Assembly: GCA_034429475.1 (NCBI GenBank) | Contig: DAOUGD010000250.1 | Coordinates: 21,527-85,526 of the forward strand | Direction: 5' to 3' | DNA from: Anaerolineae bacterium | GTDB lineage: Bacteria > Chloroflexota > Anaerolineae > B4-G1 > SLSP01 | Length of the DNA: 64,000 nt | Notes under the pieces: generated by a model | Seen by the model: the letters and a program-made list of their open reading frames with translations, nothing else | Database searches by the model: none | What the model was told of the DNA's origin: nothing | Program-made: the position numbers and the translations under genes | Shown: piece by piece, positions 1 through 64,000 of the stretch | How positions within the stretch are numbered: position 1 is the stretch's first letter | Layout: every line of letters begins with the position of its first letter

Positions 1-1
1 G

Positions 2-232
2 TTGGTGCGCATGGATGTGGCGCGCTCGCTCAACCTGAGCAATCACGAGTTCGATCTCGACTTTGACTTGCCGTGCAAGTTGCTCAAGCATGGCTACTCC
101 ATTGACGAAATCGCCATCAATTATCACCCCCGTTCCGTGGCGCAGGGCAAGGGACTGGCGGGGTGGAAGGCAGTTCGCACGGGGTTGCGCGTACTGGGGA
201 TTTATCTGCGGGTGTGGATCGGCCAACGATGA
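2..232 (+). CDS. 3' fragment of a family 2 glycosyltransferase-like gene (5' end lies outside the window)
   Basis: ORF runs off the window start. The C-terminal sequence GYSIDEIAINYHPRS resembles GT2/Dpm1-like tails. Its stop overlaps the next start (ATGA). Confidence 0.45.
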   Translation: MVRMDVARSLNLSNHEFDLDFDLPCKLLKHGYSIDEIAINYHPRSVAQGKGLAGWKAVRTGLRVLGIYLRVWIGQR

Positions 233-855
233 AATACAGCCTCGTCATGTTTGATTTTGATGGCACGCTGGCGGATTCCTTCCCGTGGATGAAGAGCGTC
301 TTCAACGAGCTGGCCGATAAATATAAAGTGCGCCGGTTCACTGCGGCGGATGAAGACCTGCTGCGCGGGTACACCGTCGCCCAGATTATCCAGCATTTTG
401 ACGTGCCAATGTGGCGGATTCCTCAAGCCGTCGCGTATGTGCGCAAATTGATGACACAGGAGATTCACCACATCCGGCTGTTTGAGGGGATCCATGCGAT
501 GTTGCAGCAATTGGCGGCGCACGGGGTGACGTTGGCGGTGGTCAGCTCCAACGCCGAGGAAAACGTCCGGCAGGTGCTTGGCCCGGAGAATGCGGCCTTG
601 ATGCGCTACTACGAATGTGGCGTTACCGTGTTTGGCAAAGCGCCCAAACTGCGCAAAGTGCTGGCGAAAAGCGGCGTCTCCCCTGCTGCCGCCCTCTACG
701 TCGGTGACGAAATCCGCGACATTGAAGCCGCGCACGAAGTCCACATAGCGTCGGGGGCGGTCACATGGGGGTACAATCACGCGGAGGCGTTGCGCGCGTA
801 TGCGCCGGAAGAGATGTTTACGAATGTCGCGGAGATTGCGGAGAAGATCATTTGA
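229..855 (+). CDS. HAD-superfamily hydrolase (phosphoglycolate phosphatase-like)
   Basis: N-terminal FDFDGTL motif, which is the HAD motif I DxDGT. ATG at 229 chosen inside the longer ORF 163..855. Confidence 0.8.
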   Translation: MKYSLVMFDFDGTLADSFPWMKSVFNELADKYKVRRFTAADEDLLRGYTVAQIIQHFDVPMWRIPQAVAYVRKLMTQEIHHIRLFEGIHAMLQQLAAHGVTLAVVSSNAEENVRQVLGPENAALMRYYECGVTVFGKAPKLRKVLAKSGVSPAAALYVGDEIRDIEAAHEVHIASGAVTWGYNHAEALRAYAPEEMFTNVAEIAEKII

Positions 856-866
856 AGGAGAATGTT

Positions 867-1832
867 ATGAACATCGTTATCACCGGTTCCATAGCCTTTG
901 ATTACCTGATGTCCTTTCCGGGCAATTTCATCGAACACGTCAAACCCGACAAGATCGGCAAGTTAAGCCTGAGCTTTTTGGTGGATAGCATGACCCGGCA
1001 GTATGGCGGCTGTGCACCGAACATTGCTTTTAACCTGGCGCTGCTCGGCGAGCGGCCGGTGGTGATGGGGACGGCCGGCCAGGACTTCGGCGATTACCGC
1101 GCCTGGTTGGAAGCGCACGGCGTGGATACCTCTGGCGTCAAAATTGTGCCGGAAGTCTTCACCGCGTCGTTCTTCGTCAATACCGACCTACAGCAGAACC
1201 AGATCGCCACGTTCTACGCCGGGGCGATGGCGCACGCGCATGAGTTGTCGTTCCACGACCTGGGACGCCCCGTTGACCTCACCATCGTCTCCCCCAACGC
1301 CCCGGCGGCGATGGTGAAGTATCCGGCGGAGTGCAAGGCGCTCGGCATCCCCTACATCTACGACCCCAGCCAGCAGATCGTCCGCATGAGCGGCGATGTG
1401 CTGCGGGAAGGCGTGCAGGGCGCGGACATTCTCATCGTCAACGACTACGAGTTCGAGCTGCTCAAGGACGCCACCGGCATGAGCGAAGCCGACATCCGCG
1501 CCGCCGTGACGCGCGCCGTCATCATCACCCGCGGCGAGGCCGGCTCCACGATCTGGGCTGGCGGCGACGAGATCACCGTGCCGGTCGTTCCACCCCGGCA
1601 AGTGCTTGATCCCACCGGCGTCGGGGATGCGTACCGCGCGGGCCTCATCAAGGGACTGGCGCTCGGCCTGCCGTGGCGGCTGTGTGGACAAATCGGCGCA
1701 CTGGCGGCGACTTACGTTCTTGAAACCCCTGGCCCGCAGACGCACACCTACACGCTCGCGGAGTTTGTGACGCGGTATAAAGAAGCCTTCGGGGAAGATG
1801 AATTCACAAACAGCATCCAAAATGTTGACTAA
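867..1832 (+). CDS. PfkB-family carbohydrate/nucleoside kinase
   Basis: Ribokinase-like fold motifs: GG motif near the N-terminus and DPTGVGDAY near the C-terminus. RBS GAAGGAG sits 8 nt upstream of the ATG at 867. Confidence 0.8.
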   Translation: MNIVITGSIAFDYLMSFPGNFIEHVKPDKIGKLSLSFLVDSMTRQYGGCAPNIAFNLALLGERPVVMGTAGQDFGDYRAWLEAHGVDTSGVKIVPEVFTASFFVNTDLQQNQIATFYAGAMAHAHELSFHDLGRPVDLTIVSPNAPAAMVKYPAECKALGIPYIYDPSQQIVRMSGDVLREGVQGADILIVNDYEFELLKDATGMSEADIRAAVTRAVIITRGEAGSTIWAGGDEITVPVVPPRQVLDPTGVGDAYRAGLIKGLALGLPWRLCGQIGALAATYVLETPGPQTHTYTLAEFVTRYKEAFGEDEFTNSIQNVD

Positions 1833-2673
1833 CCTCACCGACCACATCTTTTACCTCCCCGCAGACGCGCGCACCGACCGCCCGATTCTCGCCGCGATTA
1901 TCGGGCGCGACTATGTGGCGATGCTCGACTCCGGCAACTCCCCCGCCCACGCCGACCTGTTTCTTGCGGAACTGCAAGCCATCACGCCGCGCCGCCCCGA
2001 TTGGGTGCTCCTGACGCACTGGCATTGGGATCATACCTTCGGGCTGGCGCATCTGCGGATTCCGGCCATCGGGCAGAAAAATCTCGCTGTGAATCTGGCC
2101 TGCCTGCAAGGTCTGGCCTGGGATGACGCAGCCCTTGCGTCGCGTGTGGCGTCGGGCGCCGAAACATCCTTTTGCGCCGAGAACATCTGCAAGGAATACG
2201 ACGCGGCGCGCGACATCCACGTTGCCTTGCCCACGATTACGTTTGAAGAAACGCTCTCCCTCAATCTGGGCGGCGTGACCTGTGAGCTGCGCCGCATCCC
2301 CACCGACCACACCGACGACAGTATCGCCGTCTATGTGCCGGAAGACGGTGTGTTGTTCCTCGGCGACGCACTGGGGCCGGCTATCTACGCGCCCACGCCG
2401 TATTACTCGGCGGACAGGATGGCGCAACTGCTGGCATTTATCGAGAGTTTTCCCGTCCAATGGCTCGTGGAATCGCACAGTACGCCGGTAGATGCGGCGG
2501 GATTCCGCGCCGATAACGAAATCCTGTTCCTCGTTGCGGCCTTGGTCCGCGAAGGCTGCACTGACGCGGATGCACTTCTGCGTGAGGTCAACCGTCGTTC
2601 CATTCACCCTGTCCCAGACGATGCCGCCGACGTGATCGCGCTCTTTCTCAAGGCCCCGCCGCGCGCCGTATGA
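1822..2673 (+). CDS. MBL-fold metallo-hydrolase
   Basis: THWHWDH matches the HxHxDH zinc motif. The start could instead be 1798; both overlap the pfkB-family gene. Confidence 0.7.
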   Translation: MLTNLTDHIFYLPADARTDRPILAAIIGRDYVAMLDSGNSPAHADLFLAELQAITPRRPDWVLLTHWHWDHTFGLAHLRIPAIGQKNLAVNLACLQGLAWDDAALASRVASGAETSFCAENICKEYDAARDIHVALPTITFEETLSLNLGGVTCELRRIPTDHTDDSIAVYVPEDGVLFLGDALGPAIYAPTPYYSADRMAQLLAFIESFPVQWLVESHSTPVDAAGFRADNEILFLVAALVREGCTDADALLREVNRRSIHPVPDDAADVIALFLKAPPRAV

Positions 2674-3329
2674 TCCTCGTTTTCATCGGCATGTCGGGGG
2701 TGGGGAAAACGCTGTGGTCAACCCGCCTGACGAGGCGAGGCTTTACCCACGTAGATTGCGATGCGCTGATTGCCGCGCGCCTGCGCGCTCAGTACGCCAT
2801 CCAGGTCGTCACCATGCGCAGCATGGGCGCGTGGCTGGGCCTCCCCGATACGCCCACCTTTGTCGAGCGCGAAGCTCTGTTCCTGCGCGTTGAGGCTGAA
2901 ATTCTGCAAGACGTTTTACACCGCCTCCGTGCAACCGGCCCAGAAGCGGACATTGTGGTGGACCCCGGCGGCAGCGCCATCTATGCCGGCCCCGCGCTCT
3001 GGACGCCGCTGCGTGAGATTGCCACTATTGTCTACCTTGCCGTAACCGAAGCCGATCATGCCCGTATGTTGGCGACATACCTGGCCCATCCGCGCCCGGT
3101 CGTCTGGAACGGCCTCTTTCAACCACACCCGGATGAAGATCGCGCGGCCACCTTTGCCCGTTGCTACACGCAACTCATCTGCACCCGCGAGGCGCTTTAC
3201 GAAACCTGGTGCGACCTCAAACTGCTCCCCGGCGATTATCGCCGCACGGGTCTCACATCGGCCACTTTTTTACGGATGCTGCAAGAGCGTGTTAGTAGGA
3301 TAACTGATTCAGGGTATAATCAGGGCTAA
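2670..3329 (+). CDS. P-loop NTPase, shikimate kinase-like
   Basis: Walker A GMSGVGKT at the N-terminus. ATGA start/stop overlap with the upstream gene. Confidence 0.55.
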   Translation: MILVFIGMSGVGKTLWSTRLTRRGFTHVDCDALIAARLRAQYAIQVVTMRSMGAWLGLPDTPTFVEREALFLRVEAEILQDVLHRLRATGPEADIVVDPGGSAIYAGPALWTPLREIATIVYLAVTEADHARMLATYLAHPRPVVWNGLFQPHPDEDRAATFARCYTQLICTREALYETWCDLKLLPGDYRRTGLTSATFLRMLQERVSRITDSGYNQG

Positions 3330-3340
3330 AAGAGGCGATT

Positions 3341-3590
3341 ATGGCGATTCAGTTTATTTTAAGCGACTATGTAGCGGAAGCTCTTGCGTTGGCCACTTAC
3401 GATAAATTAGAAGATGACACTTACGCAGGTAAGATTCCTGAATGTGTAGGAGTCGTGGCTTTCGGGGCGACTTTACGTGAATGTGAAAACAACCTGCGCT
3501 CAACACTGGAGGATTGGATTTGGTTGGGGTTAAAATTATCCCATCCGTTGCCCATCATTGCTGACATCAATTTAAATCGAGAGCCAGTCT

Positions 3591-3613
<23 letters not shown>
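3341..3613 (+). CDS. hicB: HicB-family antitoxin (UPF0150)
   Basis: Small protein with a HicB-like fold signature and about 45% GC, below the genome average. It overlaps the downstream hicA-like gene. Confidence 0.65.
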
Positions 3614-5115
<1,502 letters not shown>

Positions 5116-5137
5116 GTCGTTCCGCAAAATCCAATTG

Positions 5138-5180
5138 TGTACTGCGTATTGCTTCCCCCGGCAATACGCAGTACTTTTTT
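5138..5180 (+). terminator. rho-independent terminator after ahcY
   Basis: Perfect 14-bp stem gtactgcgtattgc/gcaatacgcagtac with loop ttcccccg, followed by TTTTTT. Confidence 0.8.
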
Positions 5181-5429
5181 AAAGACCCTTCAGTTTTGCG
5201 GGGCATTTTCTTTTCGCGCAAACTTTGGTAAAATAGATGAAATTGAATACTATCAATACTCCGCGTTGCGGAGACAACGATTGTAAGCAGTTTTCACGTG
5301 GGATGATGGAATCAACCACGTTGTGGGAGTCCCGGCAGGGTCTCCCTTATGCATAAGCCATAGTCAGATGGAATTACATCCAAATGCAGAACAATGGGTG
5401 ATAATGAGATAGTGGAATTTTGACCGAAG

Positions 5430-5466
5430 CGGCTATGGCTTATGCGACCATAGCCGTTTTTGTTTG
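5430..5466 (+). terminator. intrinsic terminator/attenuator immediately upstream of the recX RBS
   Basis: Stem cggctatgg/ccatagccg followed by TTTTTGTTTG. The 5' arm can alternatively pair with cataagccatag at 5352..5363. Confidence 0.6.
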
Positions 5467-5477
5467 AGAAAGGGACA

Positions 5478-6122
5478 ATGGCAGGAACAATTACTGCCCT
5501 GGAAGCGCAGAAACATTCAACAGAACGAGTCAACGTGTACCTTGAAGGCGAGTTCGCTTTTGGTCTGGCCGTGATTCACGCGGTCAACCTCCGACCGGGG
5601 ATGTGGTTATCCGATGAAGACATTGCCGCGCTGCGCACCGCCGACGAAGTGGAGCGCGCGCGGGAAAGAGCATTGGATTATCTATCCTATCGCCCCCGCA
5701 GTGTGGCCGAGGTACAACGCTACTTACTGGAACGTGATTTTTCTGCGTCGGCAGTAGAGGATGTGTTGCAGGGATTGCAGCGTGTGGGGCTGGTGGATGA
5801 TGTCATCTTCGCCCAATACTGGCGAGACAACCGGGAACAGTTTCGTCCCCGGGGGAAACCGGCCCTGGTACAAGAATTACAGCAAAAGGGCGTGCAATCG
5901 GCCGATATCCAGGCAGCTCTGACAGATTACGACGAAGTGACCGCAGCCCGGCGTGTGGCTGAAGAGCAGGGTCGGCGTTTGAAACATCTTCCCCCGGAGG
6001 TGTTCAAGCGGCGACTGATTCAGCGTATGGCGCGGCGCGGTTTCGCGTATGACCTCATCCAGGAAGTCTTAGCCACTGTTCCCTTTCTCCAGTCTAACTC
6101 TGAAGAAAGCGAGGAACTTTGA
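5478..6122 (+). CDS. recX: regulatory protein RecX
   Basis: RecX three-helix repeat family similarity throughout. RBS GAAAGGGA precedes the ATG at 5478. Confidence 0.85.
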   Translation: MAGTITALEAQKHSTERVNVYLEGEFAFGLAVIHAVNLRPGMWLSDEDIAALRTADEVERARERALDYLSYRPRSVAEVQRYLLERDFSASAVEDVLQGLQRVGLVDDVIFAQYWRDNREQFRPRGKPALVQELQQKGVQSADIQAALTDYDEVTAARRVAEEQGRRLKHLPPEVFKRRLIQRMARRGFAYDLIQEVLATVPFLQSNSEESEEL

Positions 6123-6123
6123 C

Positions 6124-7653
6124 ATGGAATGGATACTCTATATCGTGTGTTTGATCGTCGGATTGGCTGCGGGTGGCTTTGCCGGGTATCGGCTGCGGCA
6201 ACAGCACTACCAGCAGGAAATGGGCAACCTGGAAGGTATGCGCACCCGGTTGCTCGAAGAGGCAGAGAAACAGGCGCGGGATACCGTGCTCAACGGCAAG
6301 GACGAAGCGCTCAAGATGCGGCGCGAGGCCGAAGCTGAGCTGGCGCAACGCACCCAACAGTTTCGCCGTGAAGAAGAACGGCTACAAAGCCGCCGCGAGC
6401 AGTTAGACGCGCGTCAGGAAAAAATTGACCGCCGGGAGCAAGTGCAGAACAAGCGGCAGAGCACCATGGATAAGCGATGGGGCGAATTGGAGAAGCTGGA
6501 AAGCCAGCACCGGGAAGAACTGGAGCGGGTGGCGAGCCTCAGCACGGAAGAAGCCCGCGCGATCCTGTTGGAACAAGTCGCCGGCGAAACGCGCCAGGAT
6601 ATGGCGCGCGTCATCCGCGAAGAAGAAATGCTCGCCAAGGAAGAGGCCGACCGCCGCGCGCGCCACATTATCACCACCGCCATTCAACGGCTGGCTTCCG
6701 AGCAGGTGGCCGAGCTGACCACCACCACGCTGGAAATCCCTTCCGACGAACTCAAAGGGCGGATCATCGGGCGCGGCGGGCGCAACATCAAGCTCTTCGA
6801 GCAGAAAGCGGAAGTGGACGTGATCGTGGACGACACGCCGGAGATGATCACCATCTCCTCCTTCAACCCCATCCGCCGCGAGACCGCCGCGCGCGCGATG
6901 CACCGGCTGGTGGCCGATGGGCGTATCCACCCGGCGCGCATCGAGAAGCTGCTGGAAAAGGCGCGCAAAGAAGTGGAAGACATCATGAAGGAGAAGGCCG
7001 AGGCCGCCGTCTACGAAGCGGAAGTCCCGACCCTGCACCCCGAATTGATGAAGTTGTTGGGGCGTTTGTACTTCCGCACCAGCTACGGCCAGAACCAACT
7101 GGGGCACGCGGTAGAAGTCGCCAAGCTGGCGAGCCTGTTGGCCTCCGAATTGGGTGCCAACGCCGAAATCGCCCGCCTGGGCGGGCTGCTGCACGACATC
7201 GGCAAGGCGGTGGACTTTGAGGTGGAAGGCACGCACGCCACCCTGGGCGCGGAGTTGGCCCGGCGGTATGGGGTGTCGGACGCCGTCGTCAACTGCATCG
7301 AGTCGCACCACCACGAGGCCGAGGCGCAGACGATGGAAGCCGTCATCGTGGAAGCCGCCGACGCCATCTCCGGCGCGCGGCCCGGCGCGCGGCGCGAGAG
7401 CCTGGAGCATTACATCAAGCGCATCCGCACGTTGGAAGACGTGGCGCGCTCCTTCAAGGGCGTCGAGGAATCCTACGCCATCCAGGCCGGGCGCGAAATT
7501 CGCCTGATCGTCCGCCCCGGCGAGGTGGACGACCTGGACGCGGTGCGGCTCTCCCGCGACGTAGCGCGCAAGATTGAGGAATCCATGGAATATCCCGGCC
7601 AGATCAAAGTGACCGTGATCCGCGAAACACGCGCCGTGGAATACGCCAAATAA
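6124..7653 (+). CDS. rny: ribonuclease Y
   Basis: N-terminal TM helix, a coiled coil, KH domain (GRIIGRGGRNIK) and HD domain (LLHDIGK). 2-nt gap after recX. Confidence 0.95.
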   Translation: MEWILYIVCLIVGLAAGGFAGYRLRQQHYQQEMGNLEGMRTRLLEEAEKQARDTVLNGKDEALKMRREAEAELAQRTQQFRREEERLQSRREQLDARQEKIDRREQVQNKRQSTMDKRWGELEKLESQHREELERVASLSTEEARAILLEQVAGETRQDMARVIREEEMLAKEEADRRARHIITTAIQRLASEQVAELTTTTLEIPSDELKGRIIGRGGRNIKLFEQKAEVDVIVDDTPEMITISSFNPIRRETAARAMHRLVADGRIHPARIEKLLEKARKEVEDIMKEKAEAAVYEAEVPTLHPELMKLLGRLYFRTSYGQNQLGHAVEVAKLASLLASELGANAEIARLGGLLHDIGKAVDFEVEGTHATLGAELARRYGVSDAVVNCIESHHHEAEAQTMEAVIVEAADAISGARPGARRESLEHYIKRIRTLEDVARSFKGVEESYAIQAGREIRLIVRPGEVDDLDAVRLSRDVARKIEESMEYPGQIKVTVIRETRAVEYAK

Positions 7654-7667
7654 CGAAAGAAGCCCCA

Positions 7668-7708
7668 ACCAAAAACCGGGATTTTTCAAAATCCCGGTTT
7701 TTTATTTT
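7668..7708. terminator. bidirectional terminator between convergent rny and the GNAT gene
   Basis: Stem aaaaccgggattt/aatcccggtttt followed by T-run TTTTTATTTTT. The stop codon of the minus-strand GNAT gene lies within the T-run. Confidence 0.8.
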
Positions 7709-8634
7709 TCAATTTCACGCCGCCATATCTCAAGCGATGTCTGGTAGCTCAACGCGAACGTCTTTTGCAAGTCGGGCAGGGCGTTATCAGGCAGCAGCAA
7801 GTCCACCGCGATGAAGCCGGCTGGCGCCGCCAGCGCCGCCAGCGCCGCCACAGCGGGCGTCAACGGCGCGGCGGGCGGTAGCCAGGCGTAGCCGTCGGCC
7901 TGCTGCGGATCGCGCAGTTGCTCGCGCAAGCCCAGCGCCACGGGGACACCGTTGAGCGCGCCTTGCCAGACCCAGCGGCGCAGATCGCTCCAACCGGGCA
8001 GCGCGAGTGTGGGCCAAAGCGGCTCCCAATCCAGCGCGCTGCATTGATAGCGCCCCACGCGCAACGCCAGCGCCGCCGGCGGTCCGAGGTTCTCCATAAG
8101 CCGCGACAGGCCGGGCGGCGGCGTCCCACCGGCGGCGAGCTGCATCTCTGAGGCCGCGAGCCACGGCACGAACTGTGTGCGCCGGTAGAAAGCGCGTGCT
8201 TCCGACTCCGGCTGCGTAGTCAGCGCGGGGAGGCCCTGTTGGCGAGCTAATTCCAGGCCGGCGTCCAGCAGGGCGCGGCCCACGCCCTGCTGCTGCCAAT
8301 CCCGGTGAACGTAGAGCACGGAAAGGTGCAGCGCGGGACCGAACGGCAGCGGCTCAACGTTAATGTGATATTCCGCCTCGCCGACAATGCGACCGTCCAC
8401 TTCCGCTACCAGCGGCGCAGGGCCGGCGCGCAGCAGCGCGTTCAGGTGGATGGCGCACAGTTCGACGCTCATCCACGGGCCGCCGCTGTACCAGCGGCCA
8501 AAGAGGTCGAGCGCGGCGTAGGGAACGGCCTGGCGCGTGTGCGGATCGCGCCACTCGTCCACGGTGCTGCAATGCACCGCAGTGATGGCGGCTGCGTCGT
8601 CCAGGCGAGCCGGGCGGACGTTAATCTTCGGCAT
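7702..8634 (-). CDS. GNAT-family N-acetyltransferase with a C-terminal extension of unknown function
   Basis: GNAT motif A QQQGVGRALL in the N-terminal half. ATG at 8632..8634 overlaps ubiX by 14 nt. Confidence 0.7.
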   Translation of the reverse strand: MPKINVRPARLDDAAAITAVHCSTVDEWRDPHTRQAVPYAALDLFGRWYSGGPWMSVELCAIHLNALLRAGPAPLVAEVDGRIVGEAEYHINVEPLPFGPALHLSVLYVHRDWQQQGVGRALLDAGLELARQQGLPALTTQPESEARAFYRRTQFVPWLAASEMQLAAGGTPPPGLSRLMENLGPPAALALRVGRYQCSALDWEPLWPTLALPGWSDLRRWVWQGALNGVPVALGLREQLRDPQQADGYAWLPPAAPLTPAVAALAALAAPAGFIAVDLLLPDNALPDLQKTFALSYQTSLEIWRREIEK

Positions 8635-9238
8635 CCGGCCCCTCCCAGGGATGATAGAGCGCGTTGTCCAACCCCAGGCGCAGCAGCATCCGCCCCACGC
8701 TGTGCTGCACGATGTCCTCCACCGTCTGAGGATGATCGTAGAACGAGGGCGCCGGGGGAAAGATAATTGCGCCGATTTCCGCCGCCTGCGCCATCAGCCG
8801 CAGGTGGCCCAGGTGGAGCGGCGTCTCGCGCACCATCAGGATCAGCGGGCGGCCTTCCTTGAGGGTCACGTCGGCGGTGCGAATGAGCAGATTATCGTTG
8901 TGGCTGTGAGCGATGGCGGTCAGCGTGCGGATGGAGCAGGGCGCGACGAGCATACCGTCGGTGCGGAAGGAACCGCTGGCAATCGGCGCGGCCCAGTCGT
9001 CGAGGGCGTAGGTGCGCGTCGCCAGCGCCGTCACCGCTGATGGGGTGAGTCCCAATTCCTGGGACAACGTCACGGCAGCAGGCGCGGTCAGCACCAGGTG
9101 CGTCTCGACGCCCAGGACACGCAGCGCTTCCAGCGCGCGCACGCCATAAATCGCGCCACTGGCTCCGGTGATACCTACCACCAGGCGCGAAGGCGCAGTA
9201 TAAGAGGCGACTTGTTGTGAGGTCATTGTGACATTCAT
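8621..9238 (-). CDS. ubiX: UbiX-family flavin prenyltransferase
   Basis: RLVVGITGASGAIYG flavoprotein motif. The longer ORF to 9265 would start on TTG; the ATG at 9238 is preferred. Confidence 0.8.
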   Translation of the reverse strand: MNVTMTSQQVASYTAPSRLVVGITGASGAIYGVRALEALRVLGVETHLVLTAPAAVTLSQELGLTPSAVTALATRTYALDDWAAPIASGSFRTDGMLVAPCSIRTLTAIAHSHNDNLLIRTADVTLKEGRPLILMVRETPLHLGHLRLMAQAAEIGAIIFPPAPSFYDHPQTVEDIVQHSVGRMLLRLGLDNALYHPWEGPDAED

Positions 9239-9329
9239 TATAACGGCGTGTGAGGCAACTGCCAAACCGGGTGACGTTTGGTTTTCCGGTGGAAGGTGCT
9301 ATACTTTTCCAGTTCATTAGGAATCAGAA

Positions 9330-9407
9330 ATAAGAAATGGGAAATAAGTAATGAGTAATCAGAGTGATTATTCATTACTCGTTACTCATTACTCGTTACT
9401 CATTTCC
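9330..9407. repeat. heptamer-unit palindromic repeat array (units ACTCRTT / AATGAGT)
   Basis: taagtaatgagtaatcagagtgattattcattactcgttactcattactcgttactcatt: four tandem ACTCRTT heptamers preceded by their reverse complements. Confidence 0.7.
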
Positions 9408-9441
9408 GGTTTCCGATCATCACCTACTGGGGGCAAGAATT

Positions 9442-10290
9442 ATGGGAAAACGTGGGTTAGGACGTGGGTTGGATGTGTTGATTCCGGCCGGGGAGACGCC
9501 GGCAAATGGCCTGCTAGAGGTTGCCTTAGATGCGATTGTCCCCAATCCACACCAGCCACGGATGCCGTTCCGCGATCAGGATTTGGTCGAGCTGGCCGCT
9601 TCGATTCAGGAGCACGGCATTATCGAGCCGCTGATTGTGGTGCGGACGCCGCAGGGCTACCAACTGATCGCCGGCGAGCGGCGCTGGCGAGCGTCCCGAT
9701 TGGCCGGGTTGAAGGTCGTGCCGGTGGTGGTGAAGGATGTGGCCCCCCAGCAAATGTTGGAACTGGCCCTGGTGGAAAACGTCCAGCGCGCCGATCTGAA
9801 TCCGCTGGAAGAGGCGCTGGCCTATAAGCAGCTTGTGGAAGAATTTGGGGTGACGCAGACAGACGTGGCGCGCCGGGTGGGGAAAAGCCGCGTCGCCGTC
9901 ACCAACACGATGCGGCTGTTGCAGGCCACGGAGGCGGTGCAGCAGGCGGTGCTGGAGGGCAAGATCAGCGAGGGACACGCGCGCGCGCTCCTGGGGCTGA
10001 CGTCGCCGGAAGAGCAAAATCTCACGCTGACGATGGTGGTGGAGCACGGGTTGACCGTCCGCCAGACGGAGGCGTTGGTGCGCAAAGTGCTGGCCGGGGA
10101 AGTCAAGCCGGCGGCCAAACCCGCCGCGCCCCTGCCCGAAGTGCGCGCACTGGAAGAACGCTTCCAGGAATCGCTGGGCACACGGGTCAACCTGAAGGCC
10201 GGGCGCAAGGGGGGGCGCGTCATCATCTATTATTACTCCGACGAAGAATTTCAGTCGCTTTACCAACGGCTGACGGGGGAGACGTTGTAA
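9442..10290 (+). CDS. parB: ParB/Spo0J-family partition protein; no parA is adjacent
   Basis: ParB box II GERRWRA and an HTH. ATG at 9442 chosen within the longer ORF. Confidence 0.9.
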   Translation: MGKRGLGRGLDVLIPAGETPANGLLEVALDAIVPNPHQPRMPFRDQDLVELAASIQEHGIIEPLIVVRTPQGYQLIAGERRWRASRLAGLKVVPVVVKDVAPQQMLELALVENVQRADLNPLEEALAYKQLVEEFGVTQTDVARRVGKSRVAVTNTMRLLQATEAVQQAVLEGKISEGHARALLGLTSPEEQNLTLTMVVEHGLTVRQTEALVRKVLAGEVKPAAKPAAPLPEVRALEERFQESLGTRVNLKAGRKGGRVIIYYYSDEEFQSLYQRLTGETL

Positions 10291-10296
10291 ACAATT

Positions 10297-10358
10297 TCTC
10301 AACGGATTAAACGGATTCTAACGGATTAGCTTCCGTTGAATCCGTTCAATCCGTTGAG
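10297..10358. repeat. family-A hairpin repeat element (AACGGATT units)
   Basis: Inverted repeat tctcaacggattaaacggattctaacggatt / aatccgttgaatccgttcaatccgttgag. Confidence 0.85.
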
Positions 10359-10382
10359 GTTATTTTAGGAAGGAGATGAGCT

Positions 10383-11708
10383 ATGGAGAAACACGAAGAG
10401 ACGAAACTGAATTATGGCCGGACTTTTCTGATTGGGTTTGGCTTTTTTGGCATCAGTGTGATGTGGACGCTCTACAACGCCTACGTGCCCATTTTCTTGC
10501 AAGCTGGGCATCCCGCTTTCAACGCGCCGGGGGAATTGGGATTCGGGTTCAAGCCGGGGCTGACCGGCTTCATTATGACGCTCGACAACATCGCCGCCTT
10601 CTTCCTGCTGCCGTTCATCGGCGTGTGGTCGGATCGGGTGTGGACGCGCTTCGGGCGGCGGATGCCCTTCATTCTCGTGCTCGCGCCCATCTCGATTGCA
10701 GCGTTCATCTTGATTCCGGCGGCGGTGGGGATGATTCCCGTCGCATTGAACGGGCAAACGGCGCAACTGGGCAGCCAACTGGCGTTCTTTATGCTCGCCA
10801 TCGGCCTGTTCCTGCTGGCGATGGCCGGTTTCCGCACGCCCGTCATCGCGTTGATGCCCGACCTCACGCCCAGCCCGCTGCGCTCCCAGGCCAACGGCAT
10901 CATCAACATGATGGGCGGTATCGGGATGGTAGTGGCGACATTGGGCAGCGGCTTTCTCTACAAAATCGGGCGGATCGGGCCGTTCGTCTTCGGCGGCGTG
11001 TTGATGGTCGCGGCGGTGGCGATGCTGTTCTTCTTCGTCAAGGAAAAGCAGACCTTTGAGGCGATGGCCGACGAGAAGAAGGGCTTCAACGTGCTGCGCG
11101 ACCTGTATCTGGCCGTCAAACGCCTGCCGCCGGCCGGAGTGCGCAGCCTCTTCTTCCTGATGGGGGCGATTTTCTGCTGGTTTGTGGGCTACAACGCCGT
11201 CGAGACCTTTATGACCTCCTACGGCGTCAGTGAGTTGGAAATGCCGGCCAACACCGCGCCGTATCTGCTGACGGCGGCCTCACTCACGTTTCTGCTGTTC
11301 TCCGTGCCGGCGGGTTACATCGGCGCCAAGTTTGGGCGGCGGCGCGTCATCATCACCGGGCTGAGCGTGTTCGGCGTGCTGCTGCTGCTCAATTTCTTCC
11401 TGCGCAATGCCACCCTCGTCTGGCCGATCCTGGCAATTGGCGGGATGGGCTGGTCGCTGGTCAACATCAATTCGCTGCCGATGGTGGTGGATTCCGCCGC
11501 CTCCGACGCGGACGTGGGAACGTACACCGGGCTATACTACATCGCCTCGCAGTTTGCGGCGGTGGTCGGCCCCACCCTCAACGGCTACATCGTCGAGTGG
11601 TTCCATAGCGATTACAACCTCATCTTCATCGTGACGCCGTTCTTCTTCTTGATGGCGGTGCTGTGTATGCTCCAGGTGACGCGCGGCGAAGCGAAAACAG
11701 GCAACTGA
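10383..11708 (+). CDS. MFS transporter, glycoside/cation symporter-like
   Basis: About 12 predicted TM helices and MFS_2-type sequence features. RBS GGAAGGAG upstream. Confidence 0.85.
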   Translation: MEKHEETKLNYGRTFLIGFGFFGISVMWTLYNAYVPIFLQAGHPAFNAPGELGFGFKPGLTGFIMTLDNIAAFFLLPFIGVWSDRVWTRFGRRMPFILVLAPISIAAFILIPAAVGMIPVALNGQTAQLGSQLAFFMLAIGLFLLAMAGFRTPVIALMPDLTPSPLRSQANGIINMMGGIGMVVATLGSGFLYKIGRIGPFVFGGVLMVAAVAMLFFFVKEKQTFEAMADEKKGFNVLRDLYLAVKRLPPAGVRSLFFLMGAIFCWFVGYNAVETFMTSYGVSELEMPANTAPYLLTAASLTFLLFSVPAGYIGAKFGRRRVIITGLSVFGVLLLLNFFLRNATLVWPILAIGGMGWSLVNINSLPMVVDSAASDADVGTYTGLYYIASQFAAVVGPTLNGYIVEWFHSDYNLIFIVTPFFFLMAVLCMLQVTRGEAKTGN

Positions 11709-11713
11709 TTTTT

Positions 11714-11763
11714 TCTCAACGGATGGAACGGATTTTCCGTTCAATCCGCTCAATCCGTTGAGT
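11714..11763. repeat. family-A hairpin repeat element
   Basis: tctcaacggatggaacggatt ttccgttcaatccgctcaatccgttgag. Confidence 0.85.
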
Positions 11764-11781
11764 TATTTTTAGGAAAAGAAA

Positions 11782-12585
11782 ATGAAATTAGGGGCAAATT
11801 CAGTGTTGTTTGGGGCGTTTGAGTTGGAGACGGCCTTCAAGTCGCTGGCGCTGGCCGGGTATGACGGCATTGAACTTTCGGCCATTGACGGGATGAGCGA
11901 GCATCTGTTGCTGGAGCGCTGGCAGGAGCTGGCGCCGCAGATCAAGCAACTGGCGCAGACGTATGGGCTGGCGCTGCTGGCGATGGAGCAGCCCTCGCAA
12001 GACCCGGCGCGGATGGAGACGGCATTTCAGGCGGCGGTCGAGATCGGCATCCCGGTGATCAACTGCGGGCCGGGTGGCAAGGCCGGCGACGAGGCCAGTT
12101 TCCAGCAGTCGGTGGACTCACTCGGCAAGCTCGCGTTGCTGGCGGAGCGGTACGGCGTGACGTTGTGCGTCAAGGCGCACGTCGGCGCGGCGATCTGGAA
12201 CACGCCGACGACGCTGCGGTTGATGGAGGCCGTCAGTTCGCCCGCTTTTGGCATTGATATGGACCCCTCGCACATCTACCGCGCGGGCGAGAACCCGGTG
12301 GAAGCGATTGCCGCCGTCATCTCCCGCGTCAAACACGTCCACATCCGCGATTGCAAGGGCCGCCAGCACGGGCCGGGCGCGCCGGCGGATCAGGCCAACG
12401 GGCGCGGCGACATTGACTTGGTGGGCTACCTCGGCACGCTGCACCAACACGGCTACACCGGCCCGGTGGATTTGGAGATCATCGGGACGAAGGGGCAGGG
12501 CTACACGTTGGAGCAGTGCCTCACCATTGCGGCGGAATCGCGCGGGCACATGCAGGCGTGCTTGCAGGCCTGCGGCGCGCGGTGA
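11782..12585 (+). CDS. sugar phosphate isomerase/epimerase (xylose isomerase-like TIM barrel)
   Basis: Similarity to the AP endonuclease 2 / xylose isomerase-like family. Confidence 0.75.
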   Translation: MKLGANSVLFGAFELETAFKSLALAGYDGIELSAIDGMSEHLLLERWQELAPQIKQLAQTYGLALLAMEQPSQDPARMETAFQAAVEIGIPVINCGPGGKAGDEASFQQSVDSLGKLALLAERYGVTLCVKAHVGAAIWNTPTTLRLMEAVSSPAFGIDMDPSHIYRAGENPVEAIAAVISRVKHVHIRDCKGRQHGPGAPADQANGRGDIDLVGYLGTLHQHGYTGPVDLEIIGTKGQGYTLEQCLTIAAESRGHMQACLQACGAR

Positions 12586-12588
12586 TTC

Positions 12589-12657
12589 AGACGTAAAACG
12601 TAAAACGTGAAACGTGAGGCTTTTACAGATGAAGCCATCACGTTTCACGTTTTATGT
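12589..12657. repeat. family-B hairpin repeat element (ACGTRAA heptamers)
   Basis: acgtaaaacgtaaaacgtgaaacgtgagg...tcacgtttcacgttttatgtttc, lying between convergent genes. Confidence 0.85.
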
Positions 12658-12662
12658 TTCAT

Positions 12663-13256
12663 TCATTCGACAGGCGCGGTGCGCCGGTAGATGCTGTTTT
12701 CACGCGCCAGCAGGCCCGCATCCACGAGGCCGCGCCGCAGGGTCGCCACGTCGTCGTTGAATTCGACCAATACCTGGTTGACTTCGCGCTCGGTGTAGGT
12801 GCGTTCCGGCTCAAATTCCTGGACGATGTGTTCCAGAACGATCATGAATTTCTTGAGCTGCGCCGGAATCGCCTTAAGTCGTCCGTATTTGAAGAAGGTT
12901 TTCAGCACTTTCTGGCGGTAGGCGTCTTCCTCCACCTGGGCCGCGACGCCCGGCTGCGGCATAAAGACCACGTCGCGCAGGGGCTTATCCAACAGCGCGC
13001 CGGACAGGGAGTAGACCTGGTAGTACTGAGTTTTCTCCGCTGTCAGCAGCCCAACCTCGGCCAGCTTGCCCAGGTGATGCGACACCGTCGCCGCGTTCAG
13101 ATTGAGGATCGCGGCCAATTCTTCACCGTGCCGGGGCTTCATTTTCACCAAATTCAAGATCAGCAGGCGCACCGGGTGTCCGAGCGCCTTGAAGAGTTCC
13201 GCCCGCGCTTCGAGATTCTGTTCAGGCGTCAGGGGTTGCGCTATAGCTTCATTCAT
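12663..13256 (-). CDS. ArsR/SmtB-family transcriptional regulator with a C-terminal DUF2087-like domain
   Basis: wHTH LFKALGHPVRLLILNLV. The N-terminal extension of ORF 12663..13610 is low-complexity and looks spurious. The ATG at 13256 is coupled to the upstream small ORF by an ATGAATGAATGA overlap. Confidence 0.7.
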   Translation of the reverse strand: MNEAIAQPLTPEQNLEARAELFKALGHPVRLLILNLVKMKPRHGEELAAILNLNAATVSHHLGKLAEVGLLTAEKTQYYQVYSLSGALLDKPLRDVVFMPQPGVAAQVEEDAYRQKVLKTFFKYGRLKAIPAQLKKFMIVLEHIVQEFEPERTYTEREVNQVLVEFNDDVATLRRGLVDAGLLARENSIYRRTAPVE

Positions 13257-13524
13257 TCCACACACTCCTTCCCGTAATGCGTTGATAGTGGGTTGCAAAA
13301 ATGTGACGGGCGTGTTTGATGGTTTCCATCTTGATCTGCACTTTGATTTTTGCCTCAGTATCGTGCAGCGCCGTCGCCACCTCAATTTCCTGGCGCGCGT
13401 AGGCGATGATGTCCTCAGTGACCCGCCCAAAGGCCCATGCCAGCTTGTCAATGTCGGGTTGATCGGAGGCCAGCACGTCGTCAAACGCATCCAGGAAATA
13501 CTGTGATTGCAGGGTGTCATCCAT
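13249..13524 (-). CDS. hypothetical small protein (91 aa) translationally coupled to the ArsR-family gene
   Basis: Its stop overlaps the ArsR start. No family recognised. Confidence 0.4.
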   Translation of the reverse strand: MDDTLQSQYFLDAFDDVLASDQPDIDKLAWAFGRVTEDIIAYARQEIEVATALHDTEAKIKVQIKMETIKHARHIFATHYQRITGRSVWNE

Positions 13525-13766
13525 TGTTTTGTCTCCTTCTGAATTGGATTTCGGTATTTAATTAGATATACATCTAACTGGATAGTATCATATAATTTGA
13601 TATTTGTCAATGAGGTTATTGAAACCTACGCGGGCTTGTATTCATGACCGCTTGAAGTACTATAAATGCGGAGTCTAAACCTACAGCGTCTCATCCTCAT
13701 GGTAAGCGGCAAGTGGAATTGTGTAACAGTTACAGACAGAGTTCAAGCTAAGGAGGTACTCGCAAG

Positions 13767-14480
13767 ATGAACATGCACAGTCACATTGACATTACGTTTG
13801 ATTTCCGTACGGACACGCCACAAGGGAAAGACCCGGACTCCTACAGTCCAACCCTACGTTCATATCACAAACGTCTCTGGAGCAAGCCATTGCCGGGCGG
13901 CGTCGTTTTCGAGTTGGTTGACAACCCACCGGCCTATCTGTATCACGAGTCGGAGATGGGCGAATTCTTCTTGTCGAGTGATGCGGTAGTGCCTTCGTTC
14001 AGGAGAGAGTCCAAGATTGCACACATCATCGCTCAAATTCCGGTCGAGGAGTTGGACGCTTTTAACGCCATCGGCTACACGATCGGCGGCATGATGATAT
14101 TCCCGGGAAACCAAATCGGGGGCAAAAGGACGATCAACCAGGCGCGCGGATGTCATCCCCGCATTAAAGATCGCTTTGACTTCACCATGGAGTGCATCCG
14201 GCGGCATTATCTTGGGACAAAAAGCCCCTTGAGTGATGTGCTCGCGCGTTACGCCAATTTCTTCCGGTTATTCGAAGATTTCCGGGGCTACGTGGAGTTC
14301 TTTCTATTACAGGATCTCGTCGCCGAGGATTACTCCGCCGTGAAGTTCTTTACGCCTTTTGATGAGTTCAAGACATCCCCACCGCTGCCTTCATCCAAGG
14401 AAACCTATATGCTTTATAAGCAGCGGGCGGTGGAGTTTATCGAAGCGCGCAACCGCAGAATCCTTCAATCTTTGGATTAA
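13767..14480 (+). CDS. hypothetical protein, lower GC than the surroundings
   Basis: 237 aa at roughly 50% GC. No domain recognised by eye. Divergent from the ArsR-family operon. Confidence 0.5.
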   Translation: MNMHSHIDITFDFRTDTPQGKDPDSYSPTLRSYHKRLWSKPLPGGVVFELVDNPPAYLYHESEMGEFFLSSDAVVPSFRRESKIAHIIAQIPVEELDAFNAIGYTIGGMMIFPGNQIGGKRTINQARGCHPRIKDRFDFTMECIRRHYLGTKSPLSDVLARYANFFRLFEDFRGYVEFFLLQDLVAEDYSAVKFFTPFDEFKTSPPLPSSKETYMLYKQRAVEFIEARNRRILQSLD

Positions 14481-14522
14481 CGATGGTTTGAAAATGGGGT
14501 TGTTTAGCGAGAGGAGTAACCG

Positions 14523-16493
14523 ATGAAAAGGCTTCTGATGGGCTTAGTGCTATTGGCGTTGAGTTGGCCGGCGGTCGTATCCGCCGACCCGGCGCCGCCC
14601 ACTGTGGAGGGCGCGCAGGCCATCCTGGCCCCGCAGCTCAAGTGGGAGCGCGGCGGCTGCACCTCCTGGTGCGAGACCGGCTGGTATTCGTCGCCGGCGG
14701 TGGCGGATTTGGACGGCGACGGGACGCAGGAGGTCATCGCCGGCGCGTACACGATCTTCATCCTCAACGGCGAGGATGGGACGGAGCAGCGCCGCGTGGA
14801 CACGCCCGGCAGCCGCGTCTGGCCGGGCGTCGCCGTCGCCGACCTGGACAACGACGGCGACCTGGAAATCGTCACGGGGCAGGGCGACGGCTACCTCAAC
14901 GTGCTCAATCACGCGGGCGACGTCGTCTGGACGCGCCAGCCCGCCGGCAATGAATTGCGCGGGATGGGCGTGACCGACCTCGACGGCGACGGCACGCTGG
15001 AGATCGTCGTCACCTCCGCGCGCGGCAACCGGATCAACACGTGGGTCTACGAGCATGACGGGACGCTGCGCGGCGGCTGGCCGCAGCCCGCCAGCGAGGA
15101 CAGCGGCTACTCGTGGGGCGTGTACAACGCCAACGCGGCGCTGGGCGACCTCGACGGCGATGGAACCGGCGAGATCGTCGTCCCCTCGGACGTGCATTAC
15201 ATCTGCGCTTACGAGCCGAACGGGACGCCCATCCCCGCGAACGCGATGTACGGCGGCAAAGTCTGGGGCAAAGTGGGGATTTGGGAAAGTCTCGACATCG
15301 AGCTGCGCGGTTGGGGACGGTGCAATGGCGATCGCGCGGAAAGCTACCGCACGAACTTCGCCGACGGCCCGGCGGTGATCGCCGATGTGAACGGCGACCG
15401 GGTGATGGAGGTGGTGGTCACGGGCAACGTCTACGACTGCCATACCAACTATCCGCCCAGCCGTTACGTCGGCGTCTACATCTTCAACGCCGACCGCAGC
15501 CGCTTCAACGCCAGCGGTTACAATTGGGAGACGCTCCCGGTGGATACCGGCGCGCCGCTCGTCGAGAATTACAACGTCATCGAGAGCGCGCAATCGGACC
15601 CGGCGGTGGCCGATCTGGATGGCGACGGCCAGATGGAGATTTTGTTTTCCAGCTACGACGGGCGCGTCCACGCCCTCTGGCTCGACAAGACCGAGCATCA
15701 CGCCTGGCCTTATGCGGTGCATACCGGCGGCGCGTACCGTTTCGCCTCCCCGCCCACCGTGGCCGACCTGGACGCCGACGGGCACGCAGAGGTCATCTTC
15801 GCGTCGTGGGTGCAGAAGGGGAGCAATCAGACCGGGAAGCTGCACATCCTGAGCTATCAGGGGACTGTCATCCACGAGATTGACCTGCCCGTAGCGGTCG
15901 GCGGCAACACCTGGAACGGCGGACTGGCCGCGCCCACCCTCGCTAACATTGACGCGGACGCGGACCTGGAAGTGGTGTTGAACACCGCCCATTCCGGCTT
16001 TGTGGCCTACGATCTGCCCGGCACGGCCACCGCGCGCGTGTTGTGGGGCACCGCGCGCGGCAGCTATTGGCGCGACGGTTGGCTGAAACCACGCGGATCG
16101 CTCGACGGCTCCTGGAAGCGGGTGCAGCACACGCCGCTCGATCCCGGCGCGCGGTTGACGTACACCTTGCACTTGGACAATCCCGGCCCTCTCCTGCCCA
16201 ATGTCCGCCTGACGGACACACTGCCCGGCGGGTTGCATTATTTGGGCAATCTGTGGGCTTCCTCCGGCAGTTACGGGGAGGCCGGCGGCGTCATCACCTG
16301 GACGGGGGCGGTGGGCAACGGCCTCCCGGTCACACTCACGTATAACATCGCCATCACTATGAGCATCGTGCAGCCGCTGGTCATCATCAACACCGCGCAG
16401 ATTAACGACGGCCAGGGCGTTCTCCTGGAACGCACGGCGGTCGCCATCCTCAACGGCCGCTCGGTCTATCTGCCGCTGGTGTTGCGCAATTGA
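14523..16493 (+). CDS. secreted FG-GAP/VCBS beta-propeller protein with a C-terminal DUF11 domain and a YLPLVLR tail
   Basis: Signal peptide MKRLLMGLVLLALSWPAVVSA. About 8 DxDGDG FG-GAP repeats. TDTLP DUF11 motif. Ends ...NGRSVYLPLVLRN. Confidence 0.8.
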   Translation: MKRLLMGLVLLALSWPAVVSADPAPPTVEGAQAILAPQLKWERGGCTSWCETGWYSSPAVADLDGDGTQEVIAGAYTIFILNGEDGTEQRRVDTPGSRVWPGVAVADLDNDGDLEIVTGQGDGYLNVLNHAGDVVWTRQPAGNELRGMGVTDLDGDGTLEIVVTSARGNRINTWVYEHDGTLRGGWPQPASEDSGYSWGVYNANAALGDLDGDGTGEIVVPSDVHYICAYEPNGTPIPANAMYGGKVWGKVGIWESLDIELRGWGRCNGDRAESYRTNFADGPAVIADVNGDRVMEVVVTGNVYDCHTNYPPSRYVGVYIFNADRSRFNASGYNWETLPVDTGAPLVENYNVIESAQSDPAVADLDGDGQMEILFSSYDGRVHALWLDKTEHHAWPYAVHTGGAYRFASPPTVADLDADGHAEVIFASWVQKGSNQTGKLHILSYQGTVIHEIDLPVAVGGNTWNGGLAAPTLANIDADADLEVVLNTAHSGFVAYDLPGTATARVLWGTARGSYWRDGWLKPRGSLDGSWKRVQHTPLDPGARLTYTLHLDNPGPLLPNVRLTDTLPGGLHYLGNLWASSGSYGEAGGVITWTGAVGNGLPVTLTYNIAITMSIVQPLVIINTAQINDGQGVLLERTAVAILNGRSVYLPLVLRN

Positions 16494-16570
16494 GCGAAGA
16501 TTTCACGCAAAGGCGCGAAGGCGCAGAGTTTTCTTGACTATCCGACTATCTGACTATTTTCGGAGGAGAG

Positions 16571-19045
16571 ATGAGCAATCCATTGACACTTTGGTATACC
16601 CATCCCGCCGTCCATTGGACGGAAGCCTTGCCCATCGGCAACGGGCGGCTGGGCGCGATGGTGTTCGGCGGCGCGCCCGTCGAGCGGCTGCAATTGAACG
16701 AGGACACGCTCTGGTCGGGCCATCCGAAGGATTGCGATAACCCGGACGCGCTGCCGTATCTGCCGCAGGTGCGGGAGGCGGTCTTTGCCGGGGATTACGT
16801 CCGCGCCGACGAACTGATAAAACACATGCAGGGGCCGTTCAACCAGAGCTATCTGCCGCTTGGGGACTTGATCCTGGATTTCTCAACGGATTTAACGGAT
16901 GGAACGGATTCTGATCCGTTAAATCCGTTGAATCCGTTGAGCTATCGCCGCTCTCTGGATTTGGACACGGCGTTGGCGGAGACGACGTACACGGTGGATG
17001 GCGTCACCTTCACGCGGCAGGTTTTCGCTTCCGCGCCGGACGACGCCATCGTGATACGGCTGGCGTGCGACAAACCGGGCGCGTTGGCCTTCACCGTCGC
17101 CTTGAACAGCCCGCTGCATTTCCACACGACGCCTTTGCCCTCCGGGGCAGCCGCCCAACCGGGTCTGCTGATGACCGGCAAAGCGCCGCAGCACGTAGAC
17201 CCCAGCTACTTGCCGTCTGACAATCCGGTGATCTATGGGTCAACGGATTCAACGGATGGAACGGAACAGAATCCGTTAAAATCCGTTCAATCCGTTGAGG
17301 GAATGACGTTTGCCGCTTTGCTGTCGGCACGTGTGACGGGCGGCGTGGTGACATCGGAGGGCGACCGGCTGCGTGTCGCCGGTGCGGATGAGGCGGTACT
17401 GCTGTTGTGCATGGCGACGAGCTTCAATGGCTTTGACCACTCCCCCGCTTTTGAAGGCAAAGACCCGGTGACGTGCGTCGCCCACACGATGGCGGCGATT
17501 CTCGACAAGCCTTACGCCATGCTGCTACAAGCGCACCTCGATGATTACCAGCCGCTTTTCCGCCGCGTGGAATTGGACCTGGGTTCGCTCGGCAACGAGG
17601 GCTTGCCCACCGACGAGCGCATCCGGCAGTACCACGCCGCTCCCGACCCGGCGCTGGCGAGCCTGCTCTTCCAGTACGGGCGCTACCTGCTCATCGCCAG
17701 CTCCCGGCCGGGGACGCAGCCCGCCAATTTGCAGGGGATTTGGAACGACATGGTGCGCCCGCCGTGGAGCAGCAATTGGACAGTCAACATCAACACGCAG
17801 ATGAACTACTGGCCCGCCGAGGTCGCGAATCTGGTGGATTGTCACCTGCCGCTGTTCGACCTCATCCGCGCCCTGAGCGTCAACGGCGCGAAGACGGCGC
17901 GGATCAACTACGGCTGCCGGGGCTGGTGCAGCCATCACAACGCCGACGTGTGGGCGCAGTCCGCGCCGGTGGGGAACTACGGCGGCGGGCAGCCGATGTG
18001 GGCCAACTTCCCCTTGAGTGGCGCGTGGTTGTGTACGCACCTGTGGGAGCATTACGCCTTCGGCGGCGACGCGGCCTTCCTGCGCGACGTGGCCTATCCG
18101 CTGATGCAAGGCGCGGCGGAGTTCTGCCTGGACTGGCTGATTGAGGACGGCGCAGGCCATCTGGTCACGTGCCCGGCGATCTCCTGCGAGAACGAATTCG
18201 TCACCGAAGACGGCGTGACGGCGCAGACGAGTATGGCGACGACGCAGGATATGGCGATCATCGGGCAGCACCTCGCCAACTGCCTCGCCGCCGCCGGGGT
18301 GTTGGGGATTGAGGACGAGTTCACCGCGCGCGCACGCGCCGCGCTGCCGCGCCTCTACCCTTTCCAGGTGGGGCGCAAGGGCGACTTGCAGGAGTGGGCC
18401 AGGGATTGGGACAGCGCCGACCCGCACCACCGGCACATCTCGCACCTGATGGGGCTGCACCCCTTCGCGCTGATCACCGAGGGGACGCCCGCGCTGTTTG
18501 AGGCGTGCAAACGCTCGCTCGACCTGCGCGGCGACGAGAGCACGGGCTGGTCTATGGCGTGGAAGGTCAACTGCTGGGCGCGGCTCAAGGACGGCGACCG
18601 CGCGTTCAAAGTGCTGTCGCAGCTCTTCACGCCGGTGGACGCCAGCGAGGGGAACTGGCAGCGGGGCGGCGTCTATCCCAACCTGTTCGACGCGCACCCG
18701 CCCTTCCAGATTGACGGCAACTTCGGCGCGACGGCCGGCATCGCGGAGATGTTGGTGCAGAGTCACACGGGCGTCATCGAGCTACTGCCCGCGCTGCCCT
18801 CGGCCTGGCCGAACGGGAGTGTGAAGGGGTTGCGCGCGCGGGGCGGGTTTGAGGTGGACCTGGCGTGGCGGGATGGGAAGGCGACGGAGGCGACGATACG
18901 CTCGTTGTTGGGGAAGGAGTGCCGGGTAGCGGGGGGTAAGCTCAGCATCATCTGTGATGGGAAACAGGTTTTGATACAGCAGGATGGAAATGGCGGCGCA
19001 TTTTCCACCGAGGCAGGGAAAGTCTATCACGTAGCAGTGGGATAA
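16571..19045 (+). CDS. glycoside hydrolase family 95 (alpha-L-fucosidase-like) containing two in-frame repeat-element insertions
   Basis: GH95 N-terminal motifs [20 protein letters not shown] and LPLGDL. Family-A elements at 16881..16942 and 17240..17299 are translated in frame. Confidence 0.9.
16881..16942. repeat. family-A hairpin element embedded in frame in the GH95 CDS
   Basis: tctcaacggatttaacggatggaacggattctgatccgttaaatccgttgaatccgttgagc, encoding [20 protein letters not shown]. Confidence 0.85.
17240..17299. repeat. family-A hairpin element embedded in frame in the GH95 CDS
   Basis: gtcaacggattcaacggatggaacggaacagaatccgttaaaatccgttcaatccgttgag, encoding [20 protein letters not shown]. 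Confidence 0.85.
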
Positions 19046-19100
19046 AGTATAATGAGAGCAGGCTTGAAAGTACAGAGCAATCTCTCACAGGAGGTCAGAT

Positions 19101-19454
19101 ATGAGTGAGTATGTGGTCACACTTTCACCCCAAACGCATCAGACGTTAGCGCAACTGGCGCAAATGACGCAGCAGACCATCGAACGCCTCATCAACGAGT
19201 TGGCGGCGCAGCCGATGCTCTCTATCGAATTGCGCGCTGGCGTGCAGGGCGGCGAGCCTTGTATCCGTGGGACGCGCATCCCTGTGTGGGTATTGGCGGC
19301 CATGCACAAACAGGGCGATACCGCCGAGGATTTGTTGGAAGCTTACCCGAATCTGAACGCCGTACAAGTCTATGCCGCGTTGAGTTATTACTATGCCCAT
19401 CGCGCCGAGATAGACGCGGTGATTGCGGTACAAAATGACCAGATGGAGAAATAA
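19101..19454 (+). CDS. DUF433 domain protein
   Basis: C-terminal GGEPCIRGTRIPV signature of DUF433. Stop is 2 nt before the next ATG. Confidence 0.7.
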   Translation: MSEYVVTLSPQTHQTLAQLAQMTQQTIERLINELAAQPMLSIELRAGVQGGEPCIRGTRIPVWVLAAMHKQGDTAEDLLEAYPNLNAVQVYAALSYYYAHRAEIDAVIAVQNDQMEK

Positions 19455-19456
19455 AA

Positions 19457-20407
19457 ATGAATCCCAAGATTTTTAGCCAGCATTCAGGTTGTGAACCCAA
19501 TTGGTCTCCAGTGCGGGATAAGATTGTTTTTAGTGATCATAAGGACTATTCTATTTATGTGTTAGATATAGATAGTAATGATACCAAAAAGGTTGCGCAA
19601 GGAATGAATCCGCAGTGGTCTCCAAATGGTTCATTTATTTATTATCAATGGGGGACACAAGTTGGCAGGGTGAAACTTGATGATAATACAAATGAAATCT
19701 TATATGATGGTGACGACAATATTCACTGGGTATCGTTGTCAAGGAAAGGAGAAAAAATCGCATTTACCGACGGTTTAAACCCAGGGAAATTATACGTCAT
19801 TGATATAAATAGTTCAAATTTGATGTGTTTAATGGGTGCTGAAAGCCAATGTGATTTTCTGGGAGGGATAACTTGGTCGCCTGATGGTGAGTGGTTAGCT
19901 TGTCAGGTTAGTCAAGCACACTCAACAAGTAATATAGTTCTTCTTAATGTAAGAACCTTAGAGAAAAAAATAATCTTCGAGAGAGGCTATCAGCCAGCTT
20001 GGAGTCCTGTTGGCAATATGATAGTTTTTCGTGCTCGCTCAGGTAATTTAGGATCGGATGATATTTATCTATATGATTTTATAACTCATAAATTCACTAT
20101 TACTGGACTCAAACAGTCGTTGATACGTATTGAGCATGTCCGGGATACTTTCAAATGGTCACCTGATGGAAAATATACTGTTTTTGAAAGAATAGAAGCT
20201 GGCGGTCGGCTAAACTACTGGATGAAAGGATTGTCACATACAATCTGCTTGTTAAGATTGACAGATCGAAAAATAATACCTTTATTTAAAGGCCGTCAAG
20301 ACGCGCTTTCATCGCCAACTTGGTCGCCAGATAGTAGGAAAGTCGCTATGTGCCTGCACCTTAGTGATATTGGTTTTCCTCTTTGCATAATTGATTTACC
20401 AGAGTAA
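19457..20407 (+). CDS. PD40/TolB-like WD40-type beta-propeller protein on a very AT-rich gene (about 38% GC)
   Basis: Recurrent WSPDG / WSPNG / WSPVG PD40 repeats. Sharp GC drop relative to flanking genes. Confidence 0.7.
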   Translation: MNPKIFSQHSGCEPNWSPVRDKIVFSDHKDYSIYVLDIDSNDTKKVAQGMNPQWSPNGSFIYYQWGTQVGRVKLDDNTNEILYDGDDNIHWVSLSRKGEKIAFTDGLNPGKLYVIDINSSNLMCLMGAESQCDFLGGITWSPDGEWLACQVSQAHSTSNIVLLNVRTLEKKIIFERGYQPAWSPVGNMIVFRARSGNLGSDDIYLYDFITHKFTITGLKQSLIRIEHVRDTFKWSPDGKYTVFERIEAGGRLNYWMKGLSHTICLLRLTDRKIIPLFKGRQDALSSPTWSPDSRKVAMCLHLSDIGFPLCIIDLPE

Positions 20408-20511
20408 GAACGAACCACCGCATTATCGGCGACAAAGCGGCTTCGCAGTCACCCGAACACAGCTCGCAATTAAAAAGCTGGAACTCTTTCTAACACAATA
20501 GAGCCTACCCA

Positions 20512-21036
20512 ATGTCCGACATGCTCGTCAAATTATACAACCTCCCACCCCTCCAACCCGCCCTGGATGCGATTGCCCCCATGCACATCCAGATCCGCCC
20601 GGCGCGCGTCGGGGAAGAAACTCAGATTATGCCGTGGATCGCACAGCATTTCAATCCGGGATGGGAGAATGGCGTGGTCTACGCGATCCATCGCAGCCCT
20701 TGCTCGCTGTTTATCGCCATTGAGAAACAGCCGCCTGACCCGGTGCGCGCCGATCCCTACGGCCTGCCGCCGGAAAAGCTGGTGGGGTTTGCGTGCTATG
20801 ATTCGTCCAATCGCGGGATGTTCGGCCCGATGGGGGTCCACCCACGCTATGAAGGTCGGGGCATCGGCACGGCGTTACTGCTGACGGCGCTCCACGCGAT
20901 GTGGAATGAGAACTATGCCTACGCCGTCATCGGCTGGGCCGGCCCGGTGGACTGGTACGCCAGCCGGGTGGGTGCGACGCTCATTCCCGACTCGGAGCCT
21001 GGGCCGTTCCGGGGACGGCTTGAGGGCTGTATATAA
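20512..21036 (+). CDS. GNAT-family N-acetyltransferase
   Basis: Acetyl-CoA-binding motif RGIGTALL. Confidence 0.7.
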   Translation: MSDMLVKLYNLPPLQPALDAIAPMHIQIRPARVGEETQIMPWIAQHFNPGWENGVVYAIHRSPCSLFIAIEKQPPDPVRADPYGLPPEKLVGFACYDSSNRGMFGPMGVHPRYEGRGIGTALLLTALHAMWNENYAYAVIGWAGPVDWYASRVGATLIPDSEPGPFRGRLEGCI

Positions 21037-21046
21037 TTCAAATGAG

Positions 21047-21098
21047 TTTCACGTAGTGCGTAGTCCGTTTACGGAATACGGAATACGCACTACGGACT
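21047..21098. repeat. heptamer tandem repeat array (NNTACGG units)
   Basis: TAGTGCG TAGTCCG TTTACGG AATACGG AATACGC ACTACGG, immediately upstream of the RBS of the next gene. Confidence 0.7.
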
Positions 21099-21106
21099 TT
21101 AAGGAG

Positions 21107-22012
21107 ATGATTATGCCCAAAGATTTCCTAACCTTCCTAGATTTCACTCAAGCCGACCTCGTCGCGCTCCTCGACCTCGCCGGCACGCTGCGCGAGGCGT
21201 GGGAAGCTAAACGGCTTCCGCAGGCTCTCGCGGGCAAGTCCATCGCTCTGATTTGGGACGCGGAGGGGTTCCGCAACCGCGTCTCCTTTGAGTTGGGCAT
21301 CGCGGCGATGGGCGGGATTGCGGTGCAAATCCCCGGCAAGCTCGACGAACGCGAGTTCATCGAGGACGTGGCCCGCTACCTCGACAACTGGTTTGACGGC
21401 ATCGTGTCGCGCGCGCGGCGGCACGACCACATGCTGCGGCTTGCAGCGGCGGCGCAGCCCCCCGTCATCAATGCGCGGACGGACTTCAATCATCCGTGCG
21501 AGATCCTGGGCGATCTGGCGTACATCCGCGCCCGGCGCGGCAGCCTGGACGGGTTGCGCGTGGCGTTTGTGGGCGAAGCCACGAATCTCTGCCATCCCTG
21601 GTTCGAGGCAGCGGCGCGGCTGCCGATCCACGTCACGCAGATTTGCCCGACGGGGTACGAGGTGAGCGCCGAGTTCATCGCGCAGGTGCAGCGGGACGCC
21701 GTCGGCACGGTGGCCGTGAGCCACGAGTTGGACGCGAGCCTCAAAGACGCCGACGTCGTCTACACCGACTGCTGGCCGCGTCGCAGCAGCCCGGAAGACG
21801 CCGAGCGCGTCGCCCGGCAATTTCTGCCCTACCAGATCACTGCCGAAAAGCTGCGCCTTGCCGCGCCGGACGTTCTCTTCCTGCCCTGCCCGCCTGTCAC
21901 GCGCGGCGAGGAAGTCTCGGAGGATGCAATGGCGACCCTGGGCCATCACGTCTATGAAGCGAAAGCCTATTTGCTGCACGCGCAAAACGCGGTGTTGAGC
22001 ATGCTCCTGTAG
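21107..22012 (+). CDS. divergent aspartate/ornithine carbamoyltransferase-family protein
   Basis: Transcarbamylase-fold similarity, but the key motifs are altered: STRTR becomes GFRNR, HPxQ becomes HPCE, and HCLP becomes FLPC. Confidence 0.7.
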   Translation: MIMPKDFLTFLDFTQADLVALLDLAGTLREAWEAKRLPQALAGKSIALIWDAEGFRNRVSFELGIAAMGGIAVQIPGKLDEREFIEDVARYLDNWFDGIVSRARRHDHMLRLAAAAQPPVINARTDFNHPCEILGDLAYIRARRGSLDGLRVAFVGEATNLCHPWFEAAARLPIHVTQICPTGYEVSAEFIAQVQRDAVGTVAVSHELDASLKDADVVYTDCWPRRSSPEDAERVARQFLPYQITAEKLRLAAPDVLFLPCPPVTRGEEVSEDAMATLGHHVYEAKAYLLHAQNAVLSMLL

Positions 22013-22045
22013 TCCGGGTTATAATGGTATTGGGAGGGATAAACG

Positions 22046-22213
22046 ATGCAAACTCAAGAATTGTGTCTTTTGATGCCGGAAGACTTGGGATTCGGGATGT
22101 GGGCGCAGGATATGGCGAATGAGGATAGTGTGGACTACGTCAATCGTATCCGAGCGACTGCCAACAGGCCTCTGCACGAAATGGTTGAAGAGTTGTCGCA
22201 ATGGCAACTGTAA
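22046..22213 (+). CDS. small ORF (55 aa), possibly a VapB-like antitoxin remnant
   Basis: RBS GGGAGGG upstream. Overlaps the PIN fragment start by 13 nt, as toxin-antitoxin pairs typically do. No family recognised. Confidence 0.25.
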   Translation: MQTQELCLLMPEDLGFGMWAQDMANEDSVDYVNRIRATANRPLHEMVEELSQWQL

Positions 22214-22287
22214 GCTACCTGGTAGACACCGATACTCTGATAGACTGGTTAAAGGGACTGCCGTGGGCCAAACGCTTTATAGCGTAA
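22201..22287 (+). pseudogene. truncated PIN-domain (VapC-like) toxin: N-terminal 28 codons only
   Basis: MATVSYLVDTDTLIDWLKG matches the VapC N-terminus (YLLDTNxLI), then a stop. hicB begins 30 nt downstream. Confidence 0.45.
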
Positions 22288-22317
22288 AAATAGCGGATCA
22301 TGAGAAAGGAGATTGAA

Positions 22318-22569
22318 ATGCCTGTGACAAAGGAAGGGGCCATGATCAGACAGTTTAAAATTATTGTAGAGAAACATCCTGATGGATACGTGGCTTATCC
22401 CCTTGGATTGAATGGCGTGGTTGTCGGTGAGGGGGACACTTACGAAGAAGCGTTAATGGACGTTAAATCGGCGATTGCGTTTCACATTGAAACGTTTGGA
22501 CCAGAAGACCTTGAAACTGCCACGCCCGTTTTGGAGGCCTTTGTCGCCGAGGCTGGAGTAGCGTTCTAA
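22318..22569 (+). CDS. hicB: HicB-family antitoxin
   Basis: UPF0150-like sequence. RBS AAAGGAG upstream of the ATG at 22318. About 46% GC. Confidence 0.65.
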   Translation: MPVTKEGAMIRQFKIIVEKHPDGYVAYPLGLNGVVVGEGDTYEEALMDVKSAIAFHIETFGPEDLETATPVLEAFVAEAGVAF

Positions 22570-22808
22570 TGCCCAAATTCCCTGTAGACGCGCCCATCAA
22601 AAGAGTGATCCAGACCCTTGAACAACTAGGGTTTCATGTGGTACGAGAAGGCAATCACATTGCTATGGTGCGCGAAAATGTTGATGGCACACGGACGCCC
22701 TTGACAATGCCTAATCATACGCGAATTAAAGGTTCAACCTTGCGAACAATTCTCACTCAGTCCGGTATATCCAGAGATGAGTTCTTGGATGCTTATGAAG
22801 GACACTGA
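22569..22808 (+). CDS. hicA: HicA-family toxin
   Basis: KGSTLRTILTQSGI matches the HicA KGSxLxxILKQAGI motif. Start overlaps the hicB stop. Confidence 0.75.
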   Translation: MPKFPVDAPIKRVIQTLEQLGFHVVREGNHIAMVRENVDGTRTPLTMPNHTRIKGSTLRTILTQSGISRDEFLDAYEGH

Positions 22809-22846
22809 GTGTCTGTGTATTTTAGATCTATTTTTGGAGGAAAACC

Positions 22847-23344
22847 ATGAAACCAGCCCTGTTAGTCATAGACGTTCAAAAAGCCTTTTTCGGCCTCAAC
22901 CCGGTGATGACGCAATCCCTCAACGATGCGATTGAGTACATCAACGCGGCCATCAAGCTGTTTCGGAAGAAGGAACTGCCCGTGATTTGCGTCCAGCACA
23001 TAGACGAAGGCGACAACCTCGTTCCTGGCACGGAAGGGTTCGACACACCGGAATCCATGCACATTTTGCCGTCGGATGTTCACATCCACAAAACCTACGG
23101 CAATTCTTTCAACAAGACGCCGCTGCTGGAGACGCTGCACGGCCTCGGCGTGGATACCGTCATCATCACCGGCTTTTGCGCGGAGTATTGTGTCACATCC
23201 ACGTACCGGGGTGCGATGGACGTAGACCTGACGCCGGTCATCCTGCGTAGCTCGATCGCCAGCGACTCCCTGGAGAACATCAAATTCGTCGAAGACATCC
23301 ACGATACGATTACATTTGGCGCGCTGAAGAAGTTTCTGGAATGA
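22847..23344 (+). CDS. isochorismatase-family cysteine hydrolase
   Basis: LLVIDVQKAF N-terminus and the catalytic Cys in GFCAEYCV. Confidence 0.85.
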   Translation: MKPALLVIDVQKAFFGLNPVMTQSLNDAIEYINAAIKLFRKKELPVICVQHIDEGDNLVPGTEGFDTPESMHILPSDVHIHKTYGNSFNKTPLLETLHGLGVDTVIITGFCAEYCVTSTYRGAMDVDLTPVILRSSIASDSLENIKFVEDIHDTITFGALKKFLE

Positions 23345-23874
23345 AAGTCCACCGCAAAGCCGCGCTCATCCTGGCAGTGTGGATCGTCTGCGTGGCGTGT
23401 GATCAAGCCAGCAAAATCATCGCCAAGGAGTGCCTGAGCCTGCTGCCACGGCAATCGCTGCTGGGGGATGTGTTCCGACTGGAATACACCGAAAACCTGG
23501 GGGCCTTCCTGGGCATGGGCGCGACCCTGTCGCCGGAAGTGCGCTTCTGGATGTTGGTGGTGGGCGTCAGTGCGGTGCTGACCGGGATGTTAGTCTACCT
23601 CTTTACGCAAGACCCCAGCCGGATGAGCGTGTGGGGCGGCGCGCTGGTGGTGAGCGGCGGATTCAGCAACCTGATCGATCGCTTCCTGCATCACGGCGCG
23701 GTGGTGGACTTTATGAACCTCGGCATCGGCGCATTGCGCACCGGCATCTTCAACGTGGCGGATGTGGCGTTGATGGCCGGCATTGGGCTGATGTTGGTGG
23801 ATAACCTCCGCTCGATCCATCCCAAAAAGACCGCCGGTTTGGAGGATGTATCACAATCGCCGACAGGTGAGTGA
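23341..23874 (+). CDS. lspA: lipoprotein signal peptidase II
   Basis: Four TM helices. NLGAFLG and FNVADVAL motifs, plus VVDFMNLG. Confidence 0.85.
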   Translation: MKVHRKAALILAVWIVCVACDQASKIIAKECLSLLPRQSLLGDVFRLEYTENLGAFLGMGATLSPEVRFWMLVVGVSAVLTGMLVYLFTQDPSRMSVWGGALVVSGGFSNLIDRFLHHGAVVDFMNLGIGALRTGIFNVADVALMAGIGLMLVDNLRSIHPKKTAGLEDVSQSPTGE

Positions 23875-23880
23875 ACACAA

Positions 23881-24516
23881 ATGCAAAGTTCCGACCGCAT
23901 CCAACTTTTCGACGCCTGGGCGCAGCGCTATGATGTCTCCCTGGCTTCGACCGACGGCGATTTTCCCTTCGACGGTTATGAGCGAATTCTGGACGAAGTG
24001 GTGACGCTGGCCGATGTCAGGCCGGGGATGCGGATTCTTGACCTCGGCATCGGTACGGGCAATCTGGCGCAGCGCTTTGTGCAGCAGGGCTGCGAGGTAT
24101 GGGGTGTGGACTTTTCGGCGGAAATGCTGGCGAAGACGCGGGTGAAACTGCCGCAAGTTCGACTTGTGCAGGTGGATTTGCTGACCGATTGGCCCGCCAA
24201 CATCCGGCCGCCCTTTGATCGGATCGTCTCGGCCTACGTCCTGCACGAATTCACCCTTGAGGGCAAAGTCGCCGTGCTGCGCCGTGCTGCCCGCTACCTT
24301 GCGCCGGGCGGCGTCATCCTAATCGCCGACATCGCCTTTCCAAGCGTTACCATTCGTGAGGCAACGGCGCGGCACGTCTATGGCGACTCGTGGGATGAGG
24401 ACGAATGGTACTGGGCCGCCGCCGAAGCCATCGCCGCGTGTAAAGCCGCCGGCCTGCACGCCACGTACCGGCAAATGTCGCGCTGCGGCGGCATCTTCAG
24501 GATTGCACCACAATAG
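23881..24516 (+). CDS. class I SAM-dependent methyltransferase
   Basis: Motif I ILDLGIGTG. Confidence 0.8.
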   Translation: MQSSDRIQLFDAWAQRYDVSLASTDGDFPFDGYERILDEVVTLADVRPGMRILDLGIGTGNLAQRFVQQGCEVWGVDFSAEMLAKTRVKLPQVRLVQVDLLTDWPANIRPPFDRIVSAYVLHEFTLEGKVAVLRRAARYLAPGGVILIADIAFPSVTIREATARHVYGDSWDEDEWYWAAAEAIAACKAAGLHATYRQMSRCGGIFRIAPQ

Positions 24517-24528
24517 AAAGAAAAATCG

Positions 24529-24600
24529 GGACGCAGGTTTTCGCAGATTCACGCAGATAATTTTTAGAAAATCAGCGTTCATCCGCGTTTATCTGCGTCC
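24529..24600. repeat. family-C hairpin repeat element (ATCTGCGT decamer units)
   Basis: cgcagattcacgcagataat...cgtttatctgcgtcc. Confidence 0.8.
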
Positions 24601-24667
24601 TATATCTCTGGATGGCCCATTCAATAACCAATCTTTCGGGTTCAGCGTGAAGAAAGGAAATCAGGGT

Positions 24668-25339
24668 ATGGACTCAAATCGCAAGCACTGGAACGAGCAA
24701 CAAAAGGAATTTCACGCCGTCCTGCTGAGCTTCAAGCAGCACGACCGGGCGATGGCATTGTTTGTACAGCAGCACGCCGCGCTGCACTCGGCAAAGGTGA
24801 CGCCGGGCATCCCCTGGTCGTTTGAGGACGAAGTGTTGGATGACATGACGGAGGCGCAGATTCGCCGCATTCCGCAGGGCTGCGACTACTCCGTGGCGTG
24901 GCATATCTGGCATCTGGCCCGCATCGAGGACATCACGATGAACCTGCTGCTGGCCGGACGTCCGCAGCGCTTCGTGCGCGAGGGCTGGCAGGCGCGGCTC
25001 AACGCGCCGGTGGTGGATACGGGCAACGCGATGACGAAAGACGAAGTCGCGGCCCTCAGCGAGGCGCTGGACATTGCCGCGCTGCGCGAGTATCGTATGG
25101 CCGTTGGCCGTGAAACACGCGAAAACGTCACGGGGCTGGCCCCGGAGGCGTTCAAGCAAAAGGTAGACCCGGCCCGGCTGCGCCAGGTGATGGAGGAAGG
25201 CGCCGTGGTTGAAGCTGCACGCGGCATCGTGGACTACTGGAGCCGCCGCACCCTCGCCGAACTGCTGCTGATGCCCCCCACGCGCCACAACCTCGTCCAC
25301 CTGAACGAGGCGCTGCGCCTCAAGCAGAAACGCCGATGA
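24668..25339 (+). CDS. DinB/YfiT-like (DinB_2) family protein
   Basis: Helical-bundle DinB_2 similarity. ATG at 24668 inside the longer ORF. Confidence 0.6.
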   Translation: MDSNRKHWNEQQKEFHAVLLSFKQHDRAMALFVQQHAALHSAKVTPGIPWSFEDEVLDDMTEAQIRRIPQGCDYSVAWHIWHLARIEDITMNLLLAGRPQRFVREGWQARLNAPVVDTGNAMTKDEVAALSEALDIAALREYRMAVGRETRENVTGLAPEAFKQKVDPARLRQVMEEGAVVEAARGIVDYWSRRTLAELLLMPPTRHNLVHLNEALRLKQKRR

Positions 25340-25806
25340 AACCACAAATGCCCCTGGAAACCTTTTGGCAAGCCTACCTGGCCTCGTTACCGCCCGGCGC
25401 GGCGCTGCCCACGGCGTACACCGCCTGGGGCTTCGGCCACACCGCCGCAAATGCCGACGAATTGGGCGGGCTGGTGGTGCGCGGCCTCAAAACGGCCACC
25501 GCTTCCCTGATCTGGACGTATGAAGCGGAAAAAGAGTCGCTGCCCCAGGTCGGCGATCTCAGCATCATCCTGGACGGAGCCGGCGCGCCGCTGTGCCTCA
25601 TCGAGACAACCGAGCTTACGGTGAAAGCCTTCCAGGACGTGGACGAACGCTTCGCTTACGACGAAGGCGAAGGCGACCGCTCCCTGGCCTACTGGCGCGA
25701 CGTCCACTGGCGCTACTTTGGGGAAGAGTGTGCGTCCATCGGCCGTGAACCCGACCTGGCTATGCCGGTGCTGTGCGAACGGTTCCGCGTGGTGTTCAAA
25801 CCCTGA
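25336..25806 (+). CDS. ASCH domain protein
   Basis: ASCH-like sequence. ATGA start/stop overlap with the upstream gene. Confidence 0.6.
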   Translation: MKPQMPLETFWQAYLASLPPGAALPTAYTAWGFGHTAANADELGGLVVRGLKTATASLIWTYEAEKESLPQVGDLSIILDGAGAPLCLIETTELTVKAFQDVDERFAYDEGEGDRSLAYWRDVHWRYFGEECASIGREPDLAMPVLCERFRVVFKP

Positions 25807-25827
25807 CAACTCCAAGTAAGTCCGGCG

Positions 25828-26979
25828 ATGGCGAAGTTTCTGAGATTTTTACTCGTTCTGCTCTATGGCCTTCTGGCTCTGCTGGGACTGGTCGTCTCGC
25901 TGGGATGGCTGTTCTACGCCGCCACCGGCTGGGGCCGCTGGCTGGCTTGCGCCGGGCTGGCGGCGACCTGCCTCCCGGCGGCGCTGTATCTGTACGGCAC
26001 GCAGAGCCGCCAACGCCGCTTCTGGGGACGGATCAGCGCGGCCTTTGGAGGGCTGTTCGTTGCCATCCTGGTCGGGATGCTGCTGACCACCCCCTCCGGC
26101 GATGCGGGAACGGATTCGCCGGTGAGCCAACACTTCACCGCCGACACGCAGTTTCCCCGCTACACCCTCAGCAATATCGTCCCCGAAACCGAGCAAATCA
26201 ACCTGGGCTTTCTGACCACGCCCCTCATAGATGAACTCTTCACCTACGACCGCGCCTTCCGGGTGCGGAAGAGCACCCTGGCCGTGTACCGCGACATGGA
26301 TCGAGATGCCGATTTTCGCGCACTCGGCTCGGCGCTGGGGTGGACCTATGCCGATTTTCTTGGACTTCCCTACGACGTCGGCCAGTATTACCTGTACATC
26401 CCCCGCAACCGGCCTTCCGGCCCCTTGCCGGTGATTCTGTTTTTACACGGCAGCTTTGGGAACTTCAAGACATACACCTGGGTATGGTCGAGGCTGACCG
26501 AAGAACTGGGCTACGTCATCATCGCGCCGAGTTTTGGCTTTGGCGACTGGAGCAGACCCGGCGGCGTGGCAGCCGCCGAGAAGGCGCTGGCAGCCGCGCA
26601 AGCCTTCGTTGATCTGGATGAAGACCGGCTCTATCTGGCCGGCCTCTCCAATGGCGGACTGGGCGTTTCGCTGCTGGGGAACGCGACGCCCGCACGTTTT
26701 CGCGGCCTGATTTTCATTTCTCCGGTGATGGTCACGGATGTGGTAGATGCCCCCGCGTTTCAGGCGGCCTGGGGAGGACGCCCTGTACTGATCCTCACCG
26801 GGCAGGATGACGAGCGCGTGCCCTTCGCGTATGTGGCCGAGCGCGCCCGGAATCTGGCACAGGGTGACGTGGCTGTCACTGACATTTCTTATCCGGGAGA
26901 AGATCATTTCCTGTTCTTCTCACGTCGGCAAGAGGTTTTACAGGATATTTCAGAGTGGCTGCAACAAACCCAGAAATAA
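25828..26979 (+). CDS. membrane-anchored alpha/beta hydrolase (esterase/peptidase-like)
   Basis: Two N-terminal TM helices. Nucleophile elbow GLSNGG. HG oxyanion motif LFLHGSFG. Confidence 0.7.
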   Translation: MAKFLRFLLVLLYGLLALLGLVVSLGWLFYAATGWGRWLACAGLAATCLPAALYLYGTQSRQRRFWGRISAAFGGLFVAILVGMLLTTPSGDAGTDSPVSQHFTADTQFPRYTLSNIVPETEQINLGFLTTPLIDELFTYDRAFRVRKSTLAVYRDMDRDADFRALGSALGWTYADFLGLPYDVGQYYLYIPRNRPSGPLPVILFLHGSFGNFKTYTWVWSRLTEELGYVIIAPSFGFGDWSRPGGVAAAEKALAAAQAFVDLDEDRLYLAGLSNGGLGVSLLGNATPARFRGLIFISPVMVTDVVDAPAFQAAWGGRPVLILTGQDDERVPFAYVAERARNLAQGDVAVTDISYPGEDHFLFFSRRQEVLQDISEWLQQTQK

Positions 26980-26996
26980 TCGAAGACCATAGAGAA

Positions 26997-27063
26997 ATCG
27001 GTAATTCGCAATTCGTAATTCGCAATTCGTAATTCGCAATTCGTAATTCGTAATTCGCCATTC
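26997..27063. repeat. direct heptamer tandem array (TAATTCG/CAATTCG, 9 copies)
   Basis: gtaattcgcaattcgtaattcgcaattcgtaattcgcaattcgtaattcgtaattcgcc. Confidence 0.85.
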
Positions 27064-27079
27064 ACAGGAGACCCATTCA

Positions 27080-27688
27080 ATGACCGATTCCCCTACCCAT
27101 TTACCCGATGCATACCAGGAAGTCTTGTATTGGAAGTTGTCCCATCACAACAAGTTGTTGATCGCCTTGAACGTGGTCGGATTGGCGCTGATGTTAGGGG
27201 CGCTCAGCGCGTTCACGGCCTGGGCCAATGTTTGGCAGCCGGGCGGCCTTCATGACGACTTGAACATCGTACAGATAGTGCTTACCCTGATCAGCGTCGT
27301 GTTGGTGATGGTGCTGCACGAACTGGTGCATGGGATCGCGCTCAAAGCCTATGGCGCGCGCCCCAAGTACGGCGTGCTATGGCAACAGATGATGTTCTAC
27401 GCCACCGCGCCCAACCACGCCTTCCGCCGCAACGCCTACCTCGTCATCGCCCTGGCGCCGCTGGTGGGGATCAGCGTGGTGGGCTTTGTGTTGTTGATGC
27501 TGCCGCTGCCCGGCTGGCTGCTCTGGCTGATCGGGCTGTGCGCGGCGGTCAACGTTGGCGGCGCGGTGGGGGATATGTGGCTGGTGCGCGTCGCCCTGGG
27601 CTATCCGGCCCGCGCCTACATCGTGGACGAGCAGGACGGGGTGCGGGTGTTTATGCCGGAAGAGCCTGTTGCACAGATTCCATCGTGA
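27080..27688 (+). CDS. DUF3267-family membrane protein with an intact HExxH zincin motif
   Basis: LHELVHGIALKAYG, plus TM helices. Confidence 0.7.
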   Translation: MTDSPTHLPDAYQEVLYWKLSHHNKLLIALNVVGLALMLGALSAFTAWANVWQPGGLHDDLNIVQIVLTLISVVLVMVLHELVHGIALKAYGARPKYGVLWQQMMFYATAPNHAFRRNAYLVIALAPLVGISVVGFVLLMLPLPGWLLWLIGLCAAVNVGGAVGDMWLVRVALGYPARAYIVDEQDGVRVFMPEEPVAQIPS

Positions 27689-27735
27689 CCCATAGAAATC
27701 AAAAACCGTAATCCTTTTTCGTGCAAGGTGTACCA

Positions 27736-28335
27736 ATGTCATTCTTACCCGCAAATCTCCCGAACACCTATCAGGAAGCCCTGTACTGGAAATTGCCCCA
27801 TCGTCGCGAGTTGCCGCTTCTTTTGGATGTGGTGGGCTTCGCATTGATGATGGTGATGGGTGGAGTGTTTACAACCTGGGCTAGGTTATGGCATTTGCCC
27901 GATTCTTTTAGCGGTTTAACCTATGACCAACAGTTGTTATGTGTCCTAGTCGCGCTTTTTCTGATACCAGGCCTTCACAAGTTGATGCATGGTTTCGTAC
28001 TCAAGGCCTATGGTGTGCGCCCGAATTACCGTGTGTCATGGCAAGGACTGGTTGCCACCCACTCAAGCTATGCTTTCCATCGTAACCAATGCCTCGTGAT
28101 TGCGTTGGCGCCATTGGTGGGGATCAGCGTATTGGGTAGCTTACTACTGATGATGCCGTTACCTGACTGGCTTCTTTTTATAATCGTTGCTTCCACAGCA
28201 TACAACATCGGCCTACCAATGGGCATAAAGGATATATGGCTGATGTATATAATTATGAAATATCCGCCCCATGCTTATATTGTGCCTGAACAAGACGGCA
28301 TGCGTGTCTTCATGCCAGGAGAAGCACCCCAATGA
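27736..28335 (+). CDS. DUF3267-family paralog with a degenerate motif (HKLMH)
   Basis: Collinear with the 27080 protein, but HELVH is replaced by HKLMH. The start could be the GTG at 27721. Confidence 0.65.
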   Translation: MSFLPANLPNTYQEALYWKLPHRRELPLLLDVVGFALMMVMGGVFTTWARLWHLPDSFSGLTYDQQLLCVLVALFLIPGLHKLMHGFVLKAYGVRPNYRVSWQGLVATHSSYAFHRNQCLVIALAPLVGISVLGSLLLMMPLPDWLLFIIVASTAYNIGLPMGIKDIWLMYIIMKYPPHAYIVPEQDGMRVFMPGEAPQ

Positions 28336-29291
28336 TGCGCTGGGGAATGTGCTGTTTCCTCCTATGCGCACTGGGACTGTCCGCGTGCATCCCTGCCCTG
28401 CCCACACTGCCGCCGACGCCGGCCATACCATCCACGCCCACACCGCCTTCCCGCGACTTCGCCATTGTCGGCTACCTGCCCGACTACCGCACGCTCGATC
28501 CGGCGTGGGGGCGCTACGTCACCGACATCGTCTACTTTTCCGCCGGGCTGCGCGCCGATGGGGAACTGGACACGACTCGGCTAGACGCGCAAACCCTCGC
28601 CGCGTTGCGCGAGATGCGCTCCATCTATGGCACGCGCGTCTTTATCGCCATCGGCGGATGGGAGCGGTCGGGAGGCTTCGCCGCCGTCGCCGTTGACCCG
28701 GCGCTGCGCGCGTCCGTGGCGCGGACGCTCACCGCGTACTGCCTCGAAAACGGGCTGGACGGCGTGGACTTCGATTGGGAGTTCCCCGAAGGCGCCGCCG
28801 AGATCGCGGGCTACGTGGCGCTGCTCGCCGAAGTCCACACGGCGTTTGCGCCGCACGATCTGCGGGTCAGCGTGGCGCTGGCGGCGTGGCAAGACCTGGG
28901 GAGCGGGTTGTACGCGGCGGCGGATCGCATCCACATCATGGCCTACGATCACGATGGGCGCCATTCGACGTTTGAGCAGGCCGCCGAGGACATCCAGGTT
29001 TTCCTGAAGCGGGGCGCGCCGTCGGAGAAACTCCTGCTTGGCGTGCCGTTTTACGGACGCAACGTCCAAAACCCCGCCATCGCTCTGACCTACGCGGAGA
29101 TCGTGAGCACCCATCACCCCGCGCCGGACGTAGATGAGGCAGGCGGCGTCTACTTCAACGGCATTGCCACCATTCAAAAGAAGACCCGCTACGCGCAAGA
29201 GCAAGGGCTGTGCGGCGTGATGATCTGGGAACTGGGGCAGGATACGACGGATGACACGTCGTTGCTCCGGGCAATCTGGCAAAATCAATAA
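28332..29291 (+). CDS. glycoside hydrolase family 18 (chitinase-like) lipoprotein
   Basis: GH18 catalytic motif DGVDFDWEFP. Lipobox LSAC after the signal peptide. Confidence 0.8.
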   Translation: MMRWGMCCFLLCALGLSACIPALPTLPPTPAIPSTPTPPSRDFAIVGYLPDYRTLDPAWGRYVTDIVYFSAGLRADGELDTTRLDAQTLAALREMRSIYGTRVFIAIGGWERSGGFAAVAVDPALRASVARTLTAYCLENGLDGVDFDWEFPEGAAEIAGYVALLAEVHTAFAPHDLRVSVALAAWQDLGSGLYAAADRIHIMAYDHDGRHSTFEQAAEDIQVFLKRGAPSEKLLLGVPFYGRNVQNPAIALTYAEIVSTHHPAPDVDEAGGVYFNGIATIQKKTRYAQEQGLCGVMIWELGQDTTDDTSLLRAIWQNQ

Positions 29292-29344
29292 GGAATTCAT
29301 CATTAACCGGCGGTTCACCCGTGGTTAGATGAAAATGTCACCGC

Positions 29345-29401
29345 AGGGATTAGGGATTGGGGATTAGGGATTAGGCTGTCCCAATCCCCAATCCCCAATC
29401 T
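29345..29401. repeat. family-D hairpin element of GGGGATT/AGGGATT heptamers (STRR1-like CCCCAAT)
   Basis: gggattagggattggggattagggattagg ctgtc ccaatccccaatccccaatc. Confidence 0.85.
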
Positions 29402-29457
29402 CTATTTTCAAGGAGTGATACCGAACCTATGGTGCAGCCCCGATAATGAAAATTTTT

Positions 29458-29518
29458 ACATGGATGGACAGGATGGACAGGATTTTTGGAATCTATCCTG
29501 TGCATCCTGTATATCCAT
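29458..29518. repeat. imperfect hairpin of GGATGGACA units
   Basis: catggatggacaggatggacaggat ... atcctgtgcatcctgtatatccatg. Confidence 0.6.
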
Positions 29519-29539
29519 GTTATTGACAGAGGAGTTATT

Positions 29540-30415
29540 ATGACGGTTTTTTCCAATCCCCACATTCAATGGCGGCTGGACATCGCCCGGCAATTGGCCG
29601 AGCGGATTCGCGCCTTTTCCGGCGTGCAGGCCATTATCGTCGGCGGCTCGGTGGCGCGCGGGTACGCCGACGCTTACTCCGACCTGGAGCTGCCCATCGT
29701 CTGGGACACGCTCCCCACGGACGAGACGCGCCTGGCCGTCGTCGCCGCCTTGCAGGGCGAGTTCCTCTACGGTTACGATGGCCCGGCGCAGGAAGATCAA
29801 CTGTTGATCAACGGCTTCCAGGTTGACCTGTGGCACAACACCGTGTCCGAAGAAAACGCCGTGTTCAAGGCCGTCTTGCAGGAGTACAGCACGGGCCTGG
29901 GCGAAAGCAACTTCCTGGACACCGTCCGCGCCTGCATCCCGCTGTATGGCGAGGCTCTCATCCAGGAATGGAAGCGGCTGGCGGCGCAGTATCCCGACGA
30001 ACTGGTCTTAAAAAACATCCGGGAAACCCTCCCCACGTTTGAGGCCGGCCAGTTAACCGTGTTGGCCTATCGGGAAAACCCCACCGCCTTCTACGCGGCG
30101 ATCAGCCGGCAGCAACAGGCCATGTTCATGGTCTTGTTGGCCTTAAATCGTCTCTATTTCCCCACGTTCAAGTGGATGTATCAAGTCTTGGAGACCATGC
30201 GGATCAAGCCCGCAGCCGTGGAACAACGCTTCCGGCAGACGTTCACAGCTTCCTACGCCGAGGCCGTGCAGGACACCACCCAGCTCCTCCACGAAACCCT
30301 GGCGCTGGTGGAACAGACTTTCCCGCAGGTAGATACCGCCGCCGTCCACCGCCGGTTGGCCTACGCGCGGCGGATGTATTCAGATGGGACGCAGATAAAC
30401 GCCGATGAACGCTGA
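29540..30415 (+). CDS. nucleotidyltransferase-domain protein (ANT/KNTase-like)
   Basis: NTase motif GGSVARGYADAYSDLEL. The 3' end of the CDS is formed by the left arm of a family-C element. Confidence 0.7.
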   Translation: MTVFSNPHIQWRLDIARQLAERIRAFSGVQAIIVGGSVARGYADAYSDLELPIVWDTLPTDETRLAVVAALQGEFLYGYDGPAQEDQLLINGFQVDLWHNTVSEENAVFKAVLQEYSTGLGESNFLDTVRACIPLYGEALIQEWKRLAAQYPDELVLKNIRETLPTFEAGQLTVLAYRENPTAFYAAISRQQQAMFMVLLALNRLYFPTFKWMYQVLETMRIKPAAVEQRFRQTFTASYAEAVQDTTQLLHETLALVEQTFPQVDTAAVHRRLAYARRMYSDGTQINADER

Positions 30416-30585
30416 TTTTTAAAAAATAGAATTTACGCAAAGAGCGAGATTTTACCGCAGAGTACGCGGAGGTCGCAGAGATTTTATAGGCACTCGGCGT
30501 TCTCAGCGGCCTCTGCGGTAAAAAAAGAGATGATTATGTAAGTCCTGAAAAAATTATCTGCGTCAATCCGCGTGAATCTGCGTCC
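30386..30585. repeat. split family-C element carrying a nested CGCAGAG-type hairpin
   Basis: The left arm ggacgcagataaacgccgatgaacgctgatt (30386..30416) is identical to the left arm at 60345. The right arm ttatctgcgtcaatccgcgtgaatctgcgtcc lies at 30554..30585. Between them is the inner hairpin ttaccgcagag...ctctgcggtaa. Confidence 0.6.
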
Positions 30586-30607
30586 AAATTTCTTTGGAGG
30601 TTCTCGA

Positions 30608-31432
30608 ATGAGCTTATCATCCGAATTCGTGACACAGTCCATCATTGACCATTACAATACCTACGACGAGGCCAAACGGCTGAGCCACGACATTGGCCCG
30701 CTGGAACTGGTCCGCACGCACGAGTTGCTGGCGCAGTATTTGCCCCCGGCCCCGGCGACTGTGCTGGATGTGGGCGGCGCGACCGGCGTGTATTCGTTTT
30801 GGCTGGCCGGGCTGGGCTATGCCGTACACCTAGTGGACATCGTGCCGCGCCACATCGAGCAGGCGCGGGAGGCGGCTCAGGCGCCGGGATCGCCGCAGCT
30901 TGCCGGGATGCGCGTGGGCGACGCCCGCGCCCTCGACTTCCCCGCCGACTTTGCCGATGCGGTCATCATGCACGGGCCGCTGTATCACCTGCCCGCCCGC
31001 GTTGACCGCCTGCGCGCGCTCGCGGAGGCTCGGCGCGTCCTGCGGCCCGGCGGCGTCCTGCTGGCCTTCGCCATCACGCGCTACGCCGGGCTGATCTACG
31101 GCCTGACGCAGGGCCACGTCTTCGACCCCACCTACCACGCAATGATCCGCAACGAAGTCCAGACCGGGCGGCGCGAAAATCCGCCGCCCTGGGCCTTCAC
31201 CTTCCCGCAGGCCTACTTCCACCACCCCGACGAACTCCAGGCAGAAATCACCGAAAGCGGGCTGCGCCACGAAGCCACGCTCGGCATCCTCGGCCCGGCC
31301 TGGCTGGTGCCCGACCTGGACGCGAGCTGGCAAGACCCCGCCCAGCGCGAAGTCATCCTGGACATCGCCCGCCTGACGGAACACGAGCCTGCCCTCGGCC
31401 CGCGCCTTTTGGCAATAGGCCGGAAGCAATAG
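30608..31432 (+). CDS. class I SAM-dependent methyltransferase
   Basis: Motif I VLDVGGATG. ATG at 30608 preceded by GGAGG. Confidence 0.75.
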   Translation: MSLSSEFVTQSIIDHYNTYDEAKRLSHDIGPLELVRTHELLAQYLPPAPATVLDVGGATGVYSFWLAGLGYAVHLVDIVPRHIEQAREAAQAPGSPQLAGMRVGDARALDFPADFADAVIMHGPLYHLPARVDRLRALAEARRVLRPGGVLLAFAITRYAGLIYGLTQGHVFDPTYHAMIRNEVQTGRRENPPPWAFTFPQAYFHHPDELQAEITESGLRHEATLGILGPAWLVPDLDASWQDPAQREVILDIARLTEHEPALGPRLLAIGRKQ

Positions 31433-31437
31433 GGATA

Positions 31438-31484
31438 TTTTCGCGGGCGGTGTACCGCCCGCGAAAATATCTCATTTTAATCTG
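31438..31484 (+). terminator. terminator-like perfect palindrome
   Basis: gatattttcgcgggcgg tgta ccgcccgcgaaaatatc followed by tcatttt. Confidence 0.6.
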
Positions 31485-31515
31485 CCGCTTTAGCGGCTAT
31501 TGAAAAAGGAGACCC

Positions 31516-33003
31516 ATGAGCAAGATTGCAATTAACCCGAATGATCCGATTGGCACAATTAACCCCAACATCTACGGCCACTTTGCCGAGCACCTGGGAT
31601 GGTGCATTTACGGCGGCGTGTGGGTGGGCGAAGATTCGCCGATCCCCAACACCGGCGGCATCCGCAACGACGTGGTCGCCGCGCTCAAGAAGCTGAAACC
31701 GGCCGTCATCCGCTGGCCCGGCGGCTGCTTCGCCGACGATTACCACTGGCAGGATGGCGTCGGGCCGCGCGCGCAGCGTCCGCGGCGCGTCAACATCCAC
31801 TGGGGCGAAGTGGTGGAGAGCAACGCCTTCGGCACGCAGGAATTCATCCGCTTCTGCCGGATGGTCGGCGCGGAGCCGTACATCGTCGGCAACGTCGGCT
31901 CCGGCGCGGTGCGCGAGCTGCGCGAGTGGGTGGAGTACTGCAACTTCCCCGGCGACAGCACCCTGGCGCAGCAGCGCGCCGCCGACGGCAGCCCGGAGCC
32001 GCTCGACGTGACCTACTGGGGCGTCGGCAACGAGAACTGGGGCTGCGGCGGCAGTTTCTCACCGGAGGATTACTGCACGGAATTCCGCCGCTACGCGACC
32101 TACGTGCGCGGCTTCGGCAAGCAGCTTTACGTCATCGCCTGCGGGTCGCCCGGCAACGATTTGGAGTGGACGACACGCTTCTTCCGCAAGTTGCGCAAGG
32201 ATTACTGGGACTTCAACAATCTGCACGGCTACGCGGCGCACTACTACTGCGGCACGGCGGGCACGGCCACAGAGTACACGGTGGATCAGTGGTACGAGCT
32301 GATCGCGCGCGGGCTGTACATGGAAGACCTGGTCGTCCAACAGCGCGCTGCGATGGACGCCTACGATCCCTCCCGCAAAGTCGGCCTGATTGTGGACGAG
32401 TGGGGGACATGGCATCCGGTGGAGCCGGGTACGAATCGGGCTTTCCTGTTCCAGCAGAACTCCCTGCGCGACGCGCTGGTGGCGGCGACCTCGCTGGACA
32501 TCTTCAACCGCCATGCGGACAAAGTGGTGATGACGAATATCGCGCAGACCATCAACGTCTTGCAGGCGATGATCCTCACGCAGGGCGAAAAGATGCTGAC
32601 GACGCCCACCGGCCACGTCTACGAGATGTACGCGCCGCACCAGGGCGGCACGGCGCTGCGCACCGTCATCGAATCCGACGCGGCGACGTACACGGCGGCC
32701 GGCAAGGAGCAGCAGGTGGCGACTGTGTCCGGCAGCGCGTCGCTCAAGGGGAAGACGCTGTTCCTCACGCTGACTAACGCGCACGCCACCGATGCCGTGG
32801 ACGTGACAGTGGAACTGCTCGGCGGCGCGGCGGCGGTCGGCGGGACCGGGCGCGTCCTCACCGGCGAGATTCACGTCCACAACACCTTCGACGCGCCGGA
32901 CACCATCACGCCGCAACCGTGTACGCTCAACGCCGCCGGCGCGACCTTCACGATCACTTTGCCGCCGGCCTCCGTCGTCGCGGCGGAGATCGCGCTTCAG
33001 TAG
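31516..33003 (+). CDS. alpha-L-arabinofuranosidase, GH51
   Basis: Conserved GH51 sequence: IRWPGGCFAD, GVGNENWGCGG and DEWG. Confidence 0.9.
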   Translation: MSKIAINPNDPIGTINPNIYGHFAEHLGWCIYGGVWVGEDSPIPNTGGIRNDVVAALKKLKPAVIRWPGGCFADDYHWQDGVGPRAQRPRRVNIHWGEVVESNAFGTQEFIRFCRMVGAEPYIVGNVGSGAVRELREWVEYCNFPGDSTLAQQRAADGSPEPLDVTYWGVGNENWGCGGSFSPEDYCTEFRRYATYVRGFGKQLYVIACGSPGNDLEWTTRFFRKLRKDYWDFNNLHGYAAHYYCGTAGTATEYTVDQWYELIARGLYMEDLVVQQRAAMDAYDPSRKVGLIVDEWGTWHPVEPGTNRAFLFQQNSLRDALVAATSLDIFNRHADKVVMTNIAQTINVLQAMILTQGEKMLTTPTGHVYEMYAPHQGGTALRTVIESDAATYTAAGKEQQVATVSGSASLKGKTLFLTLTNAHATDAVDVTVELLGGAAAVGGTGRVLTGEIHVHNTFDAPDTITPQPCTLNAAGATFTITLPPASVVAAEIALQ

Positions 33004-33008
33004 ATTTG

Positions 33009-33066
33009 TACGCAGATTCACGCAGATAGTATAAAATCTGCGTGAATCTGCGTTTATCTGCGTCCC
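33009..33066. repeat. family-C hairpin repeat element
   Basis: acgcagattcacgcagata gtataaa atctgcgtgaatctgcgtttatctgcgtcc, with an extra unit at 33097..33107. Confidence 0.85.
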
Positions 33067-33132
33067 AATTGACTTATCGGCTAAACGCGGAATAGAATCT
33101 GCGTCACAAGCCCTGTTTTCAGGAGGAAAGCT

Positions 33133-33858
33133 ATGGCGACCTGGATCGCCCATCTACGAATTGCCGAAAACCTGTTGGATATGATCCCCGGGCTGGACGC
33201 GGCGCAATTTGCCGTGGGGAACATCGCGCCGGATTCAGGCCTGCCCGACGCGAAATGGGAGACCTTCACGCCGCCGACCGAAGTCACCCACTTCCAGGCG
33301 CGCGATCGGTGTCCCTACCACTCCGCCGATTTGGAATTCTACCGGAAATACCTGCTTCCCCTTCCTTGGCCGGGAAGCGACGTGAAGCAATATTCCTTTT
33401 TGTGGGGCTACTTCTGCCACCTGGTGGCGGACAACCCGTGGAGCATCCACATCGGGAAGCCCACCCGCGCCCGTTTCCAGGCGCAGTTCGAGGCCAATCG
33501 CGATTTCATCTGGGAAGTCAAGAAAGATTGGTACGGGTTGGATTTCGTCTACGTGCGCACCCACCCCCAGTCGTTGTATTGGCGCACCTTTCTCACGTGC
33601 GATTATCCCATCAATTACCTGGACGTGCTGCTGCCCGAGGGCGTCCGCCAGCGCGTCGAGTACATCCAGACCTATTATCGGCGCACCGACGCGCACGCCG
33701 AGGAGCTATGCTCCAGAGAGCGCGTCTACCTCACGGAAGAGGAAGTCGCCCGGTTCGTAGCAGTCGCCACACAGCAGCTTGCCCAGGCGTATCAGATGCT
33801 GCCGGACAGATGCAGCGGCGCCGATGGCTTTTGCTCCATACTGGACTGGTCGCAATGA
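33133..33858 (+). CDS. hypothetical protein (possibly zinc-dependent phospholipase C-like)
   Basis: 241-aa ORF. The N-terminal WIAHLRIAEN resembles PLC/DUF4184-like proteins. Weak call. Confidence 0.45.
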   Translation: MATWIAHLRIAENLLDMIPGLDAAQFAVGNIAPDSGLPDAKWETFTPPTEVTHFQARDRCPYHSADLEFYRKYLLPLPWPGSDVKQYSFLWGYFCHLVADNPWSIHIGKPTRARFQAQFEANRDFIWEVKKDWYGLDFVYVRTHPQSLYWRTFLTCDYPINYLDVLLPEGVRQRVEYIQTYYRRTDAHAEELCSRERVYLTEEEVARFVAVATQQLAQAYQMLPDRCSGADGFCSILDWSQ

Positions 33859-34252
33859 ATCCTCCCGCCCATGCCCTTTAAGGCGCGCCAACCGGCTGCG
33901 CCCTGCCAAGTGAACGATGAGTGAGCGTAAGATTCTCCATGCATAAAGGTCAGCAAAGGGGAACGTAACCGCGCAACGCGACCACGAAAAACCCTCTTAA
34001 TGGTAGCTTTTGCCGTGTCTGGCGGGCAGAAGCTAAATGATCTTCTATGTGGAACGCACCGGGTAATTCCCGGTGGGCGGTCATTGCATTCCCCCCTCCT
34101 CTGCTGTACAATAATGATGGACTTCTCACCCTTCCCAATTTTTTCCCCTTCTATCGCATTGCGCTGCAACTTGTCTACGCTGTGTCACGCGGGCGCAGAA
34201 GCCCTTACCCATTTACCTTTCCCTATGCCATGTTTTTAATCAAGGAGGAATC

Positions 34253-37200
34253 TATGAGAACTAAACGCTTTACCTTTACTCTGACCACGGGGCTGGGAAG
34301 TTTGCTGCTCCTGGTAACGCTGCTGCTCCTCTCTCCGACCCAGCCCGGTAGCGCCCACGCGGCAGACGTCACCCCTGGCGAGACGGCCCTGGGCGTGCGC
34401 GCTCCCCTCGATCCCGATCCGCCGTTTTCCCCAGCGCGGCTGCTGGGGCCGACCCAGTCGCCGCGGATTTTCGCCCGGTACTACGCGGACGGGCGTAATG
34501 ATGTGTTTGGATTCAACGCCGTTGCCAGCGGCACGGTTCTGATCACCATCACGCATCCTACCGAGGGGATCATTGCAACCGGCAGCACCATCGCCGGCAC
34601 ATGCAATGGCTGCAATCCCACCGATTACCAGCTTGATTTTCCCGATTGGACACTCACGGCTGGGGTCAGCGTGACGGTGGATGCCGGGCCGGGGATGGTC
34701 GAATCGGTCGAGGTGGTTTCCATCACCGGTGATCCCGACGCCGAGACGGACATCGTCATCGGCGACGCCCCGGCGGGAGGCCAGATGAATGCCTTCGTGC
34801 AGCGCCCCGGAAACCAGGCAGACATCAACGACGTGCAGGTGGACGTCAGCGGCGTCTACACACTGGATTTCGCCGCGGTGGGCTGGGATATTTTGCCCGG
34901 CGACGAGTTCCACGTGTACTACCACGCGCCGGGCGGCCACAACGTCGAATCGGTCTTCTGGCTCCCTGCGCCGGTGCTGAGCATCAACAAGTGGCACGTG
35001 AGCGGCTTTGCTCGACCGGGCGGCAAACTCGTGTACGGCATCGGTTACTGGAATGATGGCGGCATGGTCGCAACGGACGTCGTCATTACGGACACGCTGC
35101 CCGTCTCCACCACCTGGGCCGGCGATACGAGCGGCCTGACGCCCGACATCGGCGCGAATGGCGTCATCACCTGGCACATCGGCAGCCTCCCCGATGAGGG
35201 CATCTACGGCAACTGGGGTGTCTTCTTTGTCACGTTGGACGTCGCCGCCGACATGCCGACCGGGGAGGGGGTCATCCCCAGCAATTGCGCTACCATTTCG
35301 ACGAGCACGCCCGGCGATGCCAACCCCGACGACAACACGGCTTGCAGCGGCAGCGTGGATGTGTGGAACAGCGACGTGGGCCTTAATGTGGACAAATGGC
35401 CCAGCCCCGGCGATCCCACGCCGGGCCAGGAGTTCGATTACACCCTCCGCTGGTGCAGCGACTACGGGGCGAATTTCGGGCCGGTCTGGTTGACCGACAC
35501 GCTGCCCGTCTCGACGACGGTGGTCGGTTGGAGCACCGACGAGTGGTGGGGACAAATGCTGTGGACCGAAGTCGTCACCACCGGCGGACAGTTCGCGCTC
35601 TACGCGCCGGGTCTGCCGGGCGATTGGTGCGAACACATCACCCTGCGCCTGCGCGTTGACCCCGCTGCGCCGGAAGAGCTGCTGCTGAGCAACCACGTCA
35701 TTGTGACGACACCCGGCGACGCGCAGCCCGACAACAACGAACGCCTCAACGAAGATGCGCGCACGAGCAATCCGCGCCTGGATTTACACCTGGACAAAAG
35801 CCTGAACAGCGGGCGGCTCGTCCCCGGCGGATGGATCAATTACTTCTTGTGGTATGGCAATCAGGGGAACATGGCGGCGCCGGTCGTGATCACAGAGACC
35901 GTCCCCACCGGTCTCACCTTCGACTCTGCCTGGTGGGGCGGCGGGCAGCCGGGTGCGGACGAGCCGCTGCCCGCGCCGGTAGTGGTGGGCGATCAACTTG
36001 TGTGGGACCTGAGCGAGCTGCCGGTGAACGGGAGCCGTTGGTTCCACATCCAGATGGCTATCACGGATACCCTCCAGGCCGGCGACCTCATCACGAACTG
36101 CGCCGACCTCAGCATCAACGACGGGGAACGCACCCCGGAGGACAACCACAGGTGCTACACGGTGAAGCTCAACTCCCCCGGCCCCAACCTGCGCGTGACC
36201 AAAGAATCCTGGTGGAACGGCAACAGGCAGTTGGGCTACCGCATCAGCTTCTTCAACCTGGGGGATGAAACTGTCTCCAACGTCTGGATCACCGACACGT
36301 TGCCGACCGGCGTGGCCTGGGAAGGGTGGTATAACCTGAACTTTGATTCAAATCGCCTGGCGGAGGAGGCGCTCCCCGGCGACGTGCTGGCCTGGCGCTT
36401 CACGGAGCTGTATCCGGGCGACAACGGCAACCTGGAGTTCAATACGAACCTGGACGAACCCGGTGCGCCGGTACGCTGGTACACCAACACGGTGGAGATC
36501 ACCGTGCCGGACGGCGACGTCAACCCCGCCGACAACGCTGGTGAGACCGTGGACTTCAGCGGCGGCGAGGTGGAATGGGTGGACGTGGACGTCTACCGCA
36601 CCCGCATCTGGGGCTGCGCGCCGCAAGGCCCTGTTACTGTCACCACGGCGGCGGCAGAAGTGATCTTCGGCAATGACTGGAACGAGAATAACTTCCCCGA
36701 TACCTTCGACCCCGGCGACGTCGTCACTGTGACGGCCGGCGCGGGACGGTATCCGGTGGTCATTACCATTCCCGATCCCTTCACCGGGCAAATTGACTCC
36801 GTCGCCGACACGGTTTGGGGGCAGATTGACGCGCTGGATCACGCACAGGTCGAGGTGGACTTGTGGAACATCGGTTCGCAATGGACGGAAACCGATGCCC
36901 AGGGCCATTACAGCGTCACTTACCCCGACATCCCGCACGGTGCGCAAGGCGACGTAGGATATTGGACCGAGATTGCTTACGCCAGCGTCGGCTTCCACCA
37001 CCGGCTGGTCAACCTGGACCTGACCGTCACCGTGGATTACAGCGACAATGGCGTAGACAGCACCTATGAACGCGGGCACACCGGCTGGGTCACTGTCACC
37101 AGCAACCTTACCACAGAAATCAAGGCGACCGTCGAGGTCACCACGGAACAGTGGCCCTCGTGGAACGGCGGCAGCGGCTTCTCGACCCATCATCACCCCT

Positions 37201-40200
37201 GGGCCCCGTCGCAGCCCGACATTCAACCGGGCGATTGGGTCTACGCCGTGTTGGACAACGGCTATAGCGCCGCCGTGCAGGTAGGAACCATCAACGCTGC
37301 GGTGGATGCGGACAACGATGTGGTATCCGGCGCCCTCGATGTGCCGTGGTTCTCCGAAGGCTTGCCGGTCAGGTGCGAAATTCACGAGGAAAATGCGCCG
37401 GGCATCGAAATTCAGAACGTCGATCCCCAGGGCGGCGCGTTCTTCTGCGACTTCGGCGGCATGTGGGACATTCAGCCCGGTCAGAACGTGGCGGTGCGCT
37501 ACGCCGAACCGGACGGCAACCAGGTGATGGCCCGCCCCGCCAATCCCGCGCCGCGCCTGCGCGTGGAAAAATGGCTGGAAAGCGGCAATCCCGGCGAGAA
37601 TAGCAATGCAACTTTCTACGTGCAATACCGTAACGAGGGCGACGACGCGGCCGAGAATGTCGTCATCACCGACACGCTGCAAGGGATGACCTACATCACC
37701 GACACCTCCGGCTTCACGCACACCGGCAGCGGCGACCAGATCGTCCTGGACTTGGGGACGGTCGCGCCGGGTGAGTGGATTTACTTCTACGTCTTTGCCG
37801 AGGTCACGGCGGGGGCGGGCGAGCGCGTCACCAACACCGTCCAGATCGCCACCAGCGATCCCTACGATCAGGGCGACCCGTCAGAGAAATGGCGCGAGTG
37901 GAGCGGCGACGTGCAGCCCAACGATACGACCCTTAACATCGGCAAGCAGTCGTGGACCGGCGACCCTGCGGCCGGCTACGCCATGATCTTCCAACTCAGC
38001 TCGTGCAACAACGGCGGCACGGGCAGCCTGGCGGTAACGATCACCGATACGCTGCACCCCTCCATGACGCTCCAAACCTGGTGGAGCGACAATCCCGGAT
38101 GGCGCGAAGTCAGCCGTGGCGCGCAAGAACTGGTTCTCGCCAAACCCACGCTGCCGGGCTGGCGTTGCGAGAACGTCTATGTCCGCGCTACGGTAGATGC
38201 GGAGGCCGAGTCGGGGATGTTCATCTCCAACACAGCCACAATCTACGCGGCCAACGATCTCAGCACCGGCGACGATGAAGCCGGGTGGGGCGGCCACGTC
38301 GCCGCGCCGCGTCGCAATCTGCTGGTTGACAAGTATTGGAACTGGGGGCAACTGACCCCCGGCGGCGAATTGCGCTACAACCTCAACTACAACAACACCG
38401 GCAACGTCCCGGTGGGCGCGTTCCGCATCACCGACACGCTGCCGGTGAGCACGACCTTCGTCAGCGCGTGGCAGGATAATCACCCCTTCACGCCGACTCT
38501 CATTGATGACGGTATGGTGGTGTGGGAGTTTGCCGGGCTGGATAACGGCTACGCTAACGGGTTCGAGGTAATCCTGAGGGTGGATGCTGACGCTATCCCC
38601 GGTACGCTGCTGGTCAACACCGCCGAGATTTCCTGTCTGCCGGGCGAAGAGACTTGCGACGACAACGTCAGAAGTTGGACCGAGACACTCCTCAACCACG
38701 GCCCGAACCTGCGCGTGACCAAGTGGGGCGACTGGCACGGCGACCGGCCGGGGCACGCCCGGTATGAATTCCATGTGGAGAACGTGGGGGACGTTGCTGT
38801 CGCGCAGGCTGTCATCACGGATACCTACCCCATGGTAATGACATTGGAAGGGGGGATTGACGTAGATTGGGGCCGCGTGGCGGATTATACGGAGAATGCT
38901 GCGGAACACTGGCTCCAACTCACGCTTAACGATGTAGGCCCCGGCTACCGGCTGGATATCCGTTTCAATACCACGATGGAGGAACCGGTGGCCGAGGGAC
39001 TGATCCTCACCAACACGGTTGCTGTCGCGCCGGTCGCGGGCGATACCAACCCCGCCGACGACAGTACGGATTACGTCCTCACCACCGGCCCCGATCTCTA
39101 CGTCGAGAAGACGCTGGTCGGCGGCGCGTTGCTGCCCGGCGAACTGGTCACCTTCAGCCTGCGCTTCGGCAACGACCAGCCGGGTCACACCTGGTGGTGG
39201 AATATGGAGGGTAACACGCGGCTCACGGACATTCTGCCGGCGGGCCTGACGTACGTTTCCGCGCACCTGCGTTACTGCGGCGGCTCTGAGTGGTGCGCGC
39301 GTCCCCCTGATGTGCGACTCGATCCGATCCAGGTGTGGTGGTTTGATCCCCTCAACGCCGGCGCGTGGAATGAGCTTTACCTGACCGCCCGCATCACGGA
39401 CACAGCTACCGGGCGGGAGACTTTCACCAACACGGCTCAAATTGCCAGCAACCAACCTGCCGACGATACCGACCCCGACTCCACCAACAACTACGCGACG
39501 CTCACGCTGCCCATTGACCTGCCGTACTTTGAGGTCAGCAAGGACTACGAGAGTACAACCGTCGCCGGAACGCCCATCACCTACACCCTGACGGTGACGA
39601 ACAGCGGCAATCGCGTGGGCACAGGCGTCATCCTCAGCGACACCATTCCACAGGGCTTGGGAAACCCCGGCGGCGGGACGCTTGAGTTTGGCGCGGCTCG
39701 CTGGCTTTTCGCCATGATCGGCGTGGACGAGACAGCGACGGCGGAATTGACCGGCCTCCTGCCCTGCGCCGGCAGCGTCGTCAACGCTGACTACCGCGTC
39801 GTCACCAGCGACCAGGGCGTGGGCAGCGCCGTGGGCGCGCCGGTCGTCCTGAACGTTCTCGCCCCCACCCTCGTTGCCGACCTGGAGCAGAGCGCCGCCA
39901 GCGCCGTGGTCAGCGCGACGTTGTCTTTCACCGGCAGCGCCGCCACGAATGGCCCGGCGGTCGCGGCGTGGGCCTGGGACTTCGGCGACGACAGCGCGCC
40001 GGCCATGACGCCCAACGCCGTCCACACCTACGTCACCGACGGCGTCTTCCCTGTCACCCTCACCGTCACCGACACGTGCGGCTACACCGCGACGGCCACC
40101 AGCGCGGTCACGGTCACGCCGCCAGCGCTCGTGGCGAGCTTCATCCAGAGCGCGGCGCAGGTCAGGCCGGGTGACACGGTCACGTTCACCAGCACCAGCA

Positions 40201-40433
40201 CAACCGATGCGCCGCCTATCGTCGCGTGGGCCTGGGACTTCAGCGACGACGCTACGTTGAAATTGGGGGCGATCGTGACGCATACCTATCTCACGGAGGG
40301 GACTTTCACCGTTACCCTGACGGTCAGCGATAGCCTGGGCTACCACGCTGTCGCGGCCTCGGTCGTCACGGTCAGTCAGGATCAGGTCTTCGTCTACCTG
40401 CCGCTGGTGTTGCGGGATTATCCGCCGCAATAA
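34253..40433 (+). CDS. giant secreted cell-surface protein: signal peptide, about 10 DUF11 (TDTLP) repeat domains, two PKD domains and a YLPLVLR C-terminal tail
   Basis: RBS AAGGAGGA 7 nt upstream of the ATG at 34253. Signal peptide MRTKRFTFTLTTGLGSLLLLVTLLLLSPTQPGSAHA. Repeated [IV]TDTLP motifs. WAWDFGDDS appears twice, the PKD signature. Ends ...VFVYLPLVLRDYPPQ. Confidence 0.85.
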
Positions 40434-40444
40434 GCTGCCCTACA

Positions 40445-40485
40445 CAACGGGAGAGGGACTTTGCGCGCAAAGCCCCTCTCCCGTT
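40445..40485 (+). terminator. GC-rich hairpin (terminator-like, no U tract) after the giant gene
   Basis: aacgggagaggg actttgcgcgcaaagc ccctctcccgtt. Confidence 0.5.
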
Positions 40486-40683
40486 CCCCCCTACATCCGC
40501 CCAGACCCTTCCTCAGAAACCGATTCTAGCCACACAATTCAAACAGGAATGCGGCGCGACGGGAGACTGATAAGATCCTGCAATAGCGATTTTTAACTTT
40601 CCGGGTATTATTGAGCGAAGGAAGGTAGGAAAATCTATGCCCAATTCCTCATTGCAAGATCATGGTGACCACAGGAGACCCGC

Positions 40684-42915
40684 GTGAGCAACACCAAACC
40701 CCCCTCATGTTGGCTGATTGTGTCCATCTATATCTTCATCCTCGCCCTGTTGAGTTGGTCCATCGTCCGGTTTGATCTGCCAGACAGTCTGCTGCTCATC
40801 GGTGTCGTGCCCTGTGTGTTATCGGCCTTTTTCTACAGTCGGGGAATTTACTGGATTATGTGTATCACGCTCGCCGTGATGGCTATCTGGGTTACATCCC
40901 TGGTTTCCGGCAATTTCGTCAGCTCGCTGGTCACGATCGCGATGGCCTCGTTCAGCGGGCTGGCGATGGCGGAGGGCGTGCGGGCGTTGGTCACAGCCCG
41001 GGCGCGCGCCGAAGACGCCTTGCAGCGCAGCGAAGAACGCCTGCGCACGCTGATCAATGCTACCCCCGATATCATCTGCTTCAAAGACGGCGCGGGGCGC
41101 TGGCTAGAAGCCAACCGGGCCGATCTCGAACTCTTCGAATTGCAAACGGTGGACTATCACGGCAAGACTGACGCCGAGCTGGCGCCGTTCAGCCCTTTTT
41201 ACCGCGACGCCTTCCTCACCTGCGAGCAGACAGACGAAACCGCCTGGCTTCAGGGCGCGACCTCACGCGGCGAGGAACGGATTCCCGTTCCCGATGGGAG
41301 CGCCCGCGTCTACGATGTCATCAAGACGCCGCTTTTTCACGCCCACGGTGGCCGCCGTGGCCTGGTGGTGCTGGGCCGTGACATCACAGAACGCAAGCGC
41401 GCGGAAGAAGCGTTGCGCGAAAGTGAGGAGAAATACCGGTTTTTGTTTGATAACGCCGGCGACGTGATCCTCATCCATGACGAAGAAGCGCGGATATTGG
41501 CCTTCAACAAACTGACCATCGAGCGGCTTGGGTACACGCCGGAAGAGCTGCTATCCATGACGATCCATCAAATAGATACACCGGAGCAAAGTCGGCAGGT
41601 GGCGGGCCGAATCGAACAGGTGCTGGAGCAAGGACAGATTGCCTTTGAAACCGTGTTACAGCGCAAGGACGGCTCGTATGTCTCGATGGAGGTTCGCACC
41701 CGACGCATCCTTTGGGACGACAAGCCGGCGCTGATGAGCATTGGACGCGACATTACTGAGCGCAAACAAGCCGAGGAAGCCCTGGTCCGCTACCGCGATC
41801 ATCTGGAGGAGTTGGTCCAGACCCGCACTGCCGAAGTACAACGCCAGTACGCGCAGTTAGGCACCATCTTGCGCAGCGCCGGCGACGCCATTTGTATGAC
41901 CGATCCTGAGTGGCGCATCTTGTACATCAACCCGGCCTTCACCACCTTGACTGGCTATCTGGCAGACGAGGTGCTGGCCCGGAATATGTGTGACTTGAGC
42001 GTGATGGTGGATTGCGCCTCACACTTGTCGGCCATTCTCCCGGTCCTGAATCAGGGGAAGCTCTGGCAAGGAGAAATGCTGGGTCAGCGCAAGGATGGCC
42101 GGAACTACACGGCAGAGTTCATCGTCGCGCCGGTGCATGACGACGCCGGACAAGTCAGCGGTTACGTCTTTACCCACCACGACGTCAGCCAGGCCAAAGA
42201 CCTGGAACGCGCGCGCGATCAGTTCATCACCAACGTCTCCCATCAATTCCTCACCCCCCTCACCCCGCTCAAGACCGGCATCTACCTGCTCCGCCGCACG
42301 CTCGTCTCGGAAAAACAGCAGCAACAGTTGACCGCGATGGAGACGGCCATAGACTGGCTCATCCATCTGGTCAAGGACACACTGGAAATCTCAACGTTGG
42401 ACAGTGGCAAAGGCGTCACGACCTGGGAACCGGTTTCCCTGCTGGACATCGTTGATGAAGTGCTGAAGCGTCACCAACGCCAGGCGCAGCAGGGCGAACT
42501 GGCCCTCACCGCCGCGCCGATCCCCGCCGATTTGCCGCCCGTGCAGGGCGATCCCGCGCGGTTGATCCAGGCATTGGGCGAGCTGGTGGAAAACGCAGTG
42601 ACCTTTACTCCTGCCGGAGGACAGATTAACGTGGCGGTGCGGTCCGACAACCGCCATGGTGAAACCTGGGTCGCGGTGGCGGTGCAAGACAACGGCCCCG
42701 GCATACCCCCGGAAGAGCTGCCGCGACTGTTTGAACGCTTTTTCCGAGGACGCCTGGCCGAGCCGGGTCACATTGCTGGCATCGGGTTGGGGCTGTGCAT
42801 CGCCCAGAAAATCGCCCAGGCGCACGGCGGCAACATCACCGTCGAGAGTACGGTGGGGCAGGGCAGCACCTTCACCCTATGGCTACGGGCGGCGACCGGC
42901 GGCGCGGCGCGGTAA
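40684..42915 (+). CDS. orphan sensor histidine kinase with multiple PAS domains
   Basis: N-terminal TM helices, three PAS-like segments, the HisKA H-box ITNVSHQFLTPL, and HATPase_c motifs NAVTFTP, DNGPGIP and GIGLGL. GTG start as listed; no response regulator adjacent. Confidence 0.8.
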   Translation: MSNTKPPSCWLIVSIYIFILALLSWSIVRFDLPDSLLLIGVVPCVLSAFFYSRGIYWIMCITLAVMAIWVTSLVSGNFVSSLVTIAMASFSGLAMAEGVRALVTARARAEDALQRSEERLRTLINATPDIICFKDGAGRWLEANRADLELFELQTVDYHGKTDAELAPFSPFYRDAFLTCEQTDETAWLQGATSRGEERIPVPDGSARVYDVIKTPLFHAHGGRRGLVVLGRDITERKRAEEALRESEEKYRFLFDNAGDVILIHDEEARILAFNKLTIERLGYTPEELLSMTIHQIDTPEQSRQVAGRIEQVLEQGQIAFETVLQRKDGSYVSMEVRTRRILWDDKPALMSIGRDITERKQAEEALVRYRDHLEELVQTRTAEVQRQYAQLGTILRSAGDAICMTDPEWRILYINPAFTTLTGYLADEVLARNMCDLSVMVDCASHLSAILPVLNQGKLWQGEMLGQRKDGRNYTAEFIVAPVHDDAGQVSGYVFTHHDVSQAKDLERARDQFITNVSHQFLTPLTPLKTGIYLLRRTLVSEKQQQQLTAMETAIDWLIHLVKDTLEISTLDSGKGVTTWEPVSLLDIVDEVLKRHQRQAQQGELALTAAPIPADLPPVQGDPARLIQALGELVENAVTFTPAGGQINVAVRSDNRHGETWVAVAVQDNGPGIPPEELPRLFERFFRGRLAEPGHIAGIGLGLCIAQKIAQAHGGNITVESTVGQGSTFTLWLRAATGGAAR

Positions 42916-42932
42916 TCGCGGCGCGCCAGCCC

Positions 42933-44744
42933 TCAAGGCGCGGCGCGCAACACCAGCGGCAGGTACAAGGGATAGAGCCGCTCGACGATGCGCACGGTGA
43001 GCGGCACGACGAATGGGCTTTGCAGCACCGGCGGCGCGGTAGTCAACGTAATAGCGCCGGTGTAAATGCCGACGGGGAGGCCGCGCGGGTCAACCGTAAC
43101 CCTGAACGCGCTCAGTTGCATGGAGAACGACTCGTACCACACACTGATGGTGGGGGCGGCGCTGAACGTGATCCCCTGCGTGGCCGTGACCAGGCTCCAA
43201 TCGAACGGGTAGTCGCCGACGTTTTCCACAATCACAGTCGTGGCGGCCGGGTGAGTGTCCGAGACGGCCATCATCCATCCCAGGGTGGCGGGTCTTACGC
43301 TCATCCCCCAACGGCCGATGACGTTGAGAGTCAGCGGAATCGTGAGGGGATTGCCGGGCATACAATCTGCCGCGGCCGTCACGGTGACGACGCCGGTGTA
43401 CGTCCCGGTCAGCAAGTCGCGCGCGTCCACCACAATCTGGAAGCTCTCCCCGGCAACTCCCCCGGTCACGGTGACGCTGAACGGCAGTCCCTGCGCCGCC
43501 GTACCGAGAGTCCACGTGAAGGGGCGCTCGCCGGTGTTCTCCACCGTGACCGTCTCAGTGAAGAGCGCCCGATCCCGCAGGTGGACGTTCCACTCAAAGG
43601 TGATGGGGGTCACGCGCATCCCCTGCACATACCACGGACAGGGGCGCTTGGGCATCTCTTGCAAACCCGTATACGCCAGACGCGGGCTGCCATCGGGCTT
43701 CAGCACCGAAAACCACCGGAGTGGATCACATGGCGCCATCCATGCACTCGGCAGGGTCGCAAAGTCCAGGTTGGAGACCAGCATCACCTGCATCCAGGGC
43801 CAGTGGGCGTCCGCGTAAGCGAAGGCGCGGGTGAGGTAGGTACTCTGGCTGATGGCGCTGCCCTGCTGCCACGCGAATCCCCCACTGTCCCACTCCGGGT
43901 CACATTCCACGCCCTCTTCGTCGGAATCCAGCAGCCAGCCGAACTCCGTCGCCCAGACCGGCTTGTCGCCATCGCCGTGCGCCGCCATGACCGCATAAAT
44001 ATCCTCGGCGCGCCGGAAATTGTTGACGCCCCAGCCATAGGCTTTGTCTTCCGGCGGGCCGCCAAAGCCGTAGTTGTGGAGGCTGATGGCATCGAAGTAG
44101 CCGTGCAGTCCCGCGTCGTACATGGCCTCGAGGTAGGTCACGTCGTTGATCGCGTGGACGCTGTCCCCGCCGGTGGGCGCAAGGCCGCCGGCAACGACGA
44201 TCACGGCCGGATCGCCGGCCTTCGCGCCGACGTAGGCCCGTGTAACCATTTCCGTGTAACGCACGGCATCCAGGGGTTGGCCGGCCCACTGAAAATCAAG
44301 GTTGGGTTCGTTCCACACCTCAAGGGCGACCCGGTAGCCGTTGCCGCAGGCCGCGCGCTGCTGCCCCACGTACTCCGCCAGCGCCTGGAAGAACGCCTGC
44401 CACCCCGCCATCTCGCTATCCTGGATGGGCTGCCAGTTATCAGAGGCCCGCTCAACGCGCAGCACCAGGTTGAGTTGGTTATTGCACGCCTCGTCCAACC
44501 GCCATTTCACGGTATCCCAGTTGTAGACACCGTCGCGGTCGGGATCAACATCATTCCAGCGAGCAAAATATTTGAACCAGTCGAAGCCCGCGTCGCTCAC
44601 CGCGCTCATGTGAGCTGGGTCGGCAGGATAGCCGAGCATCATCCCATAGCCGAGGTGCGGCCCCGTCTCCTGAGCGCGCGCAGGGATAACCCACCCCAGC
44701 CAGCCGACCACGGCCAAACACAGCGCAACCCCAAGCTTACGCAT
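42933..44744 (-). CDS. secreted clan GH-A (GH5-like) glycoside hydrolase with C-terminal Ig-like domains and a YLPLVLR tail
   Basis: Signal peptide. Acid/base motif LEVWNEPN and nucleophile motif ATEFGW. Ends ...RLYPLYLPLVLRAAP. Confidence 0.8.
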   Translation of the reverse strand: MRKLGVALCLAVVGWLGWVIPARAQETGPHLGYGMMLGYPADPAHMSAVSDAGFDWFKYFARWNDVDPDRDGVYNWDTVKWRLDEACNNQLNLVLRVERASDNWQPIQDSEMAGWQAFFQALAEYVGQQRAACGNGYRVALEVWNEPNLDFQWAGQPLDAVRYTEMVTRAYVGAKAGDPAVIVVAGGLAPTGGDSVHAINDVTYLEAMYDAGLHGYFDAISLHNYGFGGPPEDKAYGWGVNNFRRAEDIYAVMAAHGDGDKPVWATEFGWLLDSDEEGVECDPEWDSGGFAWQQGSAISQSTYLTRAFAYADAHWPWMQVMLVSNLDFATLPSAWMAPCDPLRWFSVLKPDGSPRLAYTGLQEMPKRPCPWYVQGMRVTPITFEWNVHLRDRALFTETVTVENTGERPFTWTLGTAAQGLPFSVTVTGGVAGESFQIVVDARDLLTGTYTGVVTVTAAADCMPGNPLTIPLTLNVIGRWGMSVRPATLGWMMAVSDTHPAATTVIVENVGDYPFDWSLVTATQGITFSAAPTISVWYESFSMQLSAFRVTVDPRGLPVGIYTGAITLTTAPPVLQSPFVVPLTVRIVERLYPLYLPLVLRAAP

Positions 44745-44906
44745 TTTACACCTCCATGTTGGAACAGGGGACTTAGTTGCTCACGTTATAGTCAAACCGT
44801 GGCGGCTGTCAATTCGGCGCGGGGAAACTTCTGCGCGAATAAAAACGGACCGGTGAATCACCGGCCCGTTCTCAGGTATGCGCCAAGCGTGTGGGAAATG
44901 AAATTT

Positions 44907-46181
44907 CTAGTCGTGGTAGGCGCGCAGCATAAGGGGAAGGTAGATCGTGCGGAAAATGACCATATTCTCAAATTCCGCCGTGCTCCCATAAACATCAGGC
45001 CCCGGCGCTGCAATCTCTGCCGCATTGTGCAAAATACGTATTGGCATACCCTGCGCCGTGACCGTGATCACAGCCATCCCGGTTTCGTTGGGAGCGATGG
45101 TGGGGATTTCCCACACAACCCGTGTGTTGCTGAGGAGTGTGGGGGGCGTCGGCACAGTTCCCACCACCGTCACATCGGCGGGCAGGGTGTCGGTCAGCCG
45201 GACCGAAGTGGCGACGTGATTTCCGATGTTTTGATAGGTGAGGGTGTAAACCATGGGTTCGTTGATGTAAGTCTGCGCCGGCGCGCCGGTCTTGGTCAGG
45301 TATAAGATTGCTCCTTCCGAGACGACCTGCGTGGCAAACAACTCGGACGTGATGGGCAACTCATCGGCGGTCGCCATAGCCGTGTTGGTAATCACCCCAA
45401 TCGTAGTCGGCGACGTCACCACGAGCGTCGCCATCCACGTCTCCCCTACCTCCAACGTTCCCACCGTCCACCGCAGTAACGGCAGCGTCACCTCCGCCGG
45501 CGCCGGGGTCGCCGATTGGTAAATCACGTCGCCCGGCAGAAGGTCCAAGACTGTAATGTTCCGAACCGGAACTTCACCGGTATTTTCGCACTGCAATTGA
45601 TATACCAATTCCCCCTCTTTCAGCACGACGGGATAACCGGTTTTGGTGAGAACCAGTTCACGCACGGGGGGCGCGACGATCGTGTGGACTGAAGCGTGCG
45701 TCGGCGTGACCCCGTCGGCGGTGACGATAGCGTGGTTGTACAGCTCGTCAAACCCTTCTTGCACTATGCCATACACGACGACTTCCACCGGTGTTGTCCC
45801 CGGCCCAATCGAAGGCGCATTGAAGGTCAAGACGCCGTCGGCGTAGCTAGCGTAGGAGGGGTTGGTCGAGATGAGCTGAATCCCGGCCGGCAGGAAATCG
45901 TAGAGACGCACGTTGAACGCCTGCGACCCGGCATTGGTGTTGGCGTAGCGCAACGTGTAAATCACCGTCTGGCCGGGGCGTGGGGAAGTCAGGTTGGCTT
46001 CCTTAGAAATCGTCAAAGCCGGATTGCCTATCGGGCTTTCAAAAGTCAACAGCGCCGGCTTCAAGGACGATGCCTGGAGTGTTTCCGTTGGCAGCCCCCA
46101 CACCAACGCCAGCCACAATCCAACCAAACCACCCAAGATCAACCAGGTTCTCAAAATACGGTTTCTTTTTTCAGATAACAT
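44907..46181 (-). CDS. secreted DUF11-repeat protein with a YLPLMLR tail
   Basis: N-terminal TM helix/signal peptide. Three DUF11-like repeats with the motifs LYDFLP, VLDLLPGD and LTDTLPAD. Ends ...FRTIYLPLMLRAYHD. Confidence 0.75.
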   Translation of the reverse strand: MLSEKRNRILRTWLILGGLVGLWLALVWGLPTETLQASSLKPALLTFESPIGNPALTISKEANLTSPRPGQTVIYTLRYANTNAGSQAFNVRLYDFLPAGIQLISTNPSYASYADGVLTFNAPSIGPGTTPVEVVVYGIVQEGFDELYNHAIVTADGVTPTHASVHTIVAPPVRELVLTKTGYPVVLKEGELVYQLQCENTGEVPVRNITVLDLLPGDVIYQSATPAPAEVTLPLLRWTVGTLEVGETWMATLVVTSPTTIGVITNTAMATADELPITSELFATQVVSEGAILYLTKTGAPAQTYINEPMVYTLTYQNIGNHVATSVRLTDTLPADVTVVGTVPTPPTLLSNTRVVWEIPTIAPNETGMAVITVTAQGMPIRILHNAAEIAAPGPDVYGSTAEFENMVIFRTIYLPLMLRAYHD

Positions 46182-46217
46182 AGTCCCTCCTTACTAAAAT
46201 GGTGAAAGTGATTTAAC

Positions 46218-46250
46218 AACACGCCCCCGCCGTGGGCGGGGGCGTGAGTT
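46218..46250 (-). terminator. terminator for the YtxH-like gene (minus strand)
   Basis: Perfect 12-bp stem cacgcccccgcc / ggcgggggcgtg, with a T-rich tract on the minus strand. Confidence 0.6.
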
Positions 46251-46276
46251 TACTATTCAGTGGAAACGAGAAACCC

Positions 46277-46660
46277 TTAAACTGCGGGTGCCGCGGCGGC
46301 CGGAGCAGCCTCTTCAGCCGGCGCTTCTCCTTTGTGCGTCATCTTGGCCTTGAGCTGCGCCTGCTTCTCCTCGACCATCGTCTTGGTCTGTTCTTGCAAC
46401 TCCTTCGCGCGCTCCTGAAGCTGCTTGGTAGCCTCATCCATCTTGGTGCGCGCCTCAGAAAGTAACTGCTCCGCCTTCGCGCGGGCTTCGTCGGCCTTCT
46501 GCGTGGCCTGCTCGCTCAGCTCCACACTCTTGCGGCGAATCTGCTCACGGGTCTCCCCACCGGACTGTGGCGCGAAAAGCATCCCCACCGCCGCACCGAT
46601 CAGCCCGCCGACGACGAACCCCAACAAAAAGACCCCGAATTCATTCTCCTGATTGGACAT
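46277..46660 (-). CDS. YtxH-like membrane-associated protein with a coiled coil
   Basis: N-terminal hydrophobic GVFLLGFVVGGLIGAAVGMLFAP, then a charged helical region. ATG at 46660 with GGAGG upstream. Confidence 0.6.
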   Translation of the reverse strand: MSNQENEFGVFLLGFVVGGLIGAAVGMLFAPQSGGETREQIRRKSVELSEQATQKADEARAKAEQLLSEARTKMDEATKQLQERAKELQEQTKTMVEEKQAQLKAKMTHKGEAPAEEAAPAAAAPAV

Positions 46661-47207
46661 CCTCTTTGCCTCCTGTTTGCTTTGGACGTGAATGTGGGCG
46701 AGTGTTCTTGACGACTGCGAGCAAATCCCCGCTGACGCGCTGCGCCGCCGCCGCAAATCCCGCCAACCTGATAAAAGGTGACACCATATTGTGGCTGACA
46801 AATTCCGTCGTCCCCCGCACGGTGGACGCCGTGTCATTGACCGATCGCAACAAGGGTTGCACCTCGTCGCGCAATACCTGAATCAACATTTGAACCTGGA
46901 AGATCAGCAAAATCGCCGCCAACCCGATCACAAACGTTTCCACCGCCACGAAGACGATGGCAATATCGCGGATGACGGTGGTGGCCGATGGGAAGCTCGC
47001 CATCAAGGTCACGGCGGCGATCAACAAGAGCAGGAACACAATGCCTGCCACAATAATGATCAATTGCGTGCGCTTCGCCGCCTTTTCCGCAGCGACCTGC
47101 GCTTCCAGCGTAGCGGCATCTTCAATGGGGGTACTACTGGCCGGGGCCGGCGCTTCTAGCGCGGCAGTTGGTTTTTCCGGGCGAACGGTTGATGTTTCAG
47201 GCGGCAT
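46641..47207 (-). CDS. DUF948-family membrane protein
   Basis: TM helices followed by a helical region, overlapping the downstream YtxH-like gene. Confidence 0.55.
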   Translation of the reverse strand: MPPETSTVRPEKPTAALEAPAPASSTPIEDAATLEAQVAAEKAAKRTQLIIIVAGIVFLLLLIAAVTLMASFPSATTVIRDIAIVFVAVETFVIGLAAILLIFQVQMLIQVLRDEVQPLLRSVNDTASTVRGTTEFVSHNMVSPFIRLAGFAAAAQRVSGDLLAVVKNTRPHSRPKQTGGKEDVQSGE

Positions 47208-47399
47208 TGAGTCCTCCTTCTCCGGGGCAAGCCCTGAATGAACACAAATTCATTATACCATGCGGATAAAAAAGAAACAAGGCAAAGCGAGAAAGCGAAC
47301 AAGCGAATAAGCGAGTGGACGAGATGTGCTGGGTGGTGGTGCGCTGCAATCCCCCATTTGGCCTCCGTGCAAAATTGCCTTATACTCAGGCCTATCCAT

Positions 47400-48551
47400 A
47401 TGGCATTGATTGAGGTGATCTCCGACAACACCGGAACTTTCCTAGCAAGCCGAAGAAGTCGCTGGTTTTTCCCCCTTCTCGTGCTGTGCTGGTTCGGATT
47501 TGCGCTGCGCGTTTACCGTCTGGACGCGCAGTCTTTTTGGTTCGATGAGTGGTTGAGCTTCGATCTGGCCCGCGCACCGTTGCTCTATGCGCCCGCAACG
47601 ATTGATCGTCCCCCGCTATACTACGTACTGCTGCACCTCTGGATCAGGATCGCCGGCGTCTATCCTTTCACGTTTCGCTTCTTTTCGGCCTGCTGCGGTG
47701 CGTTGACCGTGCCATTGTTTTACCGGTTGGGGCGGAAGACGCTGGGACGGCAGGCGGGTATGTGGGCTATGACGCTGGCGGCGCTTTCCCCGTTTTGCGT
47801 CTACTACGCGCAGGAAGCCCGCACTTACGCGCTGACGTTGACCCTGATCCTGGCCTCGAATTGGGCGCTGCTCGCATGGCTGGACACAGGCCGGAAGCGC
47901 ACCCTGGCGCTGTACATGGCAGTGACGCTGGCGTGCCTGTACACTCACTACGTCGCGTTGCTGATCCCGGCGGCGCAAGGCCTCTTCGTCTGGCTGAGCC
48001 GCCCCGGTAAGCAGCGCCATCTTCAATGGCTGGCTGCGCTGGCCGCGATTGGCGCAGCGTTTGCGCCCTGGCCGCTGCACGTCTGGACGCACATGGCGGA
48101 ACTGGCCCACCCGGCCACGGATATGCTCATCTACACGCCGATGCCGCCGCTCCAACGCGCCGCGCACATCTTGTGGACGACGCTGGTGGAGTTCAGCGTG
48201 GGGCGCACGGTGAGCGGCCCGGCGGCCATCGGCGGCGCGCTGCTCTTCCTGTTCCTGGTTATTTTGGGGCTGCGCCCGGTAGACGCGACGCCCCAGGCGC
48301 AGCGGTTTCTCTCTTGCACGTTGGCGCTGCCTGTGGCGGTGCTGTTGCTTTTGCCGCGCACGGCGGTATATTTTTCGCCCAAATACCTAAGCGTGGCGCT
48401 GCCCGGATTCTACTTGCTGGCCGTTGCCGGCTTGCAACGACTCCGCCGCGACGCGCCCTGGCTTTTTGTTCTCTGCCTCGCGCTCGTATTGCTCGCGTGT
48501 GCGTGGAGCTTGGGAGATTGGTTTTTGCATAGTCACGACAAAGTGGCGTAA
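47400..48551 (+). CDS. GT-C-fold glycosyltransferase (GT39/ArnT/PMT-like)
   Basis: Multi-TM protein with an N-terminal FWFDEW loop motif typical of GT39/ArnT-like enzymes. Confidence 0.65.
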   Translation: MALIEVISDNTGTFLASRRSRWFFPLLVLCWFGFALRVYRLDAQSFWFDEWLSFDLARAPLLYAPATIDRPPLYYVLLHLWIRIAGVYPFTFRFFSACCGALTVPLFYRLGRKTLGRQAGMWAMTLAALSPFCVYYAQEARTYALTLTLILASNWALLAWLDTGRKRTLALYMAVTLACLYTHYVALLIPAAQGLFVWLSRPGKQRHLQWLAALAAIGAAFAPWPLHVWTHMAELAHPATDMLIYTPMPPLQRAAHILWTTLVEFSVGRTVSGPAAIGGALLFLFLVILGLRPVDATPQAQRFLSCTLALPVAVLLLLPRTAVYFSPKYLSVALPGFYLLAVAGLQRLRRDAPWLFVLCLALVLLACAWSLGDWFLHSHDKVA

Positions 48552-48634
48552 AGTAGGCGCGACATCCCTGTCGCGGGAAGGCGGACACGCGGAAAGGATT
48601 CCGCGCCTACAAGGTCTATTCCGAGAGAGGTTCA

Positions 48635-50257
48635 ATGAAAAACCACAAACAACGAGACATTCTGCTCGCGCTGGTGTTGACACTGGGTGTCGGGCTGGTG
48701 CTTTACTTCCTTGCCCGCTCGGAAGAAACGCCACGAATCGTCAGTGAACCACTGCACGCGAGTTGGTGGGATAGTTTCAACACGGATGATCGGATTGCCG
48801 GGACGGCAGGGGCGCCGTTTAATCCTGATGGCATCCAGCTTTCGCACATCCACGATTTGCCAGATGCGTTTATCTCAAGGGGCGTTCTGACTTCAACCCT
48901 CATTCAACCTCACGCGCTGATGGTGACGCACACCGTTTTCAGCGGGTTGCCGACACTGGCATGGGGCAACGATGGCGCGCTCTACGGGGTGAGTACCAGA
49001 TCGCTTGGCATCATACGCTATGATCCACAAACCCTGGAATCTACGACATTCATCAGCCTCCCTCTCGCAAGTCCATGTTTGCATTGCGAATCGCAGGTCA
49101 TCGCTGCTGATTCAGTGGGACGAGTGGTTGCTGGAATTGGAGGCGCTTCTGGAACGCGTGATCCCTTTGCTATGTTGATGATTTATGATCCTGAACAGAA
49201 TACTGTCGTCACGACTACGATCCCAGTTTCAGAGGCCAACGTAATGAAAATCCTGGTCGGTGCGCCGGATGGTAGTCTCTACAGCAGTTTTGGAGACAGT
49301 TTTGGCTATTCTAACGGGATATGGAAAGATCATTTGTTCAAATACGATCCCACCCTCAGCGCAGTCATGGACCTGAGTATGCCCTTTACCAACACCTATT
49401 GGAGCATTCAGGCATTGGCCGTAGCGCCGGATGGCAAAGTCTATGGCGGCGGCGGGCCGATATTTAGGGAAAGAGGCTCGTACTATTACAGAAAAATGCC
49501 TTCTTCGGATTCTAAACTATTTGTCTACGACCCGGCAACACAAGCCTTCAGCTATCCCGGCCCGGACAAAGTCTCTAGCAATCGGATACGCACGCTACTA
49601 GCCGGACCGGATGGTAGGATATACATCGGGATGGAAATAGGAGAAGAAAAAGGGTTCCACATCTACGATCCCGCCACGAATCAATGGACTTACTGGGGTA
49701 TAGGCGAGAAGGGAGACGGCAAATGGACATATTATTGGCATCAAGAAGAGAGCAGTGCCGATGTCATTGCCCTGACTTGGGGGGCCGACGACCTTGTCTA
49801 CGGGAGCACCGCGATGCATGTATTCACCTATGACCCGCATCATCCTGACCGGCCTCCGGTCATCATCGGCAGACTCAACAGAGCAGGCTTTAAACAACTA
49901 CTTGCCGGCCCGGATGGTGTCATTTATGGCACCATCGGCTCGTATGACTCTTTCGACTCCACGCCCCCAGAACTGATCGCCTTCCGCACCGACTGCGCCG
50001 CCGGGCGCATCGGCGCGTGGGAGCGCGTGACGTGGGAAGCCGACACGCCGCGCGGCACGGACATCAACATAGACGTGCTGGACGAGAAGGGCACTGTCCT
50101 CATGCGGGACATCCGCAACGGCGGCTCGCTGGCGAGCATTGACCCGCTGATTTATCCGAGCGTCCGCCTGCAAGCCACGCTAACCACCCGCAACCCGCAG
50201 GTGTCGCCCGTGCTCAAAAGCTGGCAGGTGGAATACACGTTTGAATGTCAGCAATGA
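48635..50257 (+). CDS. membrane-anchored hypothetical protein, probably beta-propeller-like
   Basis: N-terminal TM anchor. Repeated ~45-aa segments with YG/GPDG motifs. No family assigned. Confidence 0.5.
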   Translation: MKNHKQRDILLALVLTLGVGLVLYFLARSEETPRIVSEPLHASWWDSFNTDDRIAGTAGAPFNPDGIQLSHIHDLPDAFISRGVLTSTLIQPHALMVTHTVFSGLPTLAWGNDGALYGVSTRSLGIIRYDPQTLESTTFISLPLASPCLHCESQVIAADSVGRVVAGIGGASGTRDPFAMLMIYDPEQNTVVTTTIPVSEANVMKILVGAPDGSLYSSFGDSFGYSNGIWKDHLFKYDPTLSAVMDLSMPFTNTYWSIQALAVAPDGKVYGGGGPIFRERGSYYYRKMPSSDSKLFVYDPATQAFSYPGPDKVSSNRIRTLLAGPDGRIYIGMEIGEEKGFHIYDPATNQWTYWGIGEKGDGKWTYYWHQEESSADVIALTWGADDLVYGSTAMHVFTYDPHHPDRPPVIIGRLNRAGFKQLLAGPDGVIYGTIGSYDSFDSTPPELIAFRTDCAAGRIGAWERVTWEADTPRGTDINIDVLDEKGTVLMRDIRNGGSLASIDPLIYPSVRLQATLTTRNPQVSPVLKSWQVEYTFECQQ

Positions 50258-50361
50258 CCATCGCCGCCCATAGATGCCGCTTCACAACATCCTCAAAAAA
50301 AACTTCACGGCCCTAAAGGTTTTGACGACCTTTAGGGCCGTGAAGTGACTATAGTTGAGTG

Positions 50362-50703
50362 TTACGCCACCGCAAACCCCGTCAACGGGCGGACATCGGG
50401 CGGCTGGAAGGCCAGCACAATATCCTCTTTGGGGATGCCGGCTGCCAGCAGGTCCGGTGTGATGCCGTGTTCCAGCCAATCCTCTTCAATCCACAACTTG
50501 TCATCCCGCAACCGAACATACACCGTTGTGCCGCGAATTCGCCGCTGTTGGTCCCAGCCGGTCGAAACCAACATATAGTGGTCATGCTCCGTGTCGGCGA
50601 CCACTTCGGTTTCCTTGCCCGGCCTAGCAGAACGGTTAATCACGTCGGCGTATTGCGTAAGAATTTGCCGGATGATGTGCCGATAATGAGTTAATTTGTC
50701 CAT
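50362..50703 (-). CDS. xisI: XisI-family protein
   Basis: Characteristic XisI sequence, e.g. YRHIIRQILTQYA and HYMLVSTGWD. Confidence 0.8.
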   Translation of the reverse strand: MDKLTHYRHIIRQILTQYADVINRSARPGKETEVVADTEHDHYMLVSTGWDQQRRIRGTTVYVRLRDDKLWIEEDWLEHGITPDLLAAGIPKEDIVLAFQPPDVRPLTGFAVA

Positions 50704-51107
50704 ACAACCACCTCCTCTTGCGCCAGATTAACCACAATTAAGGCCATCTTATTCCGTTGCACCAGCAATTGAATAGCTTTGCGGGCGAAGACGTTTTCGT
50801 AGACGGGTAGACTAACCGCCAGATATAAATGGCGATCTGGTTCAACGGCTTCCAACAGGCTTTGATAGAGCACATATTGCCCCAAGGCTTCTTCCATTGC
50901 GTGGATGACCGAAGGCGCTATAAAACTTTTGATTTCCACCGCAATTTTCTGCCCCGCTCGTTCTGCTGCGATCACCCGTTCCGCGCCCAGGTCAACAAAA
51001 ACCGTCGTATCTTCATACTCCAACGTGTAAGGATCGTGGGTGATCGTCCACCCGTCTTTGATCAAAGCATTTCTGACAGCCGTATGAATGATGTCTTTTG
51101 CGGGCAT
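50691..51107 (-). CDS. xisH: XisH-family protein (PD-(D/E)xK nuclease-like)
   Basis: XisH signature MPAKDIIHTAVRNALIKDGWTIT. Overlaps xisI. Confidence 0.8.
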   Translation of the reverse strand: MPAKDIIHTAVRNALIKDGWTITHDPYTLEYEDTTVFVDLGAERVIAAERAGQKIAVEIKSFIAPSVIHAMEEALGQYVLYQSLLEAVEPDRHLYLAVSLPVYENVFARKAIQLLVQRNKMALIVVNLAQEEVVVWTN

Positions 51108-51190
51108 ATCTTCGCCTCTCTATTTAAAAGTATATACCACGTTGCAATCTGGACAAGCAAATAGGGCGAGTTGACAACTCGCCCTACAGG

Positions 51191-51217
51191 CAGCGCGATT
51201 TGGAAATCGCGGCTACA
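51191..51217. repeat. short hairpin cgcgatttggaaatcgcggctaca (family I), 3' of uvrA
   Basis: A near-identical copy lies at 55297..55322. Confidence 0.6.
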
Positions 51218-54125
51218 ACACCCCCCGCAAATACCCCCCCGTATACGAGTCTTGCACTTCCGCCACCGCCTCCGGCGTCCCCTGCGCCACCAGCCGCCCG
51301 CCGGCGTCGCCGCCGTCCGGCCCCAGGTCTATGATCCAGTCCGCAGTCTTGATCACGTCCAGGTGATGCTCGATCACCAGGACGGTGTGGCCCGCGTCCA
51401 CCAGGCGGTTCAGGCTGAGCAGCAGCTTCTCGATGTCGGCGGCGTGCAGGCCCGTCGTCGGCTCGTCGAGGATGTAGAGGTTGTGCGCGCCGCGCTTCAG
51501 CTTCCCCAGCTCGTGCGCCAGCTTGACGCGCTGCGCTTCCCCGCCGGAGAGCTTCGTCGCCGGGTGGCCCAGCTTGAGGTAGCCCAGGCCCAGGTCGCGC
51601 AGCGTGCGCAGTTTGTGGACGACGCTGCGCGGGACGTCTCGCGTCTCCTCGAAGAAAGCCACCGCTTCCTCAATGGACAGGTCCAGCACGTCGGCGATGC
51701 TCTTGCCGCGGTACGTCACTTCCAACGTCTCGGCGTTGTAGCGCGCGCCCTTGCACACCGGGCATAGCGTCTCCACGTCCGCCATAAACTGCAAGTGCGT
51801 GTTCAGGTAGCCCTCACCCGCGCACTCCTCGCAGTGGCCTTCCTTCACGTTGAAGCTGAACCGCGAGGCGGTGTAGCCTCGCGCCCGCGCCTCCTCCGTC
51901 TCCGCGAACAGGCGCCGGATCGCGTCGTACACACCGATGTACGTCGCCGGGTTCGAGCGCGGCGTGCGCCCGATGGGCGACTGGTCAATGTCTATGATGT
52001 CGGTCACATACTCCACCCCTTCCACGGCGCGATGCTTGCCCGGCAAGGTACGGTGGTCATGCAGGGTGGCGTAGAGCTTCTTGTAGAGGATCTCGTGGAT
52101 GAGGCTGCTCTTGCCGCTGCCGCTCACGCCCGTCACGCAGATGAAGAGGCCCAACGGGAACGTCACGTCGAGGTCGCGCAGGTTGTTCTCCCGCGCGCCG
52201 CGGATCACCAGATTGTGCCCGTTGGGATGGCGGCGCATCTCCGGCAGGGGGATGCGCGCGGCCCCATCGAGGTATTGCCCCGTGAGCGAGGCCGGATCGT
52301 GCAGCACCATCTCCACCGGGCCGCACGTCACCACCTCGCCGCCGTGTTCGCCCGGCCCCGGCCCCATCTCGATGAGCGTGTCGGCGGCGCGGATGATCGC
52401 CTCGTCGTGCTCCACCACCACCACACTGTTGCCCAGGTCGCGCAGGCGGTGCAGCGTCTCCACCATCTTGCGCGTGTCGTAGGGATGCAGGCCGATGGTC
52501 GGCTCGTCGAGCACGTACAACATCCCCATCAGGTCGGAGCCAATCTGCGTGGAGAGGCGGATGCGCTGCGACTCGCCGCCGGAGAGCGTGTTCGACGGGC
52601 GGTTGAGCGTCAGGTAGTCCACGCCGATGTCGAGCAGCAGGCGCACGCGGCGGACGATCTCGCGGACGATCTGCGTGCCGGCCTCGCGCTTCTTCTCCGG
52701 GATGGGGACGGCTTCCAGGAAGGCGATGAGGTCGGCAAAGGCCATGTCGCCCAGCTCGTGGATGTCCTTCCCGGCGATGGTGACGAGGAAGCGCTGCGGT
52801 TTGAGTCGCTTGCCGCCGCAGTCGGGGCAGGTGTGCTCCACCATCACCTTCTTGAGCCACTCGTCCATCCAGGTGTTGAAGCGGCCCTCTTTGCGGTAGC
52901 GGCGGTAGTTGCGCTCGATAAAATTGATGATGCCCCCAAACGACATCTCGCGCCCTTCCCACCGCTCGCCGGTCTTCGCGCCGGGCGGGATCACCACCGG
53001 GAACTTCGCGCCCTTTGTCCCGTAAAAGAGGAGGTCCACAATCGCCGGCGGAAGGTCTTTGAACGGCGTGTCGAGGCTGAAGCCATAGGCCTGCGCCAGG
53101 CTATAGGCCATCCGCCCCGACCACGAATTCTTGTCGGGATTGAGCGCCTCCTTCGCCAACGCACCGCCCGCGATACTGCGGTGCGGGTCGAGGATGAGCA
53201 GCTCCGGGTGCACACTGCGATACGTCCCCAGCCCCAGGCACGTCACGCACGAGCTAGAGCCAGACGGCAAGTTGAAGCTGAAATACTGGGCTTCCATCTC
53301 GCCCTTGACCATCTGATGCTCCGGGCACGCCAGTTCTACGGGACGCAGATTTTCGCGGATGAACGCAGATTTTTCTGTATTTATCTGCGTTACTCTGCGT
53401 TCATCTGCGTCCAAAATATGGATGCTGATGAAGCCCTCCCCCAGCAGCAGACCGTGTTCGAGGGAGGCGAGGATCTGCTTGTCTTTGCCCGGATGGATGG
53501 CGAAGCGGTCTACGATGACATCAATCTGGTACGTCGTGTCCTCGTCCAGGTCAACGGGTTCGCTGAAGTCTACGAAGCGCCCGTCAATGTAGGCGCGGCG
53601 GTAGCCCCGCGTGCGCACCTCGTCGAAGAGATAGGCGTAGTCCTCGCCGTAGATCTTGAAGACGGGCGCGCGCACCTCCACTTCCGTCCCGGCGGGCAGC
53701 GTCAGCAGGTGGGCGAGCATCTGCTCCGGGCTGCGCGTGGGGACTTCGGCGCCGCAGTACGGGCAGTGCGCCACGCCGATGGTCGCGTAGAGCATCCGCA
53801 GGTAGTCGTAGATGTCGGTCATCGTGCCCACCGTCGAGCGCGGGTTGCGTACGCCGGTCTTCTGCTCGATGGAGATGACGGGCGACAGCCCATAGACAAA
53901 GTCCACGTTGGGCTTCTTGAGCTGCGCGATGTACTTCTTCGCAAACGTGGACATAGACTCCAGGAAGCGCCGCTGCCCCTCGGCGTAGACCGTGTCAAAC
54001 GCCAACGACGACTTCCCCGACCCGCTCACCCCGGTGATCACTACCAGTTGGTTCCGCGGAATCTCTACCGTGATGTTCTTCAAGTTGTGTTCTTTTGCGC
54101 CTTGTACGGTTATCGTGTCTCGCAT
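51213..54125 (-). CDS. uvrA: excinuclease ABC subunit A (canonical class I) with an embedded repeat element
   Basis: Two ABC modules, zinc fingers and the UvrB-binding domain. A family-C element at 53342..53412 is translated in frame as [22 protein letters not shown]. Confidence 0.95.
53342..53412. repeat. family-C hairpin element embedded in frame in uvrA
   Basis: gacgcagattttcgcggatgaacgcagattttt...ttatctgcgttactctgcgttcatctgcgtcc. Confidence 0.85.
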
Positions 54126-54141
54126 AGTTCCTCCTTCTTTA

Positions 54142-54209
54142 GTTTTGGGTTATGGGTTGTGGGTTTAGGGTGCATACCACCCACAACCCATAACCCTGAA
54201 CCCACAACC
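54142..54209. repeat. family-F hairpin (GTTNTGG heptamers) between the NTase gene and uvrA
   Basis: gttttgggttatgggttgtgggtttaggg tgcatacc acccacaacccataaccctgaacccacaacc. Confidence 0.8.
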
Positions 54210-54212
54210 TTC

Positions 54213-55154
54213 TCACTCCCAATCCCCCGGCCCTCTGTCATAGTAGTATGCCGGCTCCTCCACCGTCACCTGGCTCTTGCGCGTGAGGTGCAGTGGCGAC
54301 GCAAGCCGTTCGATGAAGCCGTGGTCGGCCAGCCAGTCGTAGGCGTAACCGAGGATCCCGCCCTGCACCTTCTTGGCGAAGTGCGTGTTCAGGTCGGTGG
54401 CGGTGCGCGGGGCGTCCTCTTCGGCCAGATACTCGAACACCGGCGCGAAGAGTACATCGGCGCGCTCCACCAGGTAATCGTCAAGCTGCTTCAGCGCGTC
54501 CGCGATGACTGGCTCGGTCTTCGGACCGTCAATCAAGTCCAGATAGACGGCCTGGAAGAACGCCGGGTTGAGCTTGAGCGCCTGATCGAGCGCCTCGCGG
54601 CCCGGCGCCTCGCCGCCGAGCACCACCTCGACGCGGGCCAGCGCGTTGACCGTGTGCATCACCCACATGAAGGCGTAGTGCCGGTCGCGCTTGGCGACGA
54701 GCCACTTGGTCGCCTTCTCCAGGGGGTAGAACACGTCCGCCACGGTGCGCAGCAGTTGGAAAGGCCGGTCGCGCTCCCCGATCCGCGCCGACTCGGACAG
54801 CCATGCCGCAATGGACTCGTCCTTCGTGAAGAGCAGCCGGAACTGTGACCACACCGAATGCAGTATCGAGCCTTGCAGCGTTCCTTCGAGCGCGCGCTTG
54901 AAGGTGTTACGCGGGTACAGCTCGGCAAAGACGTTGATGTCGTCCGCAGTCATCCAGGCGTGGGTCGGCGCCCGGTTCTGCGGATCGTCGCGCAGCACGA
55001 TCATCAGATCAATGTCCGACTTCTCCCACGGCTCGCCGCGCGCCAAGCTGCCGTAGAGCACCGCCGCCAGGACGTAGTAGTCGGCCTCCAACTGCGCCGT
55101 CACCTTGTCCAACGCGGCCCAGTAACGCGCCTTCACCTCCTCTTGTTCTCTCAT
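54213..55154 (-). CDS. nucleotidyltransferase-domain protein
   Basis: NTase motif GSLARGEPWEKSDIDL. Distantly related to the 29540 protein. Confidence 0.65.
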   Translation of the reverse strand: MREQEEVKARYWAALDKVTAQLEADYYVLAAVLYGSLARGEPWEKSDIDLMIVLRDDPQNRAPTHAWMTADDINVFAELYPRNTFKRALEGTLQGSILHSVWSQFRLLFTKDESIAAWLSESARIGERDRPFQLLRTVADVFYPLEKATKWLVAKRDRHYAFMWVMHTVNALARVEVVLGGEAPGREALDQALKLNPAFFQAVYLDLIDGPKTEPVIADALKQLDDYLVERADVLFAPVFEYLAEEDAPRTATDLNTHFAKKVQGGILGYAYDWLADHGFIERLASPLHLTRKSQVTVEEPAYYYDRGPGDWE

Positions 55155-55296
55155 ACCTCAGACTCCTTTGACCATAACTGGATCGCCAGCATCTTGCCGG
55201 CCTCCATGCCGTCAGGACGACGGCGTTCCTATGTGAGCTTATCCACTGCTATAGGACACGCGCGCCAGAAACGTGACATCCCTTTCGCGCTGTATG

Positions 55297-55322
55297 ACGC
55301 GATTTAGAAATCGCGGCTACAC
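55297..55322. repeat. family-I hairpin cgcgatttagaaatcgcggctaca
   Basis: Second copy of the 51191 element. Confidence 0.6.
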
Positions 55323-55402
55323 GGCTTGTTTTGACGTGGGGATCGGTGTATAATCTTCCCAGGTTTTTCTCTCTTAATTAGTCCACACAAAGGAAGAAGA
55401 TT

Positions 55403-55837
55403 ATGTCCAACACACAAGAGATCATAGCCGTTTTGAATAAGACCCCACTTTTCCAAAGTTTGAAGCAGCGCCAGCTTGAAAGCCTGGCAACCCGCTTCGT
55501 CGCGCGCGAATTCGCTACCGGGGACGCGATTGTCACCCAGGGGAAGGGCGGCGTCGGCCTGTTCATCATCGTCAGCGGCAAGGCGCAGGCAGTGCGCACG
55601 CAGGCTGACGGCGCGCAGGTCGTACTTAACCCGCTGGGGCCGACCGACTTCTTCGGCGAGTTGGCGTTGCTGACCGACGCCACCCGCACCGCCTCGGTCG
55701 TCGCCACCGAACCCACCCACTGCCTCGTCCTCACCCAGTGGGACTTCTTGGGGATGCTCCGCCAGGATGCCGACATGGCCGTGACCATTTTGCAGGAGTT
55801 GGCCGGGCGTTTCGCTCACGTCATGAGCATGATGTAA
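55403..55837 (+). CDS. cyclic nucleotide-binding domain protein (no DNA-binding domain)
   Basis: cNMP-binding motifs FGELALL and RTASVVA. Confidence 0.75.
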   Translation: MSNTQEIIAVLNKTPLFQSLKQRQLESLATRFVAREFATGDAIVTQGKGGVGLFIIVSGKAQAVRTQADGAQVVLNPLGPTDFFGELALLTDATRTASVVATEPTHCLVLTQWDFLGMLRQDADMAVTILQELAGRFAHVMSMM

Positions 55838-55862
55838 TCACCGCCGGCGCAATCTGTTGATT

Positions 55863-55915
55863 AAAACGTAAAACGTGAAACGTAAGGCTGTTACGTTTCA
55901 CGTTTTACGTTTTAT
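55863..55915. repeat. family-B hairpin repeat element
   Basis: aaaacgtaaaacgtgaaacgtaagg ctg ttacgtttcacgttttacgtttt. Confidence 0.85.
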
Positions 55916-56089
55916 AAGATGACTTGTCACGGAACTGTGGTATACTCCGTAGACTTCACAGTAGTGCTATACCTCACTCACTTCGCAATTGCGCGCACGT
56001 TAACAACTCAATAGAACCCCTTTGCTTCGTTGGGCCGGGTCGGGCTTGCCCACCTGGGCAGGTCTTCTCACATAAAAAGGAGAACGCCT

Positions 56090-56665
56090 GTGGAAACGCG
56101 ACATAAGTCTAACGAAGTCTTGGTTGAACGACTCTTACCGCACGTCAATGCGGACCCTGCCGACCGGGCCACGGCCTGGGCAGAATGGTACGCCACCGTC
56201 GGCGCGCCCTCGGTGCTGGCCTTCGTGCGCGTGCAGAACGACACGTCCGCGCCGGACGACGACATTCTGCAAGACGCCATCGTGACGGCTTACGAGGAGG
56301 TGGAGCGCGGCCGCTACGAACCGCGCGCGGGCATCCCCTTCACGGCTTACGTCAAGGGCATCGCCCGCAACAAGATCCGCGAGGCGCGGCGGCGGACATG
56401 GCGCTTCACGTCCATCGAGGAGACGCCGCCCTTCCTGTTGGAAAGCGGCGCGCCCCATCTGGAACGCGCTGTGGAGCAGCAGGAACAACTCGCGCTCTTA
56501 CAGACCGGCCTCACACAGTTACCGGCCTGCCGGCGCCAGGTGTTGCAGCGCTACCTCGCCGGGCAGGAGACCGCCGAGATCGCGACGGCGCTCGGCATGA
56601 CGGAAGAGACGGTGCGCCAGCACAAGAGCCGCGCCCTGCGCAGTTTGCGGGAGATGGTCGTTTAA
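56090..56665 (+). CDS. sigma-70-family (ECF-like) RNA polymerase sigma factor
   Basis: Region 2 and region 4 similarity (ARNKIREARRR ... ETAEIATALGMTEETVRQHKSRALRSLRE). GTG start at 56090 with AAAGGAG upstream. Confidence 0.75.
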   Translation: METRHKSNEVLVERLLPHVNADPADRATAWAEWYATVGAPSVLAFVRVQNDTSAPDDDILQDAIVTAYEEVERGRYEPRAGIPFTAYVKGIARNKIREARRRTWRFTSIEETPPFLLESGAPHLERAVEQQEQLALLQTGLTQLPACRRQVLQRYLAGQETAEIATALGMTEETVRQHKSRALRSLREMVV

Positions 56666-56733
56666 CCGAGACTGACACGTAGGGGGATCTGGGCGGGCAA
56701 ACAGGTTCCCGCTCGCCCAGACTTCCCTACCAC

Positions 56734-56810
56734 GGTGATTAGTGATCAGGTATCAGGGATTAGGATAAGCTTCCCTGAGCTGATCCTTGATCCCTTATCA
56801 CTCATCATTG
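56734..56810. repeat. family-G hairpin of TGATNAG-type heptamers
   Basis: gtgattagtgatcaggtatcagggattaggataagc / ttccctgagctgatccttgatcccttatcactcatcattg. Confidence 0.7.
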
Positions 56811-57284
56811 TTAAGACGCGGCCCAACGCTGAAGCGCAAAATTTAAGGTTCGGTCAACGGCTTTTCAACTTTGAAATTTTTCGGATTCAACCAGCCTTTT
56901 GGGGAATTGGAGAATCAAGAATCTAAGGCCAAATCCAAGATTTCCCGGATTGTACCCGGCTTTAAGCAATTCCAGGCTTAAAATTCCCGCTACAAAATGC
57001 TCGAAATCTTGGCAGAAATTCCCTGACACCAGCTTCAATGCTTCCATTTTAATTTTGGGAAATTCCCCGACTGCTTAAAAGGCCCAAATCCAGATTTTCT
57101 GACGAAACTTCTGAAATTCCACGGATTTGGACAGCCTTTGAGAAAATCCAGATTAAACCGCGAAATCAAAAATCCGACCTTAAATTCTCCCAATTTGGCT
57201 TTTTATCCCGCGAATGAAAATGGGAACCTGCTCGTAAGATTCGCAGATAACCGGCTAAAATTAACCACAGGCGAACAACAAAAA

Positions 57285-57322
57285 ACACGCAAACCTCAAG
57301 AGGTCTGCGTGTTTTTATTTGG
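57285..57322. terminator. bidirectional intrinsic terminator at the end of the AT-rich noncoding block
   Basis: A-run, then hairpin cacgcaaacc tcaagag ggtctgcgtg, then TTTTTATTT. Confidence 0.6.
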
Positions 57323-57366
57323 CAATGGCTTCACTGATGAAAGTCAGAACTGGAGGCAAAACCCTC

Positions 57367-57415
57367 TTGACAAAATACTCTTTATGTATTATCATAATGT
57401 CATATTATGACATTA
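57367..57415 (+). promoter_or_regulatory. sigma-70-like promoter (TTGACA - 17 nt - TATCAT) with an overlapping 21-bp perfect palindrome operator
   Basis: TTGACA at 57367..57372, TATCAT at 57390..57395, and the palindrome taatgtcatattatgacatta at 57395..57415. RBS AAGGAG at 57421, ATG at 57433. Confidence 0.55.
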
Positions 57416-57432
57416 TGACTAAGGAGATCAAG

Positions 57433-58728
57433 ATGAAAACAATCCAGCACATTCAACGGGTTTACTATCTGATTTTGTCCCTGTTTTGGTTTGCCGTGGG
57501 ACTACCGATGTCCCTCTCCGTGTTGCTGGCGCAGGCCCGCGGGCTGAGCCTGTTTGAAATCAGCCTGCTGATGGGCGTCTATTCCCTCACCATTGTGCTG
57601 CTGGAAGTGCCGACCGGCGGATTGGCCGACGCCATCGGGCGCAAAAAAGTCACGGTGATGGCCTACATCTGCACGCTGCTAGGCTCGGTCGTCTTTCTGC
57701 ACACCTTCTCTTTCCCCGTCGCGCTGGTCGCATTTATCCTCAACGGCATAGCGCGCGCACTCACGTCCGGGGCATTGGATGCGTGGTTCGTGGACAGCCT
57801 ACACGCCGCCGACCCCCAAGTAGACTTGCAGGCCGCGTTGGCGAAAGCGGGCACATTGACACTGGCTGCGCTTGGAACCGGCGTTCTCCTGGGCAGCGCT
57901 CTGCCGCGTCTTTTCGCAACGTTGCCGCCGGATGGGACGGCCGTACTCACGCCACTATCCATTCCACTGGCGTTGGCGGTCGGTGTCCAGGCCATGCTGC
58001 TGCTACTGACCCTCTTGCTGATCAAGGAAAAACGTCCCACCGGCGCCGCTGCCGGTTGGAAAGAGGGATTCCGCCAGGTGCCGGGCATCATCCGCACCGG
58101 TGTGACCTTGACCCGCCGCAATCCCATCCTGTTGCGCTTGTTGGGGGTCTCCTTCGTCAGCGGCCTCGTCCTCATCAGTTTGGAAGCGCTCTGGCAGCCG
58201 CATTTTGCCGGGCTGTTGGACGGCGCGCAAAACAGCCTGCTCCTAGGACTGGTGATGGGTGGGAACTTTATCGCCGGGATGGTGGGAAACCAACTCGCCA
58301 CACCGTTGAGTCGTTGGCTGCGCGAACGCTATGGGTTGGTCTGCGCTATCTTTCAGGGCTTACGCGGCGTGTTACTCATCGCGCTGGCCTCTCAGACGCA
58401 CGCGCTACCCGCCACCGTGTTCTTCTGGCTGGTCTACCTGAATATGGCCGTAGTCAACTCTCCGCACGCGACGCTGCTCAACCGTGAAATCCCGGCGCAG
58501 CAACGCTCGGCCATGCTCTCCATCGAATCATTGGTCGCCTACCTGGGTAGCATCATCGGCAGCACCGCCCTCGGCTACGTTGCCGAGCGAGTCTCCATCT
58601 CGGCGGCCTGGAGTATCGGCGGGGCCATTTTGGTGGTATCATTGGGGTTGTACGCGCAGATTGATGCAAAACAACCGCATCCTCTCGGCAAGCAGATTCA
58701 GGATGGGGCTTTGAACGTAGACCTGTGA
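57433..58728 (+). CDS. MFS transporter
   Basis: About 12 TM helices. MFS motif GGLADAIGRKK in loop 2-3. Confidence 0.8.
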   Translation: MKTIQHIQRVYYLILSLFWFAVGLPMSLSVLLAQARGLSLFEISLLMGVYSLTIVLLEVPTGGLADAIGRKKVTVMAYICTLLGSVVFLHTFSFPVALVAFILNGIARALTSGALDAWFVDSLHAADPQVDLQAALAKAGTLTLAALGTGVLLGSALPRLFATLPPDGTAVLTPLSIPLALAVGVQAMLLLLTLLLIKEKRPTGAAAGWKEGFRQVPGIIRTGVTLTRRNPILLRLLGVSFVSGLVLISLEALWQPHFAGLLDGAQNSLLLGLVMGGNFIAGMVGNQLATPLSRWLRERYGLVCAIFQGLRGVLLIALASQTHALPATVFFWLVYLNMAVVNSPHATLLNREIPAQQRSAMLSIESLVAYLGSIIGSTALGYVAERVSISAAWSIGGAILVVSLGLYAQIDAKQPHPLGKQIQDGALNVDL

Positions 58729-58743
58729 CCGCTCTGTCAATGT

Positions 58744-58804
58744 CTCAACGGATTGAACGGATTGAACGGAAAAATGTCCGTTAAATTCCGTTGAATCCGT
58801 TGAG
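58744..58804. repeat. family-A hairpin repeat element
   Basis: tctcaacggattgaacggattgaacgg aaaaatgt ccgttaaattccgttgaatccgttgag. Confidence 0.85.
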
Positions 58805-58866
58805 AAAAACAATCTTCTTCATTGTTGGGGTTGTGCCCCCGGTTCGGTAACACGCTGAGGAATTCT

Positions 58867-59667
58867 ATGACTAATCCGGTGACATTTTCGCGGCCCGTGA
58901 AAAAACAAACCCTGGCCGAACAGATGGCGGAGACCATCCGCGAGGCGATTCTATCCGGCGAGCTGGCGGCAGGCGCGGAGTTGCCCACCGAGCCGCAGCT
59001 CTGCGAGCAGTTCGGCGTCAGCCGCACGGTGGTGCGCGACGCCACCCGCATCTTGATGGCGCAGGGCCTGGTCAGCGTGGAACATGGGCGCGGTATGACC
59101 GTGACGCAATCGCAGACCGAGGCATTTGGCGACGCACTGTTGATGGCGCTGCGCCGGGCAGGGGCGACCGTCTGGGATGTGGAGCAGTTCGAGCAGTTGC
59201 TCTTCCCGGAGGTCGTTGCGCTGGCAGCGACCGCAGCCACGGATGCCGAAATCGCCGAGGTGCGCGCGCTGACCGAAGCGTATCTGGCGCTCTTCAGCGC
59301 GCAGCAGACGCAAGAACCGTCAGCCGTCGCGCAAGAGGCGTTGCGCCAAGTCTCCCAACGGCCCCTCCGGGCGATCTTTGACGCCACCCACAACCGGGTG
59401 CTGCAACAACTGGCGTCCCCATTGCTGCATCTGCGCAACCTCCGGCACTGGGAGGACACTGCGCATACCGGCGACGTCATCGCGCTAGAAAGTGGGTATA
59501 TGCACGCTCTGGTAGAGGCGTTGGAGAGCCGCGACGCCGACGCCGCCCGCCGCGCCGTCGCGCGCTTGATGCAGCTGCCAGAGTATGCCATCGCCGCCAT
59601 GCGCGCCACCCCGGTCGGCGAGATTCCCCTCATCTCTGAACCAATGCCCGCCCAAGCAACATCATAA
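58867..59667 (+). CDS. GntR-family transcriptional regulator (FadR/FCD-type C-terminal domain)
   Basis: wHTH ELPTEPQLCEQFGVSRTVVRDATRIL with an all-helical C-terminal domain. Confidence 0.85.
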   Translation: MTNPVTFSRPVKKQTLAEQMAETIREAILSGELAAGAELPTEPQLCEQFGVSRTVVRDATRILMAQGLVSVEHGRGMTVTQSQTEAFGDALLMALRRAGATVWDVEQFEQLLFPEVVALAATAATDAEIAEVRALTEAYLALFSAQQTQEPSAVAQEALRQVSQRPLRAIFDATHNRVLQQLASPLLHLRNLRHWEDTAHTGDVIALESGYMHALVEALESRDADAARRAVARLMQLPEYAIAAMRATPVGEIPLISEPMPAQATS

Positions 59668-59679
59668 AAAACACAAAGC

Positions 59680-59715
59680 CGGGTTTCTCACATAGAAACC
59701 CGGTTTTTGTTGTTG
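59680..59715. terminator. bidirectional terminator between convergent genes
   Basis: aaagccgggtttct cacataga aacccggttttt. Confidence 0.7.
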
Positions 59716-59730
59716 CTATCAGGGTCACTG

Positions 59731-60321
59731 TCAATCTACTTCGATGTACAGCCGTCCCATCTGCCGCCACTGGCGCAGAAACGACGCCTCATCCTGCCAG
59801 GATAGGCCGTTCTGCTGCCAGTTTTTGGGCGGATCGGGCAGGTGGACTTGCGCGGGGTCCACAAAGAGCAGCCCCTCCCCCGGCGTGTACCCAAAGACGA
59901 TTTTGAAGTGGCCCCATCCGGCGTAACGCCCTCGCTGCCAGCGCAGCGGCTCGCCGATCAGGACAAGCGTGATCCAGTCGTCCTGCACATTGCGCTGTAG
60001 CCTTTCCAACGTTCCACCCAAGGCCCAGCGCGCCGCGATCCCGTGATCCCGCAAATACTGCACGATACCCCACGGAAACGTTGCCCAGTGTGGGATGCGG
60101 TGCGCCACAAGCTGCGGTCGGGGGCGCGCGCGCAATCTCCAGTGATTCATCTCCTGCGCCACCGTCGCCCCCACAAAGCGCGCTTCATTGAGCCGGGCAT
60201 TGGCGGCCATCGCCAGACACGTCGGCCCGCAATCGTTGGTCTCGCCCTGGTGTTGGTGATAACGATAGACCGGTGTGGTAAGGTGAAACTGCAACGAGGT
60301 CAGATTGGGCACTTCAACCAT
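59731..60321 (-). CDS. stand-alone papain-like cysteine peptidase, C39-like
   Basis: NDCGPTCLAMAA matches the C39 catalytic Cys motif. A downstream GHFKIVFGY candidate His is present. Confidence 0.55.
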   Translation of the reverse strand: MVEVPNLTSLQFHLTTPVYRYHQHQGETNDCGPTCLAMAANARLNEARFVGATVAQEMNHWRLRARPRPQLVAHRIPHWATFPWGIVQYLRDHGIAARWALGGTLERLQRNVQDDWITLVLIGEPLRWQRGRYAGWGHFKIVFGYTPGEGLLFVDPAQVHLPDPPKNWQQNGLSWQDEASFLRQWRQMGRLYIEVD

Positions 60322-60344
60322 AAGAGTTGTTCCGCAATAACGAA

Positions 60345-60416
60345 AGAAAGATTAGGACGCAGATAAACGCCGATGAACGCTGATTAAAAAAGATTATCTG
60401 CGTGAATCCGCGAAAA
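60345..60416. repeat. family-C hairpin repeat element
   Basis: ggacgcagataaacgccgatgaacgctgatt aaaaaag attatctgcgtgaatccgcgaaaatctgcgtcc. Confidence 0.85.
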
Positions 60417-60443
60417 TCTGCGTCCTGATGGCGTTTTCAAAAT

Positions 60444-61187
60444 CTAAAAGCCCTTCTCCCCCACCGACACATGCACACAGCCCCACGGCCCGTAGTCTTC
60501 GCGGGAGACCGTCAGGCCGCGCGTGCGGAGCAGGGGAGCTTCGTCACGGATGTAATCGCCGAACAACTCCCACAGCCACGCCAGAAAGCGCGCCGCCGCG
60601 TTGCCGTCTGGCGGCACGCCCGCATCCACGATGATCACCTTGCCGCCGGGCTTGACGACGCGCACCATCTCATCCAGCGCGGCGTCGGCATCAGGGAACG
60701 CGCTGAAGGCAAACGTGGAAAGCACGGCATCGAAGGTGCCATCCGGCCAGGGGAGCGCGGTCACGTCGCCCACGCGCAGGTCGGAGGTCAGGCTGCGAGC
60801 ATCCAGGCGGGCGCGCGTGAGCTGCACCATGCCCGGCGCGCGATCCAGCCCGGCCATCGTGTAGCGGCCGGCCAACTCCGCGTGCAGCCGCCCGCTGCCA
60901 AAACCGATTTCGAGGAGCCGTGCGCCCTCCGGCGGTAGAGCGCGCATCCCGCGCAGCCGCAGCCGGTGCGTCGTGTTGCCCGTGAACCAGTCCACCGCAT
61001 CGTACAGCGCGGCCAATCGGTCGTATACCACATCCCAGAAATGCCTTTGAAGCGTCTCCCGATCCGTGCGGCGGCGCAGCCAGACGAGGGCAACTAATGC
61101 TCCAACGAGGGCCAGGATTAAAAACCAGATTTGTCCCCGGCCTCTAACTGGCATAGCTGCTAATTTGTTCTTGCGCGTATCGTCCAT
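60444..61187 (-). CDS. class I SAM-dependent methyltransferase (UbiE/COQ5-like) with an N-terminal TM helix
   Basis: Motif I LLEIGFGSG and motif post-I. Confidence 0.75.
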   Translation of the reverse strand: MDDTRKNKLAAMPVRGRGQIWFLILALVGALVALVWLRRRTDRETLQRHFWDVVYDRLAALYDAVDWFTGNTTHRLRLRGMRALPPEGARLLEIGFGSGRLHAELAGRYTMAGLDRAPGMVQLTRARLDARSLTSDLRVGDVTALPWPDGTFDAVLSTFAFSAFPDADAALDEMVRVVKPGGKVIIVDAGVPPDGNAAARFLAWLWELFGDYIRDEAPLLRTRGLTVSREDYGPWGCVHVSVGEKGF

Positions 61188-61203
61188 TATGCTCTGTCTT
61201 AAA

Positions 61204-61488
61204 CTACCGGGTCACACTCTGCAATTCTTCTCGTACAACGCGTCGCAATATCACTTCCAAAGGTTCTTGCTTCCTTTGGATATATTCACGGAGAGCATGA
61301 TTGATAAGGGTTTGGTAGTTGCCGCCGCCCATCGCGTCTACTTCATTACGGAACCAGTCCAGTATGTCTGTGTCTAACCGGATGGTAATGCGCGTTTTGC
61401 CTGCGCCAACCGGCTCAATCGCTCCCCGTTTGCCTTTGCTGAAATCGTATTCAGTCGCCATAATTTTCCTCATAAGCTTTTCGTTCAT
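61204..61488 (-). CDS. brnA: BrnA-family antitoxin (ribbon-helix-helix)
   Basis: DFSKGKRG and the C-terminal RHH. The true start may be an internal Met, which would reduce the overlap with brnT. Confidence 0.65.
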   Translation of the reverse strand: MNEKLMRKIMATEYDFSKGKRGAIEPVGAGKTRITIRLDTDILDWFRNEVDAMGGGNYQTLINHALREYIQRKQEPLEVILRRVVREELQSVTR

Positions 61489-61732
61489 GGGATGTAGCTT
61501 TTCTGGCGCTTATCAAACGAATGACATTGCCGCGCCATGTAAAAACTACCACCAGTATTTGACCTAATCCGTCCATCCCAATGGTGATATACCTGTCTTC
61601 ATTTTCGCTATGGTCAGTATCTTCGATAGTAATCGCTGAGTCATCCTGAAAGACGAGCACGGCATCCGCAAACAGAATTTTATGTTTGCGAAGATTGGCT
61701 TGTGCTTTGTCATAATCCCATTGGTAATCCAT
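61451..61732 (-). CDS. brnT: BrnT-family ribonuclease toxin (DUF497)
   Basis: W-D-x-K-x-x-N-x-x-KH motif (WDYDKAQANLRKH) and RxISARKAT near the C-terminus. Confidence 0.75.
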   Translation of the reverse strand: MDYQWDYDKAQANLRKHKILFADAVLVFQDDSAITIEDTDHSENEDRYITIGMDGLGQILVVVFTWRGNVIRLISARKATSHERKAYEENYGD

Positions 61733-61764
61733 AGCTCATATTATATGCACAAATGTACATAACA

Positions 61765-64000
61765 CTAGCTTAACCCCATCTCCACCGTCGCCGGCTCCAG
61801 CACCTTCTGCAAGAACTGCCCCGTATAGCTCTCCCCCACCAGCGCCACTTTTTCCGGCGGCCCTTCGGCGATGATGTAGCCGCCGGCGTCGCCGCCTTCC
61901 GGCCCCAGGTCGAGCAGCCAGTCGGCGGTCTTGATCACGTCCAGGTTGTGCTCCACCACGATGACGGTGTTGCCGGCGTCGGTCAGGCGGTGCAGCACGT
62001 CCAGCAGCTTTTGGATGTCGGCAAAGTGCAGGCCCGTCGTCGGCTCGTCCAGGATGTAGACGGTGCGCCCGGTGGCGACGCGCCCCAATTCCTTCGCCAG
62101 CTTGACGCGCTGCGCCTCCCCGCCGGAAAGCGTCGTCGCGCTCTGCCCCAACTTGATGTAATCCAGCCCCACGTCGTGCAATGTTTGCAATTGCCGGGAG
62201 AGGACCGGGTGCGCCGCGAAGAAACCCAGCGCTTCCTGCACGTCCATATCCAGCACCTCGGCGATGTTCTTGCCCTTGTAGCGGATTTGCAGCGTCTCGC
62301 GATTGAAGCGCGTGCCCTTGCACTCCTTGCACGTCACCCACACATCTGCCAGGAAGTGCATCTCGATGCGCCGCTGGCCGTGTCCCTTGCACGCCTCGCA
62401 GCGCCCACCCTTGACGTTGAAGCTGAACCGCCCGGCGCCGTAGCCGCGCATCTTTGCCTCCGGCGTGGACGCGAAGACTTTGCGGATTTCGTCAAAGACG
62501 CCCACGTAGGTTGCCGGGTTCGAGCGCGGCGTGCGCCCGATGGGGTCTTGTGTGATGTCAATGACTTTGTCCAAATGCTCCAGCCCATCCAGCCGGTCGT
62601 AAGGGCCGGGGCGCGTCTCGGCGCGATTGAGGTCGCGCGCCAGCGCCGGGAACAGCGTTTCGGCGACGAGGCTGCTTTTGCCGCTGCCGCTCACGCCGGT
62701 GACGCAGGTGAACACGCCTAGCGGGAAACGCGCGTCCACCTGCTTGAGATTGTGCAGGCGCGCGCCCCGCAGGATGAGGCTGCCGTTCTGCGGCGTCCGC
62801 CGCCCGCCGTTGGGCGACGTGACCGCCAGCTCGCCGCTCAGGTAGCGCCCCGTGAGCGACTCCGGGTTCCCCGCCACCTCTGCCGGTGTGCCGGATGCGA
62901 CAACTTCGCCGCCCAGAACGCCCGCGCCCGGCCCCAGGTCTACGAGCCAGTCGGCGTCGTGCATCGTCTCGGCGTCGTGTTCCACCACGAGCACTGTGTT
63001 GCCCATGTCGCGCAGTTGCAGCAGCGTGTCGAGCAGGGCGCGGTTGTCGCGGGCGTGCAGGCCGATGGACGGCTCGTCCAGGATGTAGAGCACGCCCACC
63101 AGTCCGCACCCGATCTGGCTCGCCAGGCGGATGCGCTGCGATTCGCCGCCGGACAGCGACGGCGCGGGCCGGTCGAGGGTGAGGTAATGTAGGCCCACAT
63201 TGAGCATGAATTGCAAGCGGTCGCGGATTTCCTTGAGGACTTCGCCGCCGATCTGCAACTGCTCCGCGTCAAAGATGCCGTACAGTCCCGTCACCCAGGC
63301 CTGCGCGTCGGAAATGGTCATCTGGCTCACTTCCGTGACCGTCTTGCCGCCGACGGTGACGCCGCGCGCTTCCGGGCGCAGCCGCGCGCCGCCGCACGAC
63401 GGGCAGGGCTGCTCGCTCATAAAGCTGCCGTACCAGCGCTTCGTGTACTCCGAGTGCGTCTGGTGGAACAGGCGTTTGATGTGGTAAACGATGCCTTTCT
63501 CCGTGCGGTTGGTTTCGCCTGACCACGTGCTGTCCTGGTTTTCGGCGTGAAATTCAAAATGGATTTTCTCGCTGCCCGACCCGTAAATGACGACGTTGCG
63601 GAAGGCCTCCGGCAAGTCCTGCCACGGCATTTCCAGGTCAACCCCATAGTGCCGCGCCAACGAATCCAGATGGTGGGTCTGCCACTTGTTCTTCTTTTTG
63701 CGGATGTTGCCATACCAGCGCAGCGCGCCATCTATAATGGATTTTGTCGGGTCGTGGACGATGAGCGCGGGATCCACTTCCAGCTTCGTCCCCAGACCGT
63801 TGCACTCTGGGCACATCCCCACCGGCGAGTTGAAGCTGAACAGCGCGGGCGACAATTCGGGGAAGCTGATGCCGCAGTGGACGCAGGCATGATGTTCGCT
63901 CAGCGTCAGCTCCTCTTTGTCTGCCACGTCAATCACCACGACGCCCTCGCCAGCCTTCAACGCAGTCTCCACTGAATCTATCAGCCGCGTGTGGAAGTCG
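61765..64000 (-). CDS. uvrA: second canonical UvrA (excinuclease ABC subunit A), 5' end beyond the window
   Basis: C-terminal ABC module, zinc fingers and the UvrB-binding/insertion domains are present. The ORF continues past position 64000. Confidence 0.9.
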   Translation of the reverse strand, partial: DFHTRLIDSVETALKAGEGVVVIDVADKEELTLSEHHACVHCGISFPELSPALFSFNSPVGMCPECNGLGTKLEVDPALIVHDPTKSIIDGALRWYGNIRKKKNKWQTHHLDSLARHYGVDLEMPWQDLPEAFRNVVIYGSGSEKIHFEFHAENQDSTWSGETNRTEKGIVYHIKRLFHQTHSEYTKRWYGSFMSEQPCPSCGGARLRPEARGVTVGGKTVTEVSQMTISDAQAWVTGLYGIFDAEQLQIGGEVLKEIRDRLQFMLNVGLHYLTLDRPAPSLSGGESQRIRLASQIGCGLVGVLYILDEPSIGLHARDNRALLDTLLQLRDMGNTVLVVEHDAETMHDADWLVDLGPGAGVLGGEVVASGTPAEVAGNPESLTGRYLSGELAVTSPNGGRRTPQNGSLILRGARLHNLKQVDARFPLGVFTCVTGVSGSGKSSLVAETLFPALARDLNRAETRPGPYDRLDGLEHLDKVIDITQDPIGRTPRSNPATYVGVFDEIRKVFASTPEAKMRGYGAGRFSFNVKGGRCEACKGHGQRRIEMHFLADVWVTCKECKGTRFNRETLQIRYKGKNIAEVLDMDVQEALGFFAAHPVLSRQLQTLHDVGLDYIKLGQSATTLSGGEAQRVKLAKELGRVATGRTVYILDEPTTGLHFADIQKLLDVLHRLTDAGNTVIVVEHNLDVIKTADWLLDLGPEGGDAGGYIIAEGPPEKVALVGESYTGQFLQKVLEPATVEMGLS

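Follow-up and report, generated by a model that had tools for sequence, protein, structure and literature searches.

A short tail at the extreme C-terminus is shared by four secreted multidomain proteins in a 64-kb stretch of DNA from an Anaerolineae metagenome-assembled genome (Chloroflexota; the whole stretch is called the window hereafter). This tail is the YLP-box, which is already catalogued in NCBIfam and hence is not new. Two models of that library, NF050076.1 (sort_motif_YLP) and NF053834.1 (ultrashort_CTERM), are both described as "YLP-box putative sorting motif-containing protein". The four tails are probably ordinary Chloroflexota YLP-boxes carried by exported cargo and read in trans for sorting or retention at the cell surface. 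The box is selected at the protein level and specific to exported proteins of this phylum, in which it is usually, though not always, C-terminal.

YLP-box tails in the window

A six-frame translation search of the window for LP[LIVM][VMLI]LR gave exactly four matches. Each was preceded by Tyr, belonged to a long open reading frame (ORF) and lay one to five residues from the stop codon, with one residue intervening in protein A, five in B, three in C and four in D (Table 1). In 200 shuffles of the window, YLP-type matches arose by chance with a mean of 0.005, compared with the four observed. The carriers are exported proteins with unrelated domain sets, in which the last folded domain before the tail is of DUF11, PKD or Ig-like type, and signal-peptide-like N-termini were found in 4/4. 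Downstream of the tail there is neither a transmembrane helix nor a basic cluster, only the few residues mentioned. An earlier note, made from the sequence alone, had thus been right about the single tail common to four secreted proteins, their signal peptides, their domain content (by domain matches for A, B and D) and the lack of a helix or basic cluster. It had placed the start of protein B at 34253, one base off the called Met start at 34254; a longer ORF for this protein opens at 34047. The residues after the Arg of protein B (D-Y-x-P-P) resemble the extension found behind inter-domain YLP-boxes elsewhere. Rfam and tRNA scans of the window gave no matches.

Protein C itself gave a weak Glyco_hydro_cc match alone, while PF00150 (GH5) was present in its relatives. 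Its AF2 model consists of a TIM barrel and two Ig-like domains with a mean pLDDT of 89, and its tail (residues 588-603) is modelled as coil with pLDDT declining from 67 to 50.

Table 1. Tail-bearing proteins of the window and their YLP-box motifs (positions in the window).
Feature	Position	Strand	Description
Protein A	14523..16493	+	656 aa: signal peptide, FG-GAP propeller, one DUF11/CLIPPER, YLP-box tail
Protein A YLPLVLR	16467-16487	+	followed by N and stop; end ...SVYLPLVLRN
Protein B	34254..40433	+	2059-aa giant: signal peptide, 7 DUF11/CLIPPER, 2 PKD, YLP-box tail
Protein B YLPLVLR	40395-40415	+	followed by DYPPQ and stop; end ...VYLPLVLRDYPPQ
Protein C	42933..44744	-	603 aa: signal peptide, GH5-like TIM barrel, two Ig-like domains, YLP-box tail
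Protein C YLPLVLR	42965-42945	-	followed by AAP and stop; end ...LYLPLVLRAAP
Protein D	44907..46181	-	424 aa: signal peptide, 3 DUF11/CLIPPER, YLP-box tail
Protein D YLPLMLR	44942-44922	-	followed by AYHD and stop; end ...IYLPLMLRAYHD

We compared the proteins (E<=1) and the isolated tails (E<=10) with the NCBIfam models. All four isolated tails aligned in register with the last 8-10 of the 11 positions of NF050076, scoring 17.1 (A), 14.2 (B), 13.8 (C) and 13.3 bits (D) against a cut-off of 15. With NF053834 (cut-off 10), A scored 14.7 and B 12.7 bits, and C and D gave no match. Proteins A and B therefore exceed at least one cut-off, and C and D fall 1-2 bits below that of NF050076; in the scan of full-length proteins A alone was reported, at 11.9 bits. 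The tails and these entries agree in sequence, extreme C-terminal position and phylum, and nothing essential is different. The claim of a new sorting signal was thereby lost, since the earlier note had itself named a match to an already described sorting domain as the finding that would count against it, and NF050076 and NF053834 are such domains. Its interpretation is that of the NCBI curators, whose wording is "putative sorting motif". The library entry is a name only, with no mechanism given, and our literature search found no relevant publication on the YLP-box, its heptapeptides or sorting signals of Chloroflexi or Anaerolineae; the box is thus in the catalogue without a publication.

Distribution and conservation of the box

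The box was followed through species genomes sampled with a single GC-rich codon pattern as seed; taxon range and proportions in this sample are approximate. Among the matches listed, YLPLVLR lay no more than 5 aa from the stop codon in 62 of 82 Chloroflexota cases but in 2 of 37 others (Fisher p = 2e-13 for this terminal bias), and the non-Chloroflexota copies were inside conserved, apparently non-exported families. About a quarter of the listed Chloroflexota copies (~20/82) were N-terminal or between domains, so the C-terminal placement claimed for the tail holds for the majority and fails for this fraction. These non-terminal boxes occur behind the signal peptide, at domain borders and inside Pro/Thr linkers, and their flanking preferences are unchanged. 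Tandem internal boxes were seen in locus L056. A box in a loop of a cupredoxin-like domain in L101 was dropped from consideration, as a candidate with no Pfam match.

Signal-like N-termini were present in 32 of 43 complete YLP ORFs versus 70 of 215 neighbouring ORFs among the matches listed (p = 7e-7), which is the enrichment among signal-peptide proteins that had been proposed as a check. The carriers include Sec-exported hydrolases, proteases, adhesin-like repeat proteins and RHS proteins from Anaerolineae, Thermoflexia, Caldilineales and Chloroflexia. In general form the motif spans 7-11 residues, [aromatic/H]-x-[VI]-Y-L-P-L-V-x-[RK]-[ND..]. The biggest YLP family in the sample has the NCBIfam 'choice-of-anchor Q' domain immediately ahead of the tail. 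Choice-of-anchor domains owe their name to the fact that the C-terminal anchor behind them varies from lineage to lineage. Because one of them precedes the tail, the YLP-box sits in the slot of a sorting signal; protein C has a weak choice-of-anchor D match.

Conservation of the tail was most evident in 83 GH5-like orthologues of protein C, where Pro is invariant down to about 30% identity and Pro596 is one of just 28 invariant columns. The variants YMPLVMR and YLPLVQR substitute for each other between these orthologues. Across the YLP-box as a whole, Tyr is replaceable by Phe or His and Arg by Lys, leaving Pro as the sole invariant residue, and synonymous codons follow genome usage across Chloroflexota. 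Since the codons vary with genome usage while the tail is kept to ~30% identity, we conclude that the box is selected at the protein level. In AF2 models of protein C and one C25 peptidase the tails are coil (pLDDT 50-67) next to domains above 90, and the models thus show the YLP-box as a predicted unstructured extension past the last folded domain, with no membrane-spanning segment. The proposal of a dedicated sorting tag therefore stands as regards selection, confinement to exported proteins and spread across unrelated families, whereas novelty, strict terminal position and the suggested partner genes (see below) do not.

Candidate readers and alternative explanations

We propose that Sec export exposes the tag to a lineage-specific factor that sits on the envelope's outer face and recognises it in trans, and that this factor would retain or sort the cargo at the cell surface. 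Recognition would most likely be of peptide backbone or shape and not a side-chain modification, because Pro alone is invariant, no reactive side chain is, and the box also occurs N-terminally and between domains. Such recognition could consist of non-covalent docking, or of peptide-bond cleavage or transpeptidation inside the box. The non-terminal quarter would be easier to reconcile with a position-independent tag acting in trans than with a classical signal for cleavage and anchoring, and position independence is also apparent in C25 peptidases, which place their single box either terminally or at an internal junction. Among the terminal tails listed, 8/62 have Arg as their last residue, so that a cut behind Arg cannot be a step common to all. 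We know of no precedent among proven bacterial surface-anchoring signals for a 7-residue tag without a membrane segment. No reader factor is recognisably encoded in the window, and no sortase or exosortase gene was seen near the tail genes.

A concrete, if speculative, candidate reader came from the carriers themselves. One family, occurring five times among the listed Chloroflexota ORFs with exact YLPLVLR, consists of PorU-like C25 peptidases. It matched the NCBIfam model 'T9SS sortase PorU' along its full length (E = 6e-59) and Pfam Peptidase_C25 (E = 1e-70 to 2e-90), and its closest solved relative was PorU 6za2 both by sequence and by fold (Foldseek E = 1e-33 over 833 columns; gingipain R next, 2e-19). 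In 104 homologues the catalytic His and Cys never vary, nor do the Asp residues that flank the Cys. Most of 120 homologues have a single YLP-box, located in terminal position or where the N-terminal and catalytic domains meet, as PorU carries its own, uncleaved CTD. The genes form a conserved operon of C25-A, a membrane protein and the lipoprotein C25-B, and homologues are present in the sequencing run that also contains the genes of the window; a metagenome scan with C25-B found 2 loci. We found nothing relevant in the literature on C25 or PorU in Chloroflexi.

These observations are consistent with the YLP-box being the substrate signal of this clan CD cysteine peptidase/transpeptidase, a reading to which we give a low probability. 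A surface-tethered enzyme would cut in the box and move the cargo to an envelope acceptor, or would activate or release it, in what would be the monoderm equivalent of attachment in T9SS. The box would then address proteins to an as yet undescribed pathway of surface attachment in Chloroflexota. At the core of this pathway would be the pair of C25-A, bearing its own YLP-box, and lipoprotein C25-B, making it an evolutionary and functional cousin of the T9SS attachment complex; this extension we likewise hold to be rather unlikely. The enzyme may simply be another tagged secreted hydrolase, like the S8 proteases, glycoside hydrolases and nucleases. The column of RgpB Asp163, which confers Arg specificity, is not conserved in the family by sequence alignment alone, AF2 gave a low-confidence coil for the enzyme's own tail and no confident docking of it, and tails that end at Arg leave no leaving group for post-Arg cleavage. 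Moreover, proteins beside the C25 genes bear another, classical TM-type C-terminal signal that could be the true substrate, and there is no C25 gene in the window. If the pathway were real, its signal would be 7 residues long, would work without a membrane segment and could stand at either protein end or between domains.

We also considered whether the box is a mere proteolytic maturation site, a linker cut outside the cell by a housekeeping protease, that plays no part in sorting or anchoring. The boxes that lie on domain borders or within Pro/Thr linkers, occasionally in tandem (L056), would suit such a site, as would those C25 boxes at the junction of N-terminal and catalytic domains, roughly where the gingipain zymogen is cut. 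However, in ~75% of cases a cut would remove 0-5 residues (7-12 if made before the box), which has no obvious value, and the box is conserved as strongly as catalytic residues. We regard this explanation as improbable. Little probability is likewise left for a self-contained adhesive or strand-forming peptide that binds the wall, the sheath or other YLP proteins with no dedicated reader. The hydrophobic core, the alternating pattern ahead of it ([aromatic]-x-[VI]-Y-L-P-L-V), the independence of position and the lack of a partner gene in the listed YLP loci agree with this reading, but the invariant central Pro and the frequently polar position 6 (Q, H, R, S) are at odds with a plain strand or membrane-inserting peptide. 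Seven residues alone would bind very weakly, and sharp conservation across hundreds of families is typical of one recognising protein.

The earlier note had looked for the processing enzyme among the window's own genes, namely a pair of DUF3267 putative zincins, a C39-like peptidase and a GT39-like glycosyltransferase. The DUF3267 pair (27080-28335) does lie between tail genes A and B, its first copy retains HExxH and weakly resembles an intramembrane metalloprotease, a DUF3267 gene occurs 3.4 kb from the protein C orthologue in locus L135, and the GT39-like PMT_2 gene adjoins the D-C gene pair. We examined neighbourhoods by calling ORFs in at least 118 loci, followed by all-vs-all BLAST and clustering. 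Among 61 other listed YLP loci of 8 kb, no non-YLP family recurred beside the YLP genes. No homologues of the DUF3267 pair or PMT_2 were found in these 61 loci, nor any of the LspA, S9-like hydrolase and 540-aa protein of the window. For the C39_2-like gene (59731-60321) the check covered the recurrent neighbour clusters of listed YLP loci, from which it was absent; its product has no signal peptide. The neighbourhood of gene C was not conserved in relatives of 60% identity; the sole recurring pair near GH5-like relatives was DUF3267-GH18 (window and L135), so that DUF3267 is consistently coupled to GH18 and not to YLP genes. The changes of Tyr to Phe and Arg to Lys speak against side-chain glycosylation. 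None of the suggested partners was thus supported, and processing of the tag by these genes is very unlikely. Finally, the idea that the match arose by chance or reflects repetition in the DNA itself (a shared 3' element or recombination site) was refuted, even though A, B and C have an identical 20-nt stretch (TAYCTGCCGCTGGTGTTGCG), by the different codons of protein D at synonymous sites, the free codon variation across Chloroflexota, the interchange of amino-acid variants among orthologues and the expected count of 0.005.

Comparison with known sorting systems

In Anaerolineae and their Chloroflexota relatives, a large fraction of the hydrolases, proteases and adhesin-like proteins that are exported seems to bear the YLP-box. 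Little is known about the envelope and surface biology of these filamentous heterotrophs, which abound in sludge, sediments and hot springs. Elsewhere, LPXTG, PEP-CTERM and T9SS CTD signals keep or sort cargo at the cell surface. Mechanistically, it would be unusual for sorting to depend on seven unstructured residues that lack a membrane anchor. For the four window proteins, taken as surface or secreted cargo, the finding serves annotation and offers a lead that can be tested, with the PorU-like C25 family as the speculative candidate reader; the window holds no recognisable machinery.

At the thresholds given above, none of the proteins or tails matched LPXTG, PEP-CTERM, PGF-CTERM, GlyGly-CTERM or T9SS CTD models, in agreement with the claim that their architecture lies outside these systems. 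Proteins A-D have neither LPXTG with a TM segment and basic tail (TIGR01167), nor a motif followed by a TM helix and Arg/Lys cluster as in PEP-CTERM, PGF-CTERM and GlyGly-CTERM, nor the ~80-residue folded domain of T9SS (TIGR04183 and related). What they do have is the layout of an 'ultrashort CTERM', an extreme C-terminal motif with no TM helix after it.

Like LPXTG/sortase, PEP-CTERM/exosortase, PGF-CTERM/archaeosortase and GlyGly-CTERM/rhombosortase, the YLP-box is a short Pro-containing C-terminal signature on many unrelated Sec-exported proteins of one lineage, and the order signature-hydrophobic-basic recurs in it in miniature (YLP, LVL, R). Unlike them, it has no membrane helix, only 3 hydrophobic residues with position 6 often polar, and a single basic residue, and it occurs also N-terminally or internally. 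With T9SS it shares the cargo classes (glycosidases, proteases, adhesins and RHS-type proteins), and the PorU-like C25 of Chloroflexota bears a YLP-box itself as PorU bears a CTD; a T9SS-like pairing of C25 and box is hypothetical. The box differs from the folded CTD of ~80 residues in being 7-11 unstructured residues. T9SS belongs to Bacteroidota, diderm hosts with an outer-membrane translocon, and Chloroflexota are generally regarded as monoderm. The eukaryotic CaaX box depends on a Cys that never varies and on a fixed spacing from the C-terminus, whereas the YLP-box lacks any invariant reactive side chain and lies at a variable distance from the end (0-5 or more residues). It nevertheless resembles CaaX and other ultrashort terminal signals in that a handful of terminal residues would be read by a dedicated enzyme.

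Four window tails and the catalogued YLP-box

When all six frames of the window were searched for LP[LIVM][VMLI]LR, exactly four matches came up, each preceded by Tyr and each lying in a long open reading frame, 1-5 codons ahead of the stop. In 200 shuffles of the window, the chance expectation was a mean of 0.005 YLP-type heptapeptides. The shared C-terminal tail that the earlier note had seen on proteins A to D is thus confirmed, and so is their domain make-up. Protein A carries FG-GAP repeats and one DUF11 domain, protein B seven DUF11 and two PKD domains, and protein D three DUF11 domains. Protein C gave no solid Pfam match; GH5 (PF00150) is found in its relatives, and AlphaFold confidently models protein C as a TIM barrel with two Ig-like domains after it. 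Signal-peptide-like sequences were found at all four N-termini, as expected from the earlier reading, and nothing able to span a membrane follows the tail in any of the four. The signal peptide of protein B starts with the Met at 34254, one base after the start previously assigned (34253), and the frame opens 69 codons further upstream (34047-34253). The PF01345 (DUF11) domains of proteins A, B, and D are labelled 'CLIPPER' in the precomputed Pfam annotation. A 2025 preprint (10.1101/2025.04.25.650565) regards CLIPPER/DUF11 domains as containing intramolecular isopeptide bonds, and such domains in the three proteins are consistent with mechanically robust surface proteins.

NCBIfam scans of the four full proteins reported NF050076.1 ('sort_motif_YLP') for protein A. 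Examined in isolation, all four tails aligned to the last 8-10 of its 11 positions, with scores of 17.1 (A), 14.2 (B), 13.8 (C), and 13.3 (D) bits at a cut-off of 15, and NF053834.1 ('ultrashort_CTERM'; cut-off 10) scored the isolated tails of A and B at 14.7 and 12.7 bits. NCBIfam describes the two models alike, as 'YLP-box putative sorting motif-containing protein'. The window tails are further members of this already described YLP-box. They do not represent a new signal, because NCBI curators had catalogued the box with the same reading; no publication on it was found in the literature. As had been argued, the tail differs from the LPXTG, PEP-CTERM, PGF-CTERM, GlyGly-CTERM, and T9SS CTD signals, since none of their models matched proteins A to D. 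Its interpretation as a sorting or processing tag agrees with that of the curators and with the evidence presented here. The finding is real and biologically meaningful; the motif itself was already described.

Anatomy, range, and cargo of the box

The consensus of 171 tails from two independent families is [VI]-Y-L-P-L-V-x-R. Phe or His takes the place of Tyr in about 15% of these tails and Lys that of Arg in about 10%, whereas Pro is retained in all; a polar residue (Q, H, R, S) is common at position 6. The box is usually followed by 1-3 residues, the first being Asn, Gln, or Gly and the next often Tyr or Phe; among the matches listed, 8 of 62 terminal cases end at the Arg itself. In AlphaFold models of protein C and one C25 peptidase (mean pLDDT 89 and 92, respectively), the last strand scores above 90, and the tail beyond it is coil at pLDDT 50-67. 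The box is a free short linear motif, and neither part of a fold nor a miniature membrane anchor.

Among 120 homologues of protein C, those keeping the C-terminal Ig-like domains retain, at identities as low as about 30%, a terminal [YH]-[LM]-P-[LV]-[VI]-x-[RK] with 0-8 residues after it. In an 83-sequence alignment only 28 columns are invariant; the tail Pro is among them, along with the catalytic residues. The tails of A, B, and C have 20 identical bases in common. A DNA element behind this identity was ruled out: synonymous codons of the heptapeptide track ordinary usage, and the shared bases therefore reflect codon bias.

Species-representative genomes were scanned with one GC-rich back-translation of YLPLVLR, which gave at least 118 loci. 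Among the matches listed, the heptapeptide lies 0-5 residues from the stop in 62 of 82 Chloroflexota occurrences, whereas it is terminal in 2 of 37 from other phyla (Fisher p = 2e-13). The listed Chloroflexota comprise Anaerolineae, Thermoflexia/Thermoflexales, Caldilineales, Chloroflexia, Chloroflexaceae, and Herpetosiphonaceae; the remaining copies listed from other phyla sit inside conserved, apparently non-exported families, such as a recurring alphaproteobacterial ...LYDAYLPLVLRAGGVPR... sequence. Enrichment among signal-peptide proteins, a check proposed earlier, was borne out in the matches listed, with signal-like N-termini in 32 of 43 complete YLP frames versus 70 of 215 neighbouring ones; the YLP frames lacking them are mostly start-codon miscalls. 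Among the cargo are GH5-like enzymes, esterases, nucleases, S8 and C25 proteases, and RHS, cohesin-containing, DUF11, and beta-helix proteins. Choice-of-anchor domains owe their name to standing before C-terminal anchors that differ from lineage to lineage. Since a 'choice-of-anchor Q' domain (NCBIfam) stands immediately ahead of the tail in the largest YLP family among the matches listed, the YLP-box occupies the slot of a sorting signal.

Neighbouring genes and proposed partners

The gene map combines precomputed Pfam annotation for the contig with our own scans. The window is the reverse complement of 34227-98226 in CAYXJK010000002.1 (119,676 bp; MAG GCA_964465495.1), the contig is also present in JGI sample 3300020813, and all named homologues are in 'Anaerolineae bacterium' MAGs. 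Clustering of all reading frames from the at least 118 loci revealed no non-YLP family recurring beside YLP genes. Among the matches listed, those loci held no homologue of the window's DUF3267 pair, PMT_2 (GT39-like) glycosyltransferase, LspA, S9-like hydrolase, or 540-aa protein, and relatives of about 60% identity do not share the gene neighbourhood of the GH5-like gene. The partners put forward for the tag in the earlier note, including the DUF3267 pair and the glycosyltransferase, are therefore unsupported. The only recurring pair around the GH5-like gene in relatives is DUF3267-GH18. It recurs in a distant relative (L135 14129-15795), an indication that the two genes work as a couple with no relation to the YLP genes. 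The first DUF3267 copy retains HELVH; the second is degenerate (HKLMH). Elsewhere in the window are a XisH/XisI pair, best known from cyanobacteria, and two UvrA-like paralogues less than 10 kb apart, both with UvrA_DNA-bind, UvrA_inter, and ABC ATPase signatures.

Features of the window and of loci in other genomes (L-numbers)
Feature	Position	Strand	Remarks
Protein A	14523-16493	+	...SVYLPLVLRN-stop
LspA	23341-23874		near tail genes
DUF3267 tandem pair	27080-27688; 27736-28335	+	proposed partner; overlaps GH18 gene
GH18 gene	28332-29291	+	start overlapped by DUF3267 pair
Protein B	34254-40433	+	...VYLPLVLRDYPPQ-stop
PAS/HisKA kinase	between B and C
Protein C	42933-44744	-	...LYLPLVLRAAP-stop
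Protein D	44907-46181	-	...IYLPLMLRAYHD-stop
Two small membrane proteins	upstream of D	as D
PMT_2 glycosyltransferase	47400-48551		proposed partner
XisH/XisI (PF08814/PF08869)	50362-51107	-
UvrA-like, first	51213-54125	-
C39_2-like protein	59731-60321		196 aa; no signal peptide; proposed partner
UvrA-like, second	61765-64000	-	cut by window end
C25 operon	L127 10001-16773; L129 10001-16159; L131 2-5931		other Anaerolineae
Small secreted proteins	L125 7777-8601, 8848-9708; L009 2072-2605; L129 9179-9739		directly upstream of C25 gene
30-35 aa peptide gene	L125 7561-7665, 8733-8837; L129 7623-7715; L136 4263-4370		upstream of C25 gene
668-aa protein	L125 3297-5303	-	degenerate internal box
Box behind signal peptide	L069		signal peptide, 12 aa, YLPLVLR, Pro/Thr linker, DUF5107
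Box behind signal peptide or anchor	L029, L107		signal or anchor, about 75 aa, box, GHL10
Inter-domain box	L037		between cohesin domain and metalloprotease-like region
Inter-domain box	L076		between DUF11-like region and PD40 repeats + GH88
Inter-domain boxes	L063, L032, L109, L114
Tandem boxes	L056		two in one Pro/Thr linker

Non-terminal copies and a PorU-like peptidase

The mechanism of the YLP-box is the point of real interest, for which the best leads are the non-terminal copies and a PorU-like C25 family. The extreme C-terminal position claimed for the tail holds for proteins A to D and most Chloroflexota copies, but about one quarter of the Chloroflexota occurrences among the matches listed are N-terminal or between domains. 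Their flanking preferences are those of terminal boxes, and the R-[DN]-[YF]-x-P-P that follows internal boxes recurs at the end of protein B (RDYPPQ-stop). One protein of more than 2600 aa (L056, Chloroflexota MAG JAJRSQ010000226.1) has tandem boxes, ...GGMVYLPLILKNYTPSASTPTPTP...TQSLYLPLVLRDYAPPTPTPGPT..., at residues ~2410-2470 of its reading frame. In the 668-aa protein of L125, which has no NCBIfam match, the internal box is VYLPLVLL, with Arg lost, and the C-terminal region beyond it contains a papain/C39-like Cys motif, SGCGATAW.

Because the box works from either end or from a linker, with no invariant reactive side chain, it is most simply a tag recognised in trans, which could involve docking or a cut inside the box. 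A signal depending on the C-terminal carboxylate is a poorer fit, as is a site of side-chain modification. If cleavage served maturation alone, most proteins would lose almost nothing by it.

Five of the 82 Chloroflexota matches listed belong to a single family. Against NCBIfam 'T9SS sortase PorU' this family aligns over its full length (E = 6e-59, below the equivalog cut-off), and it matches Pfam Peptidase_C25 at E = 1e-70 to 2e-90. Its closest solved relative is PorU (6za2), both by sequence and by fold (Foldseek E = 1e-33 over 833 columns, against 2e-19 for gingipain R). Across 104 homologues, neither the catalytic His nor the catalytic Cys varies. Most of 120 homologues have exactly one YLP-box, either terminal or, in about 12, at the junction before the catalytic domain, with no terminal box then. 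C25 homologues are present in the same sequencing run as the window genes. In three divergent contexts the operon order is C25-A, the box-bearing peptidase; a membrane protein of ~505-541 aa with an S24/LexA-like N-terminal domain, Pro/Thr linkers, and a C-terminal TM segment; and C25-B, which has a lipoprotein signal and an intact His/Cys dyad.

The small secreted proteins encoded directly upstream of the C25 gene end in a classical tripartite signal, ...PTAVTFSGL..., a TM helix, and RKRK-stop, which no NCBIfam CTERM model recognised at its cut-off; these organisms may thus use a second sorting signal that has not been described. Also upstream is a conserved 30-35 aa peptide gene (M(K)YEAPEIVYEGELEIQAGSP...), adjoining a PqqD/RRE gene in L129; judged from its sequence, the product resembles a RiPP precursor whose leader has the motif YxxPx[LI].

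That the C25 peptidase is itself the reader of the YLP-box seems unlikely to us: the peptidase could equally be ordinary tagged cargo, and the products of its adjoining genes bear another C-terminal signal, of the classical TM type. The proposal draws on analogy with PorU, which both bears and processes a C-terminal signal; C25-A likewise carries the tag that it might process.

Follow-up and report, generated by a model that had tools for sequence, protein, structure and literature searches.

A palindromic repeat translated in frame within uvrA of an Anaerolineae bacterium: a probable gene-less miniature of a nuclease-carrying cassette found across many bacterial phyla

Our analysis of a stretch of 64,000 nucleotides from an Anaerolineae bacterium (the window) indicates, from sequence comparison, that a palindromic repeat carried in frame inside the gene uvrA is a real case resembling the RPEs of Rickettsia, and that this 72-nt element apparently represents a miniature form, devoid of genes, of a nuclease-carrying cassette found across many bacterial phyla. 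The joint explanation that fits best, and that we consider probable, is that a miniature derived from such a cassette landed in a linker of UvrA, was read through by the ribosome and was tolerated, and that the resulting allele was later moved by recombination.

The host gene (positions 51213 to 54125, minus strand) is an intact open reading frame encoding a full-length UvrA homologue of 970 amino acids, assigned by its Pfam domains (UvrA_inter, residues 132-238; UvrA_DNA-bind, residues 307-410) and by its match to solved UvrA structures (1019 bits over residues 2-970). Its Walker motifs, signature motifs and zinc ligands are all retained, including the invariant GSGKS, LSGGE and Cys ligands of a full-length class I UvrA. 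Zinc module 1 is of the C-C-C-H type, with a second half that reads C-P-E-H instead of CxxC. The element lies directly after the UvrB-binding domain and 4-5 residues ahead of this second half, whose ligands C267 and H270 are invariant. The preliminary description had placed it before the first zinc-finger CPxxC, but the first half of the module, C121-P-Y-C124, is upstream of the element.

The core palindrome occupies positions 53341-53412 and is translated from the minus strand; it is 72 nt long, not 71 nt, its start having been set one position too far (53342) in the preliminary description. On the plus strand it reads GGACGCAGAT TTTCGCGGAT GAACGCAGAT / TTTTCTGTATTT / ATCTGCGTTA CTCTGCGTTC ATCTGCGTCC, that is, three 10-nt units with the core CGCNGAT (arm A, 53341-53370, plus strand), a 12-nt AT-rich loop (53371-53382) and three inverted units (arm B, 53383-53412, minus strand). 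Compared with the 23-base arm pattern of the family, arm A has 0 mismatches and arm B has 1, and similar T-rich loops are found in other family members. The flanks ATTTTG and CGTA are likewise typical of the family, and the flank GCGTCCAAAAT is seen again in other copies. A half-arm search with this pattern, allowing up to 3 mismatches, detected 9 arms in the window and 0 in 100 shuffles. The copies outside uvrA are intergenic and are located at 24529-24600 (72 nt), 30387-30585 (with a nested hairpin of another unit family in its loop, 30450-30523), 33009-33065 (left arm truncated, leaving 2+3 units) and 60355-60425 (71 nt); those at 24529 and 33009 had been correctly reported, the last had been put at 60345, and the copy at 30387 had been missed. 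The RNA hairpin of the 72-nt element is very stable (dG -36.8 kcal/mol, z -7.8), and the DNA hairpin has dG -24 and z -8.0. The same uvrA allele is present in independent JGI, ENA and NCBI assemblies, which excludes an assembly artefact. A dispersed palindromic repeat in frame within an intact uvrA, as originally proposed, is therefore borne out by the arm matches and the uninterrupted 970-aa reading frame.

On the coding strand, the element runs (TT)G GAC GCA ... CGT CC(C) and corresponds to about 25 amino acids, from L238 to residue 262, the same peptide that had been quoted before. Because its 72 nt equal 24 codons and the frame in use contains no stop, the ribosome would read through the copy. 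A peptide of 24 amino acids is too short to be an intein, and an Rfam search of the whole window gave zero families at the gathering score and thus no self-splicing intron. Native sequence restarts at GAA CTG GCG TGC CCG GAG CAT, as in P0004/L006. The segment that is unlike the element-free alleles covers 81 nt (53337-53417, minus strand; codons I237-V263), consists of the element and its short flanks, and stands in for about 21 native linker codons. The net length change is +3 aa relative to P0004 and +14 aa relative to P0124, so that the lengthening inferred earlier holds as a net gain but not as a plain extension. In our proposal, a surface tether of UvrA would now contain an added hydrophilic peptide of about 25 aa, and most of the native linker would have been lost.

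An AF2 model of the host UvrA, with an overall pLDDT of 86.5, places the insert in the linker between strand 232-238 and the zinc module; within insert residues 241-263, positions 241-255 and 257-263 have values below 50, and the model is confident outside the insert. The linker bearing the element is thus predicted to be disordered, and, together with its hypervariable length among orthologues (about 11-50 aa), this points to a surface or loop position for the insert.

Alignment of the orthologues, which had been suggested as a check, showed that the element is absent from them, including four relatives that are 95-96% identical outside the linker (P0123, P0124, P0126, P0127). These have a heptamer microsatellite at the element site and a linker homologous to outgroup linkers. 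P0002/P0129, which are 93% identical, do carry the element. The uvrA tree gives 100% bootstrap for the relevant clades, and local identity reveals a mosaic tract across codons 161-280. Since two lineages share the allele while relatives that are overall closer lack it, the linker segment was probably exchanged between lineages by homologous recombination, and the native linker would have been replaced rather than simply extended. Repeats at this site seem to turn over quickly, as far as the alleles compared suggest. A decayed copy in P0006 shares the uvrA site, orientation, frame and loop with the window copy; as to whether the two have one origin or two, the T-rich loop type that they share is common in the family. 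In the sister contig L001, the surroundings of uvrA are rearranged and the intergenic copies of the window are all missing, and no clean filled/empty pair was found there. One might consider that the segment is a linker native to UvrA in this lineage, similar to the repeat by chance only or itself the source of the other repeats, odd sequences being expected where linker length is hypervariable in all orthologues. This reading can be set aside as refuted: both arms fit a pattern that is absent from shuffles, the GC content falls from 64% to 47% in the element segment, the 95-96% identical relatives have an unrelated linker that is homologous to those of the outgroup, and unrelated phyla and genes contain the same sequence.

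The element-bearing uvrA is still under purifying selection. Its dN/dS is 0.15 against the 93% identical relative that also bears the element, and 0.12-0.15 against element-free alleles. These values, together with the intact reading frame, the conserved Walker, signature and zinc-ligand positions and the confident AF2 model outside the insert, make it very unlikely that the insertion inactivated this uvrA and left a decaying paralogue redundant with a more canonical copy. Such a copy does exist: a second UvrA gene at 61765-64000 (minus strand, its 5' part beyond the window end) is 46% identical, has a canonical CVHC zinc motif and, as the comparison proposed earlier was meant to establish, a short linker without the element. 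Its match to solved UvrA is stronger per residue (970 bits over 732 aa versus 1019 bits over 969 aa), and the C-P-E-H motif of the element-bearing copy could also be taken as a sign of decay, but this variant is common to dozens of orthologues that lack the element. With a second UvrA in the window, the description of the host gene as essential was too strong, uvrA being dispensable in the absence of DNA damage. We propose that UvrA tolerates the added peptide while purifying selection continues.

A further possibility is that the element is kept for a nucleic-acid role in uvrA, as an mRNA hairpin that slows ribosomes, as a site of processing, by RNase III or otherwise, through which UvrA levels are tuned, or as a protein-binding site on DNA. 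The stability of the RNA hairpin would fit such a role, as would arms that are still near the family consensus and an element that is identical at 70 of 72 positions between the window and L001, with 23/24 third positions conserved against a gene mean of 19.6; moreover, hairpin elements of 23S rRNA that contain small ORFs are RNase III substrates (Coxiella IVS, PMC4990558). However, the excess conservation relative to L001 is not significant, since 12% and 9% of same-size windows do as well, the closest relatives lack the element, the P0006 copy at the same site has decayed, and intragenic copies elsewhere lie at unrelated positions. We therefore regard this role as distinctly improbable. Across the family, the unit cores are at least 95% conserved, whereas spacers and central N show no complementarity between the arms; this speaks for a protein that recognizes double-stranded DNA rather than for selection on a hairpin. 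The insert in uvrA is best read as a tolerated passenger and not as an adaptation.

After describing the element in uvrA, we turn to the distribution of its family. More than 108 exact arm matches were found in GTDB species genomes of many phyla, versus about 0.02 expected, and the same hairpin with the same architecture occurs in more than 100 genomes of many phyla and in one archaeon, with 30-nt inverted arms and an overall length of 60-82 nt. The family is thus not confined to this genome: it extends across phyla, and a nuclease-gene cassette is linked to it. In-frame copies are also present in other ORFs, namely those for DnaE, a TMEM260-like protein and a PMT_2 glycosyltransferase. The GH95 gene at 16571-19045 contains two in-frame copies of a second family, built of AACGGAT units, in agreement with the earlier view that two families have entered ORFs in frame.

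The hairpin arms are the terminal inverted repeats of cassettes of 430-670 nt that contain a gene for a GxxExxY (PDDEXK_3) nuclease. At least one arm was found at 68 of 76 independently sampled GxxExxY genes (89%), in comparison with about 2% of controls, and the start codon of the GxxExxY gene lies inside an arm; for these two reasons, we argue that gene and arms form one unit. Comparison with L079, L120, L122 and a set of 50 cassettes showed that the arms of the window copy match the cassette architecture in their GGAC end, 10-nt period, CGCNGAT-type core and inverted partner ending in GTCC. Internally deleted intermediates that keep remnants of the gene ends are also present, and other Anaerolineae have GxxExxY cassettes (L079/L120, P0137), with no GxxExxY gene in the 64-kb window or in the readable contigs of the relatives. 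In 201 elements, direct repeats in the flanks were no commoner than in shuffled flank pairs, so no target-site duplication is seen, and the flank logo is inverted (A-T-N|...|N-A-T). The unit type (CGC versus CAC) tracks GxxExxY protein similarity only weakly (0.642 versus 0.633, marginal), and tight co-evolution of protein and site is therefore not evident. The family is very large: one search yielded at least 8,000 close relatives. To our knowledge, no function is known for GxxExxY proteins (PDDEXK_3, TIGR04256); sequence searches gave no PDB match, and PADLOC returned only one weak match (E = 0.0076), which is not convincing. A literature search by sequence strings for the element retrieved primers only, and the origin of these hairpins from nuclease cassettes appears not to have been described previously.

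Several other vehicles were considered and rejected. Arm pairs that are 1.2-4.5 kb apart (L013, L014, L114, L035), candidates for an autonomous transposase element, enclose ordinary genes only. Three loci (L047, L089, L105) run on after the arm with 'gtgcgctgcgccc', which resembles the GUGYG-like 5' end of a group II intron, but Rfam detected no intron, the neighbouring ORFs are ordinary, and all three loci, which belong to one MAG, have a longer repeat in common. The only Y1_Tnp gene found, in L007, a possible link to RAYT, is flanked by its own REP (CCTTCCCGGAAGC...) and not by CGCAGAT units.

The hairpins might alternatively be REP/REPIN sequences moved by a RAYT (Y1/HUH), or MITEs moved by a DDE transposase, with a secondary link to GxxExxY, the gene inserting preferentially into loops. 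Like REP/REPIN-RAYT systems and CGTC-tagged REPs, these hairpins are high-copy intergenic palindromes that occasionally lie in ORFs, carry CGTC at each 3' end and resemble hairpin doublets of about 70-110 nt (PMC3116915, PMC3733652), and no transposase is known for the CGTC-tagged REPs (PMC3733652). A Y1 transposase is indeed encoded in the genome of a relative, and loops do take foreign insertions, as at 30450-30523. In contrast, the arms are direct arrays of units and not palindromes themselves, the Y1 gene has its own, different REP, the CGTC REPs have 8-9-bp stems and 4-5-nt loops, unlike three-unit arrays, and no transposase lies between or beside the arms in 108 loci. As in MITEs (PMC10969869), short gene-less copies with no coding capacity of their own share terminal inverted repeats with a longer gene-bearing form, and intermediates exist; however, the absence of target-site duplication sets them apart from classical MITEs, and the longer relative with the same ends encodes a predicted GxxExxY PD-(D/E)XK nuclease of 125 aa, whose role as a transposase is putative, and not a DDE or other known transposase. 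The position of the GxxExxY start codon inside an arm and the presence of arms at 89% of the sampled genes also speak against a secondary association, and we consider this alternative unlikely.

Among known systems, the RPEs are the closest in behaviour. As summarised in PMC10969869 and PMC3733652, which draw on Ogata et al. 2000 and 2002, RPEs are about 100-150 bp long and restricted to Rickettsia; both they and the present elements are short palindromic repeats translated in frame in unrelated housekeeping genes at fold-compatible positions, neither has an obvious transposase, and the RPEs are not described as being built of phased 10-nt units. The uvrA element is RPE-like as a dispersed repeat that is also intergenic, sits inside a conserved ORF, keeps the frame and is absent from orthologues, and is set apart from RPE-1 to RPE-10 by its 72-nt size, unit architecture and Anaerolineae host; its family, with members of 60-80 nt, extends over many phyla and an archaeon and has a physical link to a nuclease-gene cassette. 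The Coxiella IVS/S23p elements are likewise small selfish sequences of about 430 nt, with a long inverted-repeat stem around one small ORF and a sporadic distribution across phyla, but the IVS ORF encodes a four-helix-bundle protein and the IVS lies in rRNA helices and is removed by RNase III (PMC4990558), whereas the ORF here encodes a PD-(D/E)XK nuclease and translation of the gene-less copy takes place as part of an mRNA. Heptamer repeats (TAACTGA arrays of Beggiatoaceae, Cyanobacteria and Bacteroidetes, PMC4679880, and cyanobacterial STRR) also present identical short tandem units in distant phyla without a known vector, mostly intergenic and with placement limited by coding potential; in contrast to our elements, they are 7-nt direct arrays with no inverted partner, no GGAC/GTCC ends and no associated gene known.

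In the explanation that we favour, the 72-nt sequence would represent a gene-less miniature within a family of small cassettes. These end in inverted arrays of two or three 10-bp units, with the core CGCNGAT and the outer ends GGAC...GTCC, and carry as their sole cargo a putative PD-(D/E)XK nuclease of about 125 aa of the GxxExxY / PDDEXK_3 family. A copy would have landed in the UvrA linker between the UvrB-binding domain and zinc module 1. The deletion intermediates suggest that hairpins derive from cassettes and not the reverse, invasion of hairpin loops by the gene being the alternative. The GxxExxY nuclease may move cassettes and hairpins in trans: it would bind the phased 10-bp units and cut at the GGAC/GTCC ends, with no duplication of the target. 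An arm of three 10-nt units is exactly ten codons long, so that whichever frame is read yields a rotation of one and the same peptide, and the hairpins would thus be able to add translated peptides to proteins such as UvrA and DnaE repeatedly. As a tentative generalization, in which we have limited confidence, GxxExxY proteins could be the nucleases responsible for the mobility of tiny selfish cassettes that form a cross-domain superfamily, have phased 10-bp unit-array ends and insert without target duplication; their gene-less derivatives might then be the abundant unit hairpins of Chloroflexota, Acidobacteriota, Desulfobacterota, Planctomycetota, Nitrospirota and others, which would repeatedly add translated peptides to such core proteins.

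In-frame palindromic repeats in housekeeping genes have mostly been treated as a peculiarity of Rickettsia, and here free-living Anaerolineae and their relatives are seen to carry them in UvrA, DnaE, a GH95 enzyme and membrane glycosyltransferases. The natural alleles with and without the element, 95% identical, offer a ready comparison for the cost or contribution of such peptides. Unit hairpins break assemblies and inflate hypervariable regions of alignments, and annotators should expect them inside real genes. The cassette link offers an explanation for near-identical short repeats in distant phyla, and it ties a very large protein family of no assigned function, GxxExxY, to defined DNA ends, which provide a testable hypothesis for the role of the GxxExxY nuclease.

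The palindrome in uvrA occupies window positions 53341-53412 (72 nt), at the site of the preliminary description, which had given 53342-53412 and 71 nt. It consists of three units of 10 nt, a 12-nt AT-rich loop and three inverted units (GGACGCAGAT TTTCGCGGAT GAACGCAGAT / TTTTCTGTATTT / ATCTGCGTTA CTCTGCGTTC ATCTGCGTCC). A search of the window with a degenerate 30-nt half-arm pattern, allowing at most 3 mismatches, yielded nine arms, and none was obtained in 100 dinucleotide-preserving shuffles. Four intergenic copies of this CGCAGAT family were located at 24529-24600, 30387-30585, 33009-33065 (left arm truncated) and 60355-60425; the earlier positions 24529 and 33009 hold, the third (60345) is corrected to 60355-60425, and the copy at 30387-30585 is additional. 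The loop of the latter holds a nested hairpin of a third unit family (30450-30523, CCGCAGAG / CGCGGAG units), so element loops accept further insertions. Single strands of the uvrA copy form a very stable hairpin, at -36.8 kcal/mol (z -7.8) for RNA and -24 kcal/mol (z -8.0) for DNA. A role of this hairpin at the nucleic-acid level inside uvrA is possible, although the conservation excess of the element is not significant.

The host ORF (51213-54125, minus strand) is intact and the frame is kept, as had been described for this dispersed palindrome. Its 970-aa product is a full-length UvrA, of which residues 2-970 match solved UvrA structures (1019 bits), with the Pfam UvrB-interaction domain at 132-238 and the DNA-binding insertion domain at 307-410. 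Read on the coding strand, the element, (TT)G GAC GCA GAT ... CTG CGT CC(C), encodes UvrA residues L238 to 262; its first residue is the last of the UvrB-binding domain, and 4-5 residues separate its end from C267-P-E-H270. Of the four ligands of zinc module 1, C121 and C124 are the first two, and C267 and H270, invariant in this orthologue group, the third and fourth. An AlphaFold2 model of the host UvrA built on 100 orthologues was confident overall (mean pLDDT 86.5, pTM 0.79); since residues 241-255 and 257-263 scored below pLDDT 50 in it, the prediction for the insert is a disordered tether on the surface, joining two folded modules.

A second UvrA gene on the minus strand, which the window truncates (61765 to beyond 64000), shares 46% identity with the element-bearing UvrA, and the host gene is therefore one of at least two UvrA homologues. 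The second protein has a canonical C-V-H-C zinc motif and a linker 16 aa shorter, lacks the element, a point the preliminary description had raised, and scores higher per residue against solved UvrA structures than the element-bearing copy. In L001, the sister contig, the syntenic position (264-2807) instead encodes a UvrA-like protein of 847 aa that lacks the UvrB-binding domain. That the element-bearing uvrA is a dead paralogue is unlikely in view of its conserved motifs and its dN/dS, which is 0.15 between two element-bearing alleles and 0.12-0.15 against element-free alleles. The host uvrA is still constrained and, judged by these ratios, remains under purifying selection.

Among 40 orthologues no part of UvrA varies more than this linker, which measures about 11 to 50 aa and has no conserved sequence. 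Both element-bearing alleles (P0121, P0125) and element-free ones occur within the cluster that groups with the window UvrA at 90% identity. Alignment bore out the proposal that the segment is an insertion: it is absent from the orthologues P0123, P0124, P0126 and P0127, which are 95-96% identical to the window UvrA outside the linker. Their linker, HITADSPPPSTVYRLPSTC(P/L)HN, is homologous to the linkers of the outgroup proteins P0003 and P0009, and the element-free linker is therefore the older state. The in-frame segment thus lies in a predicted disordered linker and is missing from the closest relatives, and the reading of a native linker resembling the repeat by chance is refuted. The UvrA proteins P0002 and P0129 (93% identity) carry the element with 2 nucleotide differences in 72. 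In a neighbour-joining UvrA tree from which the linker was left out, the element-free group is nested inside the element-bearing ones with 100% bootstrap, and along uvrA the window is nearer in nucleotide identity to L001, which encodes P0002, than to L119, which encodes P0124, only around codons 161-280. The simplest reading is that homologous recombination has passed the element-bearing linker, as an allele, from one lineage to another.

Downstream of the element the native sequence restarts (GAA CTG GCG TGC CCG GAG CAT CAG ATG GTC AAG) and matches its counterpart in the orthologue P0004 (GAG CTT TGC TGC CCG GAG CAT CAC ATG GTC AAA), so that an 81-nt block, I237-V263, takes the place of about 21 unrelated P0004 codons. 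The net change in length is small (970 aa in the window UvrA versus 967, 961, 960 and 956); the insert precedes the zinc motif as first described, and replacement takes the place of the plain lengthening assumed there. The orthologue P0006 (81-82% identical) retains a decayed copy at the same site and in the same orientation and frame; no copy is present in P0007, its sister at 91% identity. In the closest relatives the 'native' linker itself consists of tandem heptamers, a microsatellite translated in all three frames: (CCGTCTA)x4, PSTVYRLPST, in L119 (around 10700-10760), (CCGTATC)x4, PYPVSRIPY, in L007, and a decayed CCGTCTA array in L118. This linker is a hotspot for repeats; more distant UvrA orthologues have other low-complexity inserts here.

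The uvrA segment belongs to a widely distributed hairpin family. An exact half-arm pattern with 23 specified bases, searched against 596 Gb of GTDB species genomes with about 0.02 chance matches expected, gave more than 108 stretches among the matches listed. The hosts among these include many Chloroflexota, Acidobacteriota, Nitrospirota, Desulfobacterota, Planctomycetota (the anammox genera Scalindua, Kuenenia and Loosdrechtia), Gemmatimonadota, Latescibacterota, Verrucomicrobiota, Cyanobacteria, Proteobacteria and one Methanophagales archaeon. Most matches listed share the same anatomy, with a commonest total length of 60-80 nt. Across 38 full copies the C-G-C-N-G-A-T core shows at least 95% conservation in the two outer units, and agreement between arms is 8-55% in the 3-nt spacers and 24-32% at the central N, which are thus not complementary; the apparent target of selection is therefore the repeated units, spaced by one helical turn, and not a perfect hairpin. 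The same 10-mer also occurs without an inverted partner in pure head-to-tail arrays, (GGACGCAGAT)n or (GAACGCAGAT)n, of up to 7 copies in cyanobacteria, Latescibacterota, Verrucomicrobiota and one gammaproteobacterium (L084 2945-3020, L056, L045, L031, L057); the L031 array is contained in a long open frame, which is not necessarily a genuine gene.

Family loci were also screened for long ORFs that pass through an arm, which gave three further in-frame cases; in these, Pfam domains were confirmed to either side. In the DNA polymerase III alpha gene of Anaerolineae Co_bin.203 (L011, ORF 4507-7815, minus strand), a 47-aa insert splits the HhH domain and combines a CGCAGAT arm with apparent units of a second family (RTRIDTEKSGFSRIEEE NRTQINADERRF SQSKIRENPSDPLNP); a TMEM260-like O-mannosyltransferase (L034, GTQMNADERRF) and a PMT_2 glycosyltransferase (L070, KSAFIRVNLRP) each contain an arm. 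Because three 10-nt units make ten codons, every arm frame is a rotation of one peptide (D-A-D-E-R-R-x-T-Q-I-N). Of the six frames, three are open in the uvrA copy and one or two in the other window copies. The companion case, a GH95 gene (ORF 16571-19045), was confirmed: two in-frame AACGGAT-family hairpins with an 8-9-nt period (16878-16954 and 17235-17312) encode peptides of 26 and 27 aa and stretch the Pfam N-terminal domain by about 48 aa. Two distinct families, CGCAGAT in uvrA and AACGGAT in GH95, have accordingly colonised ORFs in frame, as proposed. Intergenic AACGGAT copies lie at 10294-10371, 11735-11775 and 58740-58807. The genome is rich in short-unit repeats, among them a 7-nt tandem array (26996-27070, AATTCGT/AATTCGC), TAAAACG/TGAAACG arrays (12594-12626 and 55862-55894) and a 95-nt hairpin of GAAAT/AAGTAAT-type units (9323-9417).

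The gene most often adjoining arms in the cross-phylum loci encodes a small PD-(D/E)XK protein (PF13366, PDDEXK_3; TIGR04256, 'GxxExxY protein'), and is bracketed by a left and a right arm. In L079 (Anaerolineae, 4583-5151) it stands between three units and three inverted units; L088 (Scalindua) has two arm-bracketed copies, the second frameshifted, L021 (Deltaproteobacteria) has one, and the L112 gene has five full hairpins on its flanks. To remove selection bias, GxxExxY genes were sampled from metagenome contigs by protein similarity alone (80 loci). Scored with a strict pattern, 49 of the 76 loci with at least 80 nt on both sides had both arms and 68 at least one, versus 0 and 22 of 1100 size-matched control positions in the same loci. 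GxxExxY cassettes end in these arms, with CGCNGAT units in 40 sampled loci and CACNGAT units in 26. Cassettes measure 432-665 nt; those of a compact 436-nt class have their start codon within the left arm (GGACGCAG ATG AAC GCA GAT TAT CAG GAT TTT AAA).

Shortened forms were found as well. The interior of a 147-nt element beside the L021 gene corresponds to the first 28 codons of the GxxExxY gene (E 1e-12), and shorter gene-end remnants are kept in the archaeal locus L114 and in L099 and L082. The 158-nt element of the Methanophagales archaeon (L114, 4896-5053) has CGCAGAT arms and remnants of both gene ends, which implies transfer between domains. The GxxExxY family is very large (7,995 proteins at E <= 1e-10 in a word-indexed search, many on short contigs); its function is listed as unknown, with 'multiple transfers, mixed clades' (PMC3424549), and we found no description of the cassette ends in the literature searched. 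In L017 (Planctomycetota, 6826-7310) the gene lies between AACAGAT / ATCTGTT arrays, directly adjoined by a CGCAGAT hairpin. The arms of L186 mix CACGGAT and GAACGGAT units; as the latter resemble the AACGGAT family of the window, that family may belong to the same superfamily.

In intragenic behaviour the hairpins are like Rickettsia palindromic elements and the occasional intragenic REPs, ERIC and MITEs (PMC10969869, PMC3733652), but size, architecture, host or associated RAYT gene sets them apart from the RPE, REP, ERIC and MITE families. They share with MITEs the relation of long and short forms and differ in lacking target duplications and in having a PD-(D/E)XK nuclease instead of a transposase. 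A REP/RAYT or DDE-MITE mode of movement is unlikely: the arms are not accompanied by any such gene, target-site duplications were looked for at family elements and not found, and the sole RAYT seen carries its own REP. This RAYT-like Y1_Tnp gene (L007, 21296-21880) has REP-type hairpins, CCTTCCCGGAAGC...GCTTCCGGGAAGG, on both sides (21203-21240 and 21903-22111), a system separate from the CGCAGAT hairpins in one genome (L095 is from the same MAG). The cassette is similar in layout to 23S rRNA intervening sequences, 'small ORF inside a long stem' (PMC4990558), and TAACTGA arrays, for which no vector is known, are a precedent for identical short units common to distant phyla (PMC4679880).

We consider it probable that the uvrA hairpin is a passenger in a permissive linker, originating as an internally deleted GxxExxY cassette. 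More tentatively, with the odds somewhat against it, the hairpin could have been mobilised in trans by a GxxExxY nuclease that would bind the phased units, cut at the GGAC/GTCC ends and allow integration without target duplication. Inside genes, only stop-free copies with a length multiple of three in permissive loops would survive, and the loss of native linker residues after insertion would have kept the tether in its usual length range. In-frame repeats in genes are an already known phenomenon; the link to a nuclease cassette and the implied cross-domain spread set this case apart and make it worth following up.
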